Source: Elusimicrobiota bacterium
Lineage (GTDB): Bacteria; Elusimicrobiota; Elusimicrobia; Elusimicrobiales; UBA9959
NCBI GenBank assembly: GCA_018829985.1
Contig: JAHJSU010000333.1
Coordinates: 1-56,857 of the forward strand
Length of the DNA: 56,857 nucleotides
Direction of reading: 5' to 3'
Shown: positions 1-56,857 of the stretch, in pieces
Numbering within the stretch: position 1 is the first letter of the stretch
Layout of the letters: the number at the start of each line of letters is the position of its first letter
The notes under the pieces: generated by a model
Told to the model about the DNA's origin: nothing
What the model saw: the letters and a program-made list of their open reading frames with translations, nothing else
The model's database searches: none
Translations under genes and position numbers: made by a program

Positions 1-157
1 AAAGGCGCAAAGGCGCAAAAAAACAGATGCATGCCCGCTTTTCTTTGCGAGCTTTGCGGCTTTGCGCGAGACAAGACAGGCCTGTAGTTACATTTTGCGG
101 CCAAAGGCTAAAAAAGTCAGCCCGAAGGGCCTAATTTAATTTAAAAGGCAACGATAT

Positions 158-469
158 ATGACCAGACTCAAAAAGAAAGACATGGTGATGGTGATAACGG
201 GCAAAGATAAGGGCAAAAAGGGCGAGATAAAAGAGGTGCTGCCCGAGGACGACAGGGTGATCGTGATGGGGATCAATATAGTCTCCAAGCACAAGCGTCC
301 GTCAAAGGATAAGCCCGGCGGCATCCACAAACTTGAAGCCCCCATGCATGTTTCAAACGTGCAGCTGATCTGCCCCAAGTGCACCAAGCCGGTGAAGGTT
401 AAAGTCGCCAAAATGCAGTCCGGCGACAAGCTGCGCGCCTGCCGCAAATGCGGAGAAGCGATACTGTAA
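158..469 (+). CDS. rplX: 50S ribosomal protein L24 (Zn-ribbon form)
   Basis: 103-aa ORF. KOW-like N-terminus (MVMVITGKDKGKKGEI) and C-terminal CPKC...CRKC pair. Sits upstream of L5. Confidence 0.93.
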   Translation: MTRLKKKDMVMVITGKDKGKKGEIKEVLPEDDRVIVMGINIVSKHKRPSKDKPGGIHKLEAPMHVSNVQLICPKCTKPVKVKVAKMQSGDKLRACRKCGEAIL

Positions 470-472
470 AAC

Positions 473-555
473 GCAGATGATCACAGATGAACAGACGCAG
501 ATTATCGCAGATAACATTTGCGTTCATCTGCCCCTAATCTGCGGTTATCTGTGTG
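473..555. repeat. Word-hairpin (CAGATnn words), rplX-rplE spacer
   Basis: Left arm GCAGATGATCACAGATGAACAGACGCAGATTATCGCAGATAAC vs right arm GTTCATCTG..AATCTGCGGTTATCTGTG. Confidence 0.75.
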
Positions 556-574
556 TTCAAAGAGGTGTTCCAAA

Positions 575-1237
575 ATGATGAAGGATAACAAGGAAATCAG
601 GAAGGGCAAAGAGCCGAGAGACCACAAGGAAGCCAAAGAGGCCAAGGAAACGGTAAAATACGGCAACGTGATGCCCAAGGACTACACGCCGAGGCTTAAG
701 ACGGCGTATCTCCAGAAAATAGTCCCCGCCATTATGAAGGACCTGTCCCTCGGGTCTCCGATGGCCGTGCCCAGGATGACGAAGATAGTCATCAATATCG
801 GAGTAGGCGAGGCCAAGGAGAACATCCAGGCGCTGGACCTTGCCAAGGAAGACCTGACCCAGATAGCCGGCCAGGCGCCGCAGATCAGAAGGGCCAAGAA
901 GTCCATTTCCAATTTCAAATTGAGGCAGGGCATGCCGATAGCCGTAAGGGTCACCCTGCGCGGGGCCATGATGTACGAGTTCTTCGACAGGTTCGTGTCC
1001 CTGTCAGTGCCCAGGATACGCGATTTCCAGGGATTGGACCCGAAGTTATTCGACGGCCGCGGCAATCTGAACATAGGCCTGAAGGAACATCACATTTTCC
1101 CGGAAATTAACGTTGAAAAATCGCCCAAGGCCCGCGGCATGAACATCACCTTTGTCACCACGGCCGGCAGCGACGATAAAGCCAAGGCGCTGCTGGAGTA
1201 CCTGGGCATGCCTTTTAAAAAGGCGGCGAATAAATAG
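575..1237 (+). CDS. rplE: 50S ribosomal protein L5 with a Lys/Glu-rich N-terminal extension
   Basis: Conserved L5 core (RLKTAYLQKIVP...MAVPRMTKIVINIGVGEA...HIFPEI). ATG 575 follows AGAGG at 561-565. ATG 671 would give the canonical length but has no RBS. Confidence 0.9.
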   Translation: MMKDNKEIRKGKEPRDHKEAKEAKETVKYGNVMPKDYTPRLKTAYLQKIVPAIMKDLSLGSPMAVPRMTKIVINIGVGEAKENIQALDLAKEDLTQIAGQAPQIRRAKKSISNFKLRQGMPIAVRVTLRGAMMYEFFDRFVSLSVPRIRDFQGLDPKLFDGRGNLNIGLKEHHIFPEINVEKSPKARGMNITFVTTAGSDDKAKALLEYLGMPFKKAANK

Positions 1238-1456
1238 TCGATAGTGGAGAGTAAATAGAACGGAAGTCTAAAGTAATAACGCAAGTCGAGAGTGGAGAGT
1301 CTAGAGTAACTAGAACATAAGTCTAAAGTCGAGAGTAAGTAAAACAGAAGTCTAAAGTAATAAAATAATGTTTCCGCACTTTAGACTCTAGACTTTCGAC
1401 TTTAGACTATCGACCCTAGACTCTACACTTTAGACTCTAGACTTTAGACTTTACAC
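1238..1456. repeat. Word-hairpin (AGTCTAA/AGTGGAG words), rplE-rpsZ spacer
   Basis: Purine-rich left arm vs ACTTTAGACT-type right arm. Shares a 26-mer AACGCAAGTCGAGAGTGGAGAGTCTA with 22706-22985. Confidence 0.8.
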
Positions 1457-1476
1457 TGGTTTTTTAGGAGAAAAGA

Positions 1477-1662
1477 ATGGCTACATACGCTTGGATGGCG
1501 AAAATGCGCAAACCCCAGAAGTTTTCCACGCGCTTCAGGAACCGCTGCCAGATATGCGGAAGACCCCGGGGATATTACAGGGATTTTGGCCTTTGCAGAA
1601 TATGTCTCAGAAAGATGGCCCATGAAGGACTGATACCGGGCCTCAAGAAATCCAGCTGGTAG
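1477..1662 (+). CDS. rpsZ: 30S ribosomal protein S14, type Z (zinc-binding)
   Basis: 61 aa with CQICGRP...CRIC motif and C-terminal KKSSW. spc-operon position. Confidence 0.95.
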
Positions 1663-1668
1663 GATAAC

Positions 1669-1790
1669 GGCAGCGAATAGCAAATAGCGAATAGGGAATA
1701 ATGAATGGCGGAGTGGCGAATGGAAAACAGAAAAAATCATCAAAATCCGTATTTCCACCCCTATTCGCTATTCGCTAACCTCTATTCGCC
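1669..1790. repeat. Word-hairpin (GCGAATA words), rpsZ-rpsH spacer
   Basis: GCGAATA-GCAAATA-GCGAATA-GGGAATA.. vs CCCTATTCGCTATTCGCTAACCTCTATTCGCC. Confidence 0.75.
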
Positions 1791-1818
1791 AACGATTTAG
1801 CTTTTCAAAGGAGAAAAA

Positions 1819-2226
1819 ATGGACCCTATATCGAACATGCTGACCGCGATAAGGAATGCGGTGGTAAAAAATAAGGAAAGAGTGGATGTGCCGTTTTCAA
1901 ACATCAAAGCGTCGGTGGTAAAATTGCTTAAGGACGAGGGTTTTGTGGCCAATTATAAAGTGATAGACCATAAGACCGATAAGAGCATAGACAGGCGAGG
2001 CCTTATCAGGATCACGCTCAAATATACTCAGGACGAAAGACCCGTTATCACCGGCATCAAAAGAGTCTCCAAGCCCAGCTTGAGGATATACCGCCCGTAT
2101 GACGCCATCCCGAAGGTCCGGGCTGCGTTCGGCGTGAGCATCCTGTCCACTTCCCGGGGCCTTATGACCGATTCGCAGGCCAAAAAACAGAAAATCGGCG
2201 GAGAAGTGCTCTGTCAGGTGTGGTAA
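1819..2226 (+). CDS. rpsH: 30S ribosomal protein S8
   Basis: MDPISNMLTAIRNA start and C-terminal GGEVLCQVW. Synteny. Confidence 0.95.
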   Translation: MDPISNMLTAIRNAVVKNKERVDVPFSNIKASVVKLLKDEGFVANYKVIDHKTDKSIDRRGLIRITLKYTQDERPVITGIKRVSKPSLRIYRPYDAIPKVRAAFGVSILSTSRGLMTDSQAKKQKIGGEVLCQVW

Positions 2227-2355
2227 GGGAGTAATTGAGCGATTAAGTGATCGAGAGAGTAAGTTTGCCGTTTAAGAGAAATTTTTAAAAACTAAATTGC
2301 TTAATCACTGTTTCCTTAATCACCAGAACGAAAAAATTGATAAGAGGTAATGCTT

Positions 2356-2925
2356 ATGAGCAGAATCGGAAGGAAACCGGTGGTAGTGCCTGAAAAAGTA
2401 AAGGCCAGAATAGAAAACAGGACGGTTTTCGTGGAAGGCCCTCTGGGCAAGCTTTCCTACGGCCTTCCTGACGGCATTAATGCCGAGGTGAAAGAAGGCG
2501 GGATAAATCTGAGCGTGGCCGGCGGCGCCGTCGGCAAAGGCGCCCTTTACGGCACCACGAGAGCCAGAATAAACAACATGGTCAGCGGCGTTACCGGCGG
2601 TTTCGCCAAAGCGCTCGAGATCAGCGGCGTCGGCTTTAAAGGCGCCGTGGAAGGCGCCAAGCTTACCATGCAACTCGGCTTCTCGCACCCGGTTATCCTT
2701 GACATCCCGCCGGGCATCACGATGACGTTCGATCCCAAAGCGGTCGTGCTGACCATCAGCGGCATAGACAAGGAAATGGTGGGAAACCTTGCGGCCCAGA
2801 TAAAAAGGATAAGGCCCCCCGAGCCGTACCAGGGCACCGGAATAAAGTACAAGGGGGAGCACATCATCCGCAAAGCCGGCAAGACCGCTGCCGGAGCGGG
2901 CGCAGGCGGCGTTACAGCGAAATAA
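2356..2925 (+). CDS. rplF: 50S ribosomal protein L6
   Basis: MSRIGRKPV start, 8 nt after AAGAGG. ...EPYQGTGIKYKGE motif. The ORF track starts 6 nt earlier, at 2350. Confidence 0.93.
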   Translation: MSRIGRKPVVVPEKVKARIENRTVFVEGPLGKLSYGLPDGINAEVKEGGINLSVAGGAVGKGALYGTTRARINNMVSGVTGGFAKALEISGVGFKGAVEGAKLTMQLGFSHPVILDIPPGITMTFDPKAVVLTISGIDKEMVGNLAAQIKRIRPPEPYQGTGIKYKGEHIIRKAGKTAAGAGAGGVTAK

Positions 2926-2961
2926 AGTTTATTACATATTCACCGAGGAAAACGACCATAT

Positions 2962-3324
2962 ATGATCAGCAAACAGGATAAATACCAATTCAGAAAAGAT
3001 CGCACCAGGAAAAACCTGCTGGCCGGCGGTATGAGCAGGCCGCGGCTTAGTGTTTACAGGAGCGACAAGTACCTCTACGCGCAGGTCGTCGACGACGCCA
3101 AAGGCCTGACCCTTGCCGCGGCGTCCAGTGTGGAGAAGGAACTTAAAGGCAGTATCAAGTCCGGCAAAAATGTGGAAGCCGCCAAAGCAATCGGGGCGCT
3201 TGTGGCCAAACGGGCCATGGAGAAAGGCGTCACGGAAGTCCGCTTCGACAAGGGCGGCCGGATATATCACGGCAGGATCAAGGCTCTTGCCGACGCCGCC
3301 AGGGCGGCAGGGCTTAAGTTTTAA
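2962..3324 (+). CDS. rplR: 50S ribosomal protein L18
   Basis: 120 aa; RLSVYRSDKYLYAQVVDD...FDKGGRIYHGRIKALADAAR. Confidence 0.95.
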   Translation: MISKQDKYQFRKDRTRKNLLAGGMSRPRLSVYRSDKYLYAQVVDDAKGLTLAAASSVEKELKGSIKSGKNVEAAKAIGALVAKRAMEKGVTEVRFDKGGRIYHGRIKALADAARAAGLKF

Positions 3325-3416
3325 GGTGAAGGATTAAGTAGTAAGTGGTAAGGAATAAGTTACAAAGAGATAAGGAGTTTAAAACTTATCACTTAATCCT
3401 TACCGCTTAATCCTTA
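3325..3416. repeat. Word-hairpin (TAAGnnn words), rplR-rpsE spacer
   Basis: GGATTAAGTAGTAAGTGGTAAGGAATAAG vs CTTATCACTTAATCCTTACCGCTTAATCCTTA. Confidence 0.75.
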
Positions 3417-3435
3417 TAATTACGGAGAATCCATA

Positions 3436-3987
3436 ATGCTTAAAAACCAGAAACAACTGAAAACCGCGAAAGAACTCAACGCCGACGGCTCGGTCAAGGT
3501 GGAAGCGGAAATACTTGAGATAGAGGCCGCGCTCCCGGAGGAAAAGACCGTGGTCGTCGCCATCAACAGGGTTACCAAGGTCGTCAAAGGCGGCAAAAGA
3601 TTCTCTTTTAACGCGCTGGTCGTGGTGGGCGACGGCGCCGGTTCGGTCGGCGTCGCGCTGGGCAAGTCCAACGAGGTGCAGGTCGCCATACAGAAGGCCT
3701 CTTCCGCGGCCAGAAAAGAAATGATGAGTTTTCCGCTGTCAGGAACCACGATCCCGCACGAGGTGGAAGGTCATTTCGGCGCCGGACATGTGTGGATGAA
3801 GCCCGCCGTGGGCGGCACCGGCCTGATAGCAGGCGGCGGGGTCAGGGCGGTCCTTGAAGCCGGCGGCGTCAAGAACATCCTGACCAAGAATCTCGGCACG
3901 AGAAATTCGTTCAACACCGTCTACGCCACGCTTGACGCCCTGTGGCGGCTGAGGAGCCGGGAAGAAGTTTTAAAGATGAGAAGATAG
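3436..3987 (+). CDS. rpsE: 30S ribosomal protein S5 (with N-terminal extension)
   Basis: [25 protein letters not shown] core. Synteny. Confidence 0.93.
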
Positions 3988-4112
3988 CGGTCAAAGTATG
4001 CTTGACGGCTGGACAGCTAGACAGCTGGACGGCCATAAGGTCTGTAAACCTTAAAAAGCCGCCAAGCCGCCTAGCTGCCTGGCATACTTTAAGTCGTACT
4101 AGGAGAAACGAT

Positions 4113-4565
4113 ATGATAGGTCTAAACAATCTGCGGCCCAAACCCGGTTCTTTTCATAAGAGAAAAAGACTTGGGCTAGGCCAGGGTTCCGGGCATGGCC
4201 AGACCTCCACAAAGGGCCAGAAGGGCCAGAACGCCACCGCCGGCAGCTCAAAGCGCGACGGTTTTGAAGGCGGCCAGATGCCGCTGCTGCGGCGCATTCC
4301 CAAAAGCGGGTTCAGCAACACCAGGTTCAGGACTGTGTACGAATGGATAAACGTCTCGGTCCTTGAAAAACACTTCGCCGGCGGCGCCGAAGTGACCCCC
4401 GAGATACTGGTCTCTAAAAGGCTGATAAAAAAAGGCGACCTTCTTAAGGTCCTGGGCGACGGAGACTTTACAAAATCTCTGACCGTGCATGCCCACGCTT
4501 TTTCCGCGTCCGCCAGGGAAAAGATAGAAAAAGCCGGCGGGAAAGCCGAATTGATCGTCAAATAG
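4113..4565 (+). CDS. rplO: 50S ribosomal protein L15
   Basis: MIGLNNLRPKPGS...GRGQGSGHGQTSTKGQKGQ. AGGAG at 4101-4105. The longer track ORF from 3942 overlaps rpsE and was rejected. Confidence 0.93.
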   Translation: MIGLNNLRPKPGSFHKRKRLGLGQGSGHGQTSTKGQKGQNATAGSSKRDGFEGGQMPLLRRIPKSGFSNTRFRTVYEWINVSVLEKHFAGGAEVTPEILVSKRLIKKGDLLKVLGDGDFTKSLTVHAHAFSASAREKIEKAGGKAELIVK

Positions 4566-4611
4566 TTAGTCCTGCCCGCCACACATCTTCGGCGGGTCCG
4601 CCAAGGCTGTA

Positions 4612-5985
4612 ATGGCGGAAAAAACTGAGGACCAACTATTAAATAACGGGGAAAAAATGCAATCATTAACGGACTTATTCAAGATTCAGGACCTCAAGAA
4701 AAGAATATTATTCGTTATCGGGGCGCTGGCCGTTTACAGGCTTGGCGCCGTTATCCCGATCCCCGGCATCAACACCGCGGCCCTGCAGGCCATATTTCAG
4801 TCCCAGCAGGGCAGCTTGCTGGGATTCCTGGATATTTTCTCAGGCGGGGCGCTTAGCAGGTTCTCCATCTTCTCATTGGGCGTCATGCCTTACATCAACG
4901 CCTCCATCATAATGAGCCTGGTGCAGGGAGCGCATATCTTCCCGCTCCTCGACCATCTCCAGAAAGAAGGCGAATCCGGCCGTAAGAAGATCACGCAGTT
5001 CACCAGGGTGTTCACGCTTTTTCTGGCCGCTTTCCAATCGCTGGGCCTGACCATAGCCCTGACCAAGATGTCGCCGGCCGGCGGGGCTCCGATAGCGCCC
5101 AATGCCGATTTCATGTTCTACTTCGTTACCGTGCTTACGCTTACCACCGGCACTGTCTTCGTCATGTGGCTCGGCGAGCAGATAACCGAGCGCGGCATAG
5201 GCAATGGTATCTCACTCATTATATTCGCCGGCATTGTGGGCGGACTGCCCAGCGCCATTGCGAGCATGGTGAAACTGGTGCAGATAGAGGAAATAAGCCT
5301 GCTTACCGGGCTGACGATAATTGCCGTAGTGATGCTGGTCGTCGGATTTGTCGTGTGGGTGGAAACCGCGCAGCGCAAGATCCCCATCCAGTACGCGCAG
5401 CGCCAGGTGGGACGCAAAACGTACGGCGGGGTCAGCACTTTCCTGCCGCTTAAAGTGGACCAGTCCGGCGTTATCGCCGTTATTTTCGCGGTCTCGCTCA
5501 TAAGCGTGCCTTATACCATAACCCAGTTCAATCCCAACGCCGTCTGGGCGCAGACGGTTATGTCTTTCATGGACCACGGTAATATGGTTTACCAGCTTAT
5601 GTACGTGGCGCTTATTGTCTTTTTCTGTTACTTTTACAACTCGGTCAGCATCAACCCCAAGGATCTGGCCGAGAACATGAAGAAGTGGGGCGGATTTATC
5701 CCCGGCATCAGGCCGGGCGAGCCCACGGCTCATTACATAGAATGGGTGATGAACAGAATAACGCTGGGCGGCGCTCTTTTTGTGGCCATGATAGCGGTCC
5801 TTCCCGATTATATGCGGGACAAATTCAATGTGCCGTTTTACTTCGGCGGCACGTCGCTGTTGATAGTGGTCGGCGTCGCGCTGGACACGGTTGCCCAGAC
5901 GGAAGCCCACCTTATAATGAGGAATTACGAAGGTTTCTACAAGAACTCCAAGATCAAAGGCCGCTGGTTCAACGTGGGGAGTTAA
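4612..5985 (+). CDS. secY: Preprotein translocase subunit SecY
   Basis: Multi-TM protein with SecY motifs (SIFSLGVMPYINASII, GEQITERGIGNGISLIIF). Alternative start at ATG 4657. Confidence 0.93.
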   Translation: MAEKTEDQLLNNGEKMQSLTDLFKIQDLKKRILFVIGALAVYRLGAVIPIPGINTAALQAIFQSQQGSLLGFLDIFSGGALSRFSIFSLGVMPYINASIIMSLVQGAHIFPLLDHLQKEGESGRKKITQFTRVFTLFLAAFQSLGLTIALTKMSPAGGAPIAPNADFMFYFVTVLTLTTGTVFVMWLGEQITERGIGNGISLIIFAGIVGGLPSAIASMVKLVQIEEISLLTGLTIIAVVMLVVGFVVWVETAQRKIPIQYAQRQVGRKTYGGVSTFLPLKVDQSGVIAVIFAVSLISVPYTITQFNPNAVWAQTVMSFMDHGNMVYQLMYVALIVFFCYFYNSVSINPKDLAENMKKWGGFIPGIRPGEPTAHYIEWVMNRITLGGALFVAMIAVLPDYMRDKFNVPFYFGGTSLLIVVGVALDTVAQTEAHLIMRNYEGFYKNSKIKGRWFNVGS

Positions 5986-6174
5986 TCCGAAAATTGCGGT
6001 TGAAATCGGTTCCCCCAAGCCTGGGGGTAATATCCAAGGCAATTTTCGGAAGGCTAAAGGATAAAGGCTTAAGGATGAAGGCAAGACACGGCGAATACAA
6101 GGGCTTTTTTTCGCCCTTTAGCCTTTATCCCTCATCCTTTATCCTTCCCGAAAAATTCAACTGAATTTTCCGGG
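5986..6174. repeat. Composite three-hairpin element (CCGAAAATTGC / AGGnTnA heptamers / CCCGAAAAATT), copy 1
   Basis: Hairpin 1 is CCGAAAATTGC..GCAATTTTCGG. Hairpin 2 is AGGCTAA-AGGATAA-AGGCTTA-AGGATGA.. vs CCTTTAGCCTTTATCCCTCATCCTTTATCCTT. Hairpin 3 is CCCGAAAAATTCAACTGAATTTTCCGGG. Confidence 0.85.
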
Positions 6175-6192
6175 TTAACGGAGGTGATGGGC

Positions 6193-6840
6193 ATGAATAT
6201 CGTTCTTTTGGGGTATCCCGGCTCGGGCAAAGGCACGCAGGCGAAAGCCTTGAGCGAAAAATTTTCGCTTTTTCATATCTCGACCGGCGATATTTTCAGG
6301 GAAGCTATCGCCGCGAACGCCCCGCTGGGTCTGGAAGTCGCCGACTATCTCGCGGCGGGCCGGCTGGTCCCGGATAAGCTTGTGCTGGAGATAATAAAAG
6401 ACAGAATCTCCACTGAAACCAGGGGGCTTCTGTTCGACGGATTCCCGAGGACTGTGGACCAGGCCCAGGGCCTGGACGATTATTTTACCGCCAGAAATCA
6501 GGCTGTGGACGCGGCGCTGTTTCTTGACGTGGATGAGGAAGAAGTGGTCCAAAGGCTCGGTTCCAGGCGCACGTGTCCCAAATGCCGGAAGATATACAAT
6601 CTGCTTTCTTCTCCGCCGCTCAAAGAAGGGCTCTGCGACGGCTGCGGCGGAAAGCTTGTACTGCGCGAAGACGATAAGCCTGAAGTGATCCACAGGCGGC
6701 TCGGCGTTTACAAGGACCAGACAGAGCCGCTCATCGCTTACTACAAGGGTATCGGGACTTTTCATAGCGTCAAAGGCGGCAGGGCTCCGGAGGAAGTTGC
6801 GGCCGAGATTTCGGCCATTCTGGGGAACAGAATTGCGTGA
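6193..6840 (+). CDS. adk: Adenylate kinase (zinc-lid type)
   Basis: P-loop GYPGSGKGT and lid CPKC...CDGC. GGAGG lies 8-9 nt upstream of ATG 6193. Confidence 0.93.
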   Translation: MNIVLLGYPGSGKGTQAKALSEKFSLFHISTGDIFREAIAANAPLGLEVADYLAAGRLVPDKLVLEIIKDRISTETRGLLFDGFPRTVDQAQGLDDYFTARNQAVDAALFLDVDEEEVVQRLGSRRTCPKCRKIYNLLSSPPLKEGLCDGCGGKLVLREDDKPEVIHRRLGVYKDQTEPLIAYYKGIGTFHSVKGGRAPEEVAAEISAILGNRIA

Positions 6841-7029
6841 ATGGGTAACGGCTCACCACAGAGGCACGGAGAGCACGGAGTTTTCTCCGCCGAAGGCGGA
6901 CCCCCGCCAATACAACTCGGCGGGCGCAGCGCCGGGCTGTTTGGCGGGCACGGAGTTTTTTCCTCGGTGTTTCTCTGTGTTCTCCGTGTCTCCGTGGTTT
7001 TGTACTATCTCTTTTATTGCTGAGTAGTT
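6841..7029. repeat. Diverged MITE-B-like hairpin with nested REP units (adk-map spacer)
   Basis: Left end GGTAACGGCTCACCACAGAGGCACGGAGAGCACGGAG. Right end CTCCGTGTCTCCGTGG...GCTGAGTAGTTA abuts the map ATG. REP units CCGCCGAAGGCGGA etc. sit in the loop. Confidence 0.55.
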
Positions 7030-7791
7030 ATGAACATGGTGGAAATTAAAACCGCCGCCGAGCTTGACAAAATAAGGCAGGCGTCAAAGATAGTGGCCCG
7101 GACGCTGGCGCTTTTAAAGAACAATATCCGGTCCGGCGTTTCCACCGCCTATTTGAACGCTCTGGCGGAGAGCGAGATCAGAAAAAATAACGCAGTCCCG
7201 GCCTTTCTCGGTTACCGTGGTTATCCCGCAACGCTTTGCGTGTCCATAAACGAGGAAGTGGTTCACGGCATGCCAAACGCCCGGCGGTTTTTGAAAAACG
7301 GGGATGTGGTAAGCCTGGACCTCGGAGTTGTTTACGCGGATTTTTACGGCGACGCGGCCGTGACGGTGGCGGTCGGCGAAGTGAAGCCCGAGTGTTCCAG
7401 GCTGATTTCGGTCACGGAACAGTCCCTTGCCAGGGCTGTTTCAACCGTTAAAAACGGCGCGTGCCTGGGGGATGTGTGTTACGCGGTGGAAAGTTTTGTG
7501 GTTCAAAAAGGGATGTCCGTGGTCAGGGAATTCACCGGGCACGGCATAGGACGCCGCCTCCATGAGGAGCCGTCCATCCCTAATTACGGCAAACCCGGCT
7601 CGGGCGTAATGCTTAAAGTCGGGATGACGCTTGCCATCGAGCCGATGGTGTGCCTGGGCCGGCCGGAAGTGAGTATAAAAAACGACGGCTGGACGGCCGT
7701 TTCCGTGGACGGCAGCTGCGCGGCGCATTTCGAGCATACGGTGGCCGTGACGGAAAACGGATGCGAAATACTTACTCTGATTCAAGATTGA
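7030..7791 (+). CDS. map: Methionine aminopeptidase, type I
   Basis: FTGHGIGRRLHEEP and AHFEHTV metal-ligand motifs. Synteny. Confidence 0.93.
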   Translation: MNMVEIKTAAELDKIRQASKIVARTLALLKNNIRSGVSTAYLNALAESEIRKNNAVPAFLGYRGYPATLCVSINEEVVHGMPNARRFLKNGDVVSLDLGVVYADFYGDAAVTVAVGEVKPECSRLISVTEQSLARAVSTVKNGACLGDVCYAVESFVVQKGMSVVREFTGHGIGRRLHEEPSIPNYGKPGSGVMLKVGMTLAIEPMVCLGRPEVSIKNDGWTAVSVDGSCAAHFEHTVAVTENGCEILTLIQD

Positions 7792-7854
7792 AGATTCAAG
7801 ATTTAAGATTGCCGGCATCTCCCAATCTTAAATCCGTAATCTTTAATCTTCAAT
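7779..7854. repeat. Word-hairpin (GATTnAA words) whose left arm starts in the last codons of map
   Basis: GATTCAAGATTGAAGATTCAAGATTTAAGATTG vs CAATCTTAAATCCGTAATCTTTAATCTTCAAT. The same word family occurs at 31476-31565. Confidence 0.75.
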
Positions 7855-7890
7855 TACGGTAATATTATTAATTTGATATAATATACGGAT

Positions 7891-8112
7891 ATGCCCGAAA
7901 ACAGCGAAAAGATCGAAGTGGAAGGGATCGTCAAAGAAGCCCTTCCGAACGCCACTTTCAGGGTTGAGATTTCGGCCGGCAAGATAATACTAGGCCATAT
8001 ATCAGGCAAGATGCGCATCAACCATATAAAGATACTTCCGGGCGACAAGGTGAAAATGGAACTTTCACCCTATGATCTGTCCCGGGGCCGGATAGTTTAC
8101 AGGGAAAAGTAA
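7891..8112 (+). CDS. infA: Translation initiation factor IF-1
   Basis: 73 aa; [18 protein letters not shown]...[16 protein letters not shown]1-like fold signature. Confidence 0.95.
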
Positions 8113-8278
8113 AAACGGCGCGGTAAAGGATAGCGACGGAAAGCAAGGGAAGGCAAAGGAACGCCATAGAAAGTAAGAGGTTGCGTAAGAATTTCTTCCC
8201 CATTCTTACCTTCAGTTGCCTTCCGCGGCTTTCTGTAGCTTTCAATTGCTGACAGTTACTAATGAGGAGCTTGTTAAA

Positions 8279-8392
8279 ATGAAGGTAAGGGCGAGCGTAA
8301 AAAAAATCTGCAATAAGTGCACGATAGTCAAAAGAAAAGGCGTAGTCAGGGTTATCTGCAAAGATCCCCGCCATAAGCAACGGCAGGGCTAA
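8279..8392 (+). CDS. rpmJ: 50S ribosomal protein L36
   Basis: Hand-translated 37-aa [40 protein letters not shown]. It is below the ORF-track cutoff. GAGGAG RBS at 8264-8269. Confidence 0.92.
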
Positions 8393-8396
8393 TAGG

Positions 8397-8485
8397 CAGT
8401 AACCAGTAATCGGTAACCAGTAAAAAGCGGGCAGCAGACAGATTTTGCGGATTTACCGGTAACCGGTTACTGATTACCGATTACT
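8397..8485. repeat. Word-hairpin (CAGTAAC words), rpmJ-rpsM spacer
   Basis: Phased heptamers CAGTAAC-CAGTAAT-CGGTAAC-CAGTAAA vs TTACCGGTAACCGGTTACTGATTACCGATTACTG. The same family occurs at 9372-9451, 25183-25250 and 26134-26161. Confidence 0.8.
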
Positions 8486-8506
8486 GCAGTATTTTAAGGA
8501 GAAAGT

Positions 8507-8905
8507 ATGGCAAGAATAGCGGGTGTGGATTTACCGAGAGAGAAAAGAATAGACGTTGCGCTTGCGTATGTCTACGGCATAGGCCGGCCCCTGGCCGGTA
8601 AGATACTGGAAAGCCTGAAAAGCCAGGTGGATCCTTCCACCAGGGTCAAAAACCTTACCGAAGACCAGGTCGGCATGCTGAACACGCTGATCTCCAAAGA
8701 ATACAAGGTGGAAGGCGAACTCAGGAGAGAGGAGACCGCCCATATCAAAAGGCACGTCGAAACAGTCAGTTACCGCGGCTACCGCCACAGAAGAGCCCTC
8801 CCGGCCAGGGGCCAGCGCACCAGAACCAACGCCCGGACAAGGCGCGGCAGGAGAAAGACCGTCGGCTCGACGGCAAAAGCTCCGGCCAGACCGGCGGTTA
8901 AATAA
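8507..8905 (+). CDS. rpsM: 30S ribosomal protein S13
   Basis: [14 protein letters not shown] start; [24 protein letters not shown]. Confidence 0.95.
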
Positions 8906-8926
8906 TAGAGGCAGGTAAAATTTACC

Positions 8927-9367
8927 ATGACCGAAGAAAAAAAACAACAACAGCAGCCTGGTACCGACAGCTCAAAAAAACAGGAGCATAAGCCCCAGCC
9001 GAAAAGAAGGCATCACGGTTCGGTGACTTTCGCGAAAGTCTACATCAACTGCTCCTTCAACAACACCATTGTCACCATTGCCGATGAAAAAGGAAATGTG
9101 CTGGCCTGGTCCACTTCCGGCGCCAATGGCTTCAGGGGAACCAAAAAAGGAACCCCTTTTGCCGCGCAGATAACCGCCTCCAAGGCGGCCGGCCGGGCGG
9201 TGGAGTACGGAGTAAAACAGGCCATAGTATTCGTCACCGGACCCGGCAACGGCAGAGAAACGGCGATCAGGGCGATAGGCTCTAGCGGCATCCACGTGCT
9301 CTCCATAAAAGACACCACGCCGATACCGCATAACGGCTGCAGGCCGCCCAAGCCGCGCAGAGTGTAA
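8927..9367 (+). CDS. rpsK: 30S ribosomal protein S11 (with N-terminal extension)
   Basis: [28 protein letters not shown]...[13 protein letters not shown]. Confidence 0.95.
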
Positions 9368-9371
9368 ACAG

Positions 9372-9451
9372 CTGTAACCGGTACCCGGTAATCGGTAAAA
9401 GGGAGTTTCAACTATTCGTTACTGGTTACTGGTAACTGATTACCGGTTACC
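9372..9451. repeat. Word-hairpin (GGTAAnC words), rpsK-rpsD spacer
   Basis: CTGTAACCGGTACCCGGTAATCGGTAAAA vs CGTTACTGGTTACTGGTAACTGATTACCGGTTACC. Confidence 0.75.
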
Positions 9452-9469
9452 ATAGCTTTTTGGAGGATT

Positions 9470-10108
9470 ATGTCCAGATACACAGGTCCCAGCTGCAAAA
9501 AATGCGCCAAAATAAGTCAGAAGCTGTTCCTCAAAGGGAACAAATGCTTTACCAACTGCGCGGTGGATAAACAGCAGAAGGCAAGCCGCGACAAGAAATT
9601 CTCCTCAGGCCACGGCCATAGCAAAATATCCGACTACGCCAAGCACCTGCGCGAAAAGCAGAAAGCCCGGTTTATGGCGCAGATCGGAGAGGCTCAGTTC
9701 AAGAGATTCTTCTCGATGGCTTCCAAAGACAAAGGCAAGACCGGCGAGGCGCTGCTGCGCTTTTTGGAGGTGCGTCTCGATAACGTCGTCAGGCGTCTGG
9801 GGTTCGCGGTCTCGCTTAAGGCCGCGCGGCAGCTCGTTAACCATGGGCATATCCGCGTCAACGGCCGCCAGGCGGACATCCCGTCGGCCCTGGTCAAACC
9901 CGGAGACGTAGTGGCCATAAACCCCAAGGCCGCCCAGACGCTTCTCGTCAGGCAGGGGCTTGAACACGCGGAAAAATCCGCCCCCCGGCCGAGTTTTCTT
10001 GCCTACGACCCCGGCGCCATGACGGGTAAGATGGTGCGCTGGCCGGACCGCGGGGAAGTCTCAATAAACGTCGATGAACAGCTGATAGTGGAATTTTATT
10101 CCAAGTAA
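9470..10108 (+). CDS. rpsD: 30S ribosomal protein S4
   Basis: MSRYTGPSCKKC start and S4 RNA-binding domain (RLDNVVRRLGFA...HGHIRVNG). Confidence 0.95.
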   Translation: MSRYTGPSCKKCAKISQKLFLKGNKCFTNCAVDKQQKASRDKKFSSGHGHSKISDYAKHLREKQKARFMAQIGEAQFKRFFSMASKDKGKTGEALLRFLEVRLDNVVRRLGFAVSLKAARQLVNHGHIRVNGRQADIPSALVKPGDVVAINPKAAQTLLVRQGLEHAEKSAPRPSFLAYDPGAMTGKMVRWPDRGEVSINVDEQLIVEFYSK

Positions 10109-10137
10109 ACGCGTATTTAGAGGAGGTCGTTCAATCA

Positions 10138-11115
10138 ATGCCTAGTTTTTCAAAACAACTGATAATCCCCGAAGTTATAAACGCGGAGGAAAAGACCAGG
10201 ACCGAGAATTACTCTAAATTCACCGCCGAGCCCTATGAAAAGGGCTACGGCCATACCATAGGAAATTCCTTGAGGCGCATACTTCTGTCCAGCCTTGACG
10301 GCGCGGCCATAGTGGCCGTCAGGATAAAGGGCGCCAGGCACGAGTACTCCGCCATCAACGGCGTTGAGGAAGACGTCATCAACATGCTCTTAAACCTTAA
10401 AAAACTGAGGGTCCGCCTGACCGGCGAAGGCCCTGAGACCCTTACGTTGTCGGTGCGCGGCAAAAAAGAGGTGAAGGCCGCTGATATCAATGAAAACGCC
10501 AGCGTTACGATCATCAACAAAGACCTGGTCATAGCGCACGTCGAGTCGGGCGCCGTTTTTGAGGCGGAGCTTGAGATCGCCAGAGGCGCCGGTTACCTGA
10601 CTTCGGAAGAGATCAGGGCCCGCATGAACCTCCCGATAGACTTTATCCCCATGGACGCGCTTTTTTCTCCCATACAGAAAGTGCATTATACCGTGGAAAA
10701 CGCCAGAGTCGGCCAGCGCACGGACTATGACAGGCTGGTCCTTGAGGTATGGACCGACGGCAGCATCAGTCCGTCGGAAGCGGTGACAAAGACCGCCTCT
10801 CTTCTGCGCCGTTCCATCATCCCATTCCTGCCCGAAGCCGAAGCGTCGGGAGAGCCGGCCAAGGAAGCGGCTGCCGAGGCCGGGGAGAAGGGGATCAAGC
10901 TCAAAAGCACGCTGGAGCAGGGCGTGGAAATGATAGAACTTTCTTCGCGCGCTTCCAACTGCCTTAAAGTCGCCGGCATACGCACGATAGGCGAGCTGGT
11001 GGGAAAGACCGAAGACGATCTGCTGGCCGTTAAGAATTTCGGTAAGAAATCACTGGACGAGATCAAGGAAAAACTCAAAGAAATGGGACTTGAACTCGGG
11101 ATGAAGCCGGAATAA
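10138..11115 (+). CDS. rpoA: DNA-directed RNA polymerase subunit alpha
   Basis: GYGHTIGNSLRRILLSS N-terminal domain. C-terminal domain LSSRASNCLKVAGIRTIGELV...NFGKKSLDEIK. Confidence 0.95.
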   Translation: MPSFSKQLIIPEVINAEEKTRTENYSKFTAEPYEKGYGHTIGNSLRRILLSSLDGAAIVAVRIKGARHEYSAINGVEEDVINMLLNLKKLRVRLTGEGPETLTLSVRGKKEVKAADINENASVTIINKDLVIAHVESGAVFEAELEIARGAGYLTSEEIRARMNLPIDFIPMDALFSPIQKVHYTVENARVGQRTDYDRLVLEVWTDGSISPSEAVTKTASLLRRSIIPFLPEAEASGEPAKEAAAEAGEKGIKLKSTLEQGVEMIELSSRASNCLKVAGIRTIGELVGKTEDDLLAVKNFGKKSLDEIKEKLKEMGLELGMKPE

Positions 11116-11301
11116 CCCGAAAATTGCGAAGCAATTTTCGGAAGGCTAAAGGATAAAGGCTGAAGGATGAAGGAAAAGATACAGCAGATACGCCCGCTAT
11201 TTCAGCGGGCGCTCGCCGAACTGGCGAGCGATTTTTTCCGCCCCTTAGCCTTTATCCCTAATCCTTTATCCTTCCCGAAAAATTTAACTAAATTTTTCGG
11301 G
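11116..11301. repeat. Composite three-hairpin element, copy 2 (rpoA-rplQ spacer)
   Basis: Same architecture and near-identical arms as 5986-6174. The loop carries a terminator-like stem. Confidence 0.85.
11209..11238 (+). terminator. Intrinsic-terminator-like stem-loop plus T-run inside composite element copy 2
   Basis: GCTCGCC-GAACT-GGCGAGC followed by ATTTTTT. Confidence 0.45.
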
Positions 11302-11316
11302 ATTTAGGATCCATTT

Positions 11317-11661
11317 ATGATAAAAAACCTCGGACACAGAAAGCTTTCAAAGACAGGCTCTCACAGGCGCGCCATGTTCTCGAATATGGCGACCAGCCTT
11401 CTCCTGCATGAGAAGATAAGGACCACCCTGCCCAAGGCTAAGGAACTCAGGCGCGTGGTGGAAGGGATCATTAATGATGCCAAGAAGGGGCGCAAATTCT
11501 CGGTCAGGAAGGCCGTGCATAGCAGGAACGTCTATAATAAGATCTTCGATGTGATAGCCCCCAGGTACAAGGACCGCGCCGGCGGCTGCACCAGGATCCT
11601 CAGGCTTGGCGCCAGGAAAGGCGACGCCGCCGAAACAGCCATGATCAAATTAGTAGACTAA
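11317..11661 (+). CDS. rplQ: 50S ribosomal protein L17
   Basis: [25 protein letters not shown] signature. Confidence 0.95.
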
Positions 11662-11663
11662 AA

Positions 11664-12707
11664 ATGTTCTTCGATTATTTCTTCAGCCTTTTTTCCAACG
11701 ACATAGGCATAGACCTGGGCACGGCCAACACGCTGGTCTATGTCAAGGGCAAGGGCATCGTTCTGCGCGAGCCCTCCGTTGTCGCTATCGACAGGAACCG
11801 GAGAAAAGTGCTGGCCGTCGGCAGCGAGGCCAAGCGGATGCTGGGACGCACGCCTTCCAATATCGTCGCCGTAAGGCCGTTGCGGAACGGCGTTATCGCC
11901 GACTTCGAAGTCACCCAGGAAATGATCAAGCATTTTATCAGGAAAGTGCACAACAGGCGCAGCCTCCTGCACCCCAGGATAGTGATAGGCATCCCCTCGA
12001 GCATAACCGAGGTGGAAAAGCGCGCGGTGCAGGAATCGGCGGAGCAGGCGGGCGCCCGGGAGGTTTATCTTATAGAAGAGCCCATGGCCGCCGCCATAGG
12101 CTCGGAGCTGCCCGTCTCGGAGCCCCATGCCAGCATGATCTGCGATATAGGCGGCGGCACCACCGAGGTGGCCGTCATATCTTTGGGCGGCATGGTGGTG
12201 GCCAAATCGATCGATGTGGCCGGCGACGAGATGGACGACTGCATAGTCCAGTATTTCAGGAGAAAACACAATCTGGTTATAGGTGAAACTACCGCGGAAG
12301 AGGTAAAGATACAGATCGGATCGGTTTTTCCGTTAAAAGAAGAAAAGACCATAGAGGTCAAGGGCCGGGATCAGGCGAAAGGCATGCCCAAAACAATTCT
12401 TGTGACTTCGGAAGAGATAAGACAGGCTCTGATGGAGCCGGTCCAGCTCATAGTTGACGTTATAAAACAGGTTTTGGAAGAAACCCCGCCCGAACTTTCC
12501 TCCGACCTTGTGGACAGGGGCATGGTGCTTGCCGGCGGAGGCTCCTTATTAAGGGGCTTTCCGGAGCTTATAAGGCAGGAAACCGAATTGCCGGTTCACA
12601 GGGCGGCCGATCCGCTTAGCTGTGTCGCCTTGGGATGCGGCAAGTACCTTGAAGAACTCGACAAGATACAGCAGAGACCCGATTTTTTGAAGCCATACCG
12701 CAGTTAA
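11664..12707 (+). CDS. mreB: Rod shape-determining protein MreB
   Basis: [15 protein letters not shown] and actin-fold phosphate motifs ([12 protein letters not shown]). Starts 2 nt after the rplQ stop. Confidence 0.95.
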
Positions 12708-12842
12708 CCGACGGCGCTTGGAGTTTTTCCGCCTAAGGCGGACCCGTAGGTTGTTTGGCGGGCGATCCTAATGCAGCTTAGTACAGGATCGGATTTCCGG
12801 AACTCAGGCGCTTAAAGTTTCCCGCTTAAAATCGAGTCTTTG

Positions 12843-13023
12843 CCCGAAAATTGCAGTTGAAGTCGTCCGCTGAAGGCGGATATCCATTGCAATTTTCGAA
12901 GGATAAAGGATGAAGGCTAAAGGATGAGGGTAAAAACACTGGAAAACAAAAAGATTTTTCCGTCCCTTAGCCTTTATCCTTTAGCCTTAAGCCTTCCCGA
13001 AAAATTCATCTGAATTTTTCGGG
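12843..13023. repeat. Composite three-hairpin element, copy 3 (mreB-mreC spacer)
   Basis: Same architecture. Partial copies lie at 24245-24345 and 36699-36779. Confidence 0.85.
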
Positions 13024-13040
13024 TTATATAAGGAAAGACT

Positions 13041-13901
13041 ATGAACAGGGAAAAAGACATGGCGAATTACGCTTTCGTCTTTTTCGTCTTCCTTTCGGCG
13101 CTTTTGCTGTTGTTCCCTTCCACCAGGGTCGCCCAGACCGCCAGAATAATAGCCAGTTACAGCCTGTATCCTTCGCTTCATTACGGCGCCAAATACGACT
13201 ATTACATCCGCAACGTCCCGGAAAATTTCCTGAATCTCCTGAAGACCGACCAGGAAAACCGGGCCTTGAAAAGCAAGATAAAAGAACTGGAGATCTCCGT
13301 TAAAACCGCCAGGGCGGCCGAGGCCGAAAACCAGCGCCTTACCGGAGAGATGGGGCTTTCAAGGAACCTCGCTTTCAGGGGGGTATGGGCCAGGGTAATC
13401 AACAAGAACCCGCTGGACTGGTACGGGTCTTTCTTTATAAACAAGGGCGCTAAAGCGGGCATTACGCTGAACGCCACCGTGATCGGGTTCGAAACCGCCC
13501 GCCTCGGCCTGATCGGCAGGGTATTCGAAGTCTATCCGGATTTTTCCAAAGTGCTTCTGATAACCAACGGGGCTTCATCGGTCATAGGCTCCGTGCCGGG
13601 CGCCAATTTTGAGGGTCTGGCCGAAGGCAGGGGCACCTGGCTTTTAAAGGTGAATTATATTCCCGAAGGCTCCGATATCGCCGAAGGCATGGAGCTTATA
13701 ACTTCTCCGAGCGGGCTCCTTTTCCCGCCGGGGCTGCCGGTGGGCCGGGTGGCCAGGGTCCACCCGAAAGAATCGTTCATGAATTTCATAACCGCCGATG
13801 TGGCGCCGGCCATAAGCATCAACTCGCTTAAAGAAGTATACGTGATAAAAAGGGACCTGCCCGCGGACCTCTACGGGCTCTCGGAAGGCGTAAAGAAATG
13901 A
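13041..13901 (+). CDS. mreC: Rod shape-determining protein MreC
   Basis: N-terminal TM segment, coiled coil (ENRALKSKIKELE) and C-terminal SPSGLLFPPGLPVGRV motif. Position between mreB and mreD. Confidence 0.85.
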   Translation: MNREKDMANYAFVFFVFLSALLLLFPSTRVAQTARIIASYSLYPSLHYGAKYDYYIRNVPENFLNLLKTDQENRALKSKIKELEISVKTARAAEAENQRLTGEMGLSRNLAFRGVWARVINKNPLDWYGSFFINKGAKAGITLNATVIGFETARLGLIGRVFEVYPDFSKVLLITNGASSVIGSVPGANFEGLAEGRGTWLLKVNYIPEGSDIAEGMELITSPSGLLFPPGLPVGRVARVHPKESFMNFITADVAPAISINSLKEVYVIKRDLPADLYGLSEGVKK

Positions 13902-14377
13902 TATTTATAGGCGATATTCTTTTATACGTTCTGACCGGCCTCGCCTGCTGGTGGTGGACGGCCAACATGTCCGCCTTCGGCGTGGCGCCGAATATAGTGT
14001 TCATGGCCGCGCTCTCTGCCGCCATCCTCGCCCGGCCGGCCAAAGCCATGGCGTACGGCTTTTTCTTCGGCGTTTACCTGGACATTCTGGGCTCTAATAT
14101 CCTCGGCGCTTACGCGCTTACCTACACGCTGATGGCTTATGCCGTTTACGTCCTTAAAAGGCATTTCGACCTGATAGGCGTATTTTCGCAGATAATAGCG
14201 GCGCTTACGCTTTCGGCGCTTACCATGCTGTTCTATCAGGGCCTGTCGCTGATTTTCGCGAAAATAAATCCGCTTGATCTTAAGGCGTTCCTTGTGGAGC
14301 CGTTCTTAAACGCCGCGCTCGCGCCTTTCGTCTTTTATCTGTTCGCGCGGCTCAAAAAAGGATTCAACATCTTATGA
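13898..14377 (+). CDS. mreD: Rod shape-determining protein MreD
   Basis: 159-aa polytopic membrane ORF. Overlaps mreC and mrdA by 4 nt at each end. Confidence 0.75.
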   Translation: MIFIGDILLYVLTGLACWWWTANMSAFGVAPNIVFMAALSAAILARPAKAMAYGFFFGVYLDILGSNILGAYALTYTLMAYAVYVLKRHFDLIGVFSQIIAALTLSALTMLFYQGLSLIFAKINPLDLKAFLVEPFLNAALAPFVFYLFARLKKGFNIL

Positions 14378-16299
14378 TAGAGCGGGGGATATCGCGGGAC
14401 AGGCTGGACATCTTATGGCTGTGCGTGGCGGCGGTCGGCCTGGTATTTTTCCTGCGCCTGGTCAATCTTCAGATACTGATGCACACTTATTACAGGAATA
14501 TAGCGGAGAAAAACAGGACCCAGATCCTGCCGCAGTCCGCGCCCAGAGGCAGGATCTACACCAGGGATTCGGCGGCAGTGGCCGCCAATAAACCCTCTTT
14601 CAGCCTGATCTATTTCCCCGGCCGGCTTCGTTCGGTGGACACCATGGATAAAATAGCCGCAAGCCTGGCCAGACGCCTGAGCGTGCCTTTTGAGGAGCTG
14701 CGCGCCAGCCTTTACAAGGCGGTAAAAAAAGAGGCGCCCATGCGCCTGGCGGAAAATCTTTCCTTAAAAGCCATGTTTTCCCTTTCCGAGCTTAAAACCC
14801 TGTATGAGGGGATAGACATCATCGTGGAGGCCAGGCGTTATTATCCTTTCGGCAACTATCTGAGCCACCTTACCGGCTACATAAGCAAGATGGATGCAAA
14901 AGAGTGGGCGATATACGGAAAAAATAAAAATTACAGCATGGACTCCCGCGTGGGCAAGACCGGCCTGGAAAAAAAGTACGAGAAAAACCTTAAAGGCAAA
15001 GACGGCGGCATTTACCTTGAGGTGGACGCGCGCGGCAAATTAAACAGGATACTTGAAAGCAGAAAATGGGCGCCCGGCGCGGACATATACCTGACCGTAG
15101 ATTCAAAGATACAGGCCGCCGCCGAGGCGGGGCTTAAAAAATCTTCCACCAGCAGAGGCGCCGTGGTGGCCATAGATCCCCGCAGCGGGGCGGTCCTCGC
15201 CATAGCCTCCATGCCCGATTACGACCCGAACAGGTTCGTATCCTATTCGGACGAGAAAACCGAGGACGATTTTAAAGAGCTGCCGGAATTTAATGTCGCC
15301 ATCCAGGGAACCTACCCTCCCGGCTCGATCTTCAAGATCGTGAGCGCGGTCGCCGCCTTTGAATCCGGAAGGCTCGACCCCGCGGAGGCTTTTTTCTGCC
15401 CCGGTTACTACGACGCCGGGAGCCGTGTCTTTAAATGCTGGGAGAAAAAGGGACACGGACGCATGGATTTCATGCAGGGACTGACCCACTCCTGTGATGT
15501 CTATTTTTACAACCTCGGGCTTAAAACCGGCGCGCTGAACATAGAGAAATACTCCAGGGCTTTCCGCCTGGGCATGCCGACCGGCATTCCCCTGCCGGAT
15601 GAAAAAAGCGGCAACGTTTTCGGCCCCAGCAAAAGGGCGGCCAGGAAAAGCTACTGGTTCATAGGCGACACGCTGAATTTGAGCATAGGGCAGGGGGAGT
15701 TGCTTGTGACCCCGATACAGATGGCCCAGATGGCCGCGGCGGTGGCCAACGGCGGAGTTTTCTGGCGGCCGTATTATGTGGAGCGGGTCGTCAACAGCGA
15801 GGGGAAGGATGTTTTTAAGGGCAAACCGGAGCTGCTGTCCAAAGTGGTTTTAAAAGACAGTACCTGGGCGCTCATCAGGGACGGACTGAAACAGGTCGTC
15901 CTTGAAGGCACGGGACGGGCCGCTAAAATAAACGGCGTTGAGGTGTTCGGCAAGACCGGCACGGCCCAGAACCCGCATGGCAAAGACCACGCCTGGTTCG
16001 TGGCTTTCGCCCGGCTTCCAGGTGAGGATTCCGAAATAGCCGTCGCGGTGCTGGTGGAGTACGGCGAGCACGGCGCTTCTTCCGCCGCGCCCATAGCCAG
16101 GGATGTTATAAAGGCCGCTTTGCGCGGCAAATTGCCGGAGCGCCGGGAAAAGTCGCAGGGCACAGGTCAGAGGTCAGAGGTCAGAGGTCAGAGGTCAGAG
16201 GTCACGGCGGAAGATGCGGGAGCCGAGCCGCCGACCGCTCAAAGCGGCCTTGAAGAGCTTTCCGTTTCCACGACCGCTGTACTGGAGGAGGGGCGATGA
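14374..16299 (+). CDS. mrdA: Penicillin-binding protein 2 (elongasome transpeptidase)
   Basis: PBP dimerisation and transpeptidase motifs (SIFK, GKTGTAQ). Synteny with rodA. The C-terminal tail contains a heptamer repeat. Confidence 0.9.
   Translation: MIERGISRDRLDILWLCVAAVGLVFFLRLVNLQILMHTYYRNIAEKNRTQILPQSAPRGRIYTRDSAAVAANKPSFSLIYFPGRLRSVDTMDKIAASLARRLSVPFEELRASLYKAVKKEAPMRLAENLSLKAMFSLSELKTLYEGIDIIVEARRYYPFGNYLSHLTGYISKMDAKEWAIYGKNKNYSMDSRVGKTGLEKKYEKNLKGKDGGIYLEVDARGKLNRILESRKWAPGADIYLTVDSKIQAAAEAGLKKSSTSRGAVVAIDPRSGAVLAIASMPDYDPNRFVSYSDEKTEDDFKELPEFNVAIQGTYPPGSIFKIVSAVAAFESGRLDPAEAFFCPGYYDAGSRVFKCWEKKGHGRMDFMQGLTHSCDVYFYNLGLKTGALNIEKYSRAFRLGMPTGIPLPDEKSGNVFGPSKRAARKSYWFIGDTLNLSIGQGELLVTPIQMAQMAAAVANGGVFWRPYYVERVVNSEGKDVFKGKPELLSKVVLKDSTWALIRDGLKQVVLEGTGRAAKINGVEVFGKTGTAQNPHGKDHAWFVAFARLPGEDSEIAVAVLVEYGEHGASSAAPIARDVIKAALRGKLPERREKSQGTGQRSEVRGQRSEVTAEDAGAEPPTAQSGLEELSVSTTAVLEEGR
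16164..16205 (+). repeat. (AGGTCAG)5 + AGGTCAC tandem heptamer inside the mrdA 3' end
   Basis: Read directly. 42 bp = 14 codons, translated as GQRSEVRGQRSEV. Confidence 0.9.
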
Positions 16300-17636
16300 T
16301 CTTCACTCCTTCCGGCGGGTTTAAGAAAAATCGGGTGGACTGGATACTCTTTTTTACGGTCATAGCCCTTTTAACTTTGGGGTCGCTCGCCATCTTCTCT
16401 TCGGTCGCCGTTTTGCCGCAGCAGGCGCGGATCATAAGGACTCATCTGATAGCGATCCCTTTGGGGTTTGCGGCTTTTGCGGTCATATGGAGCCTCAATT
16501 ACCAGATATTCCAGGACCAGTGGAAATTCGTATACGGGGCGGCGCTCCTTATACTCCTGGGTGTGCTTATATTCGGCGTAGTGGATAAGGGGTCCAGGTC
16601 CTGGTACCACCTGTCTTTATTTTCCGTGCAGCCTTCCGAGTTCGCGCGCATAGCCCTGATACTCGTGATCGCCAATTATCTGGATAAAAGGATAACCAGG
16701 ATCCGGGAATTTCCGGTGGTGCTCGGGGCGATATTTTTAAGCCTGCCGGTGTTCTTACTGCTTATAAAACAGCCGGACTTCTCGGCTGTCCTTATAACGC
16801 TGCCGGTGGTCCTTATAATGCTTTTCGCGGCCGGAGCCAATTTCTTCCACCTGTCCGTCATTCTGGGTTACAGTTTTATCACGGCGCTTTTCCCGGTGCT
16901 CTGGACCGTTATAACGCTTAATCCCGAACTGCTGGAAAGTCCGGTGATAAATTATTTTTTCCATCTTCCGGATTTCGGCTGGAATACGCTGCTCTTTGTG
17001 GCGGGCGTGGGCGCGGCCGCGTATTTATTGTGGGTCCTGTCGGTGAAACTGTACTCCAATATTTCAGGGATGTTTTTTGCCGGAGCGGCGGTCGTTCTGG
17101 TGCTGGGTTTCTTTTCGGGCATTATGGTGAAGAACCAGATGAAGGATTATCAGCAGAAGCGTCTTAAAGTGTTTCTCTCCCCGGAATCCGACCCCCGCGG
17201 CGCCGGGTATAATCTGCTGCAGGCGCGCATAGCCATAGGTTCGGGCGGGTTGTTTGGCAAAGGCATATTTTCCGGCACGCAGTCGAGGCTCGGTTTCGTG
17301 CCCGAGCGGCATACGGATTTTATCCTGGCGGTCATAGGCGAGGAGCTGGGGTTCTGGGGCACCATGCTTGTCATGGGTCTTTATGTGCTTATTCTGGGAA
17401 GGCTGAAGGCCTGCGCTCATCTTGCCCGCGACCGGTTCGGCTACCTGGTGAACTGCGGGATATTCGGCATGTTTATGGTGTATTTCTTTATCAATTTCGG
17501 GATGCTGCTGGGCTTGAGCCCTGTGGCCGGCGTGCCCCTGCCGCTTTTGTCTTACGGCGGGTCGAACCTGGTGGCCACGCTTATGGCACTGGGTCTGGCG
17601 CAGTCGATTTACGCAAGGAGATACGCTTTGGTCTAA
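16296..17636 (+). CDS. rodA: Peptidoglycan glycosyltransferase RodA (SEDS family)
   Basis: Polytopic SEDS protein (...PERHTDFILAVIGEELGF...PLPLLSYGGS). 4-nt overlap with mrdA. Confidence 0.92.
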   Translation: MIFTPSGGFKKNRVDWILFFTVIALLTLGSLAIFSSVAVLPQQARIIRTHLIAIPLGFAAFAVIWSLNYQIFQDQWKFVYGAALLILLGVLIFGVVDKGSRSWYHLSLFSVQPSEFARIALILVIANYLDKRITRIREFPVVLGAIFLSLPVFLLLIKQPDFSAVLITLPVVLIMLFAAGANFFHLSVILGYSFITALFPVLWTVITLNPELLESPVINYFFHLPDFGWNTLLFVAGVGAAAYLLWVLSVKLYSNISGMFFAGAAVVLVLGFFSGIMVKNQMKDYQQKRLKVFLSPESDPRGAGYNLLQARIAIGSGGLFGKGIFSGTQSRLGFVPERHTDFILAVIGEELGFWGTMLVMGLYVLILGRLKACAHLARDRFGYLVNCGIFGMFMVYFFINFGMLLGLSPVAGVPLPLLSYGGSNLVATLMALGLAQSIYARRYALV

Positions 17637-17643
17637 AAAGAAA

Positions 17644-17716
17644 GGGTATAGGGGCTAGGGTAGAGGGTGCGGAAATAAGGAACTCCTTACCCTGAACCCT
17701 ATACCCTCTACCCTAG
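17644..17716. repeat. Word-hairpin (GGGTAnA words), rodA downstream
   Basis: Phased GGGTATA-GGGGCTA-GGGTAGA-GGGTGCG vs CCTTACCCTGAACCCTATACCCTCTACCCTAG. The same family occurs at 25934-25962, 26743-26800, 21785-21865 and 38340-38430. Confidence 0.8.
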
Positions 17717-17735
17717 AAGTAGTATCGTGATTTTT

Positions 17736-18512
17736 ATGAACGACAACGGACCCAGGGTCAGGATACGGCTGAAATTCGCGAGGCTTGCTGCTGCCAGGAA
17801 TCTCTCGCATCTCGAGCAGATAAAGGCCCTGAGGAATCTGGTTATCGCTTCCGGGCTCAGATACAGCCCCGTTAAATGCGGCAGAGGCCGGGCGCCCAGA
17901 ATGGCTTTCGGCCCGGCCATCTCCGTGGGATATGAAAGCCGCTGCGAATACGCGGACCTTTACCTGGCCGAGTTTGCCGGGGACGAAGAAGTGAGGCAAA
18001 AGATAAAGGCAGTAAGCTCCGAATGCTATGAACTGATCGCGGCAAAAAGAGTGCCGATATTCTTTCCGTCCATAGAAGCGAGCGTGAACGCGGCGGAGTA
18101 TATTATAAAGGCCGGTTTTCCGGCCGGTTTTTCGCAAAAAGAGGTGGACAGCTTCCTCGCCCGCCCGGACGCGTTTTATGAAAAAGTGAAGCCTTCCGGC
18201 GCAAGGGAGACGATAGACGTGAAACCGCTGGTGCTTTGCGCGCAGTACGACCCGGCGGCCGCGGCTTTGGCGGCGCCCTTTCCCGGGGATTTGCCACAGG
18301 GGACACCGCATGGCGGTTTCCCCTGCGTCCGTGGGCCAGAGGCCTTTGATACGGCGCCTGCGCACGTATTGAAACTGGTGCTGAAATTCGAGCCCAAAAA
18401 AAACGTTAAACCGGAGATCGTGCTGAATATGATCGCCCGGGCTGATATAAACAGGATAGTGAGAAAAGAATTATACTGGTTTGACTCCAAGGGCAGGCTG
18501 GAGGTTTTTTAA
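17736..18512 (+). CDS. Radical-SAM-linked protein (DUF2344 / TIGR03936-like)
   Basis: RVRIRLKFARLAAARNLSHLEQIKALRNLV...FGPAISVGYES pattern, recalled from the DUF2344 family. That family often sits next to RNase E/G genes. Assignment is from memory. Confidence 0.6.
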   Translation: MNDNGPRVRIRLKFARLAAARNLSHLEQIKALRNLVIASGLRYSPVKCGRGRAPRMAFGPAISVGYESRCEYADLYLAEFAGDEEVRQKIKAVSSECYELIAAKRVPIFFPSIEASVNAAEYIIKAGFPAGFSQKEVDSFLARPDAFYEKVKPSGARETIDVKPLVLCAQYDPAAAALAAPFPGDLPQGTPHGGFPCVRGPEAFDTAPAHVLKLVLKFEPKKNVKPEIVLNMIARADINRIVRKELYWFDSKGRLEVF

Positions 18513-18657
18513 GGACTAAAGTAGGTGTTAAGGGTTTTAGGGGCTTAGGGTACAGAAATAATTAAAAAGGCCGTTCCCTTAAACCCTTAACTCCTTAACC
18601 CCTAATACTTAACTTTAATTCCTATAATTTACAAAGTGCAAGGAGAGTTTTAATATC

Positions 18658-20109
18658 ATGAACAATCAGAAAGCGCCGAAAAAAGAGATCTTTGCCAACA
18701 CATCGTTCGAGGAAACAAGGATAGCGATACTGGAAGACGGCCGGCTGGCCGAGCTTTTCTGGGAGCGCAGGAGCAATACCAATATCGTGGGGAATATTTA
18801 TAAATCCGTGGTGGAAAACGTCCTGCCGGGCATCTCAAGCGCTTTTGTCAATATAGGCCTGGACAAGAACGCCTATATCTATATCTCGGACGTTCTGGGC
18901 AGCCAGCACGACCCCATAGAACGGCTGCTCCGCAAGGATGCTGAGATAATAGTTCAGGTGACAAAGGACGCCATAGGCACAAAAGGCATGAAGGTGACCA
19001 TGGACGTGTCGCTGCCGGGCCGCTACCTGGTGCTGACCCCGTTCCAGGAGTTCGTCGGCGTTTCCAAAAACATTGAGAATCCGGAAGAAAGACAAAGGCT
19101 TTCCGAAATAATAAAAAAGATCACGGCGGCAAACGTTCTGGGCAAAAAAGGCTGTATCGTCAGGACCGAGGCCGAAAGCGCCACCGAGGCGGAACTGGAG
19201 CGCGAGCTTAAATACCTGATGCGGCTCTGGGATTCCATCCAGAAGCGTTTTGAAACCGTACGCCCGCCGTATCTTCTGCATAAGGACATGGACCTGGTCC
19301 TGCAGGTGGCGCGGGACATACTTTCGGACGACGTCTCCATCTATATGCTGGACAACAAGGACGATTTCCAGGAAACCTCGGAATTCGTGGCGAAGATAAC
19401 GCCCGATCTCAAGGAGCGGGTGAAATGCTACGACGGTAAGACCCCCGTTTTCAAGGCTTTCAACATAGACAAAAGCATAGAGGAGCTCAGGAAAATAAAA
19501 GTGGAACTGGCCAACGGCGGCAGCATCATTATCCAGGAAGCCGAATCCCTTTGCGCCATAGACGTCAACACGGGCCGTTTTACGGGCTCGCGCTCGCAGG
19601 AGGAAACGGTCACCCAGACCAATATCGAGGCGGCCCAGGAAGTGGCCAGGCAGCTGCGCCTGCGAAACATCGGCGGCATCATAGTCATAGATTTTATAGA
19701 CATGAGAAAAGCCTCCAACCGCCACAAGGTGGTGGACACTCTTGAACGCGCCGTCAAGCGCGACAGGGCCAAGATCAGGATACTGCCGATAACGCGGCTG
19801 GGCCTGGTGGAGATGACCCGGGAGAGGAAGCGCGAGAGCACGTTCAGTCTGCTTACCGAGGAATGTCCGGAATGCCACGGTTCCGGCCGGGTGCTTTCCA
19901 GCGAAAGCATCAGGATAAAGATACAGCGCGAAATACTGAATTTGACGCTCGGGCGCCCGGGCGGCAGCCTGCGGATAGTGGTTCATCCGCTGCTGGCCGA
20001 CGTTCTCAAGAAAAAACAGGACCTGATAGAAAAGAACGTGCACAGAAGCGTGAAGATATTCTCGGATCCCCAGCTGACCTGGGAGGATTACAGGATAATA
20101 CTGGAGTAG
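18658..20109 (+). CDS. rng: Ribonuclease G / E-family endoribonuclease
   Basis: S1 domain (GNIYKSVVENVLPGISSAFVNIGLDKNAYI), DNase-I-like catalytic region (AIDVNTGRF...) and Zn-link CPECHGSG. Confidence 0.9.
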   Translation: MNNQKAPKKEIFANTSFEETRIAILEDGRLAELFWERRSNTNIVGNIYKSVVENVLPGISSAFVNIGLDKNAYIYISDVLGSQHDPIERLLRKDAEIIVQVTKDAIGTKGMKVTMDVSLPGRYLVLTPFQEFVGVSKNIENPEERQRLSEIIKKITAANVLGKKGCIVRTEAESATEAELERELKYLMRLWDSIQKRFETVRPPYLLHKDMDLVLQVARDILSDDVSIYMLDNKDDFQETSEFVAKITPDLKERVKCYDGKTPVFKAFNIDKSIEELRKIKVELANGGSIIIQEAESLCAIDVNTGRFTGSRSQEETVTQTNIEAAQEVARQLRLRNIGGIIVIDFIDMRKASNRHKVVDTLERAVKRDRAKIRILPITRLGLVEMTRERKRESTFSLLTEECPECHGSGRVLSSESIRIKIQREILNLTLGRPGGSLRIVVHPLLADVLKKKQDLIEKNVHRSVKIFSDPQLTWEDYRIILE

Positions 20110-20164
20110 GGATGAGGGATGAAGGATGAGGGATGAAAAGGGGAAGGATGAAAAAGGAGAAGTT

Positions 20165-21784
20165 ATGCCGAATAAACTTTTAAAAAGTACTTTAAACCTG
20201 GTCTTTCTGTTCGCTTTCGCCGCCGCGGCGCATGCCAAAGTGGATGAAGTGACATACATGAAAAACGGGGCCTATGTCGGAAGGATCGGAACATATAGCC
20301 TGAATGGGAACCTTTACATCGACGCCGCCAGGTCCGTCAGGCTTATGGGGGGGAAGATCTACTGGTATCCGGTGAGCGGAAAGCTTATGCTGCAGAACAA
20401 AGGCAACAAGGCAGTGTTCTTTATGAAATTGGACGAGATCGTGATAAACGATTCCAGGGCGTCCATGCCCAATCCCCTTATAGTGCGCGGCGGGAAAGCG
20501 TTCCTTGTCATGGATTTTTTTATTTCCAAACATTTTACCCGCGCCTTCGGTTTTAAGCTGGATTATAATCCTTCGGTAGGCGTGCTTTCGGCCCAGCAGA
20601 AGATCAATATCCGTTCCGTGAATTATTTTTCGTATAAGGATAAGACCAGGGTCGTGATATATCTCGAAGAAGCGCTGGACTATCAGACCTCCCGGAAGGA
20701 GAACAACATTTTCGCCATAACCATACCTAAAGGCATCGTGGAGGATGAAGATAAAATAACTGTCGCCGACGGCGTTATCAAAAGCGTGGATATCTTCCAG
20801 GAAAACAAGATGGCGCGCATCATACTCGCGCCGGATGATAATTTCGGAAAAGTAGCGTCATTCAGGCTCACAGGACCCGACCGCCTGGTATTCGATATCG
20901 GGAAAGCGGTAAAACCCATATCCCAGAGCATAAACAATATGGGCGCGGACGCGGGCACTCCGAGGTCGGGCGAAGCCGTAAAGGTAATAATCCCCCTGGA
21001 TCCCGGTCCGGGCGCGGCAGAAACGGTGGTTTCCACCGAATCTTCCGCCGAAGGATATGAATCCGTCCTCAATATTCCGGATAAGATGATTCTTGATAAA
21101 TCAGGCCATAAAAGGATAGTGATAGACGCGGGGCACGGCGGAAAGGACGGAGGCGGCAAGAAGATTTTCGGGCTCAAGGAAAAGGAGCTGAACCTCCTTC
21201 TCGCCAAAGCGCTCTACAATCTGCTCAAGGACGAAGACATCTTTGACGTGCTTATGACCCGCACCTCCGATGTTTTTATTCCGCTCGCCGAGCGCTCCAG
21301 GATCGCCAATGATTTTAAAGCGGATATCTTTGTTTCCATACATGCCAACGCCTCCCGCGACCGCAGGAAAAAAGGTTTTGAGGTCTATTTTATGTCGGAA
21401 AACGCCTCGGACCCCTGGGCGGCGGAAGTGGCCGACTATGAAAACTCGGTCATAGGCCTTGAGAAGAATGAGACAGCAAACGATCCCGCCGCGCTGCTGC
21501 TGCATAACCTGGCCAGGAACGAATATCTCAATGAAGGCAGCCAGCTGGCCGGCCTTATCTCGCATGAGATGGAAAAAAGCGTTCCTTTCGTCAACAGGGG
21601 CGTTAAACAGGCGGCTTTTTATGTCTTAAGGGGGACTTACGCCCCCGGCATGCTGGTGGAAATGGGTTTCATGACCAATGCCAAAGACCAGAAAAACCTC
21701 AACGATAAAAAAGTCAGGGCTAAAATCGCCAGCGCCATATATAAAGGCATAATGAAATACACGCAGATGAAAAAATGGAAATGA
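20165..21784 (+). CDS. N-acetylmuramoyl-L-alanine amidase (AmiC-like, with N-terminal targeting domains)
   Basis: Signal peptide from ATG 20165 after AAAGGAG. C-terminal Amidase_3 motifs (IVIDAGHGGKDGG, SIHANA, VEMGFMTN). Confidence 0.88.
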   Translation: MPNKLLKSTLNLVFLFAFAAAAHAKVDEVTYMKNGAYVGRIGTYSLNGNLYIDAARSVRLMGGKIYWYPVSGKLMLQNKGNKAVFFMKLDEIVINDSRASMPNPLIVRGGKAFLVMDFFISKHFTRAFGFKLDYNPSVGVLSAQQKINIRSVNYFSYKDKTRVVIYLEEALDYQTSRKENNIFAITIPKGIVEDEDKITVADGVIKSVDIFQENKMARIILAPDDNFGKVASFRLTGPDRLVFDIGKAVKPISQSINNMGADAGTPRSGEAVKVIIPLDPGPGAAETVVSTESSAEGYESVLNIPDKMILDKSGHKRIVIDAGHGGKDGGGKKIFGLKEKELNLLLAKALYNLLKDEDIFDVLMTRTSDVFIPLAERSRIANDFKADIFVSIHANASRDRRKKGFEVYFMSENASDPWAAEVADYENSVIGLEKNETANDPAALLLHNLARNEYLNEGSQLAGLISHEMEKSVPFVNRGVKQAAFYVLRGTYAPGMLVEMGFMTNAKDQKNLNDKKVRAKIASAIYKGIMKYTQMKKWK

Positions 21785-21873
21785 TAACGGCAGCGACTAG
21801 GGGCTAGGGGCTAGGGGCTAGGGGCAAATATACCCTATACGCTATTCCCTAGACGCTATACGCTTATAAATTT

Positions 21874-22674
21874 ATGTCCAACAAGAGCAGTCCGATCGGT
21901 ATTTTTGATTCCGGCCTCGGCGGACTTACGGTGTTTAAGGCCGTCAGGCGTCTTATGCCAGGTGAGGATATTATTTATTTCGGGGACACGGCCCGCGTGC
22001 CGTACGGCACGAAATCAAAAGAGGCGGTGATATCTTTTTCAAAGGAAATAGCGGAATTTCTTTCCGCCCGCGGAGTCAAGCTTCTTGTTATCGCCTGCAA
22101 TACCGCCAGCTCCCTGGCGCTTGAGGAGGTGAGGGCGATAACGCGCGTGCCGGTCATAGGCGTTATAGAACCCGGCGCGCGCTCGGCGCTCGGCGCCACT
22201 TCAAACGGCCGGATACTGGTGACCGGGACCACGGCTACCGTAACAAGCGGCGCCTACCGGAAAGTCATTAAAAAGCTCGAGCCCGGCGCCTTTGTTTTTG
22301 AAAAAGCCTGTCCGCTTTTTGTGCCTCTGGTGGAGGAGGGGTGGTGCGGCAAAAAGGTCACGAAGCTTGTGGCCTCGGAATATCTGGCGCCCTTGAGAAA
22401 AAGGGGTTTTGACACCGTGATACTCGGCTGTACCCATTATCCGCTGATTAAAAAAATTATAATTAAGGCGCTGGGCGGCCGGATAAAAATAGTGGACTCG
22501 GCCCAGGCCACGGCTTTGGAGGTCAGGGCCGATCTTGGGGCGAGAGACCTTCTGAACCCGGCGCGCCGCGGGCGCGAACGCTATATTGCAAGCGACGCCC
22601 CGGATAAATTTAAGGCGCTTGCTTTCCGGCTTTTAAGCATCAAAGTGAAAAATGTGGAAGTAAAAAGGTTTTAA
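21874..22674 (+). CDS. murI: Glutamate racemase
   Basis: IGIFDSGLGGLTV, IACNTAS and GCTHYP motifs. Confidence 0.93.
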   Translation: MSNKSSPIGIFDSGLGGLTVFKAVRRLMPGEDIIYFGDTARVPYGTKSKEAVISFSKEIAEFLSARGVKLLVIACNTASSLALEEVRAITRVPVIGVIEPGARSALGATSNGRILVTGTTATVTSGAYRKVIKKLEPGAFVFEKACPLFVPLVEEGWCGKKVTKLVASEYLAPLRKRGFDTVILGCTHYPLIKKIIIKALGGRIKIVDSAQATALEVRADLGARDLLNPARRGRERYIASDAPDKFKALAFRLLSIKVKNVEVKRF

Positions 22675-22705
22675 CCAAAAAAGCGCGCGGATTTAATAGA
22701 ATAAG

Positions 22706-22985
22706 CAGAGAGTAAGTGGAACGGAAGTCTAAAGTGGAGAGTAAATAAAACAGAAGTCTAAAGTAAAAACGCAAGTCGAGAGTGGAGAGTCTAAAGTCTA
22801 AAGTAAACAACTTAATATTTCTACGTACTTTAGACTCTACACTTTAGACTCTAGACTTTCGACTTTACTACTCAGCCACAAAGTCACAAAGACACGAAGG
22901 AAATCAGACAACAAACCGTTTGATCCATAAACTTTCTTTGTGCCTTGGTGTCTTAGTGGCTGAGTAGTTACCTTTAGACTTAGAT
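22706..22985. repeat. Second copy of the AGTCTAA-word hairpin (murI downstream), with MITE-B nested in its right arm
   Basis: Same words and the shared 26-mer with 1238-1456. Confidence 0.8.
22865..22971. mobile_element. MITE-B copy (~107 bp), nested in a word-hairpin downstream of murI
   Basis: Termini ..ACTACTCAGCCAC / GTGGCTGAGTAGTTAC. Internal 8-mer-word hairpin CCACAAAG-TCACAAAG-ACACGAAG vs CTTTCTTTGTG-CCTTGGTG-TCTTAGTGG. One mismatch to the copy at 56719-56826. Confidence 0.75.
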
Positions 22986-23003
22986 TACGTGGAGAGGATT
23001 ATT

Positions 23004-23582
23004 ATGAAAATAATGATTGTTTTCCCATTTCTACTGGCGCTGGTCCTGAACCTGGGCGCTCAGCAGCCCAAAAGAGGCGATCTGGTCCCTGTCCAGGCGG
23101 CCGAGCCGTCCTCCTTCGCTCCGGCGCTTTTGCCCGGAGCTTCGAAGGGACGTGGTTCTGCGAAGCTATTGTTAAGCGAAGCAGACCCGTCAACCGCCAA
23201 AAGCCGGGTTAAAAACATTAAACAGACGCTCCTGGCGGCGAATGAGGGGAAAAAAACGCCCCAGCCCCGGAAAAAAGAACCGGCCGAAACCGACGCCGAG
23301 CAGGAAGCAGATGAAGGCAGCGTGATGATAGATTCCAAGGCTGACGAAGATTCCGCGGACCAGCCCGAATACGACAGGCCCCCGGCCGAAACCGAAGATG
23401 CGAACCTCCCGGCCGGCATGCCGGCATCCTACGGCCAGCTTAAAGGCGCGTTCGATGACGGCGGACGGAATATTCTGGTCTTTGAAAACGAAGAGGGCGT
23501 TATGGCCTTTGTGCAGGTTTTTGTGGGTAAAAACGCGATCAGCTGGAAACTTATTTCCAGGACACGCAGGAGCGGGGACTAG
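23004..23582 (+). CDS. Hypothetical secreted acidic protein
   Basis: Signal-peptide-like start MKIMIVFPFLLALVLNLGAQQ after GGAGAGG. Low-complexity acidic middle. No family recognised. Confidence 0.5.
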   Translation: MKIMIVFPFLLALVLNLGAQQPKRGDLVPVQAAEPSSFAPALLPGASKGRGSAKLLLSEADPSTAKSRVKNIKQTLLAANEGKKTPQPRKKEPAETDAEQEADEGSVMIDSKADEDSADQPEYDRPPAETEDANLPAGMPASYGQLKGAFDDGGRNILVFENEEGVMAFVQVFVGKNAISWKLISRTRRSGD

Positions 23583-23671
23583 GGGAAGTAGGCAGGGGAT
23601 AGTAGATGGTAGGTAGTAGGTGGTAGGTGGGGCTACTAGATAAATTGCTAGAATAGATTTAGAGGTGGATT

Positions 23672-23860
23672 ATGAAGAGAAAAGATCTTGTGAGATATCT
23701 TGTGCAGAACGGCTGCGTACTTTCAAGGGAGGGGGGAAAATATTCTGTTTTCAGCAACCCCGCCACTAATAAGGAAATCCCGGTGACCAGGCATAACGAG
23801 ATCGCCGGTTTTACCGTAAAAAAGATATGCAAAGAGCTGGGCTTAGAGCCTCCAAGATAA
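23672..23860 (+). CDS. hicA: HicA-family mRNA interferase toxin
   Basis: 62 aa; MKRKDLVRYLVQNGCVLSREGGKYSVF...VTRHNEIAGFTVKKICKELGL is a typical HicA dsRBD-like sequence. Confidence 0.85.
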   Translation: MKRKDLVRYLVQNGCVLSREGGKYSVFSNPATNKEIPVTRHNEIAGFTVKKICKELGLEPPR

Positions 23861-24240
23861 TCTTGTTTTTGGGAGTTCTTTCGCTCTCCGCCGCCTGTTC
23901 CGCTTCCAGGCCGGACATTATCCAGGTAGGCCCGTGGTTCGCGCCCAAATCGCCGGATGAAGTCGCGCTTTTCTCTTCCAGGGGTGAGACCGCAAAACCC
24001 TGGGGCGCCATAGCGATAATACACAGTTCCAAATTCCCGCCGAACGATAAAAGCGCCATAGCGAACAGCAGGAAGCAGGCCAGGATCATGGCCGCCGAGA
24101 TCGGCGCGGACGGCCTTATTTTGATGGAGGAGACCGTTAAGGGCGAAACTCAATTGGGAGTTTACCAGGAACCGGAAGTGTATATAAGCGCTTTGGCTTT
24201 CAAATATGCCGCCGACATCTCCACCGCCCCACAAAAATAA
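23827..24240 (+). CDS. Putative lipoprotein (unknown function)
   Basis: Basic n-region, then lipobox LSLSAAC-S. Overlaps the hicA 3' end by 34 nt. It is not HicB-like. Confidence 0.55.
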   Translation: MQRAGLRASKIILFLGVLSLSAACSASRPDIIQVGPWFAPKSPDEVALFSSRGETAKPWGAIAIIHSSKFPPNDKSAIANSRKQARIMAAEIGADGLILMEETVKGETQLGVYQEPEVYISALAFKYAADISTAPQK

Positions 24241-24383
24241 CGTCAAGGCTAAAGGACAAAGGATAAAGGCTAAGGGACAGAAAAATCTTTTTGTATCTGC
24301 TGTGTTTTTTCCTTCAGTCTTCATCCCTCATCCTTCGTCCTTCCGAAAATTGCCATGGATATTTTTGTCCGTATGTTTTTGCT

Positions 24384-25175
24384 ATGAATAACGATTTCAA
24401 CTGCCTGCCCGCCTCCGCCAAACAATCCGGCGGATCCGCCTCTGGCGGAAAATTATTAAATAAACTGAAGATATGTAACACTTGGCAGGCGGGCAATTTT
24501 CGGGTTAGGGTCGCCTATGAGCCCGGAGAGGGCCGCTTGTGGAAAGGGCGGGGCATCGTCACGGACCTTTTCAGATTTTCCAATACCGTCTGCGCGCTTT
24601 TAAAAAGCGGCAGAAAAGATATCCGGATCTACTCCGGTCCGGACCACGCCGCCGCGGTCAAAGCTTTGGAAAAAGGCTCGGACCTTTTTTCCGAGATAGA
24701 TTTCCCTCCAGAAGTGGATAAATACGATAACTCTCCGTATACGGCCCTTTACGGCTCCGACGCGTCCCGGCCGGCGCTTATAGTCACCAATTCCGGCTCC
24801 CCGGCCGTAATGGCGCTTGGACGCGCCCCCGAGGTCCTTATAGGGTGCTTCGCGAATATGCCGTATCTCGCCGAATACTGCCGCAAATTCCCCATGGACA
24901 CGCTGATAGTGCCGGCCTGCCTGTATTACGACAGGACGCATGTCGAGGATTTCATCTGCGCCCGCGCTTTGGCCGAGGCCATAGAGGGCCGGGATTCCTT
25001 TGAGGCCGCCGTCGAGGAGATACACAACAGTTCCAGGGTGCTGGATTTTATGGCGTACCGGCCCGAGACCGGCAAAAGGGACATGGAGCTCATCCTGAAA
25101 AAGGGCAACATGCCGGTGGTGCCGAAGGTGAGATTATTGGGCGTGCACGGAAAAATAGCGGATGCGCGCGCGTAA
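24384..25175 (+). CDS. ComB-like 2-phosphosulfolactate phosphatase family protein
   Basis: Blocks IVTDLFRFSNTV, DNSPY, LIVTNSGS and HVEDFICA resemble the ComB family (from memory). Start uncertain. The first ~25 codons are REP-repeat derived. Confidence 0.55.
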   Translation: MNNDFNCLPASAKQSGGSASGGKLLNKLKICNTWQAGNFRVRVAYEPGEGRLWKGRGIVTDLFRFSNTVCALLKSGRKDIRIYSGPDHAAAVKALEKGSDLFSEIDFPPEVDKYDNSPYTALYGSDASRPALIVTNSGSPAVMALGRAPEVLIGCFANMPYLAEYCRKFPMDTLIVPACLYYDRTHVEDFICARALAEAIEGRDSFEAAVEEIHNSSRVLDFMAYRPETGKRDMELILKKGNMPVVPKVRLLGVHGKIADARA

Positions 25176-25256
25176 AACAATAACCAGCGCCCAGTAACCA
25201 GTAACGAAAGGAGTTACTTGTTTTTACCGGTTACTGGTGACCATCAACTGACGCTT

Positions 25257-25949
25257 ATGAAGATTAAAAAAGCGGTGGTCTTATTTTCCGGCGGCCTGGA
25301 TTCTACCACGGCGCTTTGCTGGGCCCTGGAACGGGGGTATGAATGCCGGGCGGTCTCTTTTGATTACGGCCAGCGGCACGCCAGGGAGAACCGGAGCGCG
25401 GCGAAGATCGCGCGCCTGCTGGGGGTGAAGCTTTATGCGATAAAGCTGGAATTCCCCTGGCTGGCCGTAAGCTCGCTGGTAGACGCGCAAAAGCGTCTTC
25501 CGGAATTTAAAACATCCGGGATAGGCGCCGCCGGGGTCCCAGCCACTTATGTGCCGGGCAGGAACCTCGTATTCGCCTCGATAGGAGTGTCGCTGGCCGA
25601 TTCCATAGGCGCGTCGGCCGTCGTCATGGGGCCCAACATTATAGATTATTCCGGCTATCCGGACTGCAGCCCCGCTTTTTACAGGGCGCTTGAAAAAGCG
25701 GTTTGGGCCGGCACAAAGCTTGGCGTACAGGGCAAAAAAACAAAGCTTTTAACGCCGCTTATCCGCATGAGCAAGAAAGGCATCATAAAGCTGGCGGTAA
25801 AACTTAAAGCCCCGCTCAAATATACCTGGTCGTGTTACGCCGGGGGCGCGCGGCCCTGCGGGGTATGCGATTCCTGCAGGCTGCGCGCAAAGGGCTTTAA
25901 AGAAGCGGGAATGAATGACCCGGCGATAACGGCGGGGTATAGGGGTTAG
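25257..25949 (+). CDS. queC: 7-cyano-7-deazaguanine synthase
   Basis: PP-loop VVLFSGGLDS and C-terminal Zn cluster CYAGGARPCGVCDSC. Confidence 0.92.
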   Translation: MKIKKAVVLFSGGLDSTTALCWALERGYECRAVSFDYGQRHARENRSAAKIARLLGVKLYAIKLEFPWLAVSSLVDAQKRLPEFKTSGIGAAGVPATYVPGRNLVFASIGVSLADSIGASAVVMGPNIIDYSGYPDCSPAFYRALEKAVWAGTKLGVQGKKTKLLTPLIRMSKKGIIKLAVKLKAPLKYTWSCYAGGARPCGVCDSCRLRAKGFKEAGMNDPAITAGYRG

Positions 25950-25962
25950 GGTAGAGGGTAGA

Positions 25963-26742
25963 GTGAAAACATTAAAAGCCAAGATAACGGAAATTTTTAC
26001 TTCCATACAGGGCGAGGGGCTTTACGCGGGCCAGAAGCAGGTCTTCGTGCGCTTCGCGGGCTGCGAGCTGGGCTGTTCTTACTGCGACGAACCGGCCGCT
26101 TTGGTAAAAAGGAGCACAGCCCCTTTTTACCGTCACCAGTCACCAGTTACCAGTCACCAGCAATACAAAGAGTCAGGAGATAACGGTTCTGATTATAGGG
26201 AGATGTCCGCCGCGGCCGCGACAGAGGAAGTGATCAAACTTGCCCGGAAAAACCGGGCCAAAGCGGTTTCCCTTACGGGGGGGGAGCCGCTTCTGAACTG
26301 GGAATTTATAAAAGTGATGGCTCCGGCCCTCAAGGATGCCGGGCTGGCCGTACATTTTGAAACCAACGGCATACTTTACCGGGAATTGGACAAAGTGAAA
26401 GATCTGGCGGATGTTATCGCCATGGATATAAAACCGCCGTCTTCCACGGGGGGAAAGGCTTTCTGGCGCGAGCACTCCATGTTTATTAAAGCCGCGCCGA
26501 AAAAAACTTTTGTGAAAGTTGTGGTCACCTCCGGAACGTCCGTCGTCGACTTCGGAAAAGCGGTGAACGTGGCAGCCAGGGCCTGTAAGGCCGTGCCTTT
26601 TTTTATTCAGCCGGCGGCCCCGAAAGGCGGAGTACGCCCCCCTTCGCGGGAGAAACTGGACGTTTTCTACAAGCTGGCGGCGGCGCGGCTTGAAGACGTC
26701 AGGATCCTGCCGCAGCTGCATAAGCTGTGGGGAGTAAAATAA
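25963..26742 (+). CDS. queE: 7-carboxy-7-deazaguanine synthase (radical SAM)
   Basis: EIFTSIQGEGLYAG, CELGCSYCDEP cluster and LTGGEPLL. GTG start. Contains a heptamer-word insertion at 26134-26161. Confidence 0.88.
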   Translation: MKTLKAKITEIFTSIQGEGLYAGQKQVFVRFAGCELGCSYCDEPAALVKRSTAPFYRHQSPVTSHQQYKESGDNGSDYREMSAAAATEEVIKLARKNRAKAVSLTGGEPLLNWEFIKVMAPALKDAGLAVHFETNGILYRELDKVKDLADVIAMDIKPPSSTGGKAFWREHSMFIKAAPKKTFVKVVVTSGTSVVDFGKAVNVAARACKAVPFFIQPAAPKGGVRPPSREKLDVFYKLAAARLEDVRILPQLHKLWGVK

Positions 26743-26811
26743 GGGTAGAGGGTAAAGTTTTTACCCTAAACCCTATCCCCTACACCCTATACCCTAACTT
26801 ATGGAGAACTT

Positions 26812-27117
26812 ATGAACGAGGAATCTTATCTGATCGACTGCCCGATGTGCAAGGCGCGCATTGAGGTGGAGAAGAAGACCGGCAAGGTGCTGCGGCACTG
26901 GGAGAAGCCGCGGGTTAAAGAGGGCGCCGACCCGATGCAGGAAGCGCTCAGGAAGATAAAGAATGATAAATCAAGGCTGGACGATTATTTTTCGAAGGCC
27001 CAGGGCTCCATGGAAGAGAAAAAGAAGGAGCTGCTGGACAAGTTCGAAAAGGAAAAAAAGCGCATCAAAGATTCCGGTGACACCTCCAGACCCCTGAACC
27101 CGATGGATTTGGACTAA
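26812..27117 (+). CDS. Hypothetical small protein (CPMC motif plus charged coiled-coil tail)
   Basis: 101-aa ORF with a GGAGA RBS. No family recognised. Confidence 0.5.
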   Translation: MNEESYLIDCPMCKARIEVEKKTGKVLRHWEKPRVKEGADPMQEALRKIKNDKSRLDDYFSKAQGSMEEKKKELLDKFEKEKKRIKDSGDTSRPLNPMDLD

Positions 27118-27149
27118 CCGCGCCTGTTAAATTGGAAAAGGCAGCACCT

Positions 27150-27530
27150 TTATTTTTGCAGGGAGGCGCGTAATTCCGTAAACAGGCGGAGATAGTCTTT
27201 CAGCCGGCCGTAAATATCTTCCGCCAATTTTTCATTGTAGGTATGGACGGAAAGATTTCTGTCTTCCAGCATTTTCAGCCACAGGGGATCGTCACCGATG
27301 AGACCGAGACTGAAGCCCTGCTCGAAACAATCCCTCGGGGAACGGCAGACCAGGCCCTTGCCGCCCAAAAATACTTTCAGGCATTTCCAGGCAAGTTCAA
27401 AGGTAAGCTCAAAACGTTTGATGGCCGAGTCGCGGTTGGCCACGGTGGCGGGGGCGGTTAATATCTCGGACAGGCGCTCCACCGACTGGTTGAAGGAATT
27501 GAGTTTTTCCCCGTTATAAAAGCTTTGCAT
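27150..27530 (-). CDS. HEPN-domain protein (HI0074-family nucleotidyltransferase substrate-binding protein), toxin of an MNT/HEPN pair
   Basis: R-x4-H-x-Y motif (RNLSVHTY). 17-nt overlap with the upstream MNT gene. Confidence 0.82.
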   Translation of the reverse strand: MQSFYNGEKLNSFNQSVERLSEILTAPATVANRDSAIKRFELTFELAWKCLKVFLGGKGLVCRSPRDCFEQGFSLGLIGDDPLWLKMLEDRNLSVHTYNEKLAEDIYGRLKDYLRLFTELRASLQK

Positions 27531-27804
27531 GGCTTAAAACCTCCCGGCGGAACCCGTCGTCGGTTTTGTTTAAATCCACTATTTCTATTTTCCTCAGCGT
27601 CGGAATAGCTTTAACCTCGTTCCGTAAGCGGAGCAGCGTTAAGTCTTCCAGCGGCTCGGCTCCCAACAGCCCGATGTCTATGTCCGAGGCCGGATCCGCC
27701 GCGTCTTTGGCCTGTGACCCAAAAAGATAAATTTTAAAATTTCCCGCCGGCAGACGCCGGCGGAGAATGGAAACTGTTTCCACGATTATTTCCTGGACGG
27801 TCAT
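27514..27804 (-). CDS. Minimal nucleotidyltransferase (MNT), antitoxin of an MNT/HEPN pair
   Basis: 96 aa; LFGSQAKD...SDIDIG nucleotidyltransferase signature. Confidence 0.82.
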   Translation of the reverse strand: MTVQEIIVETVSILRRRLPAGNFKIYLFGSQAKDAADPASDIDIGLLGAEPLEDLTLLRLRNEVKAIPTLRKIEIVDLNKTDDGFRREVLSHAKLL

Positions 27805-27988
27805 TTCATTTAATTATAACAAAAATCCCCAACAATACGGTGACATAAAATGAAGGGGTCAGGCCGCTTTTTGAAATGAAAAATAGCCGGCAAATTATAT
27901 GATCGGCGTTAGTAAATCCAACCAGCCTGCGGCTCCGCGGCTTTTTTTTCATTGGAAAAGTCTTCCAAAAAACCTAGAATATATCAGT

Positions 27989-28519
27989 ATGCACGAAGAT
28001 GTGGAAGAAGTGCTCATTTCCGAGAAGGAACTTCAGGAACGCATCAAAAAGCTGAGCCGCGGGATCTCCGAAGAATATAAGGGCCGGTGCGTGACGCTCG
28101 TCGGCGTCCTGAAAGGGTGCGTGCTTTTCCTTTCCGACCTTTTGAAGCAGCTGAAGATCGAAACCAACGTGGATTTTATGATGCTTTCTTCCTACGCCGG
28201 GGCGCAGTCCACCGGCGTGGTCAGGACCATCCTTGACCTCAAGCAGAACATAGAAGGCCGGGACGTCCTGATCATAGAGGATATAGTGGACTCCGGCCTG
28301 ACCATGAACTATATGCTCAAGAACCTGAAGACCCGCGGGCCCAAATCGCTGGAAATATGCACCCTGCTGGACAAGCCCTCTTGCAGAAAAGCCAGGGTGC
28401 CCATAAAATATGCGGGCTTTGTCATCCCCGATAAATTCGTGGTCGGCTACGGTCTGGATTACAACGAGCTTTACAGGAATCTGCCTTATATAGGCGTGCT
28501 TAAAAGATCAGCGCTGTGA
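27989..28519 (+). CDS. hpt: Hypoxanthine phosphoribosyltransferase
   Basis: PRPP motif VLIIEDIVDSGLTM and GYGLDYNELYRNLPYIG. The conserved core starts at ATG 27989; the track ORF begins at 27899. Confidence 0.9.
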   Translation: MHEDVEEVLISEKELQERIKKLSRGISEEYKGRCVTLVGVLKGCVLFLSDLLKQLKIETNVDFMMLSSYAGAQSTGVVRTILDLKQNIEGRDVLIIEDIVDSGLTMNYMLKNLKTRGPKSLEICTLLDKPSCRKARVPIKYAGFVIPDKFVVGYGLDYNELYRNLPYIGVLKRSAL

Positions 28520-28541
28520 GAGATAATACCAAGGGAAAAAC

Positions 28542-30356
28542 ATGCCACTGAAAAAAAATTTGAAACAAATGCTGTTCTGGGCGCTGACTTTCATGATGAT
28601 TCTCGCCATATACCAGAACGTGAAAAGCGTGGAACGGGAAAAAGAGCTCCCCTATTCCGAATTTAAAGCCAAAGTAAAAGCCGGCCAGGTCGTCAAAGTG
28701 ACGATACGCCCCGACCTTATAAAGGGCGAGCTCAAGAGCGGGGATAAAAATACGGCCTTCAGGACCATCCCCCTGATCGACGACAAACTTATAGGGGAGA
28801 TGGAGGCCGGCGGCGTGGAAAGTTTCTCCGGCGAGGCCGACAAGAGCTGGATCACCAGCCTCGTGCTGAATGTGGGCTGGATAATCCTGTTCGTGTTCTT
28901 ATGGTGGTTCCTTTTCATCCGGCAGGCGCAGATGGGCGGCAAGCAGGCTATGTCTTTCGGCAAGTCCCGCGCCAAACAGCAGGACCTTAAAAAACAAAAA
29001 GTTACCTTCAAGGACGTTGCCGGCTGCGACGAAACCAAGGAAGAGCTGACGGATATCGTGGATTACCTTAAAAATCCGAAAAAATACAAGCTGCTGGGCG
29101 GCGAGCTGCCCAAAGGCGTTCTCTTATACGGCCCGCCCGGAACCGGCAAAACCCTGCTCGCCCGCGCCATAGCCGGCGAAGCCGGCGTTTCTTTTTTCAC
29201 TTCCTCCGGTTCTGAATTCGTGGAGATGTTCGTGGGCGTCGGCGCCTCGCGGGTCAGGGACCTTTTTGAAAGAGCCAAAAAAAGCCCGCCCGCCATCGTC
29301 TTTGTGGACGAACTGGACGCGGTGGCCCGCGCCCGCTTTGCCGGCATCGGCGGCGGCCATGACGAAAGAGAGCAGACCTTGAACCAGTTGCTGGTGGAAC
29401 TGGACGGTTTCGAGGCCAATGACGGGATCATCCTGATAGGCGCCACCAACCGGCCCGATGTGCTTGACCCTGCGCTGCTCCGGCCCGGCCGCTTTGACCG
29501 CCGCATCAATGTGCCTGTTCCCGACATCAAGGGCCGTCACGAGATCCTCCAGGTGCACGCCCTTAAGGTCAAGATGGGGCCGGACACGGATCTGAACGTT
29601 ATAGCCAGGCACACGCCCGGTTTTGTGGGGTCGGATCTGGCCAATATAATAAACGAAGCCGCGATACTCGCCGCGAAGAAAGAGAGAAAAGCCGTAGAGC
29701 AGAGAGACATTGAGGAAGCCATAGAGAAAATGATAGCCGGTCCGCAAAGAAAATCCCGCATCATCTCCGACAGGGAAAAACATATCGTGGCATATCACGA
29801 GGCCGGCCACGCCCTGGTGGCGCAGCTGCTCCCGGGCTCCGACCCCGTCCATAAGGTCTCCATCATCCCCAGGGGTCCGGCGCTCGGCTACACCCTGCAG
29901 CTGCCGCTTGAGGATAAATATCTTACCTCAAAGACCGAGATAACCAATAAACTTTCGGTCCTTCTGGCGGGCCGGGCGGCCGAAGAAATGATCTTTAACG
30001 AGAGCACCACCGGGGCCACCGACGACCTTTCCAAAGTGACCGGTTACGCGCAAAAAATGGTGACGGAATTCGGCATGAGCGAGAAAATAGGCCCGCTTTC
30101 GCTCAAAAAGGACGAATCCGAAGTCTTCCTGGGCCGCGACCTCATGCGCCAGCCCGGCTATTCCAACGAGACCGCCAAGAACGTGGATGACGAGGTCAAG
30201 AAAATAGTGCTTGAGTGCTATGCGAAGACCAAGGATATCTTGACGCTCCACAGAAAAGCGTTGGATGCCATAGCCGCCAAACTGATAGAGAAAGAAGTGA
30301 TAGACGCCGCCGAAATGGTCGGCATCCTTAAAGGCCTGGAAGGCGCGGCGGCGTAA
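28542..30356 (+). CDS. ftsH: ATP-dependent zinc metalloprotease FtsH
   Basis: Two N-terminal TM segments, Walker [12 protein letters not shown] region and HEAGHA zinc site. Confidence 0.95.
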
Positions 30357-30395
30357 ATCCGGAGGAAGGGGTATAGGGGAAATCAAATATCAAAG

Positions 30396-30508
30396 GTAAC
30401 TACTCAGGTCTGTCGTCGTAGTGGCAGAGTTTACTCTGCCCAAAAAGGCAAAGCAAGCTTTGCCACTACAAAAAATACGTGAAAAATACGGAGAACCTGA
30501 GTAGTTAC
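30396..30508. mobile_element. MITE-A copy (113 bp) in the ftsH-cdaA spacer
   Basis: Same TIRs. 8-bp TSD TATCAAAG at 30388-30395 and 30509-30516. Internal sub-hairpins GGCAGAG..CTCTGCC and GGCAAAGC..GCTTTGCC. Confidence 0.9.
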
Positions 30509-30662
30509 TATCAAAGATTAAAAATCAAAAAGACAGTTTAAGAAGAGGAAAAAGCAAATGTCAAAGATTAAAAATCAATATGAATGACGCGGAAATTTAT
30601 GGTTTTTGGGTTTTTAGCGGGTATTTTTAAGATTTGATATTTAATTTTTTGATTTAACCAGT

Positions 30663-31475
30663 ATGTATCTCACTTATTTAAAGAACATTTTCGACATATT
30701 CGTCGTTTACTACATCATCTACCGGCTTATCCTGCTGATACAGGGCACCCGGGCGATGCATGTGGTCTGGGGCGTTTTTGTTTTAGCCATTATAACGGCG
30801 CTGGCGAAATTTTTAAGCCTGGGCGCCACGGCGTGGCTGTTGCAGCAGTTCTGGCTTGCCGGTATTTTCCTGCTGATCGTGGTTTTTCAGCCGGAGATCA
30901 GGGTGGCACTGGCGAACATCGGCTCAAACCCGCTTGGCAGGATCCTGATGCCGCAGGAATATAAATTCATAGCCGAGCTCATGGAGGCCGTGAAATTCGC
31001 TACGGAGAAGAAGACAGGTATGCTGATCGTGCTTGAACAGGACATGGGGCTGAGGGATATAGTGGAAACGGGCGTGCGGATCAACGGCGAAGTTTCCAAG
31101 GAACTCCTGCTTACCATATTCCAGCCCCATACGCAGCTGCACGACGGCGCCGTGGTCATCGCCAACAACAGGGTGGTGTCCGCCGGCTGCATCCTGCCGC
31201 TTACCGAGCAGCAGGAGCTCTCGAAAATATTGGGCATGCGCCACCGCGCCGCCCTTGGTTTAAGCGAGATAGCCGACGCCATTATAATCACCGTCTCGGA
31301 AGAGACGGGGCTTATCTCCATAGCCAGAAACGGCAAACTCCAGCAGGCCGTCGACCCGCTCGACCTTGAGACCATGCTTTACCAGCTTTACCGTTCAAGG
31401 ACCGAAAAAACGCTTTTAAGGAAAGGCGTAAGGCCGCAGCGGCAGCCCCCGCAGCAGCCGCCCCCGCAGCCTTGA
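30663..31475 (+). CDS. cdaA: Diadenylate cyclase CdaA
   Basis: Three N-terminal TM helices plus a DAC domain (LHDGAVVI...GMRHRAALGLSE...VSEETGLISIA). Confidence 0.9.
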   Translation: MYLTYLKNIFDIFVVYYIIYRLILLIQGTRAMHVVWGVFVLAIITALAKFLSLGATAWLLQQFWLAGIFLLIVVFQPEIRVALANIGSNPLGRILMPQEYKFIAELMEAVKFATEKKTGMLIVLEQDMGLRDIVETGVRINGEVSKELLLTIFQPHTQLHDGAVVIANNRVVSAGCILPLTEQQELSKILGMRHRAALGLSEIADAIIITVSEETGLISIARNGKLQQAVDPLDLETMLYQLYRSRTEKTLLRKGVRPQRQPPQQPPPQP

Positions 31476-31587
31476 ATCTGCGGGGATTGAAGATTGAAGA
31501 TTAAAGATTTAAGATTTAAGATTTTAAAGATTACTGCCGATTCAGGCAATCTTAAATCTTCAAGCTATAATCTTATAATTCGATTTT

Positions 31588-31686
31588 ATGAATATTCCCG
31601 AACTTATAATCAGAAATTGGAAAATAAAGGTCATAGCTTTTGTCATAGCGCTTCTCATCTGGTACTTCATCGTGGGAAAGATATAA
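31588..31686 (+). CDS. 32-aa TM mini-ORF resembling the N-terminal anchor of CdaR/YbbR (possible remnant)
   Basis: Hand-translated MNIPELIIRNWKIKVIAFVIALLIWYFIVGKI. Position is where cdaR normally follows cdaA. No YbbR domains follow. Confidence 0.3.
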   Translation: MNIPELIIRNWKIKVIAFVIALLIWYFIVGKI

Positions 31687-31818
31687 CGGAGGCATGGAGG
31701 AGTAGAAGCGTGGATGCGTAGAAGAAAAAGTTCAACGGAATCAAGCTGCTGCGCTTCTACACCGCTACGCATCCAGATTGCTGCACCTCCAAATTGCTGT
31801 GCCTCCACGCATTTAAGC

Positions 31819-32577
31819 ATGAACACTAAGCCGAGAATCCTGGCGCACAGGGGGGGGCTGTTGAACGCTCCTGAAAACACTATCGCCGCTTTTGAGCTCG
31901 CGTTTTCAAACGGCGCGGCCGGTGTTGAATGCGATATAAGAAAGACCAGAGACGGCCAGTTTATAGCCTTCCACGACAGGACCGCCAAAAGACTTACCGG
32001 CCATAACTGGCCGATAGCCGAAACCGGTTACGGCCAGCTGAAACATATTAAAGTTCTGGGCAAAGCCCCCATAGCGCATTTGGACGATATTTTAAACCTT
32101 TTGATATTGAATCCCGTCAGGACCTGCTACTTTGAACCGGCTTTGGAAAGCCCGCGGGACGCTGCCGGGCTTGCTTTAGAGATAAAGAAGGCCGGAGTTC
32201 AGCGCCGGGCCTATATTCTGACTTTCGCGCACAAAACGGAATATCTGCGCGCGGCCAAAAACGCCGTGCCGGATATCGGCGCGGCCGTCATGCCGCTGTT
32301 GCCTTCGAATATCCTTAAAACCGCTTTGGCCTCAGGCGCCGGCGCGGTCTGCGCGGGCTGGGTGCCTGGCTGGGCCGGGACCAGGGAACTGTTTAAGCTC
32401 GGCGCCAAAGTGTTCGATTTCAAAAAGCAGATACGGGCCGCCGGGGCGGCGGGGATAGAGGTGTCGGCCGGGGTGGCTAACGATTACTATGACGTCCGCT
32501 GGCTGGACTCCGAGGGAGTTTCCGGCATATGGACGGACGACGTGCCCATGGCGGCAAGGGCGATATACGGCGGTTAA
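31819..32577 (+). CDS. Glycerophosphodiester phosphodiesterase family protein
   Basis: ILAHRGG...APENTIAAF...GVECDIRKTRDG motifs. The track ORF's upstream part is hairpin-repeat sequence. Confidence 0.85.
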   Translation: MNTKPRILAHRGGLLNAPENTIAAFELAFSNGAAGVECDIRKTRDGQFIAFHDRTAKRLTGHNWPIAETGYGQLKHIKVLGKAPIAHLDDILNLLILNPVRTCYFEPALESPRDAAGLALEIKKAGVQRRAYILTFAHKTEYLRAAKNAVPDIGAAVMPLLPSNILKTALASGAGAVCAGWVPGWAGTRELFKLGAKVFDFKKQIRAAGAAGIEVSAGVANDYYDVRWLDSEGVSGIWTDDVPMAARAIYGG

Positions 32578-32604
32578 TAGCGAACGCTAAAAAACGGAGG
32601 TCTT

Positions 32605-33303
32605 ATGTTCAAAATTTTCGCCTATCTCGTGCTGATACTGTCCGCGGCCTACGGAGCCATAACGGTTTATCCCGGCATGTTCTTTTCCAGCAGCCACGAC
32701 TATAAAAATATTGCGGTCTACAGCCATGAACCGCTGAAAGAAGGCGCGAACGGGCTTCTTGGACAGGTCAGCGAAAAAATTTCGGCCGGCGAGTTTTTTG
32801 ACGCCGGCCAGAAGTTCGAGGTTTACCTGGCAGGGGGTTACGGCGAATACGCGCTTTTCACGCTTTTCTGCCGCAAGGACTATGCCTGCCTGCATCCCCT
32901 CACCGGCAAGCTCTTTCTGGCTTCCGCCGACTTTGAAAAGAAACGCTCCTACATTTCCGGCGATGAGTCAAAAGGCCGGCCGCTTGACGCCGTCCTCACG
33001 CGCGGGCTGGCCAAGGCCCAGGTCAGGGAAAAGATGGGCGGTCTGACTTATTTTTTCCTGGGCGAATGGAAAACGGAGGGTTATGCCGAGCATGTAGCCG
33101 GAGAGACCGAAGGCTGGGACCCCGCCGAAATATGCCGGGAAAAAGCCGCGAACGATCCCGTGCTGCGGCACCTGAAATACAGGCTTATCGTGGAACTGGT
33201 GAGCAACGAGGATAGGATGGGCTATCCCGTGCTGATGAAAGAGAATTACAGCTATGAGGGAGTGGAAAAACGCGTAAAAAAAAGATATTGCGGCAATAAC
33301 TAG
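32605..33303 (+). CDS. Hypothetical membrane-anchored protein
   Basis: N-terminal TM segment and GGAGG RBS. No family recognised. Confidence 0.5.
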   Translation: MFKIFAYLVLILSAAYGAITVYPGMFFSSSHDYKNIAVYSHEPLKEGANGLLGQVSEKISAGEFFDAGQKFEVYLAGGYGEYALFTLFCRKDYACLHPLTGKLFLASADFEKKRSYISGDESKGRPLDAVLTRGLAKAQVREKMGGLTYFFLGEWKTEGYAEHVAGETEGWDPAEICREKAANDPVLRHLKYRLIVELVSNEDRMGYPVLMKENYSYEGVEKRVKKRYCGNN

Positions 33304-33453
33304 CCCGTCCGCCTTAGGCGGACGGGAGTTATGAGTTTTTCCGCCCCCGCCAAACAACCGGCGGGTCCGCCGAAGCTGTGTGGCGGAAAACGGCCGGCGG
33401 GCAAGCGGGTCCCCGCCAATACTACCCGGCGGGCGCAGCGCCTCTGGCGGAAA
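33304..33453. repeat. REP-like GC-rich unit cluster
   Basis: TCCGCCTTAGGCGGA, CCGCCAAACAACCGGCGGGTCCGCC and GTGGCGGAAAACGGCCGGCGGGCAAGCGGGTCC units. Single units also lie at 4575-4600, 12724-12765, 24408-24452 and 54075-54092. Confidence 0.85.
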
Positions 33454-33605
33454 GTGTTGAGTTTCGAGTAGGAATTCGGGTTAGCTAAGTCCTCACTATA
33501 TTTATCCGGGTGCGCTGGTTCCGCAGCGCGCCCGGTTTTTCATAAAAAAATATTTGTTCCCTCTGTAATACTTTCCCGGCCGCCGCGTATTTATTAGTAT
33601 AGAGT

Positions 33606-34118
33606 ATGCGCAAAGCTATGGATTTTGCCGGTATTTATGACCGCTATTTTGCGAAGGTCTACAACTACGTGCGCTACCACGTTAGATTGCCGGCGGAGGC
33701 GGACGATATTACGGGCAGGATATTCGAGGCCGCGCTTGACGGGCTGGGAAGCTATGACGCGGCGCGCGCTCCGGTGCAAGTCTGGCTTTTCGGTATAGCG
33801 CGCAACGCCGTTATAGACTGGGCCAGGGCGCGAAATCGGCGGGGCGAGGTCTTTTTGGATAACATGGAAGAGCAGGCCGGGACGGAACCGCGCGTCGAAG
33901 ACGCTTTTGAGAGAAAAGAAGAGGCCGACCGGCTCCTTGACGCCGTATCGGCGCTGGACGACCGCTCACGGGACATAATAGCGCTGAAATTCAGTTCCGG
34001 GATGACGAACCGCGAGATAGCTCTGATGACGGGGCTTGGCGAGAGCAACGCGGGCATTATAATTTACCGCGCGGTGAAAAAATTGCAGGCGACTTTGGCG
34101 GCGGAGGGGAAAGTATGA
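33606..34118 (+). CDS. ECF-type RNA polymerase sigma factor
   Basis: Region 2 (YDRYFAKVYNYVRYHV...DITGRIF) and region 4 HTH (GMTNREIALMTGLGESNAGIIIYRAVKKL). Confidence 0.88.
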   Translation: MRKAMDFAGIYDRYFAKVYNYVRYHVRLPAEADDITGRIFEAALDGLGSYDAARAPVQVWLFGIARNAVIDWARARNRRGEVFLDNMEEQAGTEPRVEDAFERKEEADRLLDAVSALDDRSRDIIALKFSSGMTNREIALMTGLGESNAGIIIYRAVKKLQATLAAEGKV

Positions 34119-34843
34119 ACGAAAACGAGCTGGCCGAACGGTTCAACCGTGAGCTTGACGAAGTTCTTTCAGGGCGCGCAAGGCGGTCCCCTTTCAGCCC
34201 GGACCCCGGCGCCATGGAAATAGCGGACAAACTCGCCCGCGCTGATTTCAGCGGGGACTCCGGGATAAGAGAATCGCTCAGGGCCCGGCTGGTCGGAGCG
34301 GACCGCGGCGCCGGCGTTTTTGGGAGAATAATGCGGCTGCTGATGCGCAACGTCTACGCGCAGAGCGCGCTGGCGGCGGCTTGCCTGCTGCTGATTCTTC
34401 TGCCCGTGATGCGCACAGGCCCGGGAAAGACCGGTCACAACGGCGCGAAGCCGTCAGTCCACACGTCCGCGCGCCCCGGCGCCGCCGCGCAGCTCCGGAT
34501 AAGTTCCGCCGCCGTTCCGGGGGGGGGGAGAGCCGCGCCGGTCCCGGCGGGCGTTAAGACCGTTCCGCGGCGGACCGCGGCCGCCGCCCCGGCCCCTGCG
34601 GGGGGCGCCTTGCCCGGTTCAGGAGTTTTCCGCTCCATCCCGATGGCCGCTCTGGCCGCGGGGCGGCCGGGCGGGTTTCCTATAGAAAGTAAAAAAGGCG
34701 CGTATCCGATAGGACGGCTGAAAGGCCGGAAACTGGCGTTCCCGAAAGGTTCGGGCGTGGTCTGGGAAACCGAACACGCCGTGTTCACGCTTGAAAGACG
34801 GGAAATCTCGCCTGACGAGCTGTTTCAGCGGAAAGCGATATAA
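34115..34843 (+). CDS. Putative anti-sigma factor (single TM)
   Basis: 4-nt overlap with the sigma gene. One TM segment (ALAAACLLLILLPV). Pro/Ala/Gly-rich linker containing a G10 run. Confidence 0.5.
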   Translation: MNENELAERFNRELDEVLSGRARRSPFSPDPGAMEIADKLARADFSGDSGIRESLRARLVGADRGAGVFGRIMRLLMRNVYAQSALAAACLLLILLPVMRTGPGKTGHNGAKPSVHTSARPGAAAQLRISSAAVPGGGRAAPVPAGVKTVPRRTAAAAPAPAGGALPGSGVFRSIPMAALAAGRPGGFPIESKKGAYPIGRLKGRKLAFPKGSGVVWETEHAVFTLERREISPDELFQRKAI

Positions 34844-34853
34844 GGAGGACTGT

Positions 34854-35654
34854 ATGAAAACAGCAATAGCAGGGCTTGTTTGCGTGGTGTTTCTGTCGGT
34901 TTCGCCGGCTAAGTCCGCGGTGGAAACCGTCGCGGGGGCGGTTAAATCGCAGGTTACCGATTCGGACCGAGCTGCGTCGCAGGACCATTACTTAAAGGGT
35001 TTGAATTATTTTCAGGCCGGCGTATACAAGCAGGCCGGTGTGGAATGGGAAACGGCGCTTCGGCTCGACCCGGAAAATTCCGACGCCAAAGCGGGCCTGG
35101 AGCGACTAAAAAAACTGCTCCCCGAACTTGAGGATAACGGCCTAAGCGCCCCAAAGAAAAAGACCCGGGCAGCCTCCGGCGCGGGAGCCGCCGCGGAAAG
35201 CGCGGCCGCGCCCGTCAAAAGCGCCCCGGGCGGGGAATTCCTTGATGAAAAAGTTGAGTACGGCGGCTTCCAGGCTTCGACCGAAACGGCGGAGTCGCCG
35301 TATGTCGGCCTTGTTCCCGGCTACCGCGGAACGGCTATCCCCGTGTCGGGCGACCAGCTCTTATATGTCAAAAAAGGCGACCGCGTGGACGTGCTTGTCA
35401 CTTTTGACGCCGCCGCGAAAGACGTGAAAGAGAAGGTTACCGCCACCATCCTTCAAAATGTCATCGTGATAAACGTGCGAAAGCCGGACCATCCCGATGA
35501 AACGGGCGTTATAGAACTGCTGTGCAATCCCAATGAGGCGCAGTACCTGGCTTTAAGCGCGGCCCAGGGGGATACAAGCATCGCCGTGCGCGCGCCCGGC
35601 GACTTCAGCATGCGCCCGATGGAAATGGCCAGCTTCCGCAAGCTGATAAAGTAG
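34854..35654 (+). CDS. Secreted TPR + RcpC/CpaB-C-terminal-like domain protein
   Basis: Signal peptide after AAGGAGG. TPR-like YLKGLNYFQAGVYKQAGVEWETALRLDPEN. C-terminal block VTATILQNVIVINV...LLCNPNEAQYLAL resembles the CpaB/RcpC beta-clip domain. Confidence 0.6.
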   Translation: MKTAIAGLVCVVFLSVSPAKSAVETVAGAVKSQVTDSDRAASQDHYLKGLNYFQAGVYKQAGVEWETALRLDPENSDAKAGLERLKKLLPELEDNGLSAPKKKTRAASGAGAAAESAAAPVKSAPGGEFLDEKVEYGGFQASTETAESPYVGLVPGYRGTAIPVSGDQLLYVKKGDRVDVLVTFDAAAKDVKEKVTATILQNVIVINVRKPDHPDETGVIELLCNPNEAQYLALSAAQGDTSIAVRAPGDFSMRPMEMASFRKLIK

Positions 35655-35663
35655 GGGGAAAAT

Positions 35664-36698
35664 ATGAAAGTCTTCAAAAAACTGTTGTGCATGCTGCCTC
35701 TTGCCGCGGCGCTGCCGGTCTGCGCGGCCCCGCCCGAAGAACTGATCCGGATATCGTTATGCCCGGCGGCCGAGAATATGCAGTTGTTCTACTATTATCT
35801 AAAGCCCGGCATAGAAGCTTCCCTTAAAGATCATAAGACGCATTGTCCCGGCTCGGAAGAGTCCGTTAAAATGCCCGGCTGGCTCCAAAAAGCGGCGCCG
35901 GCCATGGCGGAGCGTATGGTCTGGAAAGATCCGGAGGAGGGAAACTTGAGCGAGGCCGCGCTTTGGCAGACGCCGGTGTCGGTGCTCTACGAGTTTACCG
36001 AGACCACCCGCAAGACGCTCCCCGGACCGGCGGGCGAGACCCCGGTTTCGCCGTTCATTCTTGAGAAGGAGTATAACGACATGCGCACACGCCTGATACT
36101 CAGCGTTGAGCGTTTGGCCAGGGCCAGGCTGAATGACTCTTTCGAAGGCCGGGGAAAAGGGCTGTTTTCCACGCTGAACAGGATCATGGAACGTATGGAC
36201 GCTCTGACCGGGGCGATCTCGGCGCGGGACAAAGCCGGGTTTTACAAAGGCGCGGGTGAGGCGGCGGGGCTAAGTAAAGACCTGTTCGCCCAATTGTTCT
36301 CGGCGCCGCGCCTGGAGCCTGGTTACAGATACCGGCCCCAACCCAGGATACTGGACGGCTACAGGGGCGTCAGCCTGCCCGTGCCGGGATACCAGACGCT
36401 CTTCCTTAACAGCGGCGAGCGCGTTGACCTGCTTGTCACGTTCGAGGCCATCATGGGGAAAGGCGCCAAAGAGATGGTGACGGCCACGATACTGCAGAAC
36501 GTCGTAGTCCTTAAAGTTTCAAGACCGGACGCGATAGGCGGGACCGGGGTCGTTCAACTGCTGTGCAACCCGAACGAGGCGCAGTACGCGACCTTGAGCC
36601 TGGCACAGTGCAAGAGCGTCAATATCGCGCGCCGCGCCGCCGGAGACGTGGAGCTGCATCCGATGGAAATAGCGAGCTTCGTGAAGCTGTTCAAATAG
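35664..36698 (+). CDS. Secreted RcpC/CpaB-C-terminal-like domain protein (paralog of 34854-35654)
   Basis: Signal peptide. The C-terminal ~110 aa are clearly paralogous (VTATILQNVVVLKV...LLCNPNEAQYATL...PMEIASFVKLFK). Confidence 0.6.
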   Translation: MKVFKKLLCMLPLAAALPVCAAPPEELIRISLCPAAENMQLFYYYLKPGIEASLKDHKTHCPGSEESVKMPGWLQKAAPAMAERMVWKDPEEGNLSEAALWQTPVSVLYEFTETTRKTLPGPAGETPVSPFILEKEYNDMRTRLILSVERLARARLNDSFEGRGKGLFSTLNRIMERMDALTGAISARDKAGFYKGAGEAAGLSKDLFAQLFSAPRLEPGYRYRPQPRILDGYRGVSLPVPGYQTLFLNSGERVDLLVTFEAIMGKGAKEMVTATILQNVVVLKVSRPDAIGGTGVVQLLCNPNEAQYATLSLAQCKSVNIARRAAGDVELHPMEIASFVKLFK

Positions 36699-36785
36699 CC
36701 CGAAAATTGCAGTTAGAGCCGGTTATTATAGAGAAAGCAACGGATTAAATATCCATTGCAATTTTTGGAAGGCTAAAGGTATGTT

Positions 36786-37568
36786 ATGACTATTGCGGCC
36801 CGGGTTTTGCTGTCGGCGCTTCTGGTCTTTCCCGTTCCCCTGGCTCTAGCCGAGGAGTGTCTGCCGGTTTTTAAGCTGGATTCAATGCAGGTTTCCGATA
36901 TAACGGAGTTGCAGGGCGTTGCCGTTCCCGCTGTTCCCGCGCCGAAGAACACCGGCTATGATTTTGGAACCGGACGCGGTCACCGGCAAAGAGAGGAAGC
37001 CGCGCGGCCGGAGAATGCCGGCAGCGATCTCAACGGCGTCCTTCCGGAGAGATACCCGCTGTACAGTCCTTTCAAGGCCGGCCGCATACGGCTGACCAGC
37101 TTGATAAGATTAACGATCGACGCGGAAAAAGGGAAAGCGGAGATAGAGTTCCCGAGGGTTGAATTTGAGGACGCGCGGGCCGGCGACAGGGCCTCCACTT
37201 TCATCAGGGCCGCCCCGGAAATTTCCTCCCCGCTGCTGTCATGGGCCGCCGTAATATGTTCCGGCCGCCGCTACCTCGGTTATAAAGGCTCCGGCCTGAA
37301 ACTGCCGGAGAAATCCGGCGCCTATTCCATAAATGAAACCCTGGCCCTGGGTTCTCTGAAGGCCCTTGTGGGTAAAACCCATCCCTGGCTCGCCACGGCC
37401 CCGGCCGGGAAAGCCTCCCCGGAGCTGGACCATCTGTGCGCGGCGGATTTTCCTGAAAGAATGAAAGATTACAAAATTGAAACCCTGCCGGCCGGACTGG
37501 ACGGCTTCAATTTTAAATATGATCCGGAAAAAAACGCTCTTAAAATAACCTGGAAAGCCGCGCGGTAG
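36786..37568 (+). CDS. Hypothetical secreted protein
   Basis: Signal peptide MTIAARVLLSALLVFPVPLALA. No family recognised. Confidence 0.45.
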   Translation: MTIAARVLLSALLVFPVPLALAEECLPVFKLDSMQVSDITELQGVAVPAVPAPKNTGYDFGTGRGHRQREEAARPENAGSDLNGVLPERYPLYSPFKAGRIRLTSLIRLTIDAEKGKAEIEFPRVEFEDARAGDRASTFIRAAPEISSPLLSWAAVICSGRRYLGYKGSGLKLPEKSGAYSINETLALGSLKALVGKTHPWLATAPAGKASPELDHLCAADFPERMKDYKIETLPAGLDGFNFKYDPEKNALKITWKAAR

Positions 37569-37645
37569 TTCGAAAGGCTATAAGGATACGGGATAATGCA
37601 AAGAGGCTGATAAATATAGTATCATAGGAAAAATACCGCTAAAAT

Positions 37646-38335
37646 ATGCCCGTAAAAATTCTGCTGGTGGATGACGACAAGCTGGTGCTCAACTCGACCA
37701 GGAGGTATCTCCAGGACCACGGCTTTCAGGTCGTGCATACGGACAACGGCGCCGAAGCGGTCATACTTGCGGGAGAATCCAGGCCTGACCTCATCATCAC
37801 CGATGCGGAAATGAAAGGGCTGGACGGCTTTGCGCTGTGCAAGGTCATAAAAGAGACCCCTGAGTTCGCAAAAACGCCCGTCATAATAATCTCGGGGCGG
37901 AAAATAACCGAAGAAGACATGCTGACCGGCTACACTAAGGGGGCCGATGATTACATCTTAAAGCCGTTTTCATTCCCGGTCCTGCTCGCCAAGCTCAAGG
38001 CTGTCATGAAAAGATACGAGGCTTTTGAGGAGCAGACCGGCAAGATCTCAAAGCTCGGGATGGTGATAGACCCGTCAGGACGCACTGTCACGATAAACAA
38101 CGATGTTATTAAGCTCACCAGGAAGGAATTTGACCTGCTGACCGTGCTGATAACCGAAGAAGGCAGGCTTTTGAGTATACCGTATCTGCTGGAAACCGTC
38201 TGGGGGTATGACCCCGCCAGCTACAACGACCCGCATACCGTGGGGGTCCACATATCTTCCCTGCGGAAGAAACTCGGGGCCCCCCTAGCCGACCACATAG
38301 TCAGCGTGACGGGACACGGATATAAATTCGAATAA
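37646..38335 (+). CDS. OmpR/PhoB-family response regulator
   Basis: REC domain (ILLVDDD...DLIITDAEM) plus winged-helix (LTRKEFDLLTVL...GHGYKF). Confidence 0.9.
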   Translation: MPVKILLVDDDKLVLNSTRRYLQDHGFQVVHTDNGAEAVILAGESRPDLIITDAEMKGLDGFALCKVIKETPEFAKTPVIIISGRKITEEDMLTGYTKGADDYILKPFSFPVLLAKLKAVMKRYEAFEEQTGKISKLGMVIDPSGRTVTINNDVIKLTRKEFDLLTVLITEEGRLLSIPYLLETVWGYDPASYNDPHTVGVHISSLRKKLGAPLADHIVSVTGHGYKFE

Positions 38336-38515
38336 CTACAGAGAATAGAGGTTAGAGAATAGGGGTTAGGGAAGGAGTTCCTGCTGGAATCACTATCCTC
38401 TCGCCTCTAGCCCCTAGCCTCTGATCCCTTATCCATAATTTGATTAAAATTTGATGATTTTCTGGCTTTTCCTTTATCTCCCTCTGCTAGAATATAAACA
38501 GGAAAAGGAGGGGTT

Positions 38516-39427
38516 ATGACCAGAAAAGAATCAGCGGCGATAAAAATCTTTTTAACCGCCTCCTGCGCGTTCTTCTCGACCATCCAGCCATCCCCCGCGG
38601 CCGACATTTACAAAAAAATGGCGAACGATATCGCCAGGTATTCCGCCGCGAACAAAGTAAAGAACATCGCCGTGATAGCGTTTACGCGCAAAGCCATGAC
38701 CTCCCGCGAGGAGTGCGAGTATATCGCGGAGAAGCTGCTGATCTGCCTTGTGAAATCCGGTAAAGTGAACATGATGGAAAGGAGCCAGCTTTACAAGGTC
38801 ATGGAGGAACAGAAGCTGGCTTTATCGGGTGTGTCCGATACGGCGGCCGGCCCGAAGGCCGGGCAGCTCCACTCCACGGACGCGATCATAACCGGGACGG
38901 TCTTCGGCACGAAGGACCACCTGAAGATAATAGCCAAAATAATAGACTCGCAGACCGGGGCGGTCATGCATACAATAGAGGCCGAAACGGACAGGCAATG
39001 GGACATGCTCCCCGAAAGGCCGGAATTTGAGTTTAAGGTCCCGGATCCGGCGGCCCTGGCAGGAATGTTCGTCGACGAGGCGCAGGTTCCGTCTTTCAAC
39101 GATTTCAGGGACGCCCCGGCAAGCTTCGATAAGGTGGACTGCACCGTAAAGTGGTTCAGGGTCGCGGTCCTTCAGAACGGAGCGGTAGAGGCCAAGGCGA
39201 AATACTGGGCGCGGCAGCTGCGGGACCCGGACTTCTCCGGCAAAGCTCTCACGAGGAATCCGGGCGGGGAGATAAAGGATCCCCAGGTGAAGAAAAGGTT
39301 TTATAAACTGCTTGATAAATTCTACAAATCCAGCGAACTTCCAAAAATGTCCCTGGAAGAAATGAACAGCGTGAAAACCGTAATAAGCGAAGAGAAAAAA
39401 ATATCGGATGAATGCGGAATGATTTGA
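38516..39427 (+). CDS. Secreted protein with FlgO/CsgG-like N-terminal domain
   Basis: Signal peptide. NIAVIAFTR...ERSQLYKVMEEQKLALSG...TDAIITGTVF...IIAKIIDSQTG pattern is typical of the FlgO / LpoB-like fold (from memory). Confidence 0.5.
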   Translation: MTRKESAAIKIFLTASCAFFSTIQPSPAADIYKKMANDIARYSAANKVKNIAVIAFTRKAMTSREECEYIAEKLLICLVKSGKVNMMERSQLYKVMEEQKLALSGVSDTAAGPKAGQLHSTDAIITGTVFGTKDHLKIIAKIIDSQTGAVMHTIEAETDRQWDMLPERPEFEFKVPDPAALAGMFVDEAQVPSFNDFRDAPASFDKVDCTVKWFRVAVLQNGAVEAKAKYWARQLRDPDFSGKALTRNPGGEIKDPQVKKRFYKLLDKFYKSSELPKMSLEEMNSVKTVISEEKKISDECGMI

Positions 39428-39430
39428 AGG

Positions 39431-39525
39431 AGTAGGTAGTAGGTAGAATGTAGTAGGTAGGAAGGGAAAGAGCACAGATTCTTTTTTAATGAAACCCTGT
39501 CTGCTGCCTACTATCTACTGTCTAC
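39431..39525. repeat. Word-hairpin (GTAGGTA words)
   Basis: Phased GTAGGTA-GTAGGTA-GAATGTA-GTAGGTA vs CTGCCTACTATCTACTGTCTAC. The right arm reaches the stop codon of the response-regulator gene. Confidence 0.8.
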
Positions 39526-39887
39526 TTCGCCTTTAAAATCTTTTCCACCATCTCCCTGACCTCGTTTATCCCGAAGGGCTTTATAAGAAAGCCATCCACG
39601 GAGAGCATCGGAAGAATGGGGTTTGAAATATCGGATACGGAGCCGGTTATCACTATGACGCTGGTCAGAGGCCGGCGGACCTTGAGTCGCCTTATTACTT
39701 CTTCGCCCCGCAGGTCCGGCATTTTCAGGTCGCAGATCGCCAGGTCAAAATCTTCTTTCTCGATGATCGCCACGGCGGAAGCGCCGTCCACGGCCGTTAT
39801 AACGTCGTAGCCGCGGCTGAGCAGCGCCCGCGTGACGTAATTTCTGACAAGTTCTTCGTCGTCCACCACAAGTATTCTTTTGGACAT
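39522..39887 (-). CDS. Single-domain (CheY-like) response regulator
   Basis: 121 aa; ILVVDDE...DLAICDLKMPD...ITG...KPF. Confidence 0.88.
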   Translation of the reverse strand: MSKRILVVDDEELVRNYVTRALLSRGYDVITAVDGASAVAIIEKEDFDLAICDLKMPDLRGEEVIRRLKVRRPLTSVIVITGSVSDISNPILPMLSVDGFLIKPFGINEVREMVEKILKAK

Positions 39888-39902
39888 AAGGGCTAACCCG
39901 AA

Positions 39903-39993
39903 AGTAGGTAGTAGATGGTAGGTAGTAGGTAGGAAAAGCGTATTTCGTAAAAACCCTATCTACCACCTACTACATACTACCTACTACCCTACC
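39903..39993. repeat. Word-hairpin (GTAGGTA words), between the RR and HK genes
   Basis: AGTAGGTAGTAGATGGTAGGTAGTAGGTAGG vs CCCTATCTACCACCTACTACATACTACCTACTACCCTACC. The right arm overlaps the last codons of the kinase gene. A half copy lies at 23583-23640. Confidence 0.8.
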
Positions 39994-41543
39994 GGCAGAT
40001 ACAGCGTGAAAACGGACCCTTTCCCGGGCTCGCTATGGGCCAGGATCGCTCCGTTATGCCTGTTTATGATGCCGAGGCAGACCGATAAACCGAGGCCTGT
40101 GCCCTTACCGGCCGGCTTGGTGGTAAAAAACGGGTCGAATACCCGGTCCAGTATTTCCTGCGGGATCCCCGAACCCGTATCCGCCAGGGAGACAGCCAGC
40201 AGTTCCTTCTTGTCCGGGGCCGGAGAGGCCAAGTGCGTTCTTATCGTGATCGTCCCGCCGTCGGGCATGGCGTCGCGCGCGTTGGTGAATAGGTTTAAGA
40301 ACACCTGCATCAGCTGCTGGAAATCGGCGTTGACCGGCGGGAGTTCCGCGCCGAACTCCCTTACGATGGTTATATGTTTCAACTCCATCTGCCTGGCGCA
40401 CAGGACAAGGGTCTCCTCTATCGCTTCATTGATGTTTATAGGCTCCAGCCTGGTCTTTTCCTGCCTGGCGAACGATAAAAGGGACGCAATTATCTTTTTG
40501 CAGCGGAAGACCGCCTTTTCAATGTCTTTAAGGTCCTGATAGCTCTGGGTGTCCGCGTTCATTTTTTCCAACACCAGCTGGGTCAGGCCGAGAATGCCCG
40601 AAAGCGGGTTGTTTATCTCGTGCGCCAGCCCTCCTGCCAGCTGGCCCAGGGCGGACATCTTCTCCGCCTGGATCAACTGCGACTGGGTTTCCTGAAGCTG
40701 TTTGTATAAATTCGCGTTCCGTAAAGCCAGGTTGACGAGGGAGGCGAAGATCTTCGCCCTCTGCATGTCGTTTTCGTTAAAGTATTCGTCCAACTGCATG
40801 CGGTTGATGTTTATCAGCCCCAGCAGCTTATTACCCTCTATCAGCGGAAGCAGCATCGCGAATTTCACTTCGCCGATATGCTCGATATCCGCGAACAGCG
40901 CGTCTTTCAGAGGGTCTTCTATCAGCACGACGGAAGTGCCTTTGTCATCGGCGAGCCGGGCGAGTATCCGGCTCGAGGCCTGGAGCCGCGATATCTTCCG
41001 CGGCTCGCCGTTCAGCCCTTCCGAGACGGCGATGTAAGGCCGCCCGGCCGCATCCAGCAATACCAGCAGGGCCTCGTCGGCCTTCAGGATCCGCACGGCG
41101 GAATCGATGATTATCCGGAGCAATTCCTCCGATTTTATCGTTGAAAAAATGGCTTTTGTTATATCGTTGAATTTGCGCTTTTCCAGTGCCCTTTCAACCA
41201 CCGCGAACAGCTCGGTTATCTCAAAAGGCTTATGCAGGTAATCGAACGCGCCCCTTCTCATGCTCTGGATGGCCGTGCCCATTGTCCCGTGGCCCGTCAC
41301 CATTATCACTTCCACTTCAGGGTCGAGCTTCTTTATTTCGCCCAGGGCCGCGATCCCGTCCATGCCGGGCATCATTATGTCCAGTATCACAAGATCGAAC
41401 TTGTCGCCGCTCATTTTCCGCACGCCTTCCTCGCCGGTAAACGCGGCGGATACTTTGTACCCCTGATCCGAAAGCCCCGCCGAAATCATCTCGGATATCG
41501 GCTCTTCGTCGTCCACGACCAGTATGTTCGCTTTATGGTTCAT
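39984..41543 (-). CDS. Hybrid sensor histidine kinase (REC-GAF-like-HisKA-HATPase_c)
   Basis: N-terminal REC (ILVVDDEE...LVILDIMMPGMDG), H-box LAGGLAHEINNPL, and G-boxes DTGSGI / GTGLGLSV. Confidence 0.9.
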   Translation of the reverse strand: MNHKANILVVDDEEPISEMISAGLSDQGYKVSAAFTGEEGVRKMSGDKFDLVILDIMMPGMDGIAALGEIKKLDPEVEVIMVTGHGTMGTAIQSMRRGAFDYLHKPFEITELFAVVERALEKRKFNDITKAIFSTIKSEELLRIIIDSAVRILKADEALLVLLDAAGRPYIAVSEGLNGEPRKISRLQASSRILARLADDKGTSVVLIEDPLKDALFADIEHIGEVKFAMLLPLIEGNKLLGLININRMQLDEYFNENDMQRAKIFASLVNLALRNANLYKQLQETQSQLIQAEKMSALGQLAGGLAHEINNPLSGILGLTQLVLEKMNADTQSYQDLKDIEKAVFRCKKIIASLLSFARQEKTRLEPININEAIEETLVLCARQMELKHITIVREFGAELPPVNADFQQLMQVFLNLFTNARDAMPDGGTITIRTHLASPAPDKKELLAVSLADTGSGIPQEILDRVFDPFFTTKPAGKGTGLGLSVCLGIINRHNGAILAHSEPGKGSVFTLYLPVG

Positions 41544-41597
41544 AATGTGCCTTATTAAGTCTTACATGCCGCCGCAAGCGTCAATTAAAAAGCGCTT

Positions 41598-41686
41598 CGG
41601 AAGGGGTGGGATTCGAACCCACGGTACGGCGATAACCGTACACCGGTTTTCAAGACCGGCGCCTTAAACCACTCGGCCACCCTTCC
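41598..41686 (-). tRNA. tRNA-Ser (anticodon UGA), CCA not encoded
   Basis: The reverse complement folds as a cloverleaf: acceptor GGAAGGG/CCCTTCC, anticodon loop CT-TGA-AA, long variable arm GTACGG..CCGTAC, and T-arm GTGGG-TTCGAAT-CCCAC. Confidence 0.93.
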
Positions 41687-41693
41687 TCGTTTT

Positions 41694-41960
41694 TTACTTC
41701 TTACAATTCGCTAATATTTTAAAAACTTGTTTTCGTCCATCGCCGGATTTTAGAAAATTCTCGCGCTTCCTGGCCTCGGTGTAATCCGGCACTCTCTCGG
41801 CATAAACCATCTCCCACGGGCGGCCTGATTTTGTTGACCTTGTCCTCCCGGAGTTGTGGGCCGCCAAGCGTGTTTCAGCATTGTCGGCCCTGCTGGACCC
41901 GGTGTAAAATCTGGCGGCTTTCTTACTGTAAAGAATATAAACGCAGGGCATATTTGTCAC
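41694..41960 (-). CDS. GIY-YIG nuclease-domain protein (small, stand-alone)
   Basis: VYILYS...FYTGSS...RLAAHNSG...E..RKRENFLK pattern of the GIY-YIG/URI fold. Ends 7 nt upstream of tRNA-Ser on the same strand. Confidence 0.8.
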   Translation of the reverse strand: MTNMPCVYILYSKKAARFYTGSSRADNAETRLAAHNSGRTRSTKSGRPWEMVYAERVPDYTEARKRENFLKSGDGRKQVFKILANCKK

Positions 41961-42204
41961 CGGTTTTTCCGCCTAAGGCGGACCCGCTTGCCCGCCGGCC
42001 GTTTTCCGCCACACAGCTTCGGCGGACCCGCCGGTTGTTTTCCGCCACACTACTCGGCGGACCCGCCGGACTGTTTGGCGGGGGCGGGGGAGGGCCGGGC
42101 TGTTTGGCGGGCAAGACCGGCGCCTTTCCGCCGGAGGCGGATCCGCCATGTTGTTTTCCGCCACACTGCTCGGCGGACCCGCCGGACTGTTTGGCGGGGG
42201 CGGA
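41961..42204. repeat. Cluster of GC-rich REP-like palindromic units
   Basis: Iterated units of the form GTGGCGGAAAAC..CCGGCGGGTCCGCC and TCCGCC-TAA-GGCGGA. Its reverse complement is near-identical to 53371-53490 and to part of 33345-33450. Confidence 0.85.
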
Positions 42205-42225
42205 AAACCACTCGGCCACCCTTCC
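42205..42225. repeat. 21-bp exact duplicate of the tRNA-Ser 5' end
   Basis: AAACCACTCGGCCACCCTTCC is identical to 41666-41686. Confidence 0.9.
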
Positions 42226-42449
42226 ATTAAAAAGCTGCAAGTGCAGCTTGCAACCCCGTTAGAGAACAAACTCGGCAGCGGACAGCGCCATATGCCCGCG
42301 TCCGCCTTAGGCGGACGGTTTTCTCTAACGGGGTAACTGCTAAATTATATCAAATAAGAATTTAAAACCGGTCGCGCGGCCGGTCGGCCTAAACAATCCT
42401 TCCCCGTCCGCTCCCGGCTGACTGTGACATGCCGCCGCCCTGTTTTTGT

Positions 42450-42478
42450 TTGCCTTACAACACCGAAACCACTACAAT
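42450..42478 (+). promoter_or_regulatory. Candidate sigma-70 promoter for hsdR
   Basis: TTGCCT-N17-TACAAT, 30 nt upstream of the hsdR ATG. Confidence 0.4.
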
Positions 42479-42508
42479 ATTATTAGATTTGTCAGGGGAT
42501 TTTCTTAA

Positions 42509-44878
42509 ATGTCAAACGAAGCCGATACTTGCCGCAAATTTGTCCTTCCCAAGCTATACGCCGCCGGCTGGACCGACGACCACATAAGCGAGCAGAAATA
42601 TTTCACGGACGGCAGGGTTATAACCGTCGGCAACGCCTGTGTGACCAAAAAACAGAAACGCGCGGACTATCTTTTGCGCTATCGCCGCGACTTTCCCGTT
42701 GCCATTGTCGAAGCCAAGGCCGGCTATAAAACCGCCGGCGACGGGATGCAGCAGGCCAGGGAATACGCTGAAATTCTCGGGCTGATGTTTGCCTACGCCA
42801 CCAACGGCGCTGAAATACTGGAACACGACTACACTACCGGCGCAGAAACCCGGCTTGAGACCTTTCCGGCTCCGGAAGAACTCTGGCAAAGGTACAGAAA
42901 GGCCAAAGGCCTGTCCGCTGACAGTATGGCGGAAAAAGTCCTTGCGCCTTATTATTTCAATCCGGACAAGGAGCCGCGTTATTACCAGCGTATTGCCATA
43001 AACTCCGTTGTTCAGGCGATACTCAAAGGCCGGAGGCGCGTGCTTATTACCCTTGCCACCGGCACCGGCAAAACAGAAGTGGCTTTCCAGATCGCCTGGA
43101 AGCTTTGGACCTCCAAGTGGAATAAATCGGGGGAGGCGCGCAAACCCCGGATACTTTTCCTCTCTGACCGTAGCATATTGGTGGACGACCCCAAAGACAA
43201 GACATTCGCGCCTTTCGGCGAGGCCCGGCATAAAATTGACGGCGAGGCTGTTAAAAGCCGGGAAATGTACTTCGCCCTCTATCAATCACTGGCGCAGGAT
43301 GAACGCCGCCCCGGCCTTTACAAAGAATATGCCAAGGATTTTTTCGACCTCATAATTGTAGACGAATGTCACCGCGGCAGCGCCTCGGACGAGAGCAACT
43401 GGCGCGAAATCCTTGAATACTTTGAGCCCGCCTATCAATTGGGCATGACGGCCACCCCGCTGCGCGAGGACAACAAAGATACTTATAAGTATTTCGGCAA
43501 TCCCCTTTATACCTACAGTTTAAAGCAGGGTATAGAAGACGGCTTTCTTGCCCCGTATAAAGTTCACCGCATTGTGCCCGAGGTTGATGCCTCCGGCTGG
43601 CGGCCCGCCGTGGGCCAGGTTGACCGTTATAAACGCGAAATCCCGGATGGGGAATACGGTACCCCGGATTTCGGCAGGCTTCTGGCCTTGCGCCCCCGCA
43701 CTGAGGCCGTGGCCCGGCATCTTACGGATTTTCTAAAGCGCACAGACCGCTTCGGCAAAACCATAGTCTTTTGTGAAGACCAGGAAGAAGCCGAAGAAAT
43801 GCGCCTCCTCCTCAACAACCTGAATGCCGACCTTGTAAAGCAATATCCTGATTATGTTTGCCGCATTGTCTCGGATGAGGGAGCTTTGGGGCGCGGGCAC
43901 CTTGGCCGCTTTCAGGAGCTGGAAACCACCACCCCCGTTATTGTCACCACCAGCAAGCTGTTGACCACCGGCGTGGACGTGCAGATGTGCCGCAACATCG
44001 TCATATATAAAGTGGTTAATTCTATGACGGAATTTAAGCAGATAATAGGGCGCGGCACCCGCATTAAAAGGGATTATAAAAAGTTTTTCTTTAATATCCT
44101 GGATTATACCGGCAGCGCCGCCCGGCGTTTCGCCGACCCGGATTTTGACGGAGAGCCCGCCTTGCTTACGCTGGAGGAGATTGACGCAGCGGGGAAAGCA
44201 AAACCCGGCGCCGAAAAAATCTTAACTCCGGAACAAGAGGCCGACTATACTCAAACCCGCAATGAGTTTGAGCCTCCTGTTGAAGATTTGGGGCATGACG
44301 GCGCCCCCAGGAAGTATTATGTGGATGACGGCGACAAAATCCGCATAGTGGCGGATTATGAGCAAAGCCTGGATGAGTCCGGCAATAAGCTTAAGACCGT
44401 GCGTTATACGGATTACACCTCTGAAAAAGTCCGCTCCATGTTTACCTCTTCAGCCGAGCTCCTGTCAAAGTGGAAAGTTCCGGAGGAAAGGGAGGCCATA
44501 ATAACCGCCCTTGCCGAACGGGGAATAACTTTTGAGGATTTGGTTAAAGCCACCGGCCAGGATGACGCGGACCATTTTGATCTCTTGTGCCATGTGGCCT
44601 ACAACGCCCCTTTGCGCTCACGGCGCGAGCGGGCTGAGCGGGTAAGACTTGGTAAAAGCGACTTTTTTGAAAATTTTTCTCCGGATGCCAGGCAGATACT
44701 AAATGAAATTTTAGAGAAGTATGTTGAGTACGGTACCGAGCAGTTTAAAGTGCCGGATATCCTCAAGGTTGATCCTATTTCAAAACACGGCAATACCCTT
44801 GAAATTGCCGCCGTCTTTAATGGTCCGGAGAACCTCAAAGACGCATTAACCAAGCTGCAAACCTTCCTATATCCCTAA
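42509..44878 (+). CDS. hsdR: Type I restriction enzyme R subunit (short, COG4096-like form)
   Basis: N-terminal nuclease-like region (EADTCRKFVLPKL...VAIVEAK). SF2 motifs LATGTGKT, IVDECHRG and MTATP. Confidence 0.88.
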   Translation: MSNEADTCRKFVLPKLYAAGWTDDHISEQKYFTDGRVITVGNACVTKKQKRADYLLRYRRDFPVAIVEAKAGYKTAGDGMQQAREYAEILGLMFAYATNGAEILEHDYTTGAETRLETFPAPEELWQRYRKAKGLSADSMAEKVLAPYYFNPDKEPRYYQRIAINSVVQAILKGRRRVLITLATGTGKTEVAFQIAWKLWTSKWNKSGEARKPRILFLSDRSILVDDPKDKTFAPFGEARHKIDGEAVKSREMYFALYQSLAQDERRPGLYKEYAKDFFDLIIVDECHRGSASDESNWREILEYFEPAYQLGMTATPLREDNKDTYKYFGNPLYTYSLKQGIEDGFLAPYKVHRIVPEVDASGWRPAVGQVDRYKREIPDGEYGTPDFGRLLALRPRTEAVARHLTDFLKRTDRFGKTIVFCEDQEEAEEMRLLLNNLNADLVKQYPDYVCRIVSDEGALGRGHLGRFQELETTTPVIVTTSKLLTTGVDVQMCRNIVIYKVVNSMTEFKQIIGRGTRIKRDYKKFFFNILDYTGSAARRFADPDFDGEPALLTLEEIDAAGKAKPGAEKILTPEQEADYTQTRNEFEPPVEDLGHDGAPRKYYVDDGDKIRIVADYEQSLDESGNKLKTVRYTDYTSEKVRSMFTSSAELLSKWKVPEEREAIITALAERGITFEDLVKATGQDDADHFDLLCHVAYNAPLRSRRERAERVRLGKSDFFENFSPDARQILNEILEKYVEYGTEQFKVPDILKVDPISKHGNTLEIAAVFNGPENLKDALTKLQTFLYP

Positions 44879-44879
44879 A

Positions 44880-44904
44880 CAGCACAATTATTACAATTGT
44901 GCTG
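44880..44904. other. Perfect 10-bp stem hairpin between hsdR and the abiE promoter (terminator or operator)
   Basis: CAGCACAATT-ATTAC-AATTGTGCTG. No T-run follows it. It abuts the -35 box. Confidence 0.5.
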
Positions 44905-44909
44905 TGGGC

Positions 44910-44938
44910 TTGACAAATAGGCCGCCACAGCGTATAAT
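44910..44938 (+). promoter_or_regulatory. Consensus sigma-70 promoter for abiEi/abiEii
   Basis: TTGACA-N17-TATAAT, an exact consensus. It is followed by the inverted repeat TTACAtggagTGTAA (44941-44955) and ATG 44961. Confidence 0.65.
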
Positions 44939-44960
44939 AGTTACATGGAGTGTAACTATT

Positions 44961-45617
44961 ATGCGGGCAAACCCGGCTGAAAACGAACAAAAACTGTTCC
45001 TGATAGCCGATGGCCAGGGCGGCTATTTTACCGCTAAACAGGCCCGTTCGGCCGGCTACTACAACAGACTTCGGTATTATCATGCTGAAAAAGGCCATTG
45101 GCTTGCCGTAGACCGCGGGGTTTACCGGCTTAGAAACTACCCGGCCTCAGAAAGGGAAGACCTGATCCGCTGGTCGCTTTGGAGCTGCGACCGGAAAGGA
45201 AATCCCCAGGCTGTATTCTCTCATCATACCGCCCTTGCTTTTCATCAGCTTGGCGATATTATGCCCGCTAAAATTCATTTTACCGTCCCGCCTAAGTTCC
45301 GGAAAAAAATTTCAGGCGGCTGCGTTGTGCACCGCGCAGCCCTGCCGCCGGAAGATATTGAACGGCACGAAGGTTTTTTTGTGACAACCCCTTTCCGCAC
45401 GCTGTTTGACGCCCATATACACGGGTTTGAACCGGACCAGCTGCAAAAAGCCGTTGTTGACGCTTATAAAAAAGGGTTTATCCCGGATTTTAAGATAAAC
45501 AATCCAAAGACAGCCGAAGACCCGGGGGGTGTTGCCGGCGGCATGGGCGATTTTATGGCTTATGTTGCACAAATTATTTCCGGTTACAGGAACAGTCTTG
45601 CGCATGGAAGACCATAA
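44961..45617 (+). CDS. abiEi: AbiEi-family type IV TA antitoxin / transcriptional regulator
   Basis: N-terminal wHTH-like LIADGQGGYFTAKQARSAGY...LAVDRGVYRL. 14-nt overlap with the abiEii start. The start was chosen downstream of the consensus promoter. Confidence 0.7.
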   Translation: MRANPAENEQKLFLIADGQGGYFTAKQARSAGYYNRLRYYHAEKGHWLAVDRGVYRLRNYPASEREDLIRWSLWSCDRKGNPQAVFSHHTALAFHQLGDIMPAKIHFTVPPKFRKKISGGCVVHRAALPPEDIERHEGFFVTTPFRTLFDAHIHGFEPDQLQKAVVDAYKKGFIPDFKINNPKTAEDPGGVAGGMGDFMAYVAQIISGYRNSLAHGRP

Positions 45618-46600
45618 ACTTTATAAATCAGCTACGGCTTTCAGGAGAGCGCTTGAGGATCGTCTTAAAGCCATTGCCGGCGGCAGCATGGACCTGCCCC
45701 GGCTTAGAAAATCCGTGGCTTTTGAAAGACTGCTGGCCCGGTTTTTTGCCGATACCGGCTCAGCCTGGCTGCTGAAAGGCGGTTATGCCCTGGAAATCCG
45801 TTACAGGGGAAGCTCGCGTTCCACAAAAGATATGGATTTCACGCTGCCGAGCGCTTTAATGCTCCCCGGAACCAATAACGCGGACCCCGCCGCTATACAT
45901 GTTGTTATTGGGCGTATTGCGGCCAGGGAGCTTAATGACTGGTTTGAATTCCGCGTAGGCCCTGAAGCGCAGGAAATTGACGGCGCGCCATACGGCGGGT
46001 ACAGGTTCCCCATGGAAGCGGTTGTGGACAAGCGGCAGTTCTCAACTTTTCATTTTGATGTGGCCGTGGGCGACGCTGTAATGGGTGAGCCCGAGTGGCT
46101 TTTGGGCCACGATATGCTGTCCTTTGCCGGAATCCCGCCGGCAAAGATAGCCCTGCTTCCAAAAGAGCGGCATTTTGCGGAAAAAATTCATGCTTACACT
46201 TTCCCGCGCGGTAATGTCCCCAATTCAAGAACAAGGGACCTGGTGGACATGGTGATTCTAATACAAAAAGGGCTGTCAAAACAAAAAACATCGGAAGCAA
46301 TTAAGGCCACGTTTAGTAACTACTCAGGTTCTCCGTATTTTTCACGTATTTTTTGTAGTGGCAAAGCTTGCTTTGCCTTTTTGGGCAGAGTAAACTCTGC
46401 CACTACGACGACAGACCTGAGTAGTTACCACGTTTAACAGAAGGGGGACTCACGCTGTTCCTAAGGCGCTGGAGTATCCGCCGGATAACTGGAAACTGCC
46501 GTTTAAGAATCTTGCCGAAGAAATAGGGCTTGAGCCCAAAGCAATGGACGCTGCTTTTGCCGTTGTGACGGATTTCTGGAACGAACTTTTTAAGGAGTAA
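45604..46600 (+). pseudogene. abiEii: AbiEii-family nucleotidyltransferase toxin gene, interrupted by a MITE
   Basis: KGGYALEIRY...RSTKDMDF NTase motif. The ORF now ends at 46437 in MITE-derived sequence. Removing 121 bp restores a 291-aa ORF ending at 46600. Confidence 0.8.
46316..46428. mobile_element. MITE-A copy (113 bp) inserted in abiEii
   Basis: 13-bp TIRs GTAACTACTCAGG/CCTGAGTAGTTAC. 8-bp TSD CACGTTTA at 46308-46315 and 46429-46436. 113/113 identical (reverse orientation) to 30396-30508. Confidence 0.9.
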
Positions 46601-46602
46601 CT

Positions 46603-48171
46603 ATGGCACGCTCAAAAACACCCGCTCAGCCGCAGACCACCGCCGGGCAGCTCAGTTCTATTATAAAATCCTGCCGCGACATAATGCGCAAGGACAAAGG
46701 CCTTAACGGCGACTCCGACCGCCTGCCCATGCTCACCTGGATAATGTTCCTTAAATTCCTGGACGATATGGAAAAAATGCGCGAGAACGAAAGCAAAATG
46801 GACGGCAAAAGATATGCCTCTGCCATACAGCCGCCCTACAGATGGCGCGACTGGGCCGCAAAAGAGGAAGGTGTTACCGGCGAGGATTTGATTTCTTTCA
46901 TCAATAACGACGAATGCGTAAGGCCGGACGGCAGCCGGGGCGCCGGGCTTTTCGCCTATCTTAAAAGGCTTGAGGGCTCCAGGAAAGGCGACAGGCGCAC
47001 GGTTATTTCCACCGTGTTCCACGGCGCCATAAACCGCATGCAGAGCGGCTACCTTCTGCGGGATGTTATAAACAAAATAAACGGCATACATTTCACCTCC
47101 ACCGAGGAGATTTACACCCTTTCCCATCTTTACGAAAGCCTGCTTAAGGAAATGCGGGATTCCGCCGGCGACGCCGGGGAATTTTACACGCCGCGCGCCG
47201 TGGTAAAGTTTATGGTTACCGCCATAAATCCCAGACTGGGGGAGACAGTGCTGGACCCTTCCTGCGGCACCGGCGGTTTTCTGGTTGCGGTCTTTGAGCA
47301 TATCAGGAACCAGTGCAAAAACGTAGAAGATAATAAAATTCTCCAAAACGACACTCTTTACGGCGGCGAGGCGAAATCCCTGCCGTACCTGCTTTGCCAG
47401 ATGAATTTGCTCCTTCACGGTCTGGATTCGCCGTCAATTGACTCCGGCAATTCCCTGCGCTTTCCGCTTAACGAGATAGGCGACAAGGACCGCGTGGATG
47501 TTATAGTCACAAACCCGCCCTTCGGCGGCGAGGAGGAAAAAGGCATACAGGGCAATTTCCCGCAGGACAAGCAGACCGCTGAAACCGCGCTGTTGTTTTT
47601 GCAGCTTATTATGCGAAAACTCAGGCGCAAAGGCCCGGAGTCAAAGAAAGGCGGCCGCGCGGCGGTAATCGTGCCCAACGGCACGCTTTTCGGCGACGGC
47701 GTTTCGGCAAGAATAAAGGAAGAGCTGCTTAAAGAATTCAACCTGCACACAATTGTGCGCCTGCCCAACGGCGTGTTCGCGCCTTACGCCGGTATTCCCA
47801 CCAACATACTTTTCTTTGACCGCGGCGGCCCCACCAAAGAAATCTGGTACTATGAGCAGCCGCTCCCCGAAGGCCGCAAGAATTACACAAAAACCCAGCC
47901 CATCCAGTTTGACGAGTTTAAGCCCTGTCTTAACTGGTGGAAAAAGCGCGAGGAAAACGACCAGGCCTGGAGGGTAAAGGCTGAAGATATCCTGAAATAT
48001 GACGAGAACAAAGTCCTCGTTTCCGCCAACCTGGACATAAAAAATCCCAAGTCCCTGGAAGAGTTTGAACACCTAGCGCCGGAACAGCTTGTAGAGGATA
48101 TCCTGCAGAAAGAACATAAAGTAATAGAAATAATGGCCGAGCTAAAAGAGCTTTTAAAGAAGGTCATGTAA
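46603..48171 (+). CDS. hsdM: Type I R-M system DNA methyltransferase subunit M (N6-adenine)
   Basis: Motif I DPSCGTGGFL, motif IV NPPFGG, and an HsdM N-terminal domain. Confidence 0.92.
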   Translation: MARSKTPAQPQTTAGQLSSIIKSCRDIMRKDKGLNGDSDRLPMLTWIMFLKFLDDMEKMRENESKMDGKRYASAIQPPYRWRDWAAKEEGVTGEDLISFINNDECVRPDGSRGAGLFAYLKRLEGSRKGDRRTVISTVFHGAINRMQSGYLLRDVINKINGIHFTSTEEIYTLSHLYESLLKEMRDSAGDAGEFYTPRAVVKFMVTAINPRLGETVLDPSCGTGGFLVAVFEHIRNQCKNVEDNKILQNDTLYGGEAKSLPYLLCQMNLLLHGLDSPSIDSGNSLRFPLNEIGDKDRVDVIVTNPPFGGEEEKGIQGNFPQDKQTAETALLFLQLIMRKLRRKGPESKKGGRAAVIVPNGTLFGDGVSARIKEELLKEFNLHTIVRLPNGVFAPYAGIPTNILFFDRGGPTKEIWYYEQPLPEGRKNYTKTQPIQFDEFKPCLNWWKKREENDQAWRVKAEDILKYDENKVLVSANLDIKNPKSLEEFEHLAPEQLVEDILQKEHKVIEIMAELKELLKKVM

Positions 48172-49355
48172 TGAAAAAAAACTGGGCCTCAGCCCCCTTG
48201 GGGGAAATATTGATTGAGCGCCGGGAAGTCCCTGATGCCGAAGCTCTTGTTTCAGGAGAAATCCCTATTATCTCAAAAATTTCTTTTAAAGACGGAGAAA
48301 TAGTGCTACGTTCGGGTGGGGAAACAAGAACCGGGATGATTCTTGCGCGCAATGGCGACTTGCTTGTGTCGGGTATAAACGCAGCTAAAGGCGCAATTGC
48401 GATTTATGAAGGAGAAAAGCCAATAGCCGCAACCATCCATTATGGCGCGTATATCCCCAACGAAGGCAGGATAGATGTTAACTATCTCTGGTGGCTATTG
48501 CGTAGTCAGGCTTTTAAAGATTTGCTGGAAAAATATGTGCCTGGCGGAATTAAAACAGAACTTAAATCCAAACGTTTTCTCCCTATACCAGTTCCGCTTC
48601 CGCCCTTGCCTGAACAGCGAAAAATTGTTGCACGGATTGAGGATGTTAATGATAAAAATCAACGCATAAAAATGCTTAATACAGAGATTAAGAAGGAAAC
48701 CGAGTTAATTCTTTCTACTGTCCTGTCGGATATTTTTAGCAAGGCAGTAAAAAAGGGTTGGCAACAAGGTCGTTTGGGTAATTATGTTGTTAAAGACTGC
48801 TATGGGACATCAGAAAAGACTACCGATGATATTTCTGGTACACCAATTTTAAGAATGGGGAATATTCAAAAAGGAAAAATCCTTCTAAACGGATTAAAAT
48901 ATTTGTCCTTAACAGATAAAGAGAAAAATAAACTGTTGCTGCAAAAAGGAGATATATTGGTTAATCGAACAAATAGCGCTGAGCTTGTCGGAAAGTGTGC
49001 TGTTTTTGACTATGATGGTGATTTCGGATTTGCCTCTTACTTGATTATGCTTCGGGTAAATAAGGAGACTGCTGACCCATATTTGGTTTCCTATTATGTA
49101 AATTCATCTCTTGGCAGAAAATACATGCTTTCAGAAAAAAAACAAATGACTGGGCAAGCCAATGTCAACGCCACTAAACTAAAAGCTTTACCAATAGCAT
49201 TGCCGACACTAAAAGAACAGAAAAAGATTGCCGGCTTTTTAAAAAAGATTGACGGGATGGTTATGGACACCGAAAAACTGATTCATCGATCAGAGACTAA
49301 AATAGACGGCTTATTATCTTCGGTTTTAAATAAGGCGTTTAAGGGTGATTCGTAA
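48171..49355 (+). CDS. hsdS: Type I R-M system specificity subunit S
   Basis: Two TRDs separated by conserved helices (LPPLPEQRKIVARIE / LPTLKEQKKIAGFLKKID). AT-richer than its neighbours. Start overlaps the hsdM stop. Confidence 0.9.
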   Translation: MKKNWASAPLGEILIERREVPDAEALVSGEIPIISKISFKDGEIVLRSGGETRTGMILARNGDLLVSGINAAKGAIAIYEGEKPIAATIHYGAYIPNEGRIDVNYLWWLLRSQAFKDLLEKYVPGGIKTELKSKRFLPIPVPLPPLPEQRKIVARIEDVNDKNQRIKMLNTEIKKETELILSTVLSDIFSKAVKKGWQQGRLGNYVVKDCYGTSEKTTDDISGTPILRMGNIQKGKILLNGLKYLSLTDKEKNKLLLQKGDILVNRTNSAELVGKCAVFDYDGDFGFASYLIMLRVNKETADPYLVSYYVNSSLGRKYMLSEKKQMTGQANVNATKLKALPIALPTLKEQKKIAGFLKKIDGMVMDTEKLIHRSETKIDGLLSSVLNKAFKGDS

Positions 49356-49369
49356 TTCAGGAGACAGCC

Positions 49370-50809
49370 ATGAACACGCGGAAATTGCTGGATAAGTTCC
49401 GGGGCTGGGCGCATTACGACCCTGTTATGAAGCAGGAGATGCTTGACGCGGCGGGGGAGTTTTTCGCTTTTTACGAGGAGCCGGAAGCGATTGAGAGGGA
49501 TGTGACTTTAAAAGGTCTTTTTCACGAATGGTTCCTTTTTGACAGGAAGACCACGCGGTATCTTAAAACACCGGCCGAAATCTTTCTGCGTTACGGCGGC
49601 CGCGCTGTCGCAAAAAAAGAAAAAGAATTTTTCAAAGCCCTTACCGAAACCGTTTTCGGCGTGTTTGAGGTTTTGTCTTCAGACGCCCAAGCCGGGCTTA
49701 TCCATATTAAAAGGGTGGACGGCGCCGGGGAATGGACTGTAAAAGACATACGCGGCAGCCAAAGTATGCAGGCAGGGAACGTGCTTTTTGCCAGGGTGAT
49801 CCCCCTGGCGGAAGAACCGATTTTCACCGGCTGGGTATCCGGCTATCCCGCCGGCGGCGGAGAGCTGAAGGATATCTTTAAAAAATTTTCAGACTCGTCT
49901 AAAAACTTATCCGGCTTAAAGCCGCGGTATCTGCTGAAGCTCTGGAGCAGACCCATTAACTGGCTGGAGAAGGGGGAATTCTTCTGCAAGACCCGCCTGG
50001 CCGGCATCTGGCAGAGATGGTGCGGCAAAGACAGGCCTTTCTCAGAATTGGAAGCCGCCGTGGACACGGGCGACCACGACAAATACCTGCTGGCCCAAAA
50101 AACCCTTCTCGAGAGCGTACCGGATCATGACGAGCTTCACGATTTAATGGACCTGCTGGAAGCCTACTGGAATCTGTCTTCCGGCAAGAAAGCGGGTTTA
50201 AAAACGCCGGTTGAGCGGGTAGGCCCGGCGGGCCCCGGACCCGTGGAAAGGAAGTATCTGAATATGCTCGGCGACGCCAATTTTAAGCGCTATCAAAAAA
50301 ACGGCGGAGAACTGTCAAAAGAGGAAAACGATTCCTGGCTGAAAAATCCGGCCAACGGGGAAAACGGCCTTAGCCCGTTTGAGCTGATTTCCAAAGAAAG
50401 AAAAAGCAATAATCACCCTTTTCCGGAGCAGATAAGCTATTCCATAAAAATACAGGGGCTTGAGAATAAGGCGGCGGGGCCCGCCTCGGAAAAGACGCAG
50501 GCCGCGCTGGGCTTTATGATGCACAAAAATTTTAAAAAAGCCGCGCAGCTCTATGAAGAAGCCCTTACAGTGTTAAAGCATGACAAATCAGTCTCGTTCA
50601 AGATTTTCGGCAATTTGGGCATTTGCTACGCGCTTATGGGTGAAAGGGAAAAGGCCGCCGAAGCGCTGCGCGAAGCCCTGCGCCACAACCCGGATTATGA
50701 CCGCGCCAGGGAGCATTTAAGCGACATTGAATCCATGACCGATAAGCAATACAAGAAATTCCTCAAGGAGGGTCCGGACCATCTCACCCACAGCGAATGG
50801 CGGGGATAA
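49370..50809 (+). CDS. Hypothetical protein with C-terminal TPR repeats
   Basis: 479 aa. The N-terminal module (LFHEWFLFDR...VFGVFEVL...GLIHIKRV) is vaguely like the N-termini of SEC-C-motif/YecA-like proteins (from memory, weak). C-terminal TPR (AAQLYEEAL...ALRHNPDYDRA). Confidence 0.55.
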   Translation: MNTRKLLDKFRGWAHYDPVMKQEMLDAAGEFFAFYEEPEAIERDVTLKGLFHEWFLFDRKTTRYLKTPAEIFLRYGGRAVAKKEKEFFKALTETVFGVFEVLSSDAQAGLIHIKRVDGAGEWTVKDIRGSQSMQAGNVLFARVIPLAEEPIFTGWVSGYPAGGGELKDIFKKFSDSSKNLSGLKPRYLLKLWSRPINWLEKGEFFCKTRLAGIWQRWCGKDRPFSELEAAVDTGDHDKYLLAQKTLLESVPDHDELHDLMDLLEAYWNLSSGKKAGLKTPVERVGPAGPGPVERKYLNMLGDANFKRYQKNGGELSKEENDSWLKNPANGENGLSPFELISKERKSNNHPFPEQISYSIKIQGLENKAAGPASEKTQAALGFMMHKNFKKAAQLYEEALTVLKHDKSVSFKIFGNLGICYALMGEREKAAEALREALRHNPDYDRAREHLSDIESMTDKQYKKFLKEGPDHLTHSEWRG

Positions 50810-50818
50810 AAGAATATA

Positions 50819-52909
50819 ATGCCGGAAGAAAAAAACAAGCCCTATCAGGGCATAAAGACCGGAGAGCCCTCCCCGGCGGCATTTTTCTTTGCGCCGGACG
50901 GGCCCCTTTCCGGGGCGCTGAAAAATTTTGAGCCCAGAAAGCAGCAGGAAGCGATGGCCGGCGCCGTTTACAGCGCTGTCGGCGAAAAAAAGCATCTGAT
51001 AGTGGAGGCAGGCACGGGGGTGGGAAAGTCGCTTGCCTATCTTCTGCCGGCGGCCTTATGGGCGGTCCGTAATAAAAAGAAGGCGGTGGTCGCCACCTAT
51101 ACCAAGGCTCTTCAGGAGCAGCTCACCAAAAAAGATCTGCCTGTCGTCAAGGCCATGCTGCAAAATGCCGGGCTTGAGCTAAAGTATTTTCTCTTGATGG
51201 GCTCCTCCAATTATCTGTGCCTGGCCAGGCTGTGCAGATGCGCCGAACGGGGCGCCGGGCTTTTTGACGATGAAGAAGCGCGGAAAACAGCGGAGGACCT
51301 GCTTGAATGGTCCAAAACCTGCGTTTCCGGCTGCCGGACCGAAGTGCCGTTCAGGGTTTGCGCGCGCGTTTGGGAAGAGGCTTGCCGCGACCCGGATATC
51401 TGCCTTGGCAGGCGCTGCTCCTTTAAAGAGGACTGCCTGTACCGCAAAGACGTGGCCAAGGCAAAGCAGGCCGACCTTATTGTGGTAAACCAGCATCTTT
51501 ATTTCGCCGGTATTCCCATCCCCGCTTTTGACGCGGTTATCTTCGACGAGGCGCATAACCTTGAGGACGTGGCGTCCAATTTTTTCGGTTTCTCGCTTAC
51601 GGACCGGCAAATAAAGCGCCTGCTGGATGATGTCTTCAACGCCAGGTCCGGCAAAGGCCTGGCAAAAAGGCTCCGGCGCCCGCCCGCTAAATGGCTGGAT
51701 GAGGTTAAGGACGCGGTGCGCGACGCGCATTTTGCCTCAAAGCTGTTTTTTCAGGATATAGCCGAAAAAACCGGGCTTGTCCGCCGTAGCCTTAGCGAAG
51801 GCGGGCTCAACGGCGCCGGCGGCGGATTTCAGGCCAAAGCCAGGCGGGTGCGCGAGCCCGGCATAGTTGAAAATCCCCTTTCCGGGCCGCTGACGGAGCT
51901 TGGCGGGCTTCTCTCCGGCGCCGTCGGGCACAGCCAGACGGATTTGGAGGAGCTGGAAATTAAAGCGCACCACAACAGGTGTCAGCAAATTACCGGCCAG
52001 CTTAATTCCTTCCTTAAATGCGAAAGCAAAGAGCACGCGTATTGGGTTGAGGTTAAGTCCGCCAGGCGCAATCCGGTTATTTCATTGAATAAAGCCCCGG
52101 TGGAGGTGGCGGACAGTCTGCGAAAAGAGCTTTTTGAAGCGCATTGCCCCGTAATTTTAACTTCGGCCACGCTGGCGGCTGGCGGCTCGTTTAAGATGCT
52201 TCGGTCCAGGCTGGGCGTGGACAACGCTTCCGAACTTCTTCTGGACTCGCCTTTCGAGTATGAAAAACAGGCCGTAATTTATATGCCGGCGGATATCCCG
52301 GACCCTAAAGACGCCGCTGAATATGAGCGCGCCGTTATCGGAAGCTGCCCTGAAATAGCCGCGGCGGTGGAAGGCGGCATTTTTATCCTCTACACCAACT
52401 GGCAGTTGCTTGAAAAATCTTTCAGGAACCTGGCGGGCGCAATAACGGGCAGGCCTCTGTTCCGGCAGGGGGAAAAACCGCCGCAGCAGTTATTGGCGGA
52501 TTTTAAAAAAGCCGGCAACGGGATTCTGCTGGCCACGGACACCTTCTGGCAGGGGATAGACGTGCCGGGCTCCGCGTTGTCCTGCGTGGTAATAACCAGG
52601 CTGCCGTTCCTTTCCCCGGATACCCCGCTTGAAGAGGCCCGCCAGGAATGGATGGCCGCAAAAGGCATTGACGTTTTCAGCGAATATTCGCTGCCGAAGG
52701 CGATAGTTAAATTCAGGCAGGGCTTCGGCCGGCTGATAAGAAGCGGCAGCGATTTCGGCGCGGTCATTGTGCTGGATCCCAGAATAAAAACCAGGCGTTA
52801 CGGCGCCATGTTCCTGCGGTCAGTGCCCAAATGCCGGCGGCTGGAAAGTTTGAAGGAAATCAAAGAATTCTTCTCATCCCGGAAACCCGGCGCGCAATTG
52901 TCTAAATGA
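50819..52909 (+). CDS. DinG/XPD-family (Rad3-like) ATP-dependent DNA helicase with Fe-S cluster cysteines
   Basis: Walker A EAGTGVGKS, DEAH box FDEAHN, a Cys-rich segment (C...CRDPDICLGRRCSFKEDC), and C-terminal helicase_C_2 motifs (FWQGIDVPG, QGFGRLIR). Confidence 0.85.
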   Translation: MPEEKNKPYQGIKTGEPSPAAFFFAPDGPLSGALKNFEPRKQQEAMAGAVYSAVGEKKHLIVEAGTGVGKSLAYLLPAALWAVRNKKKAVVATYTKALQEQLTKKDLPVVKAMLQNAGLELKYFLLMGSSNYLCLARLCRCAERGAGLFDDEEARKTAEDLLEWSKTCVSGCRTEVPFRVCARVWEEACRDPDICLGRRCSFKEDCLYRKDVAKAKQADLIVVNQHLYFAGIPIPAFDAVIFDEAHNLEDVASNFFGFSLTDRQIKRLLDDVFNARSGKGLAKRLRRPPAKWLDEVKDAVRDAHFASKLFFQDIAEKTGLVRRSLSEGGLNGAGGGFQAKARRVREPGIVENPLSGPLTELGGLLSGAVGHSQTDLEELEIKAHHNRCQQITGQLNSFLKCESKEHAYWVEVKSARRNPVISLNKAPVEVADSLRKELFEAHCPVILTSATLAAGGSFKMLRSRLGVDNASELLLDSPFEYEKQAVIYMPADIPDPKDAAEYERAVIGSCPEIAAAVEGGIFILYTNWQLLEKSFRNLAGAITGRPLFRQGEKPPQQLLADFKKAGNGILLATDTFWQGIDVPGSALSCVVITRLPFLSPDTPLEEARQEWMAAKGIDVFSEYSLPKAIVKFRQGFGRLIRSGSDFGAVIVLDPRIKTRRYGAMFLRSVPKCRRLESLKEIKEFFSSRKPGAQLSK

Positions 52910-53859
52910 AAATACTTTTTGTCACCGACCTGCACGGAAACGAGGCCAAATTCCGCCGTGGTTTTGATATTGCCAGGGAGACCGGCGCAAAAGCCGTTAT
53001 AAACGGCGGCGATATGCTCTGCCACGGGGCGGACATTCACAAAGAGCAGCGGGAGTTTATAGAAGGCTTTCTTGACGGGCACTTCGCCGAATATGAACAA
53101 AGCGGCATTTACCATCTTGGCTATCTCGGAAACGACGATTTGCGGATATATGACCCGCTGTTTGATTCGGTTTGCTCGAAATACAAATACGCAGTGAATC
53201 TGGCGCAGTCCCGGTTCGAGCTCTATGGTTTTGAATTTATAGGCATGAACTGGGTTACGGATTACCCGTTCAGGCTGAAGGACAGGTGCCGCCGCGACGG
53301 CCCCGGCTATGTTTTCCAGGAACAGTTCGGCTCCGGGCTGCTGTCCACTCCCGAAGGCTTCAAAGAGCTGCCCGCCCCCGCCAAACAACCGGCGGGTCCG
53401 CCGAGTAGTGTGGCGGAAAACAACCGGCGGGTCCGCCGAAGCTGTGTGGCGGAAAACGGCCGGCGGGCAAGCGGGTCCGCCTCTGGCGGAGAGGACTGGC
53501 CGGCTTATGCCGCCACGCTGCCTACCATTGAGAATGAACTTGCCGCCCTTCCCAAGCCGAAGACAGTCGCTAAAACGGTTTATGTAATCCACATGCCGCC
53601 TTCCGGGCTTGGCCTGGATGTAACCGACTCCGGGGAGGAGGTAGGCTCAAAAGCCGTCAGCCGGTTCATCAAGAAAACAGGCCCGCTATTGACCTTGCAC
53701 GGCCACATCCACGAATCGCCGTCAATGAGCGGCGTATGGAAAGCCAAAATCGGGAAAACGGTGTGTATTCAGCCCGGCCAGATGAAAGGAAAAGCCTTAA
53801 GTTATGTTCTGATAAACCTGAAAAGCATGGAACTGGAAAGATTTGAAGAGCCGCTGTAG
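52906..53859 (+). CDS. Calcineurin-like metallophosphoesterase carrying an in-frame REP-array insertion
   Basis: ILFVTDLHGN, GGDM, GNDD, HMPP and LHGHIHES motifs. 4-nt overlap with the helicase gene. Confidence 0.8.
   Translation: MKILFVTDLHGNEAKFRRGFDIARETGAKAVINGGDMLCHGADIHKEQREFIEGFLDGHFAEYEQSGIYHLGYLGNDDLRIYDPLFDSVCSKYKYAVNLAQSRFELYGFEFIGMNWVTDYPFRLKDRCRRDGPGYVFQEQFGSGLLSTPEGFKELPAPAKQPAGPPSSVAENNRRVRRSCVAENGRRASGSASGGEDWPAYAATLPTIENELAALPKPKTVAKTVYVIHMPPSGLGLDVTDSGEEVGSKAVSRFIKKTGPLLTLHGHIHESPSMSGVWKAKIGKTVCIQPGQMKGKALSYVLINLKSMELERFEEPL
53371..53490. repeat. REP-like unit array (~120 bp) inside the metallophosphoesterase CDS
   Basis: Near-identical to the reverse complement of ~41965-42090 and to 33345-33420. 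Translated in-frame as PAPAKQPAGPPSSVAENNRRVRRSCVAENGRRASGSASGG. Confidence 0.85.
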
Positions 53860-54370
53860 ATCCCCGGTTACGCCCCCGGAAACTTTATAGAGACCTTTTG
53901 AAGTCGTTTTCCCCGGAATCCCCCGCTCCGCCTGATTGCCTGAATTGTGTATTTTGCGTTCCGCAAAACACACCGCGGCAAAGTCCACCGCTTCCAGCAG
54001 AAACGGCGTTGTTTATCATGGCCTCACCCCTTCCCGTCCGCCACCAAGCTTGGGGGGGCCGGGTTTCGTCCGTCTAAGGCGGACGTACAAGGCTATGTCA
54101 GTGCCGTATCAGGGTCCTTCGATTACACTCAGGACAGTGAGGCTTCGACGGTGAGCTCAGCCGAACCGCGCAGTCGAACTGCCTATGGCCTTCAGACGGC
54201 CATAGCTAAAAGTGCATATTTACCCCTTTCAGAAGGCGGAAATCTAATGGCAATTCGCCATATAAAAAAATATAATTGATTACCGGGGGTTGTAAAAATT
54301 GCGACTCAGTTTTGTTTTGATTTTTCACATTAACAATATGCCTTAACGCAGACCACCCGCAAAAACATGT

Positions 54371-56710
54371 ATGCATGACGAACTTGAGCAAGCACGACTT
54401 AAAATAGAACAGCTTCAGCGGGAAAATACTGAACTTCGCAAGCGATTGGGGGCGACTGTCGCTGAGCAGGCGCCGGTTTATACCACAACGGCTCCGGAAC
54501 TTCCTTTATTGGCGGAAACTTTGCCGACCGTCGCAAACAATGCTTCTATTGAAGAAAAAATAAAGCTTTTTCGTTCCTTGTTCAGAGGCCGGGAAGATGT
54601 ATATGCCGCCTATTGGCAGAACGACCGGACGGGCAAGAAAGGGTACTCCCCCGCATGTGAAGACCCGTGGAGCCTCCAAAAAGGCCAGCCTCGCAAATAT
54701 TTGCCGCTGACGGATCAGGTCATCAATGATCATCTGTCCGGCAATAAGATAGTCGGCGTATTTCCTCTGCTTAAAGACAATACCTGCTGGTTTCTGGCCT
54801 GCGATTTTGACAAAGACGGCTGGAAACTGGACGCCGTGGCATATCTGGAGGTCTGTAAGCGGTACGGGGTTCCCGCCTGTCTGGAACGTTCCCGTTCAGG
54901 CAACGGCGGCCATGTCTGGATATTTTTCTCTTCGCCGGTGTCGGCTGTTTATGCCCGGCAGCTTGGGATGCGCGTTTTAAGGGAAACCATGGATCTTCGC
55001 GGCGATCTGGACCTGGGGAGCTATGACCGATTCTTCCCGAATCAGGATTTCGTTCCCAAAGGCGGATTTGGCAACCTCATAGCCATGCCTCTCCAGAAAA
55101 AATGCCGCGCCATCGGTAATACGGAATTTCTGGACGGTTCCTCTACAGAATTACGCGCCTATCCTGACCAGTGGGCTTTTTTAAGCAGCGTCCAGAGACT
55201 CACACCGCAACAACTGAATGCTAGCCTTGAAGTTATACCGTTTGTCACTATTGGCCCCGGCAAAATCGAGTCCACACCTGAAGCCATAAGAGCCGGATAT
55301 CCGGCCCCTAAACAAATCCGCTGTGAGTTCTTCTCATCTTTCAGCCTGGAAAAATCGGGTATTCCGCCCTGGATGCTTTCCAAGTTAAAACATCTTGCAT
55401 CCCTGCATAATCCGGAGTTTTACAAAATGCAAAAACTCCGAAGATCCACCCACATGCTCACCCGATTTATCAAATGTTATAGGGAAGATTTTAGTCACTT
55501 TCACTTACCGCGTGGAACACGGGAAGATGTTAATGAAATAGCCCGGCAAGCCGGAAGCGAGCTTATATGTATTGATCGGCGTAAAGTGCCGGAGCCGCTC
55601 TCATTGCAATTCCATGGTTCTTTAAGCCCGGAACAGGAAAAGGCGGTTCAAACCGTCCTTCGCGAGGACATGGGCCTTCTTGTCGCGCCGCCCGGCGCCG
55701 GTAAGACGGTAATGGGCTGCTTTGCCATAGCCAAGCGCAACCTGCCGACACTGATTCTGGCCCACCGCAAACCTATCCTGGAACAGTGGCGAAAACAGCT
55801 CACAACGCTTTTAGACCTCGAGCCTTCTCAAATCGGCCGGATCGGAGGCGGCAAAAAGGAGCAAAACGGGATTATTGATCTGGCTATGCTCCAGACTTTA
55901 GCGCGTCTTGAAGATTTAAGCGCGCTTTTCTCAAAATACGGTTTCATCATAGTGGATGAGTGCCACCATCTGCCTGCGGCGACTTTTGAGGCCTGTATAA
56001 GAGAAGCCCCGACCAGGTATATTCTGGGCCTCACGGCCACGCCTTACCGCCGGGACGGATTGCAGGATATACTTATCATGCAGTGCGGCCCGGTTCGCCA
56101 TAAAATGTCGGAACAAATGAGCAATCTCCCGCTGCAATTGAATGTCCGCGAAACCGAATTTGTATGCCCGACAGAGGAGGATACGCCGATTCAGGAAATT
56201 TTCCGCGGCATTGTTCATGACGATACGCGGAGTACGTTAATCGAGCAGGATATATCAGCTGCCCTGAAACAAGGGAGACGCTGCCTGGTTTTAAGCCAAT
56301 GGAACGAGCACTGCCGGGCTTTGGCTGACAAGCTGGCCCGAAAGGGAACGACTCCTTTTGTTTTAAGCGGAACCCAGGGCAAGAAAGAACGCGCCGCCAT
56401 CTTAAAATCAATCCAGGACACGCCTCCGGACAAGGATTTAATAGTCGTCGCAACCGGACAGTATCTGGGCGAGGGTTTTGACTGTCCGCAGCTTGATACT
56501 CTTTTCCTTGCTTTTCCTGTATCTTTCAAAGGCAAACTTATACAGTATGTCGGACGCATCATGCGGGAGCATCCGTCAAAAAAGCGCGTGCTTGTTTATG
56601 ATTACCGGGATTCACAGGTGCCCGTCTTGAACAAAATGCACGCAAGGCGCCTTAAAACGTACAAGGCTTTGGGATTTAATCGTGATAACCGGAAGGAGAT
56701 GTTTTTATGA
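54371..56710 (+). CDS. Primase-polymerase (AEP)-like N-terminal domain fused to an SF2 DEAD/DEAH-box helicase
   Basis: Coiled-coil start. FRGREDVYAAYW...GYSPAC...LACDFDKDGW...ERSRSGNGGHVWIFF...FPNQDFVPKGGFGNLIAMPLQ. Helicase motifs APPGAGKT, VDECHH and LTATPYRRDG. Confidence 0.8.
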   Translation: MHDELEQARLKIEQLQRENTELRKRLGATVAEQAPVYTTTAPELPLLAETLPTVANNASIEEKIKLFRSLFRGREDVYAAYWQNDRTGKKGYSPACEDPWSLQKGQPRKYLPLTDQVINDHLSGNKIVGVFPLLKDNTCWFLACDFDKDGWKLDAVAYLEVCKRYGVPACLERSRSGNGGHVWIFFSSPVSAVYARQLGMRVLRETMDLRGDLDLGSYDRFFPNQDFVPKGGFGNLIAMPLQKKCRAIGNTEFLDGSSTELRAYPDQWAFLSSVQRLTPQQLNASLEVIPFVTIGPGKIESTPEAIRAGYPAPKQIRCEFFSSFSLEKSGIPPWMLSKLKHLASLHNPEFYKMQKLRRSTHMLTRFIKCYREDFSHFHLPRGTREDVNEIARQAGSELICIDRRKVPEPLSLQFHGSLSPEQEKAVQTVLREDMGLLVAPPGAGKTVMGCFAIAKRNLPTLILAHRKPILEQWRKQLTTLLDLEPSQIGRIGGGKKEQNGIIDLAMLQTLARLEDLSALFSKYGFIIVDECHHLPAATFEACIREAPTRYILGLTATPYRRDGLQDILIMQCGPVRHKMSEQMSNLPLQLNVRETEFVCPTEEDTPIQEIFRGIVHDDTRSTLIEQDISAALKQGRRCLVLSQWNEHCRALADKLARKGTTPFVLSGTQGKKERAAILKSIQDTPPDKDLIVVATGQYLGEGFDCPQLDTLFLAFPVSFKGKLIQYVGRIMREHPSKKRVLVYDYRDSQVPVLNKMHARRLKTYKALGFNRDNRKEMFL

Positions 56711-56718
56711 CCCGAATT

Positions 56719-56826
56719 GTTACTACTCAGCCACAAAGTCACAAAGACACGAAAGAAATCAGACAACAAACCGTTTGATCCATAAACTTTCTTTGTGCCT
56801 TGGTGTCTTAGTGGCTGAGTAATTAC
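56719..56826. mobile_element. MITE-B copy (~108 bp) just after the AEP-helicase stop
   Basis: ~99% identical to 22865-22971 over ~98 bp. Confidence 0.75.
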
Positions 56827-56857
56827 TAAAAATCAGCGTTATCAGCGTTCTATATTC

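Follow-up and report, generated by a model that had tools for sequence, protein, structure and literature searches.

In the 56,857-nt stretch of Elusimicrobiota DNA analysed here (the window), genes for a TPR protein, a DinG-like helicase and a metallophosphoesterase (MPE) follow closely behind hsdM and hsdS, which raises the question whether they form a defence module associated with the type I restriction-modification (R-M) system, as put forward in a preliminary description of the locus. On the plus strand, hsdR (42509–44878; PADLOC REase_I, 5.6e-217; Pfam ResIII and EcoEI_R_C) is followed, still inside the R-M operon, by abiEi and abiEii (44904–46437; PADLOC AbiEi, 5.7e-64, and AbiEii, 1.1e-69), by hsdM (46603–48171; PADLOC MTase_I, 2.8e-199) and by hsdS (48171–49355; PADLOC Specificity_I, 1.3e-65). 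Next in the same orientation are the genes for a 479-aa protein with DUF7986 and a C-terminal TPR (49370–50809; Pfam TPR_1 and homologue annotation), for a 696-aa DinG/YoaA-type SF2 Fe-S helicase (50819–52909; Helicase_C_2, 7.5e-40) and for a 317-aa calcineurin-like MPE (52906–53859; Pfam Metallophos and Metallophos_3). A non-coding spacer of 511 nt (53860–54370), which carries a promoter-like site (54247–54276) and in which no ORF of at least 110 aa and no Rfam family at gathering score was found, separates the MPE gene from a plus-strand gene whose product joins an AEP, a primase-polymerase of the ‘TOTE’ type, to an SF2 helicase (54371–56710; Pfam AEP-TOTE, 4.3e-86, and ResIII). HsdR, HsdM and HsdS are all full-length, with HsdR covering positions 10–800 of the 807 of the REase_I profile; AbiEii covers positions 2–220 of the 310 of its PADLOC profile, and abiEii has ~120 nt more than its counterpart at locus L153, within 46277–46477.

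The domain identities given beforehand for all these proteins hold (type I HsdR/M/S, AbiEi/AbiEii, TPR, DinG-like Helicase_C_2, Metallophos, AEP-TOTE plus SF2 helicase), and the tight packing from hsdM to the phosphoesterase gene, all on the plus strand, is real. hsdM and hsdS have one base in common within the sequence TAATG, hsdS and the TPR gene are separated by 14 nt containing AGGAG, the gap between the TPR and helicase genes is 9 nt, and the helicase and MPE genes overlap in the sequence ATGA. This 9-nt spacer and the ATGA overlap suggest translational coupling. The preliminary description had also stressed that repeats are missing from this region. This is correct for the junctions, but with 14, 9 and -4 nt these leave no room for a repeat, and the MPE coding sequence itself holds a 120-nt in-frame array of REP-type palindromic repeats.

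The surroundings were indeed found to be a defence neighbourhood, and one that extends further than had been described. A tRNA-Ser(UGA) gene on the minus strand (41598–41686; ARAGORN, Rfam) forms the left border of a variable island. The contig that contains the window (C320) ends in a high-copy MITE (56719–56857; blastn), and contig C28 starts with the same MITE of ~115 nt (blastn), followed by AlbA_2-like and AbiEi-like genes and then by glmM. Thus, the island comprises the region from tRNA-Ser to the contig end plus C28:1–3764, that is ~19 kb. It is missing at the corresponding site of a genome of the same genus (G002), where tRNA-Ser directly abuts glmM-pdxJ-glmS. Next to the tRNA gene lies a REP array (41968–42069), which is an inverted copy of the in-frame array inside the MPE gene (53371–53493), the matching stretch there being 53389–53490 (102 nt, 98% complementary, 11.3 kb apart); blastn returned 175 alignments of this REP family over the contigs of the genome. 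The AEP-helicase gene is an insertion relative to contig L197, where a 71-aa ORF and then a gene for an AlbA_2 ATPase come after the MPE gene. Genes of defence type lie to either side of the trio, an observation that runs counter to the explanation preferred below. With known tRNA-linked defence islands the locus shares the variable region at tRNA-Ser, the hsdRMS operon with embedded abiE, the decay by MITE and REP elements, and the AEP-helicase and AlbA_2-like ATPase as extra cargo. It differs from such islands with R-M, AbiE, Fic or RhuM cargo in that it holds the only DinG helicase of the cell and in that no integrase is seen in its assembled part.

The lack of repeats at the junctions had been taken as consistent with a recent joint acquisition of the five genes from hsdM to the phosphoesterase gene. 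Comparison with another genome (L053/L153) does not bear this out. There, the shared block has the order hsdR-abiEi-abiEii-hsdM-hsdS-(fic)-TPR and ends just past the TPR gene. As an insertion in L153, it separates dapA from an amine oxidase gene; in the genome studied here these two are neighbours, on contig C17. The TPR gene is 75% identical to L153 at the nucleotide level up to position 50760, and the island proteins are 72–92% identical as compared to 50–60% for backbone proteins. HsdR is 92% identical in amino acids to its L053/L153 counterparts, and the TPR protein is 72% identical between both islands as compared to 90–92% for HsdR and HsdM. The genome carrying L153, an Elusimicrobia MAG, has neither DinG nor MPE anywhere. 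Sequence comparison thus indicates that the hsdR-abiE-hsdMS island is horizontally transferred and that the TPR gene is its terminal gene in the L153 genome.

To learn whether the three genes travel together, ~90 DinG, 46 MPE and ~30 TPR-family loci were examined; the homologues known in total number 3459 for DinG and 1082 for MPE. The order TPR-DinG-MPE was repeated on one other contig only, L197, at 75% nucleotide identity; the frames there are intact, and the spacer of 9 nt and the ATGA overlap are unchanged. This overturns the view that the trio occurs nowhere else. Between the window and L197, dN/dS amounts to 0.10–0.21 for all three genes, i.e. they are under purifying selection, at a dS of ~1; the junctions and frames have stayed intact over this distance, as would be expected of an operon whose genes are selected jointly. 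L197 apart, DinG was found beside TPR or MPE in none of 6 loci of relatives, nor in 9 and then 79 more; likewise, DinG was absent beside MPE in 32 loci and absent from the ~30 TPR-family loci. An hsd gene lies beside DinG only at the locus of genome G001 among the ~90 DinG loci. The pair that does recur is TPR-MPE, adjacent in about five lineages, four of them without DinG, and in four different arrangements. The two genes are divergently oriented in L054, both truncated in L154, separated by a DUF7713 gene in L098 (TPR-DUF7713-MPE), and in L057 the MPE gene is followed by a TPR fragment. TPR and MPE genes co-occur in 7 genomes as compared to 1.08 expected (p = 1.7e-5, by a statistic that ignores phylogenetic non-independence), and one genome with the pair (G288) is without DinG. 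Among the loci examined in this gene-neighbourhood check, the trio as a whole occurs in the window and L197 only. No association of the trio with R-M was seen beyond the window: the L153 island has the TPR gene only, TPR-MPE pairs elsewhere are without R-M, and the start of the L197 contig truncates the region upstream of the TPR gene. The statement that the trio is not recognisable as a named system stands, as no system model of PADLOC-DB v2 fits it and DinG hits generic DinG profiles only.

The TPR protein matches Pfam TPR_1 at residues 411–443 with 38.3 bits (cut-off 27.8). Its assignment to DUF7986 rests on the precomputed annotation of its homologues, all close ones being given PF25948/DUF7986, and on a full-length alignment of the family, which has 42 invariant columns. 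An AF2 model was obtained with a pLDDT of 80.8; in Foldseek searches against PDB and BFVD only the TPR part gave hits, with no fold match for the DUF7986 region. The protein matches 0 families of PADLOC-DB v2, members of its family were not found in IMG/VR, which lends no support to a phage origin, and a search of the available literature returned nothing on DUF7986 or on a ‘TOTE conflict system’. The family is restricted to Elusimicrobia. Elsewhere its genes lie beside Fic, RhuM, DUF1016 (R-M accessory), toxin-antitoxin (VapC, MNT) or ATPase genes, and in L055 the TPR gene is found among DUF1016, RhuM-Fic and Bro-N genes. The TPR gene is an Elusimicrobia-specific gene of accessory islands.

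The MPE scores 35.7 bits with Pfam Metallophos (cut-off 21.5) and also matches Metallophos_3 (PF14582). In a 24-sequence alignment none of the metal-binding motifs varies: D8/H10, G35/D36, H229, H265-G-H267-I-H269 and G75-N76-D77-D78, the last being GNDD in place of GNH(D/E). The AF2 model (pLDDT 87.9) has 2yvt and 1uf3 as best folds, and also retrieves MPPED2 and SbcD. With the former two, aq_1956 (2yvt) and TT1561 (1uf3), it shares Foldseek E-values of 1e-11 and 1e-9 at TM 0.55–0.72, Metallophos_3 and the complete dimetal motif set, whereas sequence identity is only ~17% and the MPE family, of ~280 aa, has conserved blocks of its own (DYPFRLKDRCR, QPGQ); searched by sequence, PDB gave nothing better than E = 0.3. 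A further difference is a 40-residue loop in the window MPE that is encoded by the REP array. Homologues align to residues 1–155 and 197–317 only, the array is missing from 23 homologues and from L197, where the colinear alignment breaks at 53370/53494, and residues 162–195 of the loop are predicted to be disordered (pLDDT <50). The only match in PADLOC-DB v2 is a partial one of 50 residues to PDC-S10 (7.5e-11). The family is patchily distributed over many phyla, and Asgard archaea and large phages, too, have aq_1956/TT1561-like MPEs. A conserved neighbour of MPE was not found in 32 loci across phyla; 97 neighbours include three to four AbiEii matches as well as PDC-S01 and ZorD-like matches, and phmmer with the window AbiE gave no match among them. 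As an enzyme, MPE is of the dimetal aq_1956/TT1561 type, strongly conserved and encoded as a stand-alone protein. A phosphoesterase of the calcineurin superfamily has been proven to be a defence effector beside a sensor domain, in PUA-Cal-HAD (bioRxiv 10.64898/2026.01.15.699771). By analogy, this PUA-Calcineurin-CE-HAD module offers a plausible logic for the TPR and MPE pair; no PUA or HAD domain was detected in the neighbours scanned. As MPE is the recurrent partner of the TPR gene, the TPR protein would most likely be an adaptor or regulator of MPE.

The helicase shows the domain order DEAD, Fe-S insert and Helicase_C_2 (PF13307, above cut-off), and its Walker A motif AGTGVGKS and DEAH box (FDEAHN) are invariant in the homologue alignment; K70 and D243/E244 count as its catalytic residues. 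C134, C195, C200 and C206, invariant in 13 homologues, form the pattern C-x60-C-x4-C-x5-C and are predicted 4Fe-4S ligands; their spacing is similar to that of the cysteines C120/C194/C199/C205 of E. coli DinG. The best NCBIfam model is YoaA (NF053712) with 547 bits, under its cut-off of 680, and DinG (NF008729) yields 347 bits, under 598. By these scores the helicase is a member of the DinG/YoaA family and not a certified equivalog. It shares domain order, motifs, Cys pattern and single copy per genome with E. coli DinG/YoaA (XPD-Rad3-like SF2), and differs in lying in a variable island and overlapping a phosphoesterase gene to which it may be coupled, and in its sub-cut-off YoaA score. In PDB, E. 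coli DinG (6fwr) ranks first with 1.2e-42, as compared to 6e-7 for CasDinG. Assignment to CasDinG (Csf4) of type IV-A CRISPR-Cas was rejected on this ranking and on curated model scores. The two share the helicase superfamily, and PADLOC PDLC01439 (‘typeIV_DinG, CAS-IV-A associated’) matches the window helicase at 2.9e-124, but TIGR03117 gives it 93 bits as compared to a cut-off of 400, and no csf/cas effector model matched in the ten neighbouring proteins, where Cas-labelled matches were to helicase/primase profiles only. The PADLOC ‘type IV DinG’ match is here just a cellular DinG, presumably with a role in DNA repair as a 5'-3' helicase of the canonical Fe-S DinG/YoaA type.

Only one Helicase_C_2 match exists in the genome (G000), so this is its sole full-length DinG-family gene. 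In the class, 83 of 301 genomes have DinG, each in single copy, with identity falling with kinship. Relatives have it in the context FKBP-TerC-SNF-YgjP-MBL-DinG-YceI, next to UvrD-like and DinB genes (G002), or beside PDDEXK_1, RNase_T and RadC genes. Close relatives of the window DinG lie in variable contexts as well: after a DUF87/HerA-like gene and with an integrase further on in L198, before AbiEii/AbiEi in L202, and behind hsdS and a 156-aa ORF in G001. Moreover, 5' remnants of other DinG copies occur elsewhere in the genome, those on C237 and C53 with a common breakpoint. These remnants and the variable contexts argue against a stable housekeeping position of DinG in this genome and count against the explanation preferred below. 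The view that the window DinG is a housekeeping gene of the resident chromosome that happens to border the island was rejected, as tRNA-Ser directly adjoins glmM in G002; in addition, secA and lnt are adjacent here where G001 has R-M-DinG-lnt. A model of site-specific insertion into dinG at codon ~95, in which the island supplies the 5' end, was likewise dismissed, since the identity of the window DinG shows no step there, despite the breakpoint shared by C237 and C53. One of the findings that, by the original proposal, would speak against it was largely obtained: the helicase is the sole full-length copy, and the orthologues of relatives lie in non-defence or repair contexts.

Taken together, our data favour, with a probability of roughly 55%, the explanation that three genes stand in an operon-like row, restricted to one lineage, within a ~19-kb variable island; this 4.5-kb block is no recognised defence system and gives no sign of depending on the adjacent type I R-M system. 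Within a small lineage that comprises this genome and L197, DinG would have come to lie between the TPR and MPE genes, and it is probably co-transcribed with them. The trio is thus a rare local gene arrangement; support for a conserved three-gene ‘system’ is weak, and a defence role of the trio is unproven. Such a system, anti-phage or DNA-processing, would have TPR as sensor or scaffold, DinG as the motor acting on DNA that is foreign or damaged, and MPE as nuclease or nucleotide-degrading effector. The tight coupling kept in L197 under purifying selection on all three genes speaks for it, as do the position of the block, with R-M/AbiE on one side and the AEP-helicase on the other within a tRNA-linked island, the enrichment of TPR and MPE in accessory contexts (AbiEii, PDC-S01, ZorD-like; VapC, MNT, Fic, RhuM) and the precedent of PUA-Cal-HAD. 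We nevertheless consider it rather unlikely, given one further case, probably of single origin, in all DinG, MPE and TPR loci examined, TPR-MPE pairs without DinG even in a genome lacking any, TPR alone in the sister R-M island, the sole and canonical DinG with repair-type neighbours in relatives, and the near absence of PADLOC matches for TPR and MPE.

That the TPR protein serves the type I R-M/AbiE island, as a regulator or an accessory subunit, with DinG and MPE as unrelated neighbours, agrees with the L053/L153 block ending just past TPR and with L055, whose neighbours are typical R-M island genes. It is very doubtful, however, as hsd genes are missing from the surroundings of most TPR-family loci, TPR pairs with MPE more often than with R-M, and its lower identity as compared to HsdR and HsdM means that it may be a separate addition to the island. 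Chance accretion in a recombination hot spot, in which all adjacencies including TPR-MPE would be devoid of joint function, fits the mosaic island with its MITE, REP arrays and AEP-helicase insertion, the DinG remnants, and the mostly unrelated neighbours of each family. Yet it is quite improbable in view of TPR-MPE adjacency in several lineages and arrangements, the sevenfold genome co-occurrence of both genes and the persistence of the trio over dS ~1. Finally, DUF7986-TPR and the aq_1956-like MPE might constitute a previously undescribed two-gene accessory cassette of defence islands, a candidate anti-phage or stress module with a variable third partner, in which TPR would gate a nucleotide- or nucleic-acid-directed MPE; we regard this as a tentative and, on balance, unlikely proposal. 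The third partners would be DinG in the window and L197, and DUF7713 and an AAA_16 ATPase in L098/L057.

On the preferred reading of a lineage-restricted gene row, the value of these results is one of annotation: they set the borders, tRNA-Ser and glmM, of a defence island in the genome of an uncultured member of the Elusimicrobia, and warn that tight packing inside an island should not be taken for a system. If the TPR and MPE pair is functional, it would offer the first clue to two families that lack an assigned role, DUF7986 and the widespread aq_1956/TT1561-like MPEs, and could add one more calcineurin-type effector to prokaryotic immunity.

Inspection of the ORF map and the junction sequences bore out the tight one-strand packing claimed in the preliminary description. 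On the + strand, hsdM (46603–48171) shares one base with hsdS (48171–49355; TAATG), which is separated by a 14-nt spacer carrying AGGAG from the gene for a 479-aa TPR protein (49370–50809). The gene for a 696-aa helicase (50819–52909) follows after 9 nt and shares an ATGA overlap with that for a 317-aa phosphoesterase (52906–53859). The latter three genes are probably co-transcribed. Pfam, PADLOC and NCBIfam likewise confirmed the domain calls: the type I subunits HsdR/M/S, an AbiEi/AbiEii pair embedded among them, a 479-aa protein with TPR repeats in its C-terminal part, a DinG-type helicase (Helicase_C_2, 7.5e-40) and a calcineurin-like phosphoesterase. Downstream of the phosphoesterase gene, across a 511-nt gap, lies a gene for an AEP-TOTE primase-polymerase with a fused SF2 helicase.

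The reported lack of repeats holds for the junctions, which are too short for any repeat, but not for the block as a whole: the phosphoesterase gene contains an in-frame REP-type array of 120 nt (53371–53493). This array adds 40 residues without a stop codon, is missing in 23 homologues as well as in the sister contig L197, and encodes a disordered loop according to the structure model. It is 98% identical to an inverted array 11.3 kb away, upstream of hsdR (41968–42069), so that hsdR, the 5' half of the phosphoesterase gene and everything in between lie between the two copies, which could mediate an inversion.

The window is one contig (C320) of a 3.5-Mb, 362-contig MAG. Upstream of the block, the window has a kinase gene and tRNA-Ser(UGA); in G002, a genome of the same genus, these two are directly followed by glmM-pdxJ-glmS, whereas in the window's own genome glmM resides on contig C28, behind AlbA_2-like, 143-aa and AbiEi-like genes. 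The end of C320 and the start of C28 have a ~115-nt high-copy MITE in common. Together, these gene orders and the common MITE identify 41687–56857 plus C28:1–3764, which are missing between tRNA-Ser and glmM in G002, as a variable island, comprising in this order a GIY-YIG ORF, REP arrays, R-M/AbiE, TPR, DinG, phosphoesterase, AEP-helicase, MITE, AlbA_2-like and AbiEi-like genes. This suggests a direct C320–C28 join and an island of ~19 kb; the join is only probable, as the evidence for it consists of synteny plus a repeat that occurs in many copies. Just upstream of the R-M island, the small GIY-YIG ORF and a REP cluster are flanked by a direct repeat (41666–41686 and 42205–42225), 21 nt long and exact, of the 5' end of tRNA-Ser.

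As a recurrent gene set, the trio was found repeated once. The closest homologue of the window DinG in a 5.8-billion-protein collection (76% identity) is encoded on the 6.9-kb contig L197, in the order TPR, 9 nt, DinG, ATGA overlap, phosphoesterase, 71-aa ORF and SLFN_AlbA_2 ATPase. The TPR protein, truncated by the contig start, is 67% and the phosphoesterase 73% identical (insert left out), nucleotide identity is 75%, and dN/dS values relative to the window are 0.21, 0.18 and 0.10 for the trio genes, at dS of 0.8–1.8. L197 thus repeats the arrangement colinearly and with low dN/dS, and the trio genes do travel together, though apparently within a single lineage. No other DinG, phosphoesterase or TPR locus examined shows the trio. 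That is, neither a TPR-family nor a phosphoesterase neighbour was present at 6 DinG loci in relatives, 9 more in Elusimicrobia and 79 further species-representative loci inspected at ±5 kb, and an hsd gene was near DinG only in the same-genus genome G001. Similarly, DinG was not found in ~30 TPR-family loci, and 32 phosphoesterase loci from Elusimicrobia, Nitrospirota, Planctomycetota, Desulfobacterota, Asgard archaea and others (43–63% identical to the window copy, insert counted) had no conserved neighbour whatever.

The helicase itself has the profile of a repair enzyme. Walker A, DEAH and four Fe-S cysteines are all present, the best curated model is YoaA (score under cut-off), and among solved structures E. 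coli DinG matches best (1e-42). Since CasDinG matches far less well (6e-7), the strong PADLOC 'typeIV_DinG' match represents a generic DinG signal, and an identification as CasDinG is rejected. The DinG family occurs in 83 of 301 class genomes in one copy each, its identity declines with kinship (71% in the genus, 58–66% in the family, 40–47% in other families), and the window copy groups beside the same-genus copy in the tree. The preliminary description would have given up its R-M-associated module if the helicase were the only DinG orthologue of the genome and conserved at a housekeeping locus in relatives. It is indeed the sole Helicase_C_2 gene in the MAG. Relatives do provide repair or shared contexts, namely a common FKBP-TerC-SNF-YgjP-MBL-DinG-YceI locus in several genera, a position between a UvrD-like helicase and DinB in G002, and neighbours such as PDDEXK_1 (three times), RNase_T and RadC, but within this clade its position is not stable: G001 carries hsdM-DUF1016-hsdS-156aa-DinG-lnt where the window's genome has secA-lnt, and on contig L202 DinG is followed by AbiEii-AbiEi. 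On contig L198 (1431–5490 and 10360–11427), a 71%-identical DinG gene starts 10 nt after a DUF87/HerA-like ATPase gene, accompanied by a Prok-RING_2 gene and, further along, a phage-type integrase; L198 may be a mobile element with a HerA-DinG pair. Moreover, the window's genome retains four DinG 5' remnants. Three on contig C237 (859–1101, 2470–2790, 3375–3457) are in tandem, 83–84% identical to G001 DinG at the nucleotide level, with DUF1016 and RhuM-like genes between; the fourth (C53:1255–1539) is 83.5% identical to window DinG and, as in L202, lies behind an epimerase gene. Two remnants have the breakpoint GCCACCTATAC, at codon ~95, in common.

The TPR and phosphoesterase genes form the durable association of the block. 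Of 300 evenly sampled class genomes, 19 have the TPR family, 17 the phosphoesterase and 7 both, as compared to ~1.08 expected (hypergeometric p = 1.7e-5, phylogeny ignored). Genome G288 has both while lacking DinG altogether. Among close TPR homologues (≥41% identity), the two genes are adjacent as a divergent pair in L054 and in L154, where both are 5'-truncated; L098 has the order AAA_16, TPR, DUF7713, MPE (the phosphoesterase), its close relative L057 the order AAA_16, MPE, TPR fragment, DUF7713, and in the window and L197 DinG lies in between. The phosphoesterase has invariant dimetal motifs and a confident structure model (pLDDT 87.9), whose fold resembles aq_1956 and TT1561, both uncharacterised. 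Its neighbours at the 32 loci are housekeeping genes mixed with AbiEii (3–4 loci), DUF4143/PDC-S01 ATPases, AAA_16 and a ZorD-like helicase. A Schlafen/AlbA_2-type ATPase gene lies 3' of it in L197 (4536–6239) and L199 (4654–6267), and likewise in the window's genome (C28:167–1327) if the AEP-helicase is taken as a later insertion. Relatives are present on 11 IMG/VR contigs. This ~280-aa family is 43–49% identical in Asgard archaea (L136–L138 and L142, Promethearchaeota MAGs) and 29–49% on large viral contigs (L203–L213, IMG/VR), a spread unusually wide and patchy for an enzyme without assigned function.

Beyond the window, the proposed R-M association was not observed for the trio, which gave no sign of R-M dependence. 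Another Elusimicrobia MAG (L053/L153; PEXN01000063 and Ga0066637_10000544) contains a sister R-M/AbiE island with TPR alone; neither DinG nor phosphoesterase was found in that genome. Amino acid identities to the window are 92% for HsdR, 73–76% for AbiEi, 74–79% for AbiEii, 90% for HsdM, 27% for HsdS (another specificity) and 72% for TPR, while its fic gene has no window counterpart; a 90% identical fic gene adjoins a second hsdR on contig C43 of the window's genome. The 3' part of abiEii (46277–46477) has ~120 nt extra in the window as compared to L153, and the AbiEii profile match ends at position 220/310. The 9-kb hsdR-abiE-hsdMS-fic-TPR block sits between dapA and an amine-oxidase gene, which adjoin each other in the window's genome (C17:4748–6521). 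This insertion, in a backbone whose proteins are only 50–60% identical, marks the block as a horizontally moved island. Nucleotide similarity to the window begins 38 nt upstream of hsdR and stops ~50 nt short of the TPR stop codon; on this sequence comparison, TPR is the last gene of the moved island. The R-M link thus runs via TPR, whose gene is able to travel as the last one of an R-M/AbiE island. Other TPR loci are of accessory type as well (DUF1016, RhuM-Fic, Bro-N; HTH_17 with VapC; MNT-type nucleotidyltransferase; DUF4143 ATPase), and no family members were found in IMG/VR. The N-terminal 360 residues are DUF7986; in a fold search with the fair structure model (pLDDT 80.8) only the TPR part was matched.

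No known defence system matched the trio, in agreement with the view that it is not a named one. Because its arrangement is intact in L197, a true three-part system still has to be considered, albeit as an unlikely explanation. Taken together, our data are best accounted for by a lineage-restricted row of three genes in a tRNA-linked variable island, in which the sole canonical repair DinG would have been captured between the TPR gene and the phosphoesterase gene in one small lineage.

Follow-up and report, generated by a model that had tools for sequence, protein, structure and literature searches.

Among proteins of solved structure, the closest to the protein reported here in its first enzymatic domain is CAPP, a DNA-dependent primase-polymerase with strand displacement, and the Marinitoga enzyme of this group (MpCAPP, of the CAPP_A type; structures 7NQD, 7NQE, 7NQF and 7P9J) is inactive when its DxD motif is mutated (D177A/D179A). 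The 2021 CAPP paper already described fusions of such a PrimPol to a helicase as the helicase type of CAPP_A, and reported that these fusions are the commonest non-CRISPR form of CAPP homologs, that helicase-type homologs lie mostly outside CRISPR loci, and that mobile elements are the typical location of non-CRISPR homologs (PMC8211822). In DRT7, a CAPP-like Prim-Pol domain and its DxD motif are required for anti-phage abortive infection. Homologs of our protein are called 'TOTE conflict system archaeo-eukaryotic primase domain-containing protein' in RefSeq and NCBI, the label that the initial annotation had given, and according to PMC12458937 TOTE combines an effector with two further proteins, one of TPR-OB(CSD) and one of TBP type. 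Our literature search found no experiment on any member of the family that fuses an archaeo-eukaryotic primase (AEP) to an XPB-like helicase (AEP-XPB), and no validated system in PADLOC v2 contains this type of protein, the only profile there being that of 'CRISPR-associated PrimPol'.

The gene analyzed here lies close to the end of the window, by which we mean the whole stretch of DNA under study, an entire contig of 56,857 nt. It is real and intact and encodes one polypeptide, as full-length homologs (775-826 aa, 60-85% identity) can be aligned with the 779-aa protein from its residue 1. The version given by the source gene caller has only 573 aa and is too short, so that the catalytic half of the AEP domain is cut off. 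Profile, sequence, and fold searches upheld the domain layout proposed earlier; the protein runs from a coiled coil through an AEP primase-polymerase and a beta/alpha middle domain to an XPB-like SF2 helicase, and all the motifs quoted at that time were found in the protein and could be assigned to residues. The relevant features are as follows.

54371..56710, plus strand: AEP-helicase fusion gene, complete open reading frame with ATG start, 779 aa (ORF list, full-length homologs, Pfam domains)
54371..54451, plus strand: N-terminal coiled-coil helix, residues 1-27 (modelled helix 2-25)
54554..55219, plus strand: AEP (primase-polymerase) domain, residues 62-283 (PF22548, PADLOC, PDB, Foldseek)
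54641..54715, plus strand: GYSPAC...YLPLTD segment, GYSPACEDPWSLQKGQPRKYLPLTD, residues 91-115, without the 4-Cys insert (regex count on homologs and representatives)
54791..54823, plus strand: AEP motif I, FLACDFDKDGW, residues 141-151, with metal-binding D145 and D147 (aligned with the DID motif of MpCAPP; invariant in homologs)
54884..54928, plus strand: AEP motif II, ERSRSGNGGHVWIFF, residues 172-186, with H181 (aligned with TGNRGYHIWIFF of MpCAPP; invariant in homologs)
55019..55096, plus strand: AEP motif III region, SYDRFFPNQDFVPKGGFGNLIAMPLQ (aligned with VEIFPKQ...GGLGNLIKVPL of MpCAPP); FPNQDFVPKGGFGNLIAMPLQ at residues 222-242
55283..55600, plus strand: small beta/alpha domain, residues ~305-410, N-terminal to the helicase (structure model and XPB alignment)
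55619..56680, plus strand: SF2 helicase core, residues 417-770 (ResIII, DEAD, Helicase_C; XPB matches; invariant motifs)
55685-55708, plus strand: Walker A, APPGAGKT, residues 439-446
55952-55969, plus strand: DECH, in VDECHH, residues 528-533
56030-56059, plus strand: LTATPYRRDG, residues 554-563
56543-56566, plus strand: QYVGRIMR

The short coiled coil at the N-terminus is borne out by a modelled helix and by heptad residues that are nearly invariant among 32 homologs (E11, L15, E18, N19, L22, R23 and L26), and probably serves dimerisation. The non-coding region upstream of the gene, given as 510 bp in the initial annotation, measures 511 nt (53860-54370), and the largest ORF in it (110 aa) has no family match. 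No conserved sequence could be aligned between this region and the two closest relatives and Rfam returned no match for it, and a conserved leader or RNA element was therefore rejected. The ATG is indeed not preceded by a Shine-Dalgarno sequence, an unremarkable finding because 14 of the 38 ORF starts on the same contig also lack one. A promoter candidate is the following.

54247..54276, plus strand: sigma-70-like promoter match (ATGGCA-18-TATAAT), weak, ~95 nt upstream of the ATG (consensus scan, in which such matches are no more numerous than in shuffled sequence)

The N-terminal domain is confirmed to be a CAPP-like AEP/PrimPol, as the initial annotation had proposed from its motifs, and profile searches, sequence matches to solved CAPP structures, and fold all agree on this point. 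The Pfam AEP-TOTE profile (PF22548) matches residues 62-283 with 288.7 bits, far above its cutoff of 27 (E=4.3e-86), over profile positions 1-228 of 230, the PADLOC PrimPol profile matches with E=1.3e-87, and the solved CAPP structures 7nqd/7nqf are matched in sequence with E=6e-14. When the N-terminal model (pLDDT 70) was compared with known folds by Foldseek, the top match was 7nqe (E=8.6e-11, TM 0.61/0.70), followed only by other AEPs (LigD-Pol, Prim-PolC, phage PrimPols, RepB' and pRN1). The catalytic motifs of AEPs (DxD, sGxGxH and the third acidic motif) are present, and the DxD and His motifs align with those of the homologous domain of MpCAPP; in the motif III region S217, Y218, D219, R220, P223, Q225 and D226 are invariant in homologs, and either D219 or D226 is a candidate for the third acidic residue. 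MpCAPP differs in having a TPR at its N-terminus, a PriCT-like domain at its C-terminus, no helicase, and a position adjoining cas1-cas2, whereas our protein combines a coiled coil with an SF2 helicase and has no CRISPR context. With DRT7 it shares a CAPP-like Prim-Pol domain joined to a second nucleic-acid enzyme in one large protein, the comparison covering the CAPP-like fold; in DRT7 the second enzyme is not a helicase but a reverse transcriptase, which has a long C-terminal region.

The absence of a Cys cluster from the GYSPAC segment had been noted as a difference from typical members. This absence is real in comparison with the wider family, in which 76 of the 134 AEP-domain representatives with a readable segment have 4-5 Cys after GY.PAC and distant members follow the consensus PACxNEWxxGxCxKxxxKCxxC, but it is not peculiar to this protein. 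The cluster is in fact absent from every relative at least 47% identical to it, so that its absence is a trait of the whole clade rather than the oddity of one protein, and about half of the AEP-TOTE family carries the 4-Cys insert that this clade lacks.

The C-terminal part was initially described as a complete DEAD/DEAH helicase core. It is complete, but it is an XPB/Rad25-like DExH (DECH) SF2 translocase, not a DEAD-box enzyme. In Pfam, ResIII covers residues 417-560 and Helicase_C residues 631-732. The helicase motifs I, II, III, and VI are intact, with GAGKT, DECH, TAT and QxxGRxxR invariant in the 32 homologs, and matches include XPBII 6p4f (phmmer, E=1e-22, with Rad25 2fwr and 7clg also matched) and XPB-Bax1 6p4o (Foldseek, E=1e-20). 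The resemblance to XPB/Rad25 (S. tokodaii XPB-Bax1 6P4O/6P4F, A. fulgidus 2FWR, TFIIH XPB) extends beyond the helicase core, as the ~470-residue C-terminal region superposes on the whole archaeal XPB and Foldseek aligned whole archaeal XPB chains over ~480 columns. The structure model shows beta/alpha elements at 315-402 with high confidence, and stand-alone phage helicases (450-480 aa) start with the same domain; residues ~305-410 thus probably correspond to the N-terminal damage-recognition domain of XPB, a correspondence for which Foldseek gave no residue ranges. Differences from XPB lie in the position of its RED motif, which reads RRD (YRRDG) in our protein, in the fusion to an AEP, and in the neighbourhood, where no Bax1-like nuclease was seen; the XPB equivalog NF045503 scored 75.8 bits against a cutoff of 610. 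A related SF2 translocase core is found in helicase-nuclease restriction enzymes (PADLOC mREase_IV, E=1e-17; 7CLG, which we take to be SauUSI, E=4e-18 over residues 357-746; Type I HsdR). Longer AEP-XPB members carry PLD or PD-(D/E)xK nucleases as these enzymes do, but the protein of the window has an AEP in their place and no nuclease or modification-reading domain.

An AEP fold and helicase activity are also combined in pRN1 ORF904 and in AgaPP with its DUF3987 helicase, which gave weak structural matches. The primase-helicases of mobile elements, however, are replicases with SF3/D5-type helicases and PriCT, whereas the helicase here is SF2 and XPB-like. PriCT, D5_N and SF3 were not matched anywhere in the 779-aa protein (Pfam, NCBIfam), which falls outside the replicative primase-helicase class (AEP with an SF3/DnaB-type helicase and PriCT). 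A named protein with the same layout (AEP and XPB-like SF2 helicase, ~780 aa) is WP_000233452.1 of E. coli O157:H7, 42% identical to ours over residues 59-769, and both genes are solitary in the variable cargo of islands; some AEP-TOTE members differ from our protein in having added C-terminal nucleases.

The gene is ordinary within its family, which is very large, already has a name and moves horizontally. With the AEP domain as query, the number of representatives was 8215 at E<=1e-3, 3638 at 1e-10 and 1071 at 1e-30, so that the family exceeds 1000 members when counted as clusters at 50% identity and E<=1e-30. Homologs at 60-85% identity come from Elusimicrobia, Rhodocyclales, Deltaproteobacteria, Alphaproteobacteria, and Binatia, roughly one complete E. 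coli genome in three carries a copy or remnant of AEP-XPB, and plasmids contribute 96 near-full-length copies, with many copies being pseudogenes or remnants. The C-terminal nucleases of longer relatives and sister clades are of PD-(D/E)xK or PLD type, and among the long members DUF559/MTES_1575 was present in 6 of 24 and PLDc_2 in 6 of 24. None of 50,697 phage genomes has the fused architecture, nor did it turn up in a scan of IMG/VR with two search patterns, one of them placed within the AEP domain. A phage origin of the fusion was rejected, as viral contigs and phage genomes have only stand-alone helicases that match from residue ~311 onwards.

The position of the gene at the edge of an island, as initially annotated, was found correct: it sits at the end of an island that starts next to a tRNA-Ser and includes a Type I restriction-modification system and AbiEi/AbiEii.

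41598..41686, minus strand: tRNA-Ser(tga), start of the island (ARAGORN, Rfam)
42509..53859, plus strand: defence island (Pfam, PADLOC, NCBIfam)
42509-44878, plus strand: hsdR
44904-45617, plus strand: abiEi
45529-46437, plus strand: abiEii
46603-48171, plus strand: hsdM
48171-49355, plus strand: hsdS
49370-50809, plus strand: TPR protein
50819-52909, plus strand: DinG/YoaA-like helicase
52906-53859, plus strand: metallophosphoesterase

Homologs likewise lie among variable cargo, made up of defence and mobile-element genes. Among their immediate neighbours are AbiEii, AbiEi, HEPN, Fic/SoFic, RhuM, AAA_14-DUF4143, AlbA_2-HATPase_c_4, and PADLOC candidate systems, and a conserved operon partner for the clade was rejected, as all-against-all BLASTP of 917 neighbour ORFs gave families that each occur at 7 or fewer of the ~95 homolog loci. 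We acknowledge that genes were called crudely in this analysis, as longest ORFs and often on short contigs, and that the enrichment of defence genes among neighbours is a rough estimate made without a computed background. In E. coli the gene fills a cargo slot after integrase-AlpA-YfjI-YfjJ, and in another strain the same slot holds a remnant of the gene and different cargo. The copy of Pantoea is flanked by a resolvase gene and a DUF4158 gene and is read as cargo of a Tn3-type transposon. For the homolog adjacent to smpB (L006), no tRNA or tmRNA attachment site was found.

Downstream, the contig ends 147 nt past the stop codon of the AEP gene, and this end has the following features.

56693..56719, plus strand: apparent translation-start remnant of a partner gene downstream (comparison with the relatives L001 and L007)
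56720..56826, unstranded: MITE-like repeat of 107 nt with terminal inverted repeats of ~30 nt, directly after the gene

The MITE-B copy that had been placed immediately after the gene is thus an element of 107 nt bounded by terminal inverted repeats, and a second copy of it, 98% identical, lies at 22865-22971. It is present in hundreds of copies with many different left flanks, and its word depth is 10,000-20,000 against 40 in the gene (roughly 260-500x). The contig end is due to this repeat: the unique 40x contig with the AEP gene terminates inside it, and every Logan contig breaks within it. The closest relatives couple the AEP-XPB chassis to an AlbA_2/Schlafen-type ATPase gene. In L001 and L007 this gene (AlbA_2/HATPase_c_4, the sole partner recurring among the closest relatives) overlaps the AEP gene and starts with MTKI(S/P)EFLRQ. 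The window has AAGGAG at 56693-56698 and an ATG at 56707-56709 that overlaps the TGA stop, with ~4 codons reading MTRI where the relatives have MTKI, and, judging from this comparison of sequences, the partner seems to have been truncated or lost, with only its SD, ATG, and ~4 codons left before the repeat. When the run of the source metagenome was searched with the two-gene locus of a relative, the AEP gene, serving as positive control, was retrieved, but no contig of matching depth covered the relative's AlbA_2 gene at 80% identity or more, a weak negative because contigs show presence rather than absence.

Our best explanation, in which we place about even confidence, is that the 779-aa protein acts on its own as an anti-invader (conflict) enzyme and belongs to the variable cargo of defence islands, integrative elements, transposons, and plasmids. 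Fusions to nucleases, the swapping of cargo slots, and frequent pseudogenisation are more in keeping with defence than with an essential function of the element. The same chassis recurs with alternative nucleases or coupled to an AlbA_2 ATPase gene, as would suit a modular enzyme directed against DNA. In such a scheme, the XPB-like module would bind invading DNA and, driven by ATP, translocate along it and melt it; the exposed single strand would be passed to the fused AEP, which could prime de novo and extend with strand displacement, like CAPP; and the unscheduled synthesis might block replication or packaging of the invader, or else poison the infected cell. This killing or blocking step is conjecture, because neither a nuclease nor any other obvious toxic effector is present in our protein. 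The more specific proposal that the nuclease-less and Cys-less AEP-XPB clade is an autonomous single-protein immune effector, acting by helicase-coupled unscheduled priming and strand displacement ('replication sabotage'), is speculative and, in our opinion, rather unlikely.

The protein could instead serve the mobile element that carries it, by priming and unwinding element DNA (as in complementary-strand synthesis following conjugative entry or replication of an excised island), or act in break repair or damage tolerance on behalf of its host element, a role demonstrated for other PrimPols of mobile elements; we consider this alternative fairly unlikely. An AEP with a helicase is indeed the classic replication module of mobile elements, where, as noted above, non-CRISPR CAPP homologs are typically found, and both modules match phage families in PHROG (primase, E=9e-14; DNA helicase, E=5.5e-59). 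AgaPP, with its helicase in a neighbouring gene, primes DNA and takes part in translesion synthesis, microhomology-mediated end joining, and survival after DNA damage. Many AEP-XPB copies are on conjugative plasmids or ICEs (74 of 114 plasmid matches were on conjugative or mobilizable plasmids), one homolog (L004) adjoins an integrase and TraG/TrbI, and the E. coli copy adjoins YfjI/DUF3987 and a Gp2-type initiator. The helicase, however, is of the SF2 XPB-like type and not the SF3, DnaB or D5 type of element replicases, the homolog loci have no conserved integrase, relaxase or origin-like neighbour, and pDSJ06 of Pantoea, the annotated host plasmid examined, already has a replication initiator of its own, RepA, and the E. 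coli island already has its YfjI and Gp2-type genes. The nuclease fusions, slot swapping, and pseudogenisation, as well as the absence of the fusion from phage genomes, also speak against service to the element.

It is improbable, in turn, that the gene supplies the effector to a TOTE system of several genes, the others lying past the contig end, as the initial annotation suggested, or elsewhere in the genome. Pfam and RefSeq names do link its domain to TOTE, a TPR protein gene lies three genes upstream, and the contig stops so soon after the gene that downstream genes are hidden. The TPR gene, however, is separated from the AEP gene by the DinG/YoaA-like gene, the phosphoesterase gene, and the 511-nt gap, its TPRs are only C-terminal, with no CSD match and no domain assigned to its first 380 residues, and no CSD/OB or TBP domain was matched in the island genes scanned (ORFs of at least 150 aa and one of 110 aa, from 42.5 kb to the contig end). 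No TPR, CSD or TBP partner recurs at the ~95 homolog loci, none of the three ranking among the most frequent family matches of 138 immediate neighbours, and the gene is solitary in the annotated E. coli and plasmid contexts. The effector-type domain (AEP-TOTE) is present, but adjacent TPR-OB and TBP genes were not found as far as the contig extends. The name 'TOTE' is a label for a domain family, not proof of membership in a TPR-OB-TBP system, the genes of this clade being solitary, and the protein is probably not part of a canonical operon of this kind. It is hardly credible that the protein is a true CAPP, an accessory polymerase in CRISPR adaptation, and the CRISPR link was rejected: the best solved relative is CAPP, the PADLOC profile strongly matched is that of CRISPR-associated PrimPol, and the DinG-like neighbour matches a PADLOC profile labelled type IV-associated DinG, but no cas1, cas2 or csf gene was found from 42.5 kb to the contig end (Pfam, PADLOC), neither array-like repeats nor an Rfam CRISPR repeat family were detected, the NCBIfam equivalog PrimPol_Msp (type A1) scored 84.3 bits against a cutoff of 200, the DinG-like gene is best assigned to YoaA/DinG (Csf4 93 bits against a cutoff of 400, NCBIfam), and helicase-type homologs are, as mentioned, mostly found away from CRISPR loci.

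This single gene adds little by itself, as public databases already contain relatives that are 85% identical and the label of the family. The family, on the other hand, is a worthwhile experimental target, being very large, moving between phyla, and occupying cargo slots of defence islands and mobile elements. Were a defence role to be shown, it would be the second case, after DRT7, of a CAPP-like polymerase acting as an immune effector, and 'replication sabotage', if true, would be distinct from the known defences based on nucleases, NADases, membranes or reverse transcriptases, as it would involve neither DNA cutting nor metabolite depletion.

The open reading frame at 54371-56710 (plus strand), which the initial annotation read as a primase-polymerase fused to a helicase, is real and encodes 779 amino acids, with all of the quoted peptide motifs in place (residues 91-115, 141-151, 172-186, 222-242, 439-446, 528-533 and 554-563). 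Because full-length homologs of 775-826 aa, 60-85% identical, align from the first residues of this protein, we take the long frame to be the gene; the 573-aa gene call recorded for this contig begins at an internal Met and so loses the catalytic half of the archaeo-eukaryotic primase (AEP) domain. The same record establishes that the window is the whole contig of 56,857 nt. Pfam assigned the following domains:

residues 62-283, AEP-TOTE (PF22548), E=4.3e-86
residues 417-560, ResIII
residues 631-732, Helicase_C

The AEP/PrimPol nature proposed for the N-terminal domain was borne out not only by this profile but also by a sequence match to a solved CRISPR-associated primase-polymerase (CAPP) and by a fold search. 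The AEP half matched the Prim-Pol domain structures of the Marinitoga CAPP (7nqd/7nqf/7p9j) with E=6e-14, and D145/D147 align with the CAPP DxD pair, and H181 with its motif II histidine. CAPP was shown to be a strand-displacing, DNA-dependent primase-polymerase that is dead when its DxD is changed to AxA (PMC8211822). When residues 55-310 were modelled on their own (pLDDT 70) and compared with known folds, CAPP was the top match (E=8.6e-11, TM 0.61/0.70), followed by AEPs only, namely LigD-Pol, Prim-PolC, the PrimPols of phages S-2L and NrS-1, RepB' and pRN1 ORF904. Structural matches to the full-length model (pLDDT 79.5) were mostly XPB/Rad25 (S. tokodaii XPB-Bax1, E=1e-20), in alignments about as long as the entire archaeal XPB protein, and the sequence search likewise returned XPBII (E=1e-22), the Rad25 of A. 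fulgidus and, over residues 357-746, 7clg. The helicase core is preceded by a small, confidently modelled beta/alpha domain (~305-410) that, since the XPB alignments span about the whole archaeal protein and the sequence search agrees, probably corresponds to the XPB N-terminal domain. This domain and the helicase are a single evolutionary unit. Stand-alone helicases of 450-480 aa from phage and viral contigs (IMG/VR, L095-L109), which include the small pre-helicase domain, match residues ~311-770 at 32-36% identity, so that relatives of the helicase module exist in phages with no AEP attached. An alignment of 32 sequences shows no variation in Walker A, DECH, TAT and QxxGRxxR, and almost none in an N-terminal heptad pattern (E11, L15, E18, N19, L22, R23, L26), which falls in a segment modelled as one helix. 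The identity and architecture of the protein are secure.

The gene belongs to a known family that has already been described computationally. With the AEP domain alone as query, 8215, 3638 and 1071 representatives (50% clusters) were retrieved at E<=1e-3, 1e-10 and 1e-30, respectively. In an earlier classification, CAPP_A was split into TPR, RT and helicase types, the last being the commonest architecture among non-CRISPR homologs and typically found in mobile elements (PMC8211822). The PADLOC 'CRISPR-associated PrimPol' profile matched our protein with E=1.3e-87; its 84 bits against the NCBIfam type-A1 CAPP equivalog do not reach the cutoff of 200. The island contains no cas gene, and neither a CRISPR array nor any CRISPR repeat family was detected. 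The label given for the family is indeed in use, as NCBI/RefSeq name its members 'TOTE conflict system archaeo-eukaryotic primase domain-containing protein', a name that is the product of a domain model. Our literature search found no experimental study of the family. The Cys cluster described after GYSPAC is also correct for the family, in that more distant members share the consensus PACxNEWxxGxCxKxxxKCxxC and 4-5 Cys occur in 76 of the 134 AEP-domain cluster representatives with a readable segment. No close homolog has the extra cysteines, however, and because every relative at least 47% identical to our protein has none or one, their absence is a trait of the whole clade and not a peculiarity of this protein.

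The region that follows the tRNA-Ser gene is a defence island, and the setting claimed for the AEP-helicase gene was confirmed by the Type I restriction-modification and AbiE genes upstream of it. The gene order is as follows:

41598-41686, minus strand, tRNA-Ser gene
42509-49355, hsdR, AbiEi/AbiEii toxin-antitoxin pair (between hsdR and hsdM), hsdM and hsdS (Type I restriction-modification)
49370-53859, TPR protein, DinG/YoaA-like helicase and metallophosphoesterase, tightly packed after hsdS
54371-56710, plus strand, AEP-helicase gene, after a gap of 511 nt

The initial annotation had given the gap as 510 bp. The gene does lack a Shine-Dalgarno sequence; so do 14 of 38 ORF starts inspected along the contig. 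GC content is unremarkable. The three-gene cluster at 49370-53859 may represent a separate candidate system: its TPR protein (49370-50809; 479 aa) carries C-terminal TPRs behind 380 residues with no assigned domain, and its helicase matched the PADLOC 'type IV DinG' profile with E=3e-124 and scored 547 bits against the NCBIfam YoaA cutoff of 680. The contig also carries several other repeats:

33337-33412, 41968-42087, 42150-42207 and 53382-53490, GC-rich family of ~60-100 nt (AAACAACCGGCGGGTCCGCC...)
30395-30510 and 46314-46429, perfect inverted repeat pair of 116 nt
1219-1363 and 22709-22797, and also 6039-6177, 11131-11304, 12888-13026 and 24234-24363, short intergenic repeat families (AGTCTAAAGT... 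and GGCTAAAGGATAAAGG...)

Two GC-rich copies flank a stretch just past the tRNA-Ser gene and another lies, with the reading frame kept, inside the metallophosphoesterase ORF (52906-53859). The second arm of the inverted repeat is the last ~120 nt of the AbiEii ORF (45529-46437), and the intergenic families are scattered over the contig in both orientations.

In the two closest relatives (L001-L003, and L007, the latter from Elusimicrobia GWA2_56_46; 84-85% identity), the AEP-helicase stop overlaps, through ATGA, the start of a 459-471-aa gene for an SLFN_AlbA_2 + HATPase_c_4 protein beginning MTKI. Of this start the window retains AAGGAG, the ATG (56707) and codons for MTRI, and then comes the MITE-like element correctly placed directly after the gene by the initial annotation:

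56720-56826, 107-nt element with ~30-nt terminal inverted repeats
22865-22971, second copy, 98% identical

In the groundwater metagenomes holding this sequence, word depth was ~40 over the gene versus 10,000-20,000 over the element, roughly 260-500x the flanking gene, and the element occurs with many different left flanks, so there are hundreds of copies of it and it breaks assemblies; as the unique contig stops inside it, the repeat explains the contig end. Mapping the source run on a relative's two-gene locus recovered the AEP gene at ~85% identity and, for the AlbA_2 gene, no contig of matching depth, a weak negative. In the window, the AlbA_2 partner gene has probably been cut short or lost.

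Elsewhere the gene is solitary. We collected ~95 homolog loci with crudely called ORFs and clustered 917 neighbour proteins, and no family occurred in more than 7 loci. Among 138 immediate neighbours, Pfam found AbiEii (5), HATPase_c_4 (5), AlbA_2 (3), AAA_14 (3), RhuM, Fic, HEPN and recombinase (2 each) and HTH families, and PADLOC found AbiE, SoFic and several candidate systems. In a few lineages, the gene directly upstream of the AEP-helicase gene encodes either an SNF2 helicase that bears a SWIM zinc finger or a SWIM-DUF6880 protein:

L008, 7009-9930
L014, 6899-9940
L019, 6484-8259

Homologs in L012 (10001-16099, an uncultured Elusimicrobia MAG), L013 and L014 are interrupted or truncated, the N-terminal third in L012 being several kb from the remainder. 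The O157:H7 allele was matched in 1730 of 5426 complete E. coli genomes, 684 of them with at least 80% of its length covered, and others are annotated pseudogene remnants. O157-type strains carry the gene after integrase-AlpA-DUF3987-YfjI-Gp2/YfjJ, beside ycdU; a different strain has a 5' remnant of it there, then a 1652-aa AAA protein and a 478-aa protein. When L138 9001-15912 (E. coli OHT76-1) is compared with L137 12001-14361 (E. coli strain 116), the ycdU-adjacent integrase-AlpA-YfjI-YfjJ island bears either an intact gene or such a remnant, as if the cargo at a hotspot had been replaced. Near-full-length copies are found on 96 plasmids, and the one on Pantoea pDSJ06, between a resolvase-type recombinase gene and a DUF4158 gene, was read as Tn3-type transposon cargo. 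No near-full-length fusion was detected in 50,697 phage genomes or in the IMG/VR scan. Of 24 long members (~870-1013 aa), 12 end in a nuclease, either DUF559/MTES_1575 (PD-(D/E)xK; 6) or PLDc_2 (6), and two in an Lsr2 DNA-binding domain.

The main rival explanation is that the protein works for its mobile element, as a priming, replication or repair factor. The precedent of AgaPP, the plasmid and ICE contexts of homologs and the matches of both modules to phage families support this; it is weakened by the SF2 type of the helicase, the absence of any conserved element neighbour, the fusions to nucleases and the swapping of cargo. A canonical TOTE system with partners (TPR-OB(CSD) protein, TBP protein and effector; PMC12458937) is unsupported for this clade, as no CSD/OB or TBP domain was found in the island genes scanned, and TPR, CSD and TBP are absent from the 25 Pfam families most matched by the 138 immediate neighbours. 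What the initial annotation observed was confirmed, and its interpretation is partly supported. The functional reading that accounts for most observations is a conflict enzyme that is self-contained and travels as cargo: its copies stand alone, are highly mobile and often decay, they occupy defence and cargo slots, alternative nuclease modules occur on the same chassis, and phages lack the fusion. DRT7, where a CAPP-like Prim-Pol domain is needed for abortive-infection defence, provides a precedent. In such an enzyme, the XPB-like module would melt DNA and the AEP would prime and then extend while displacing the other strand, and synthesis of this kind might either block the invader or poison the cell.
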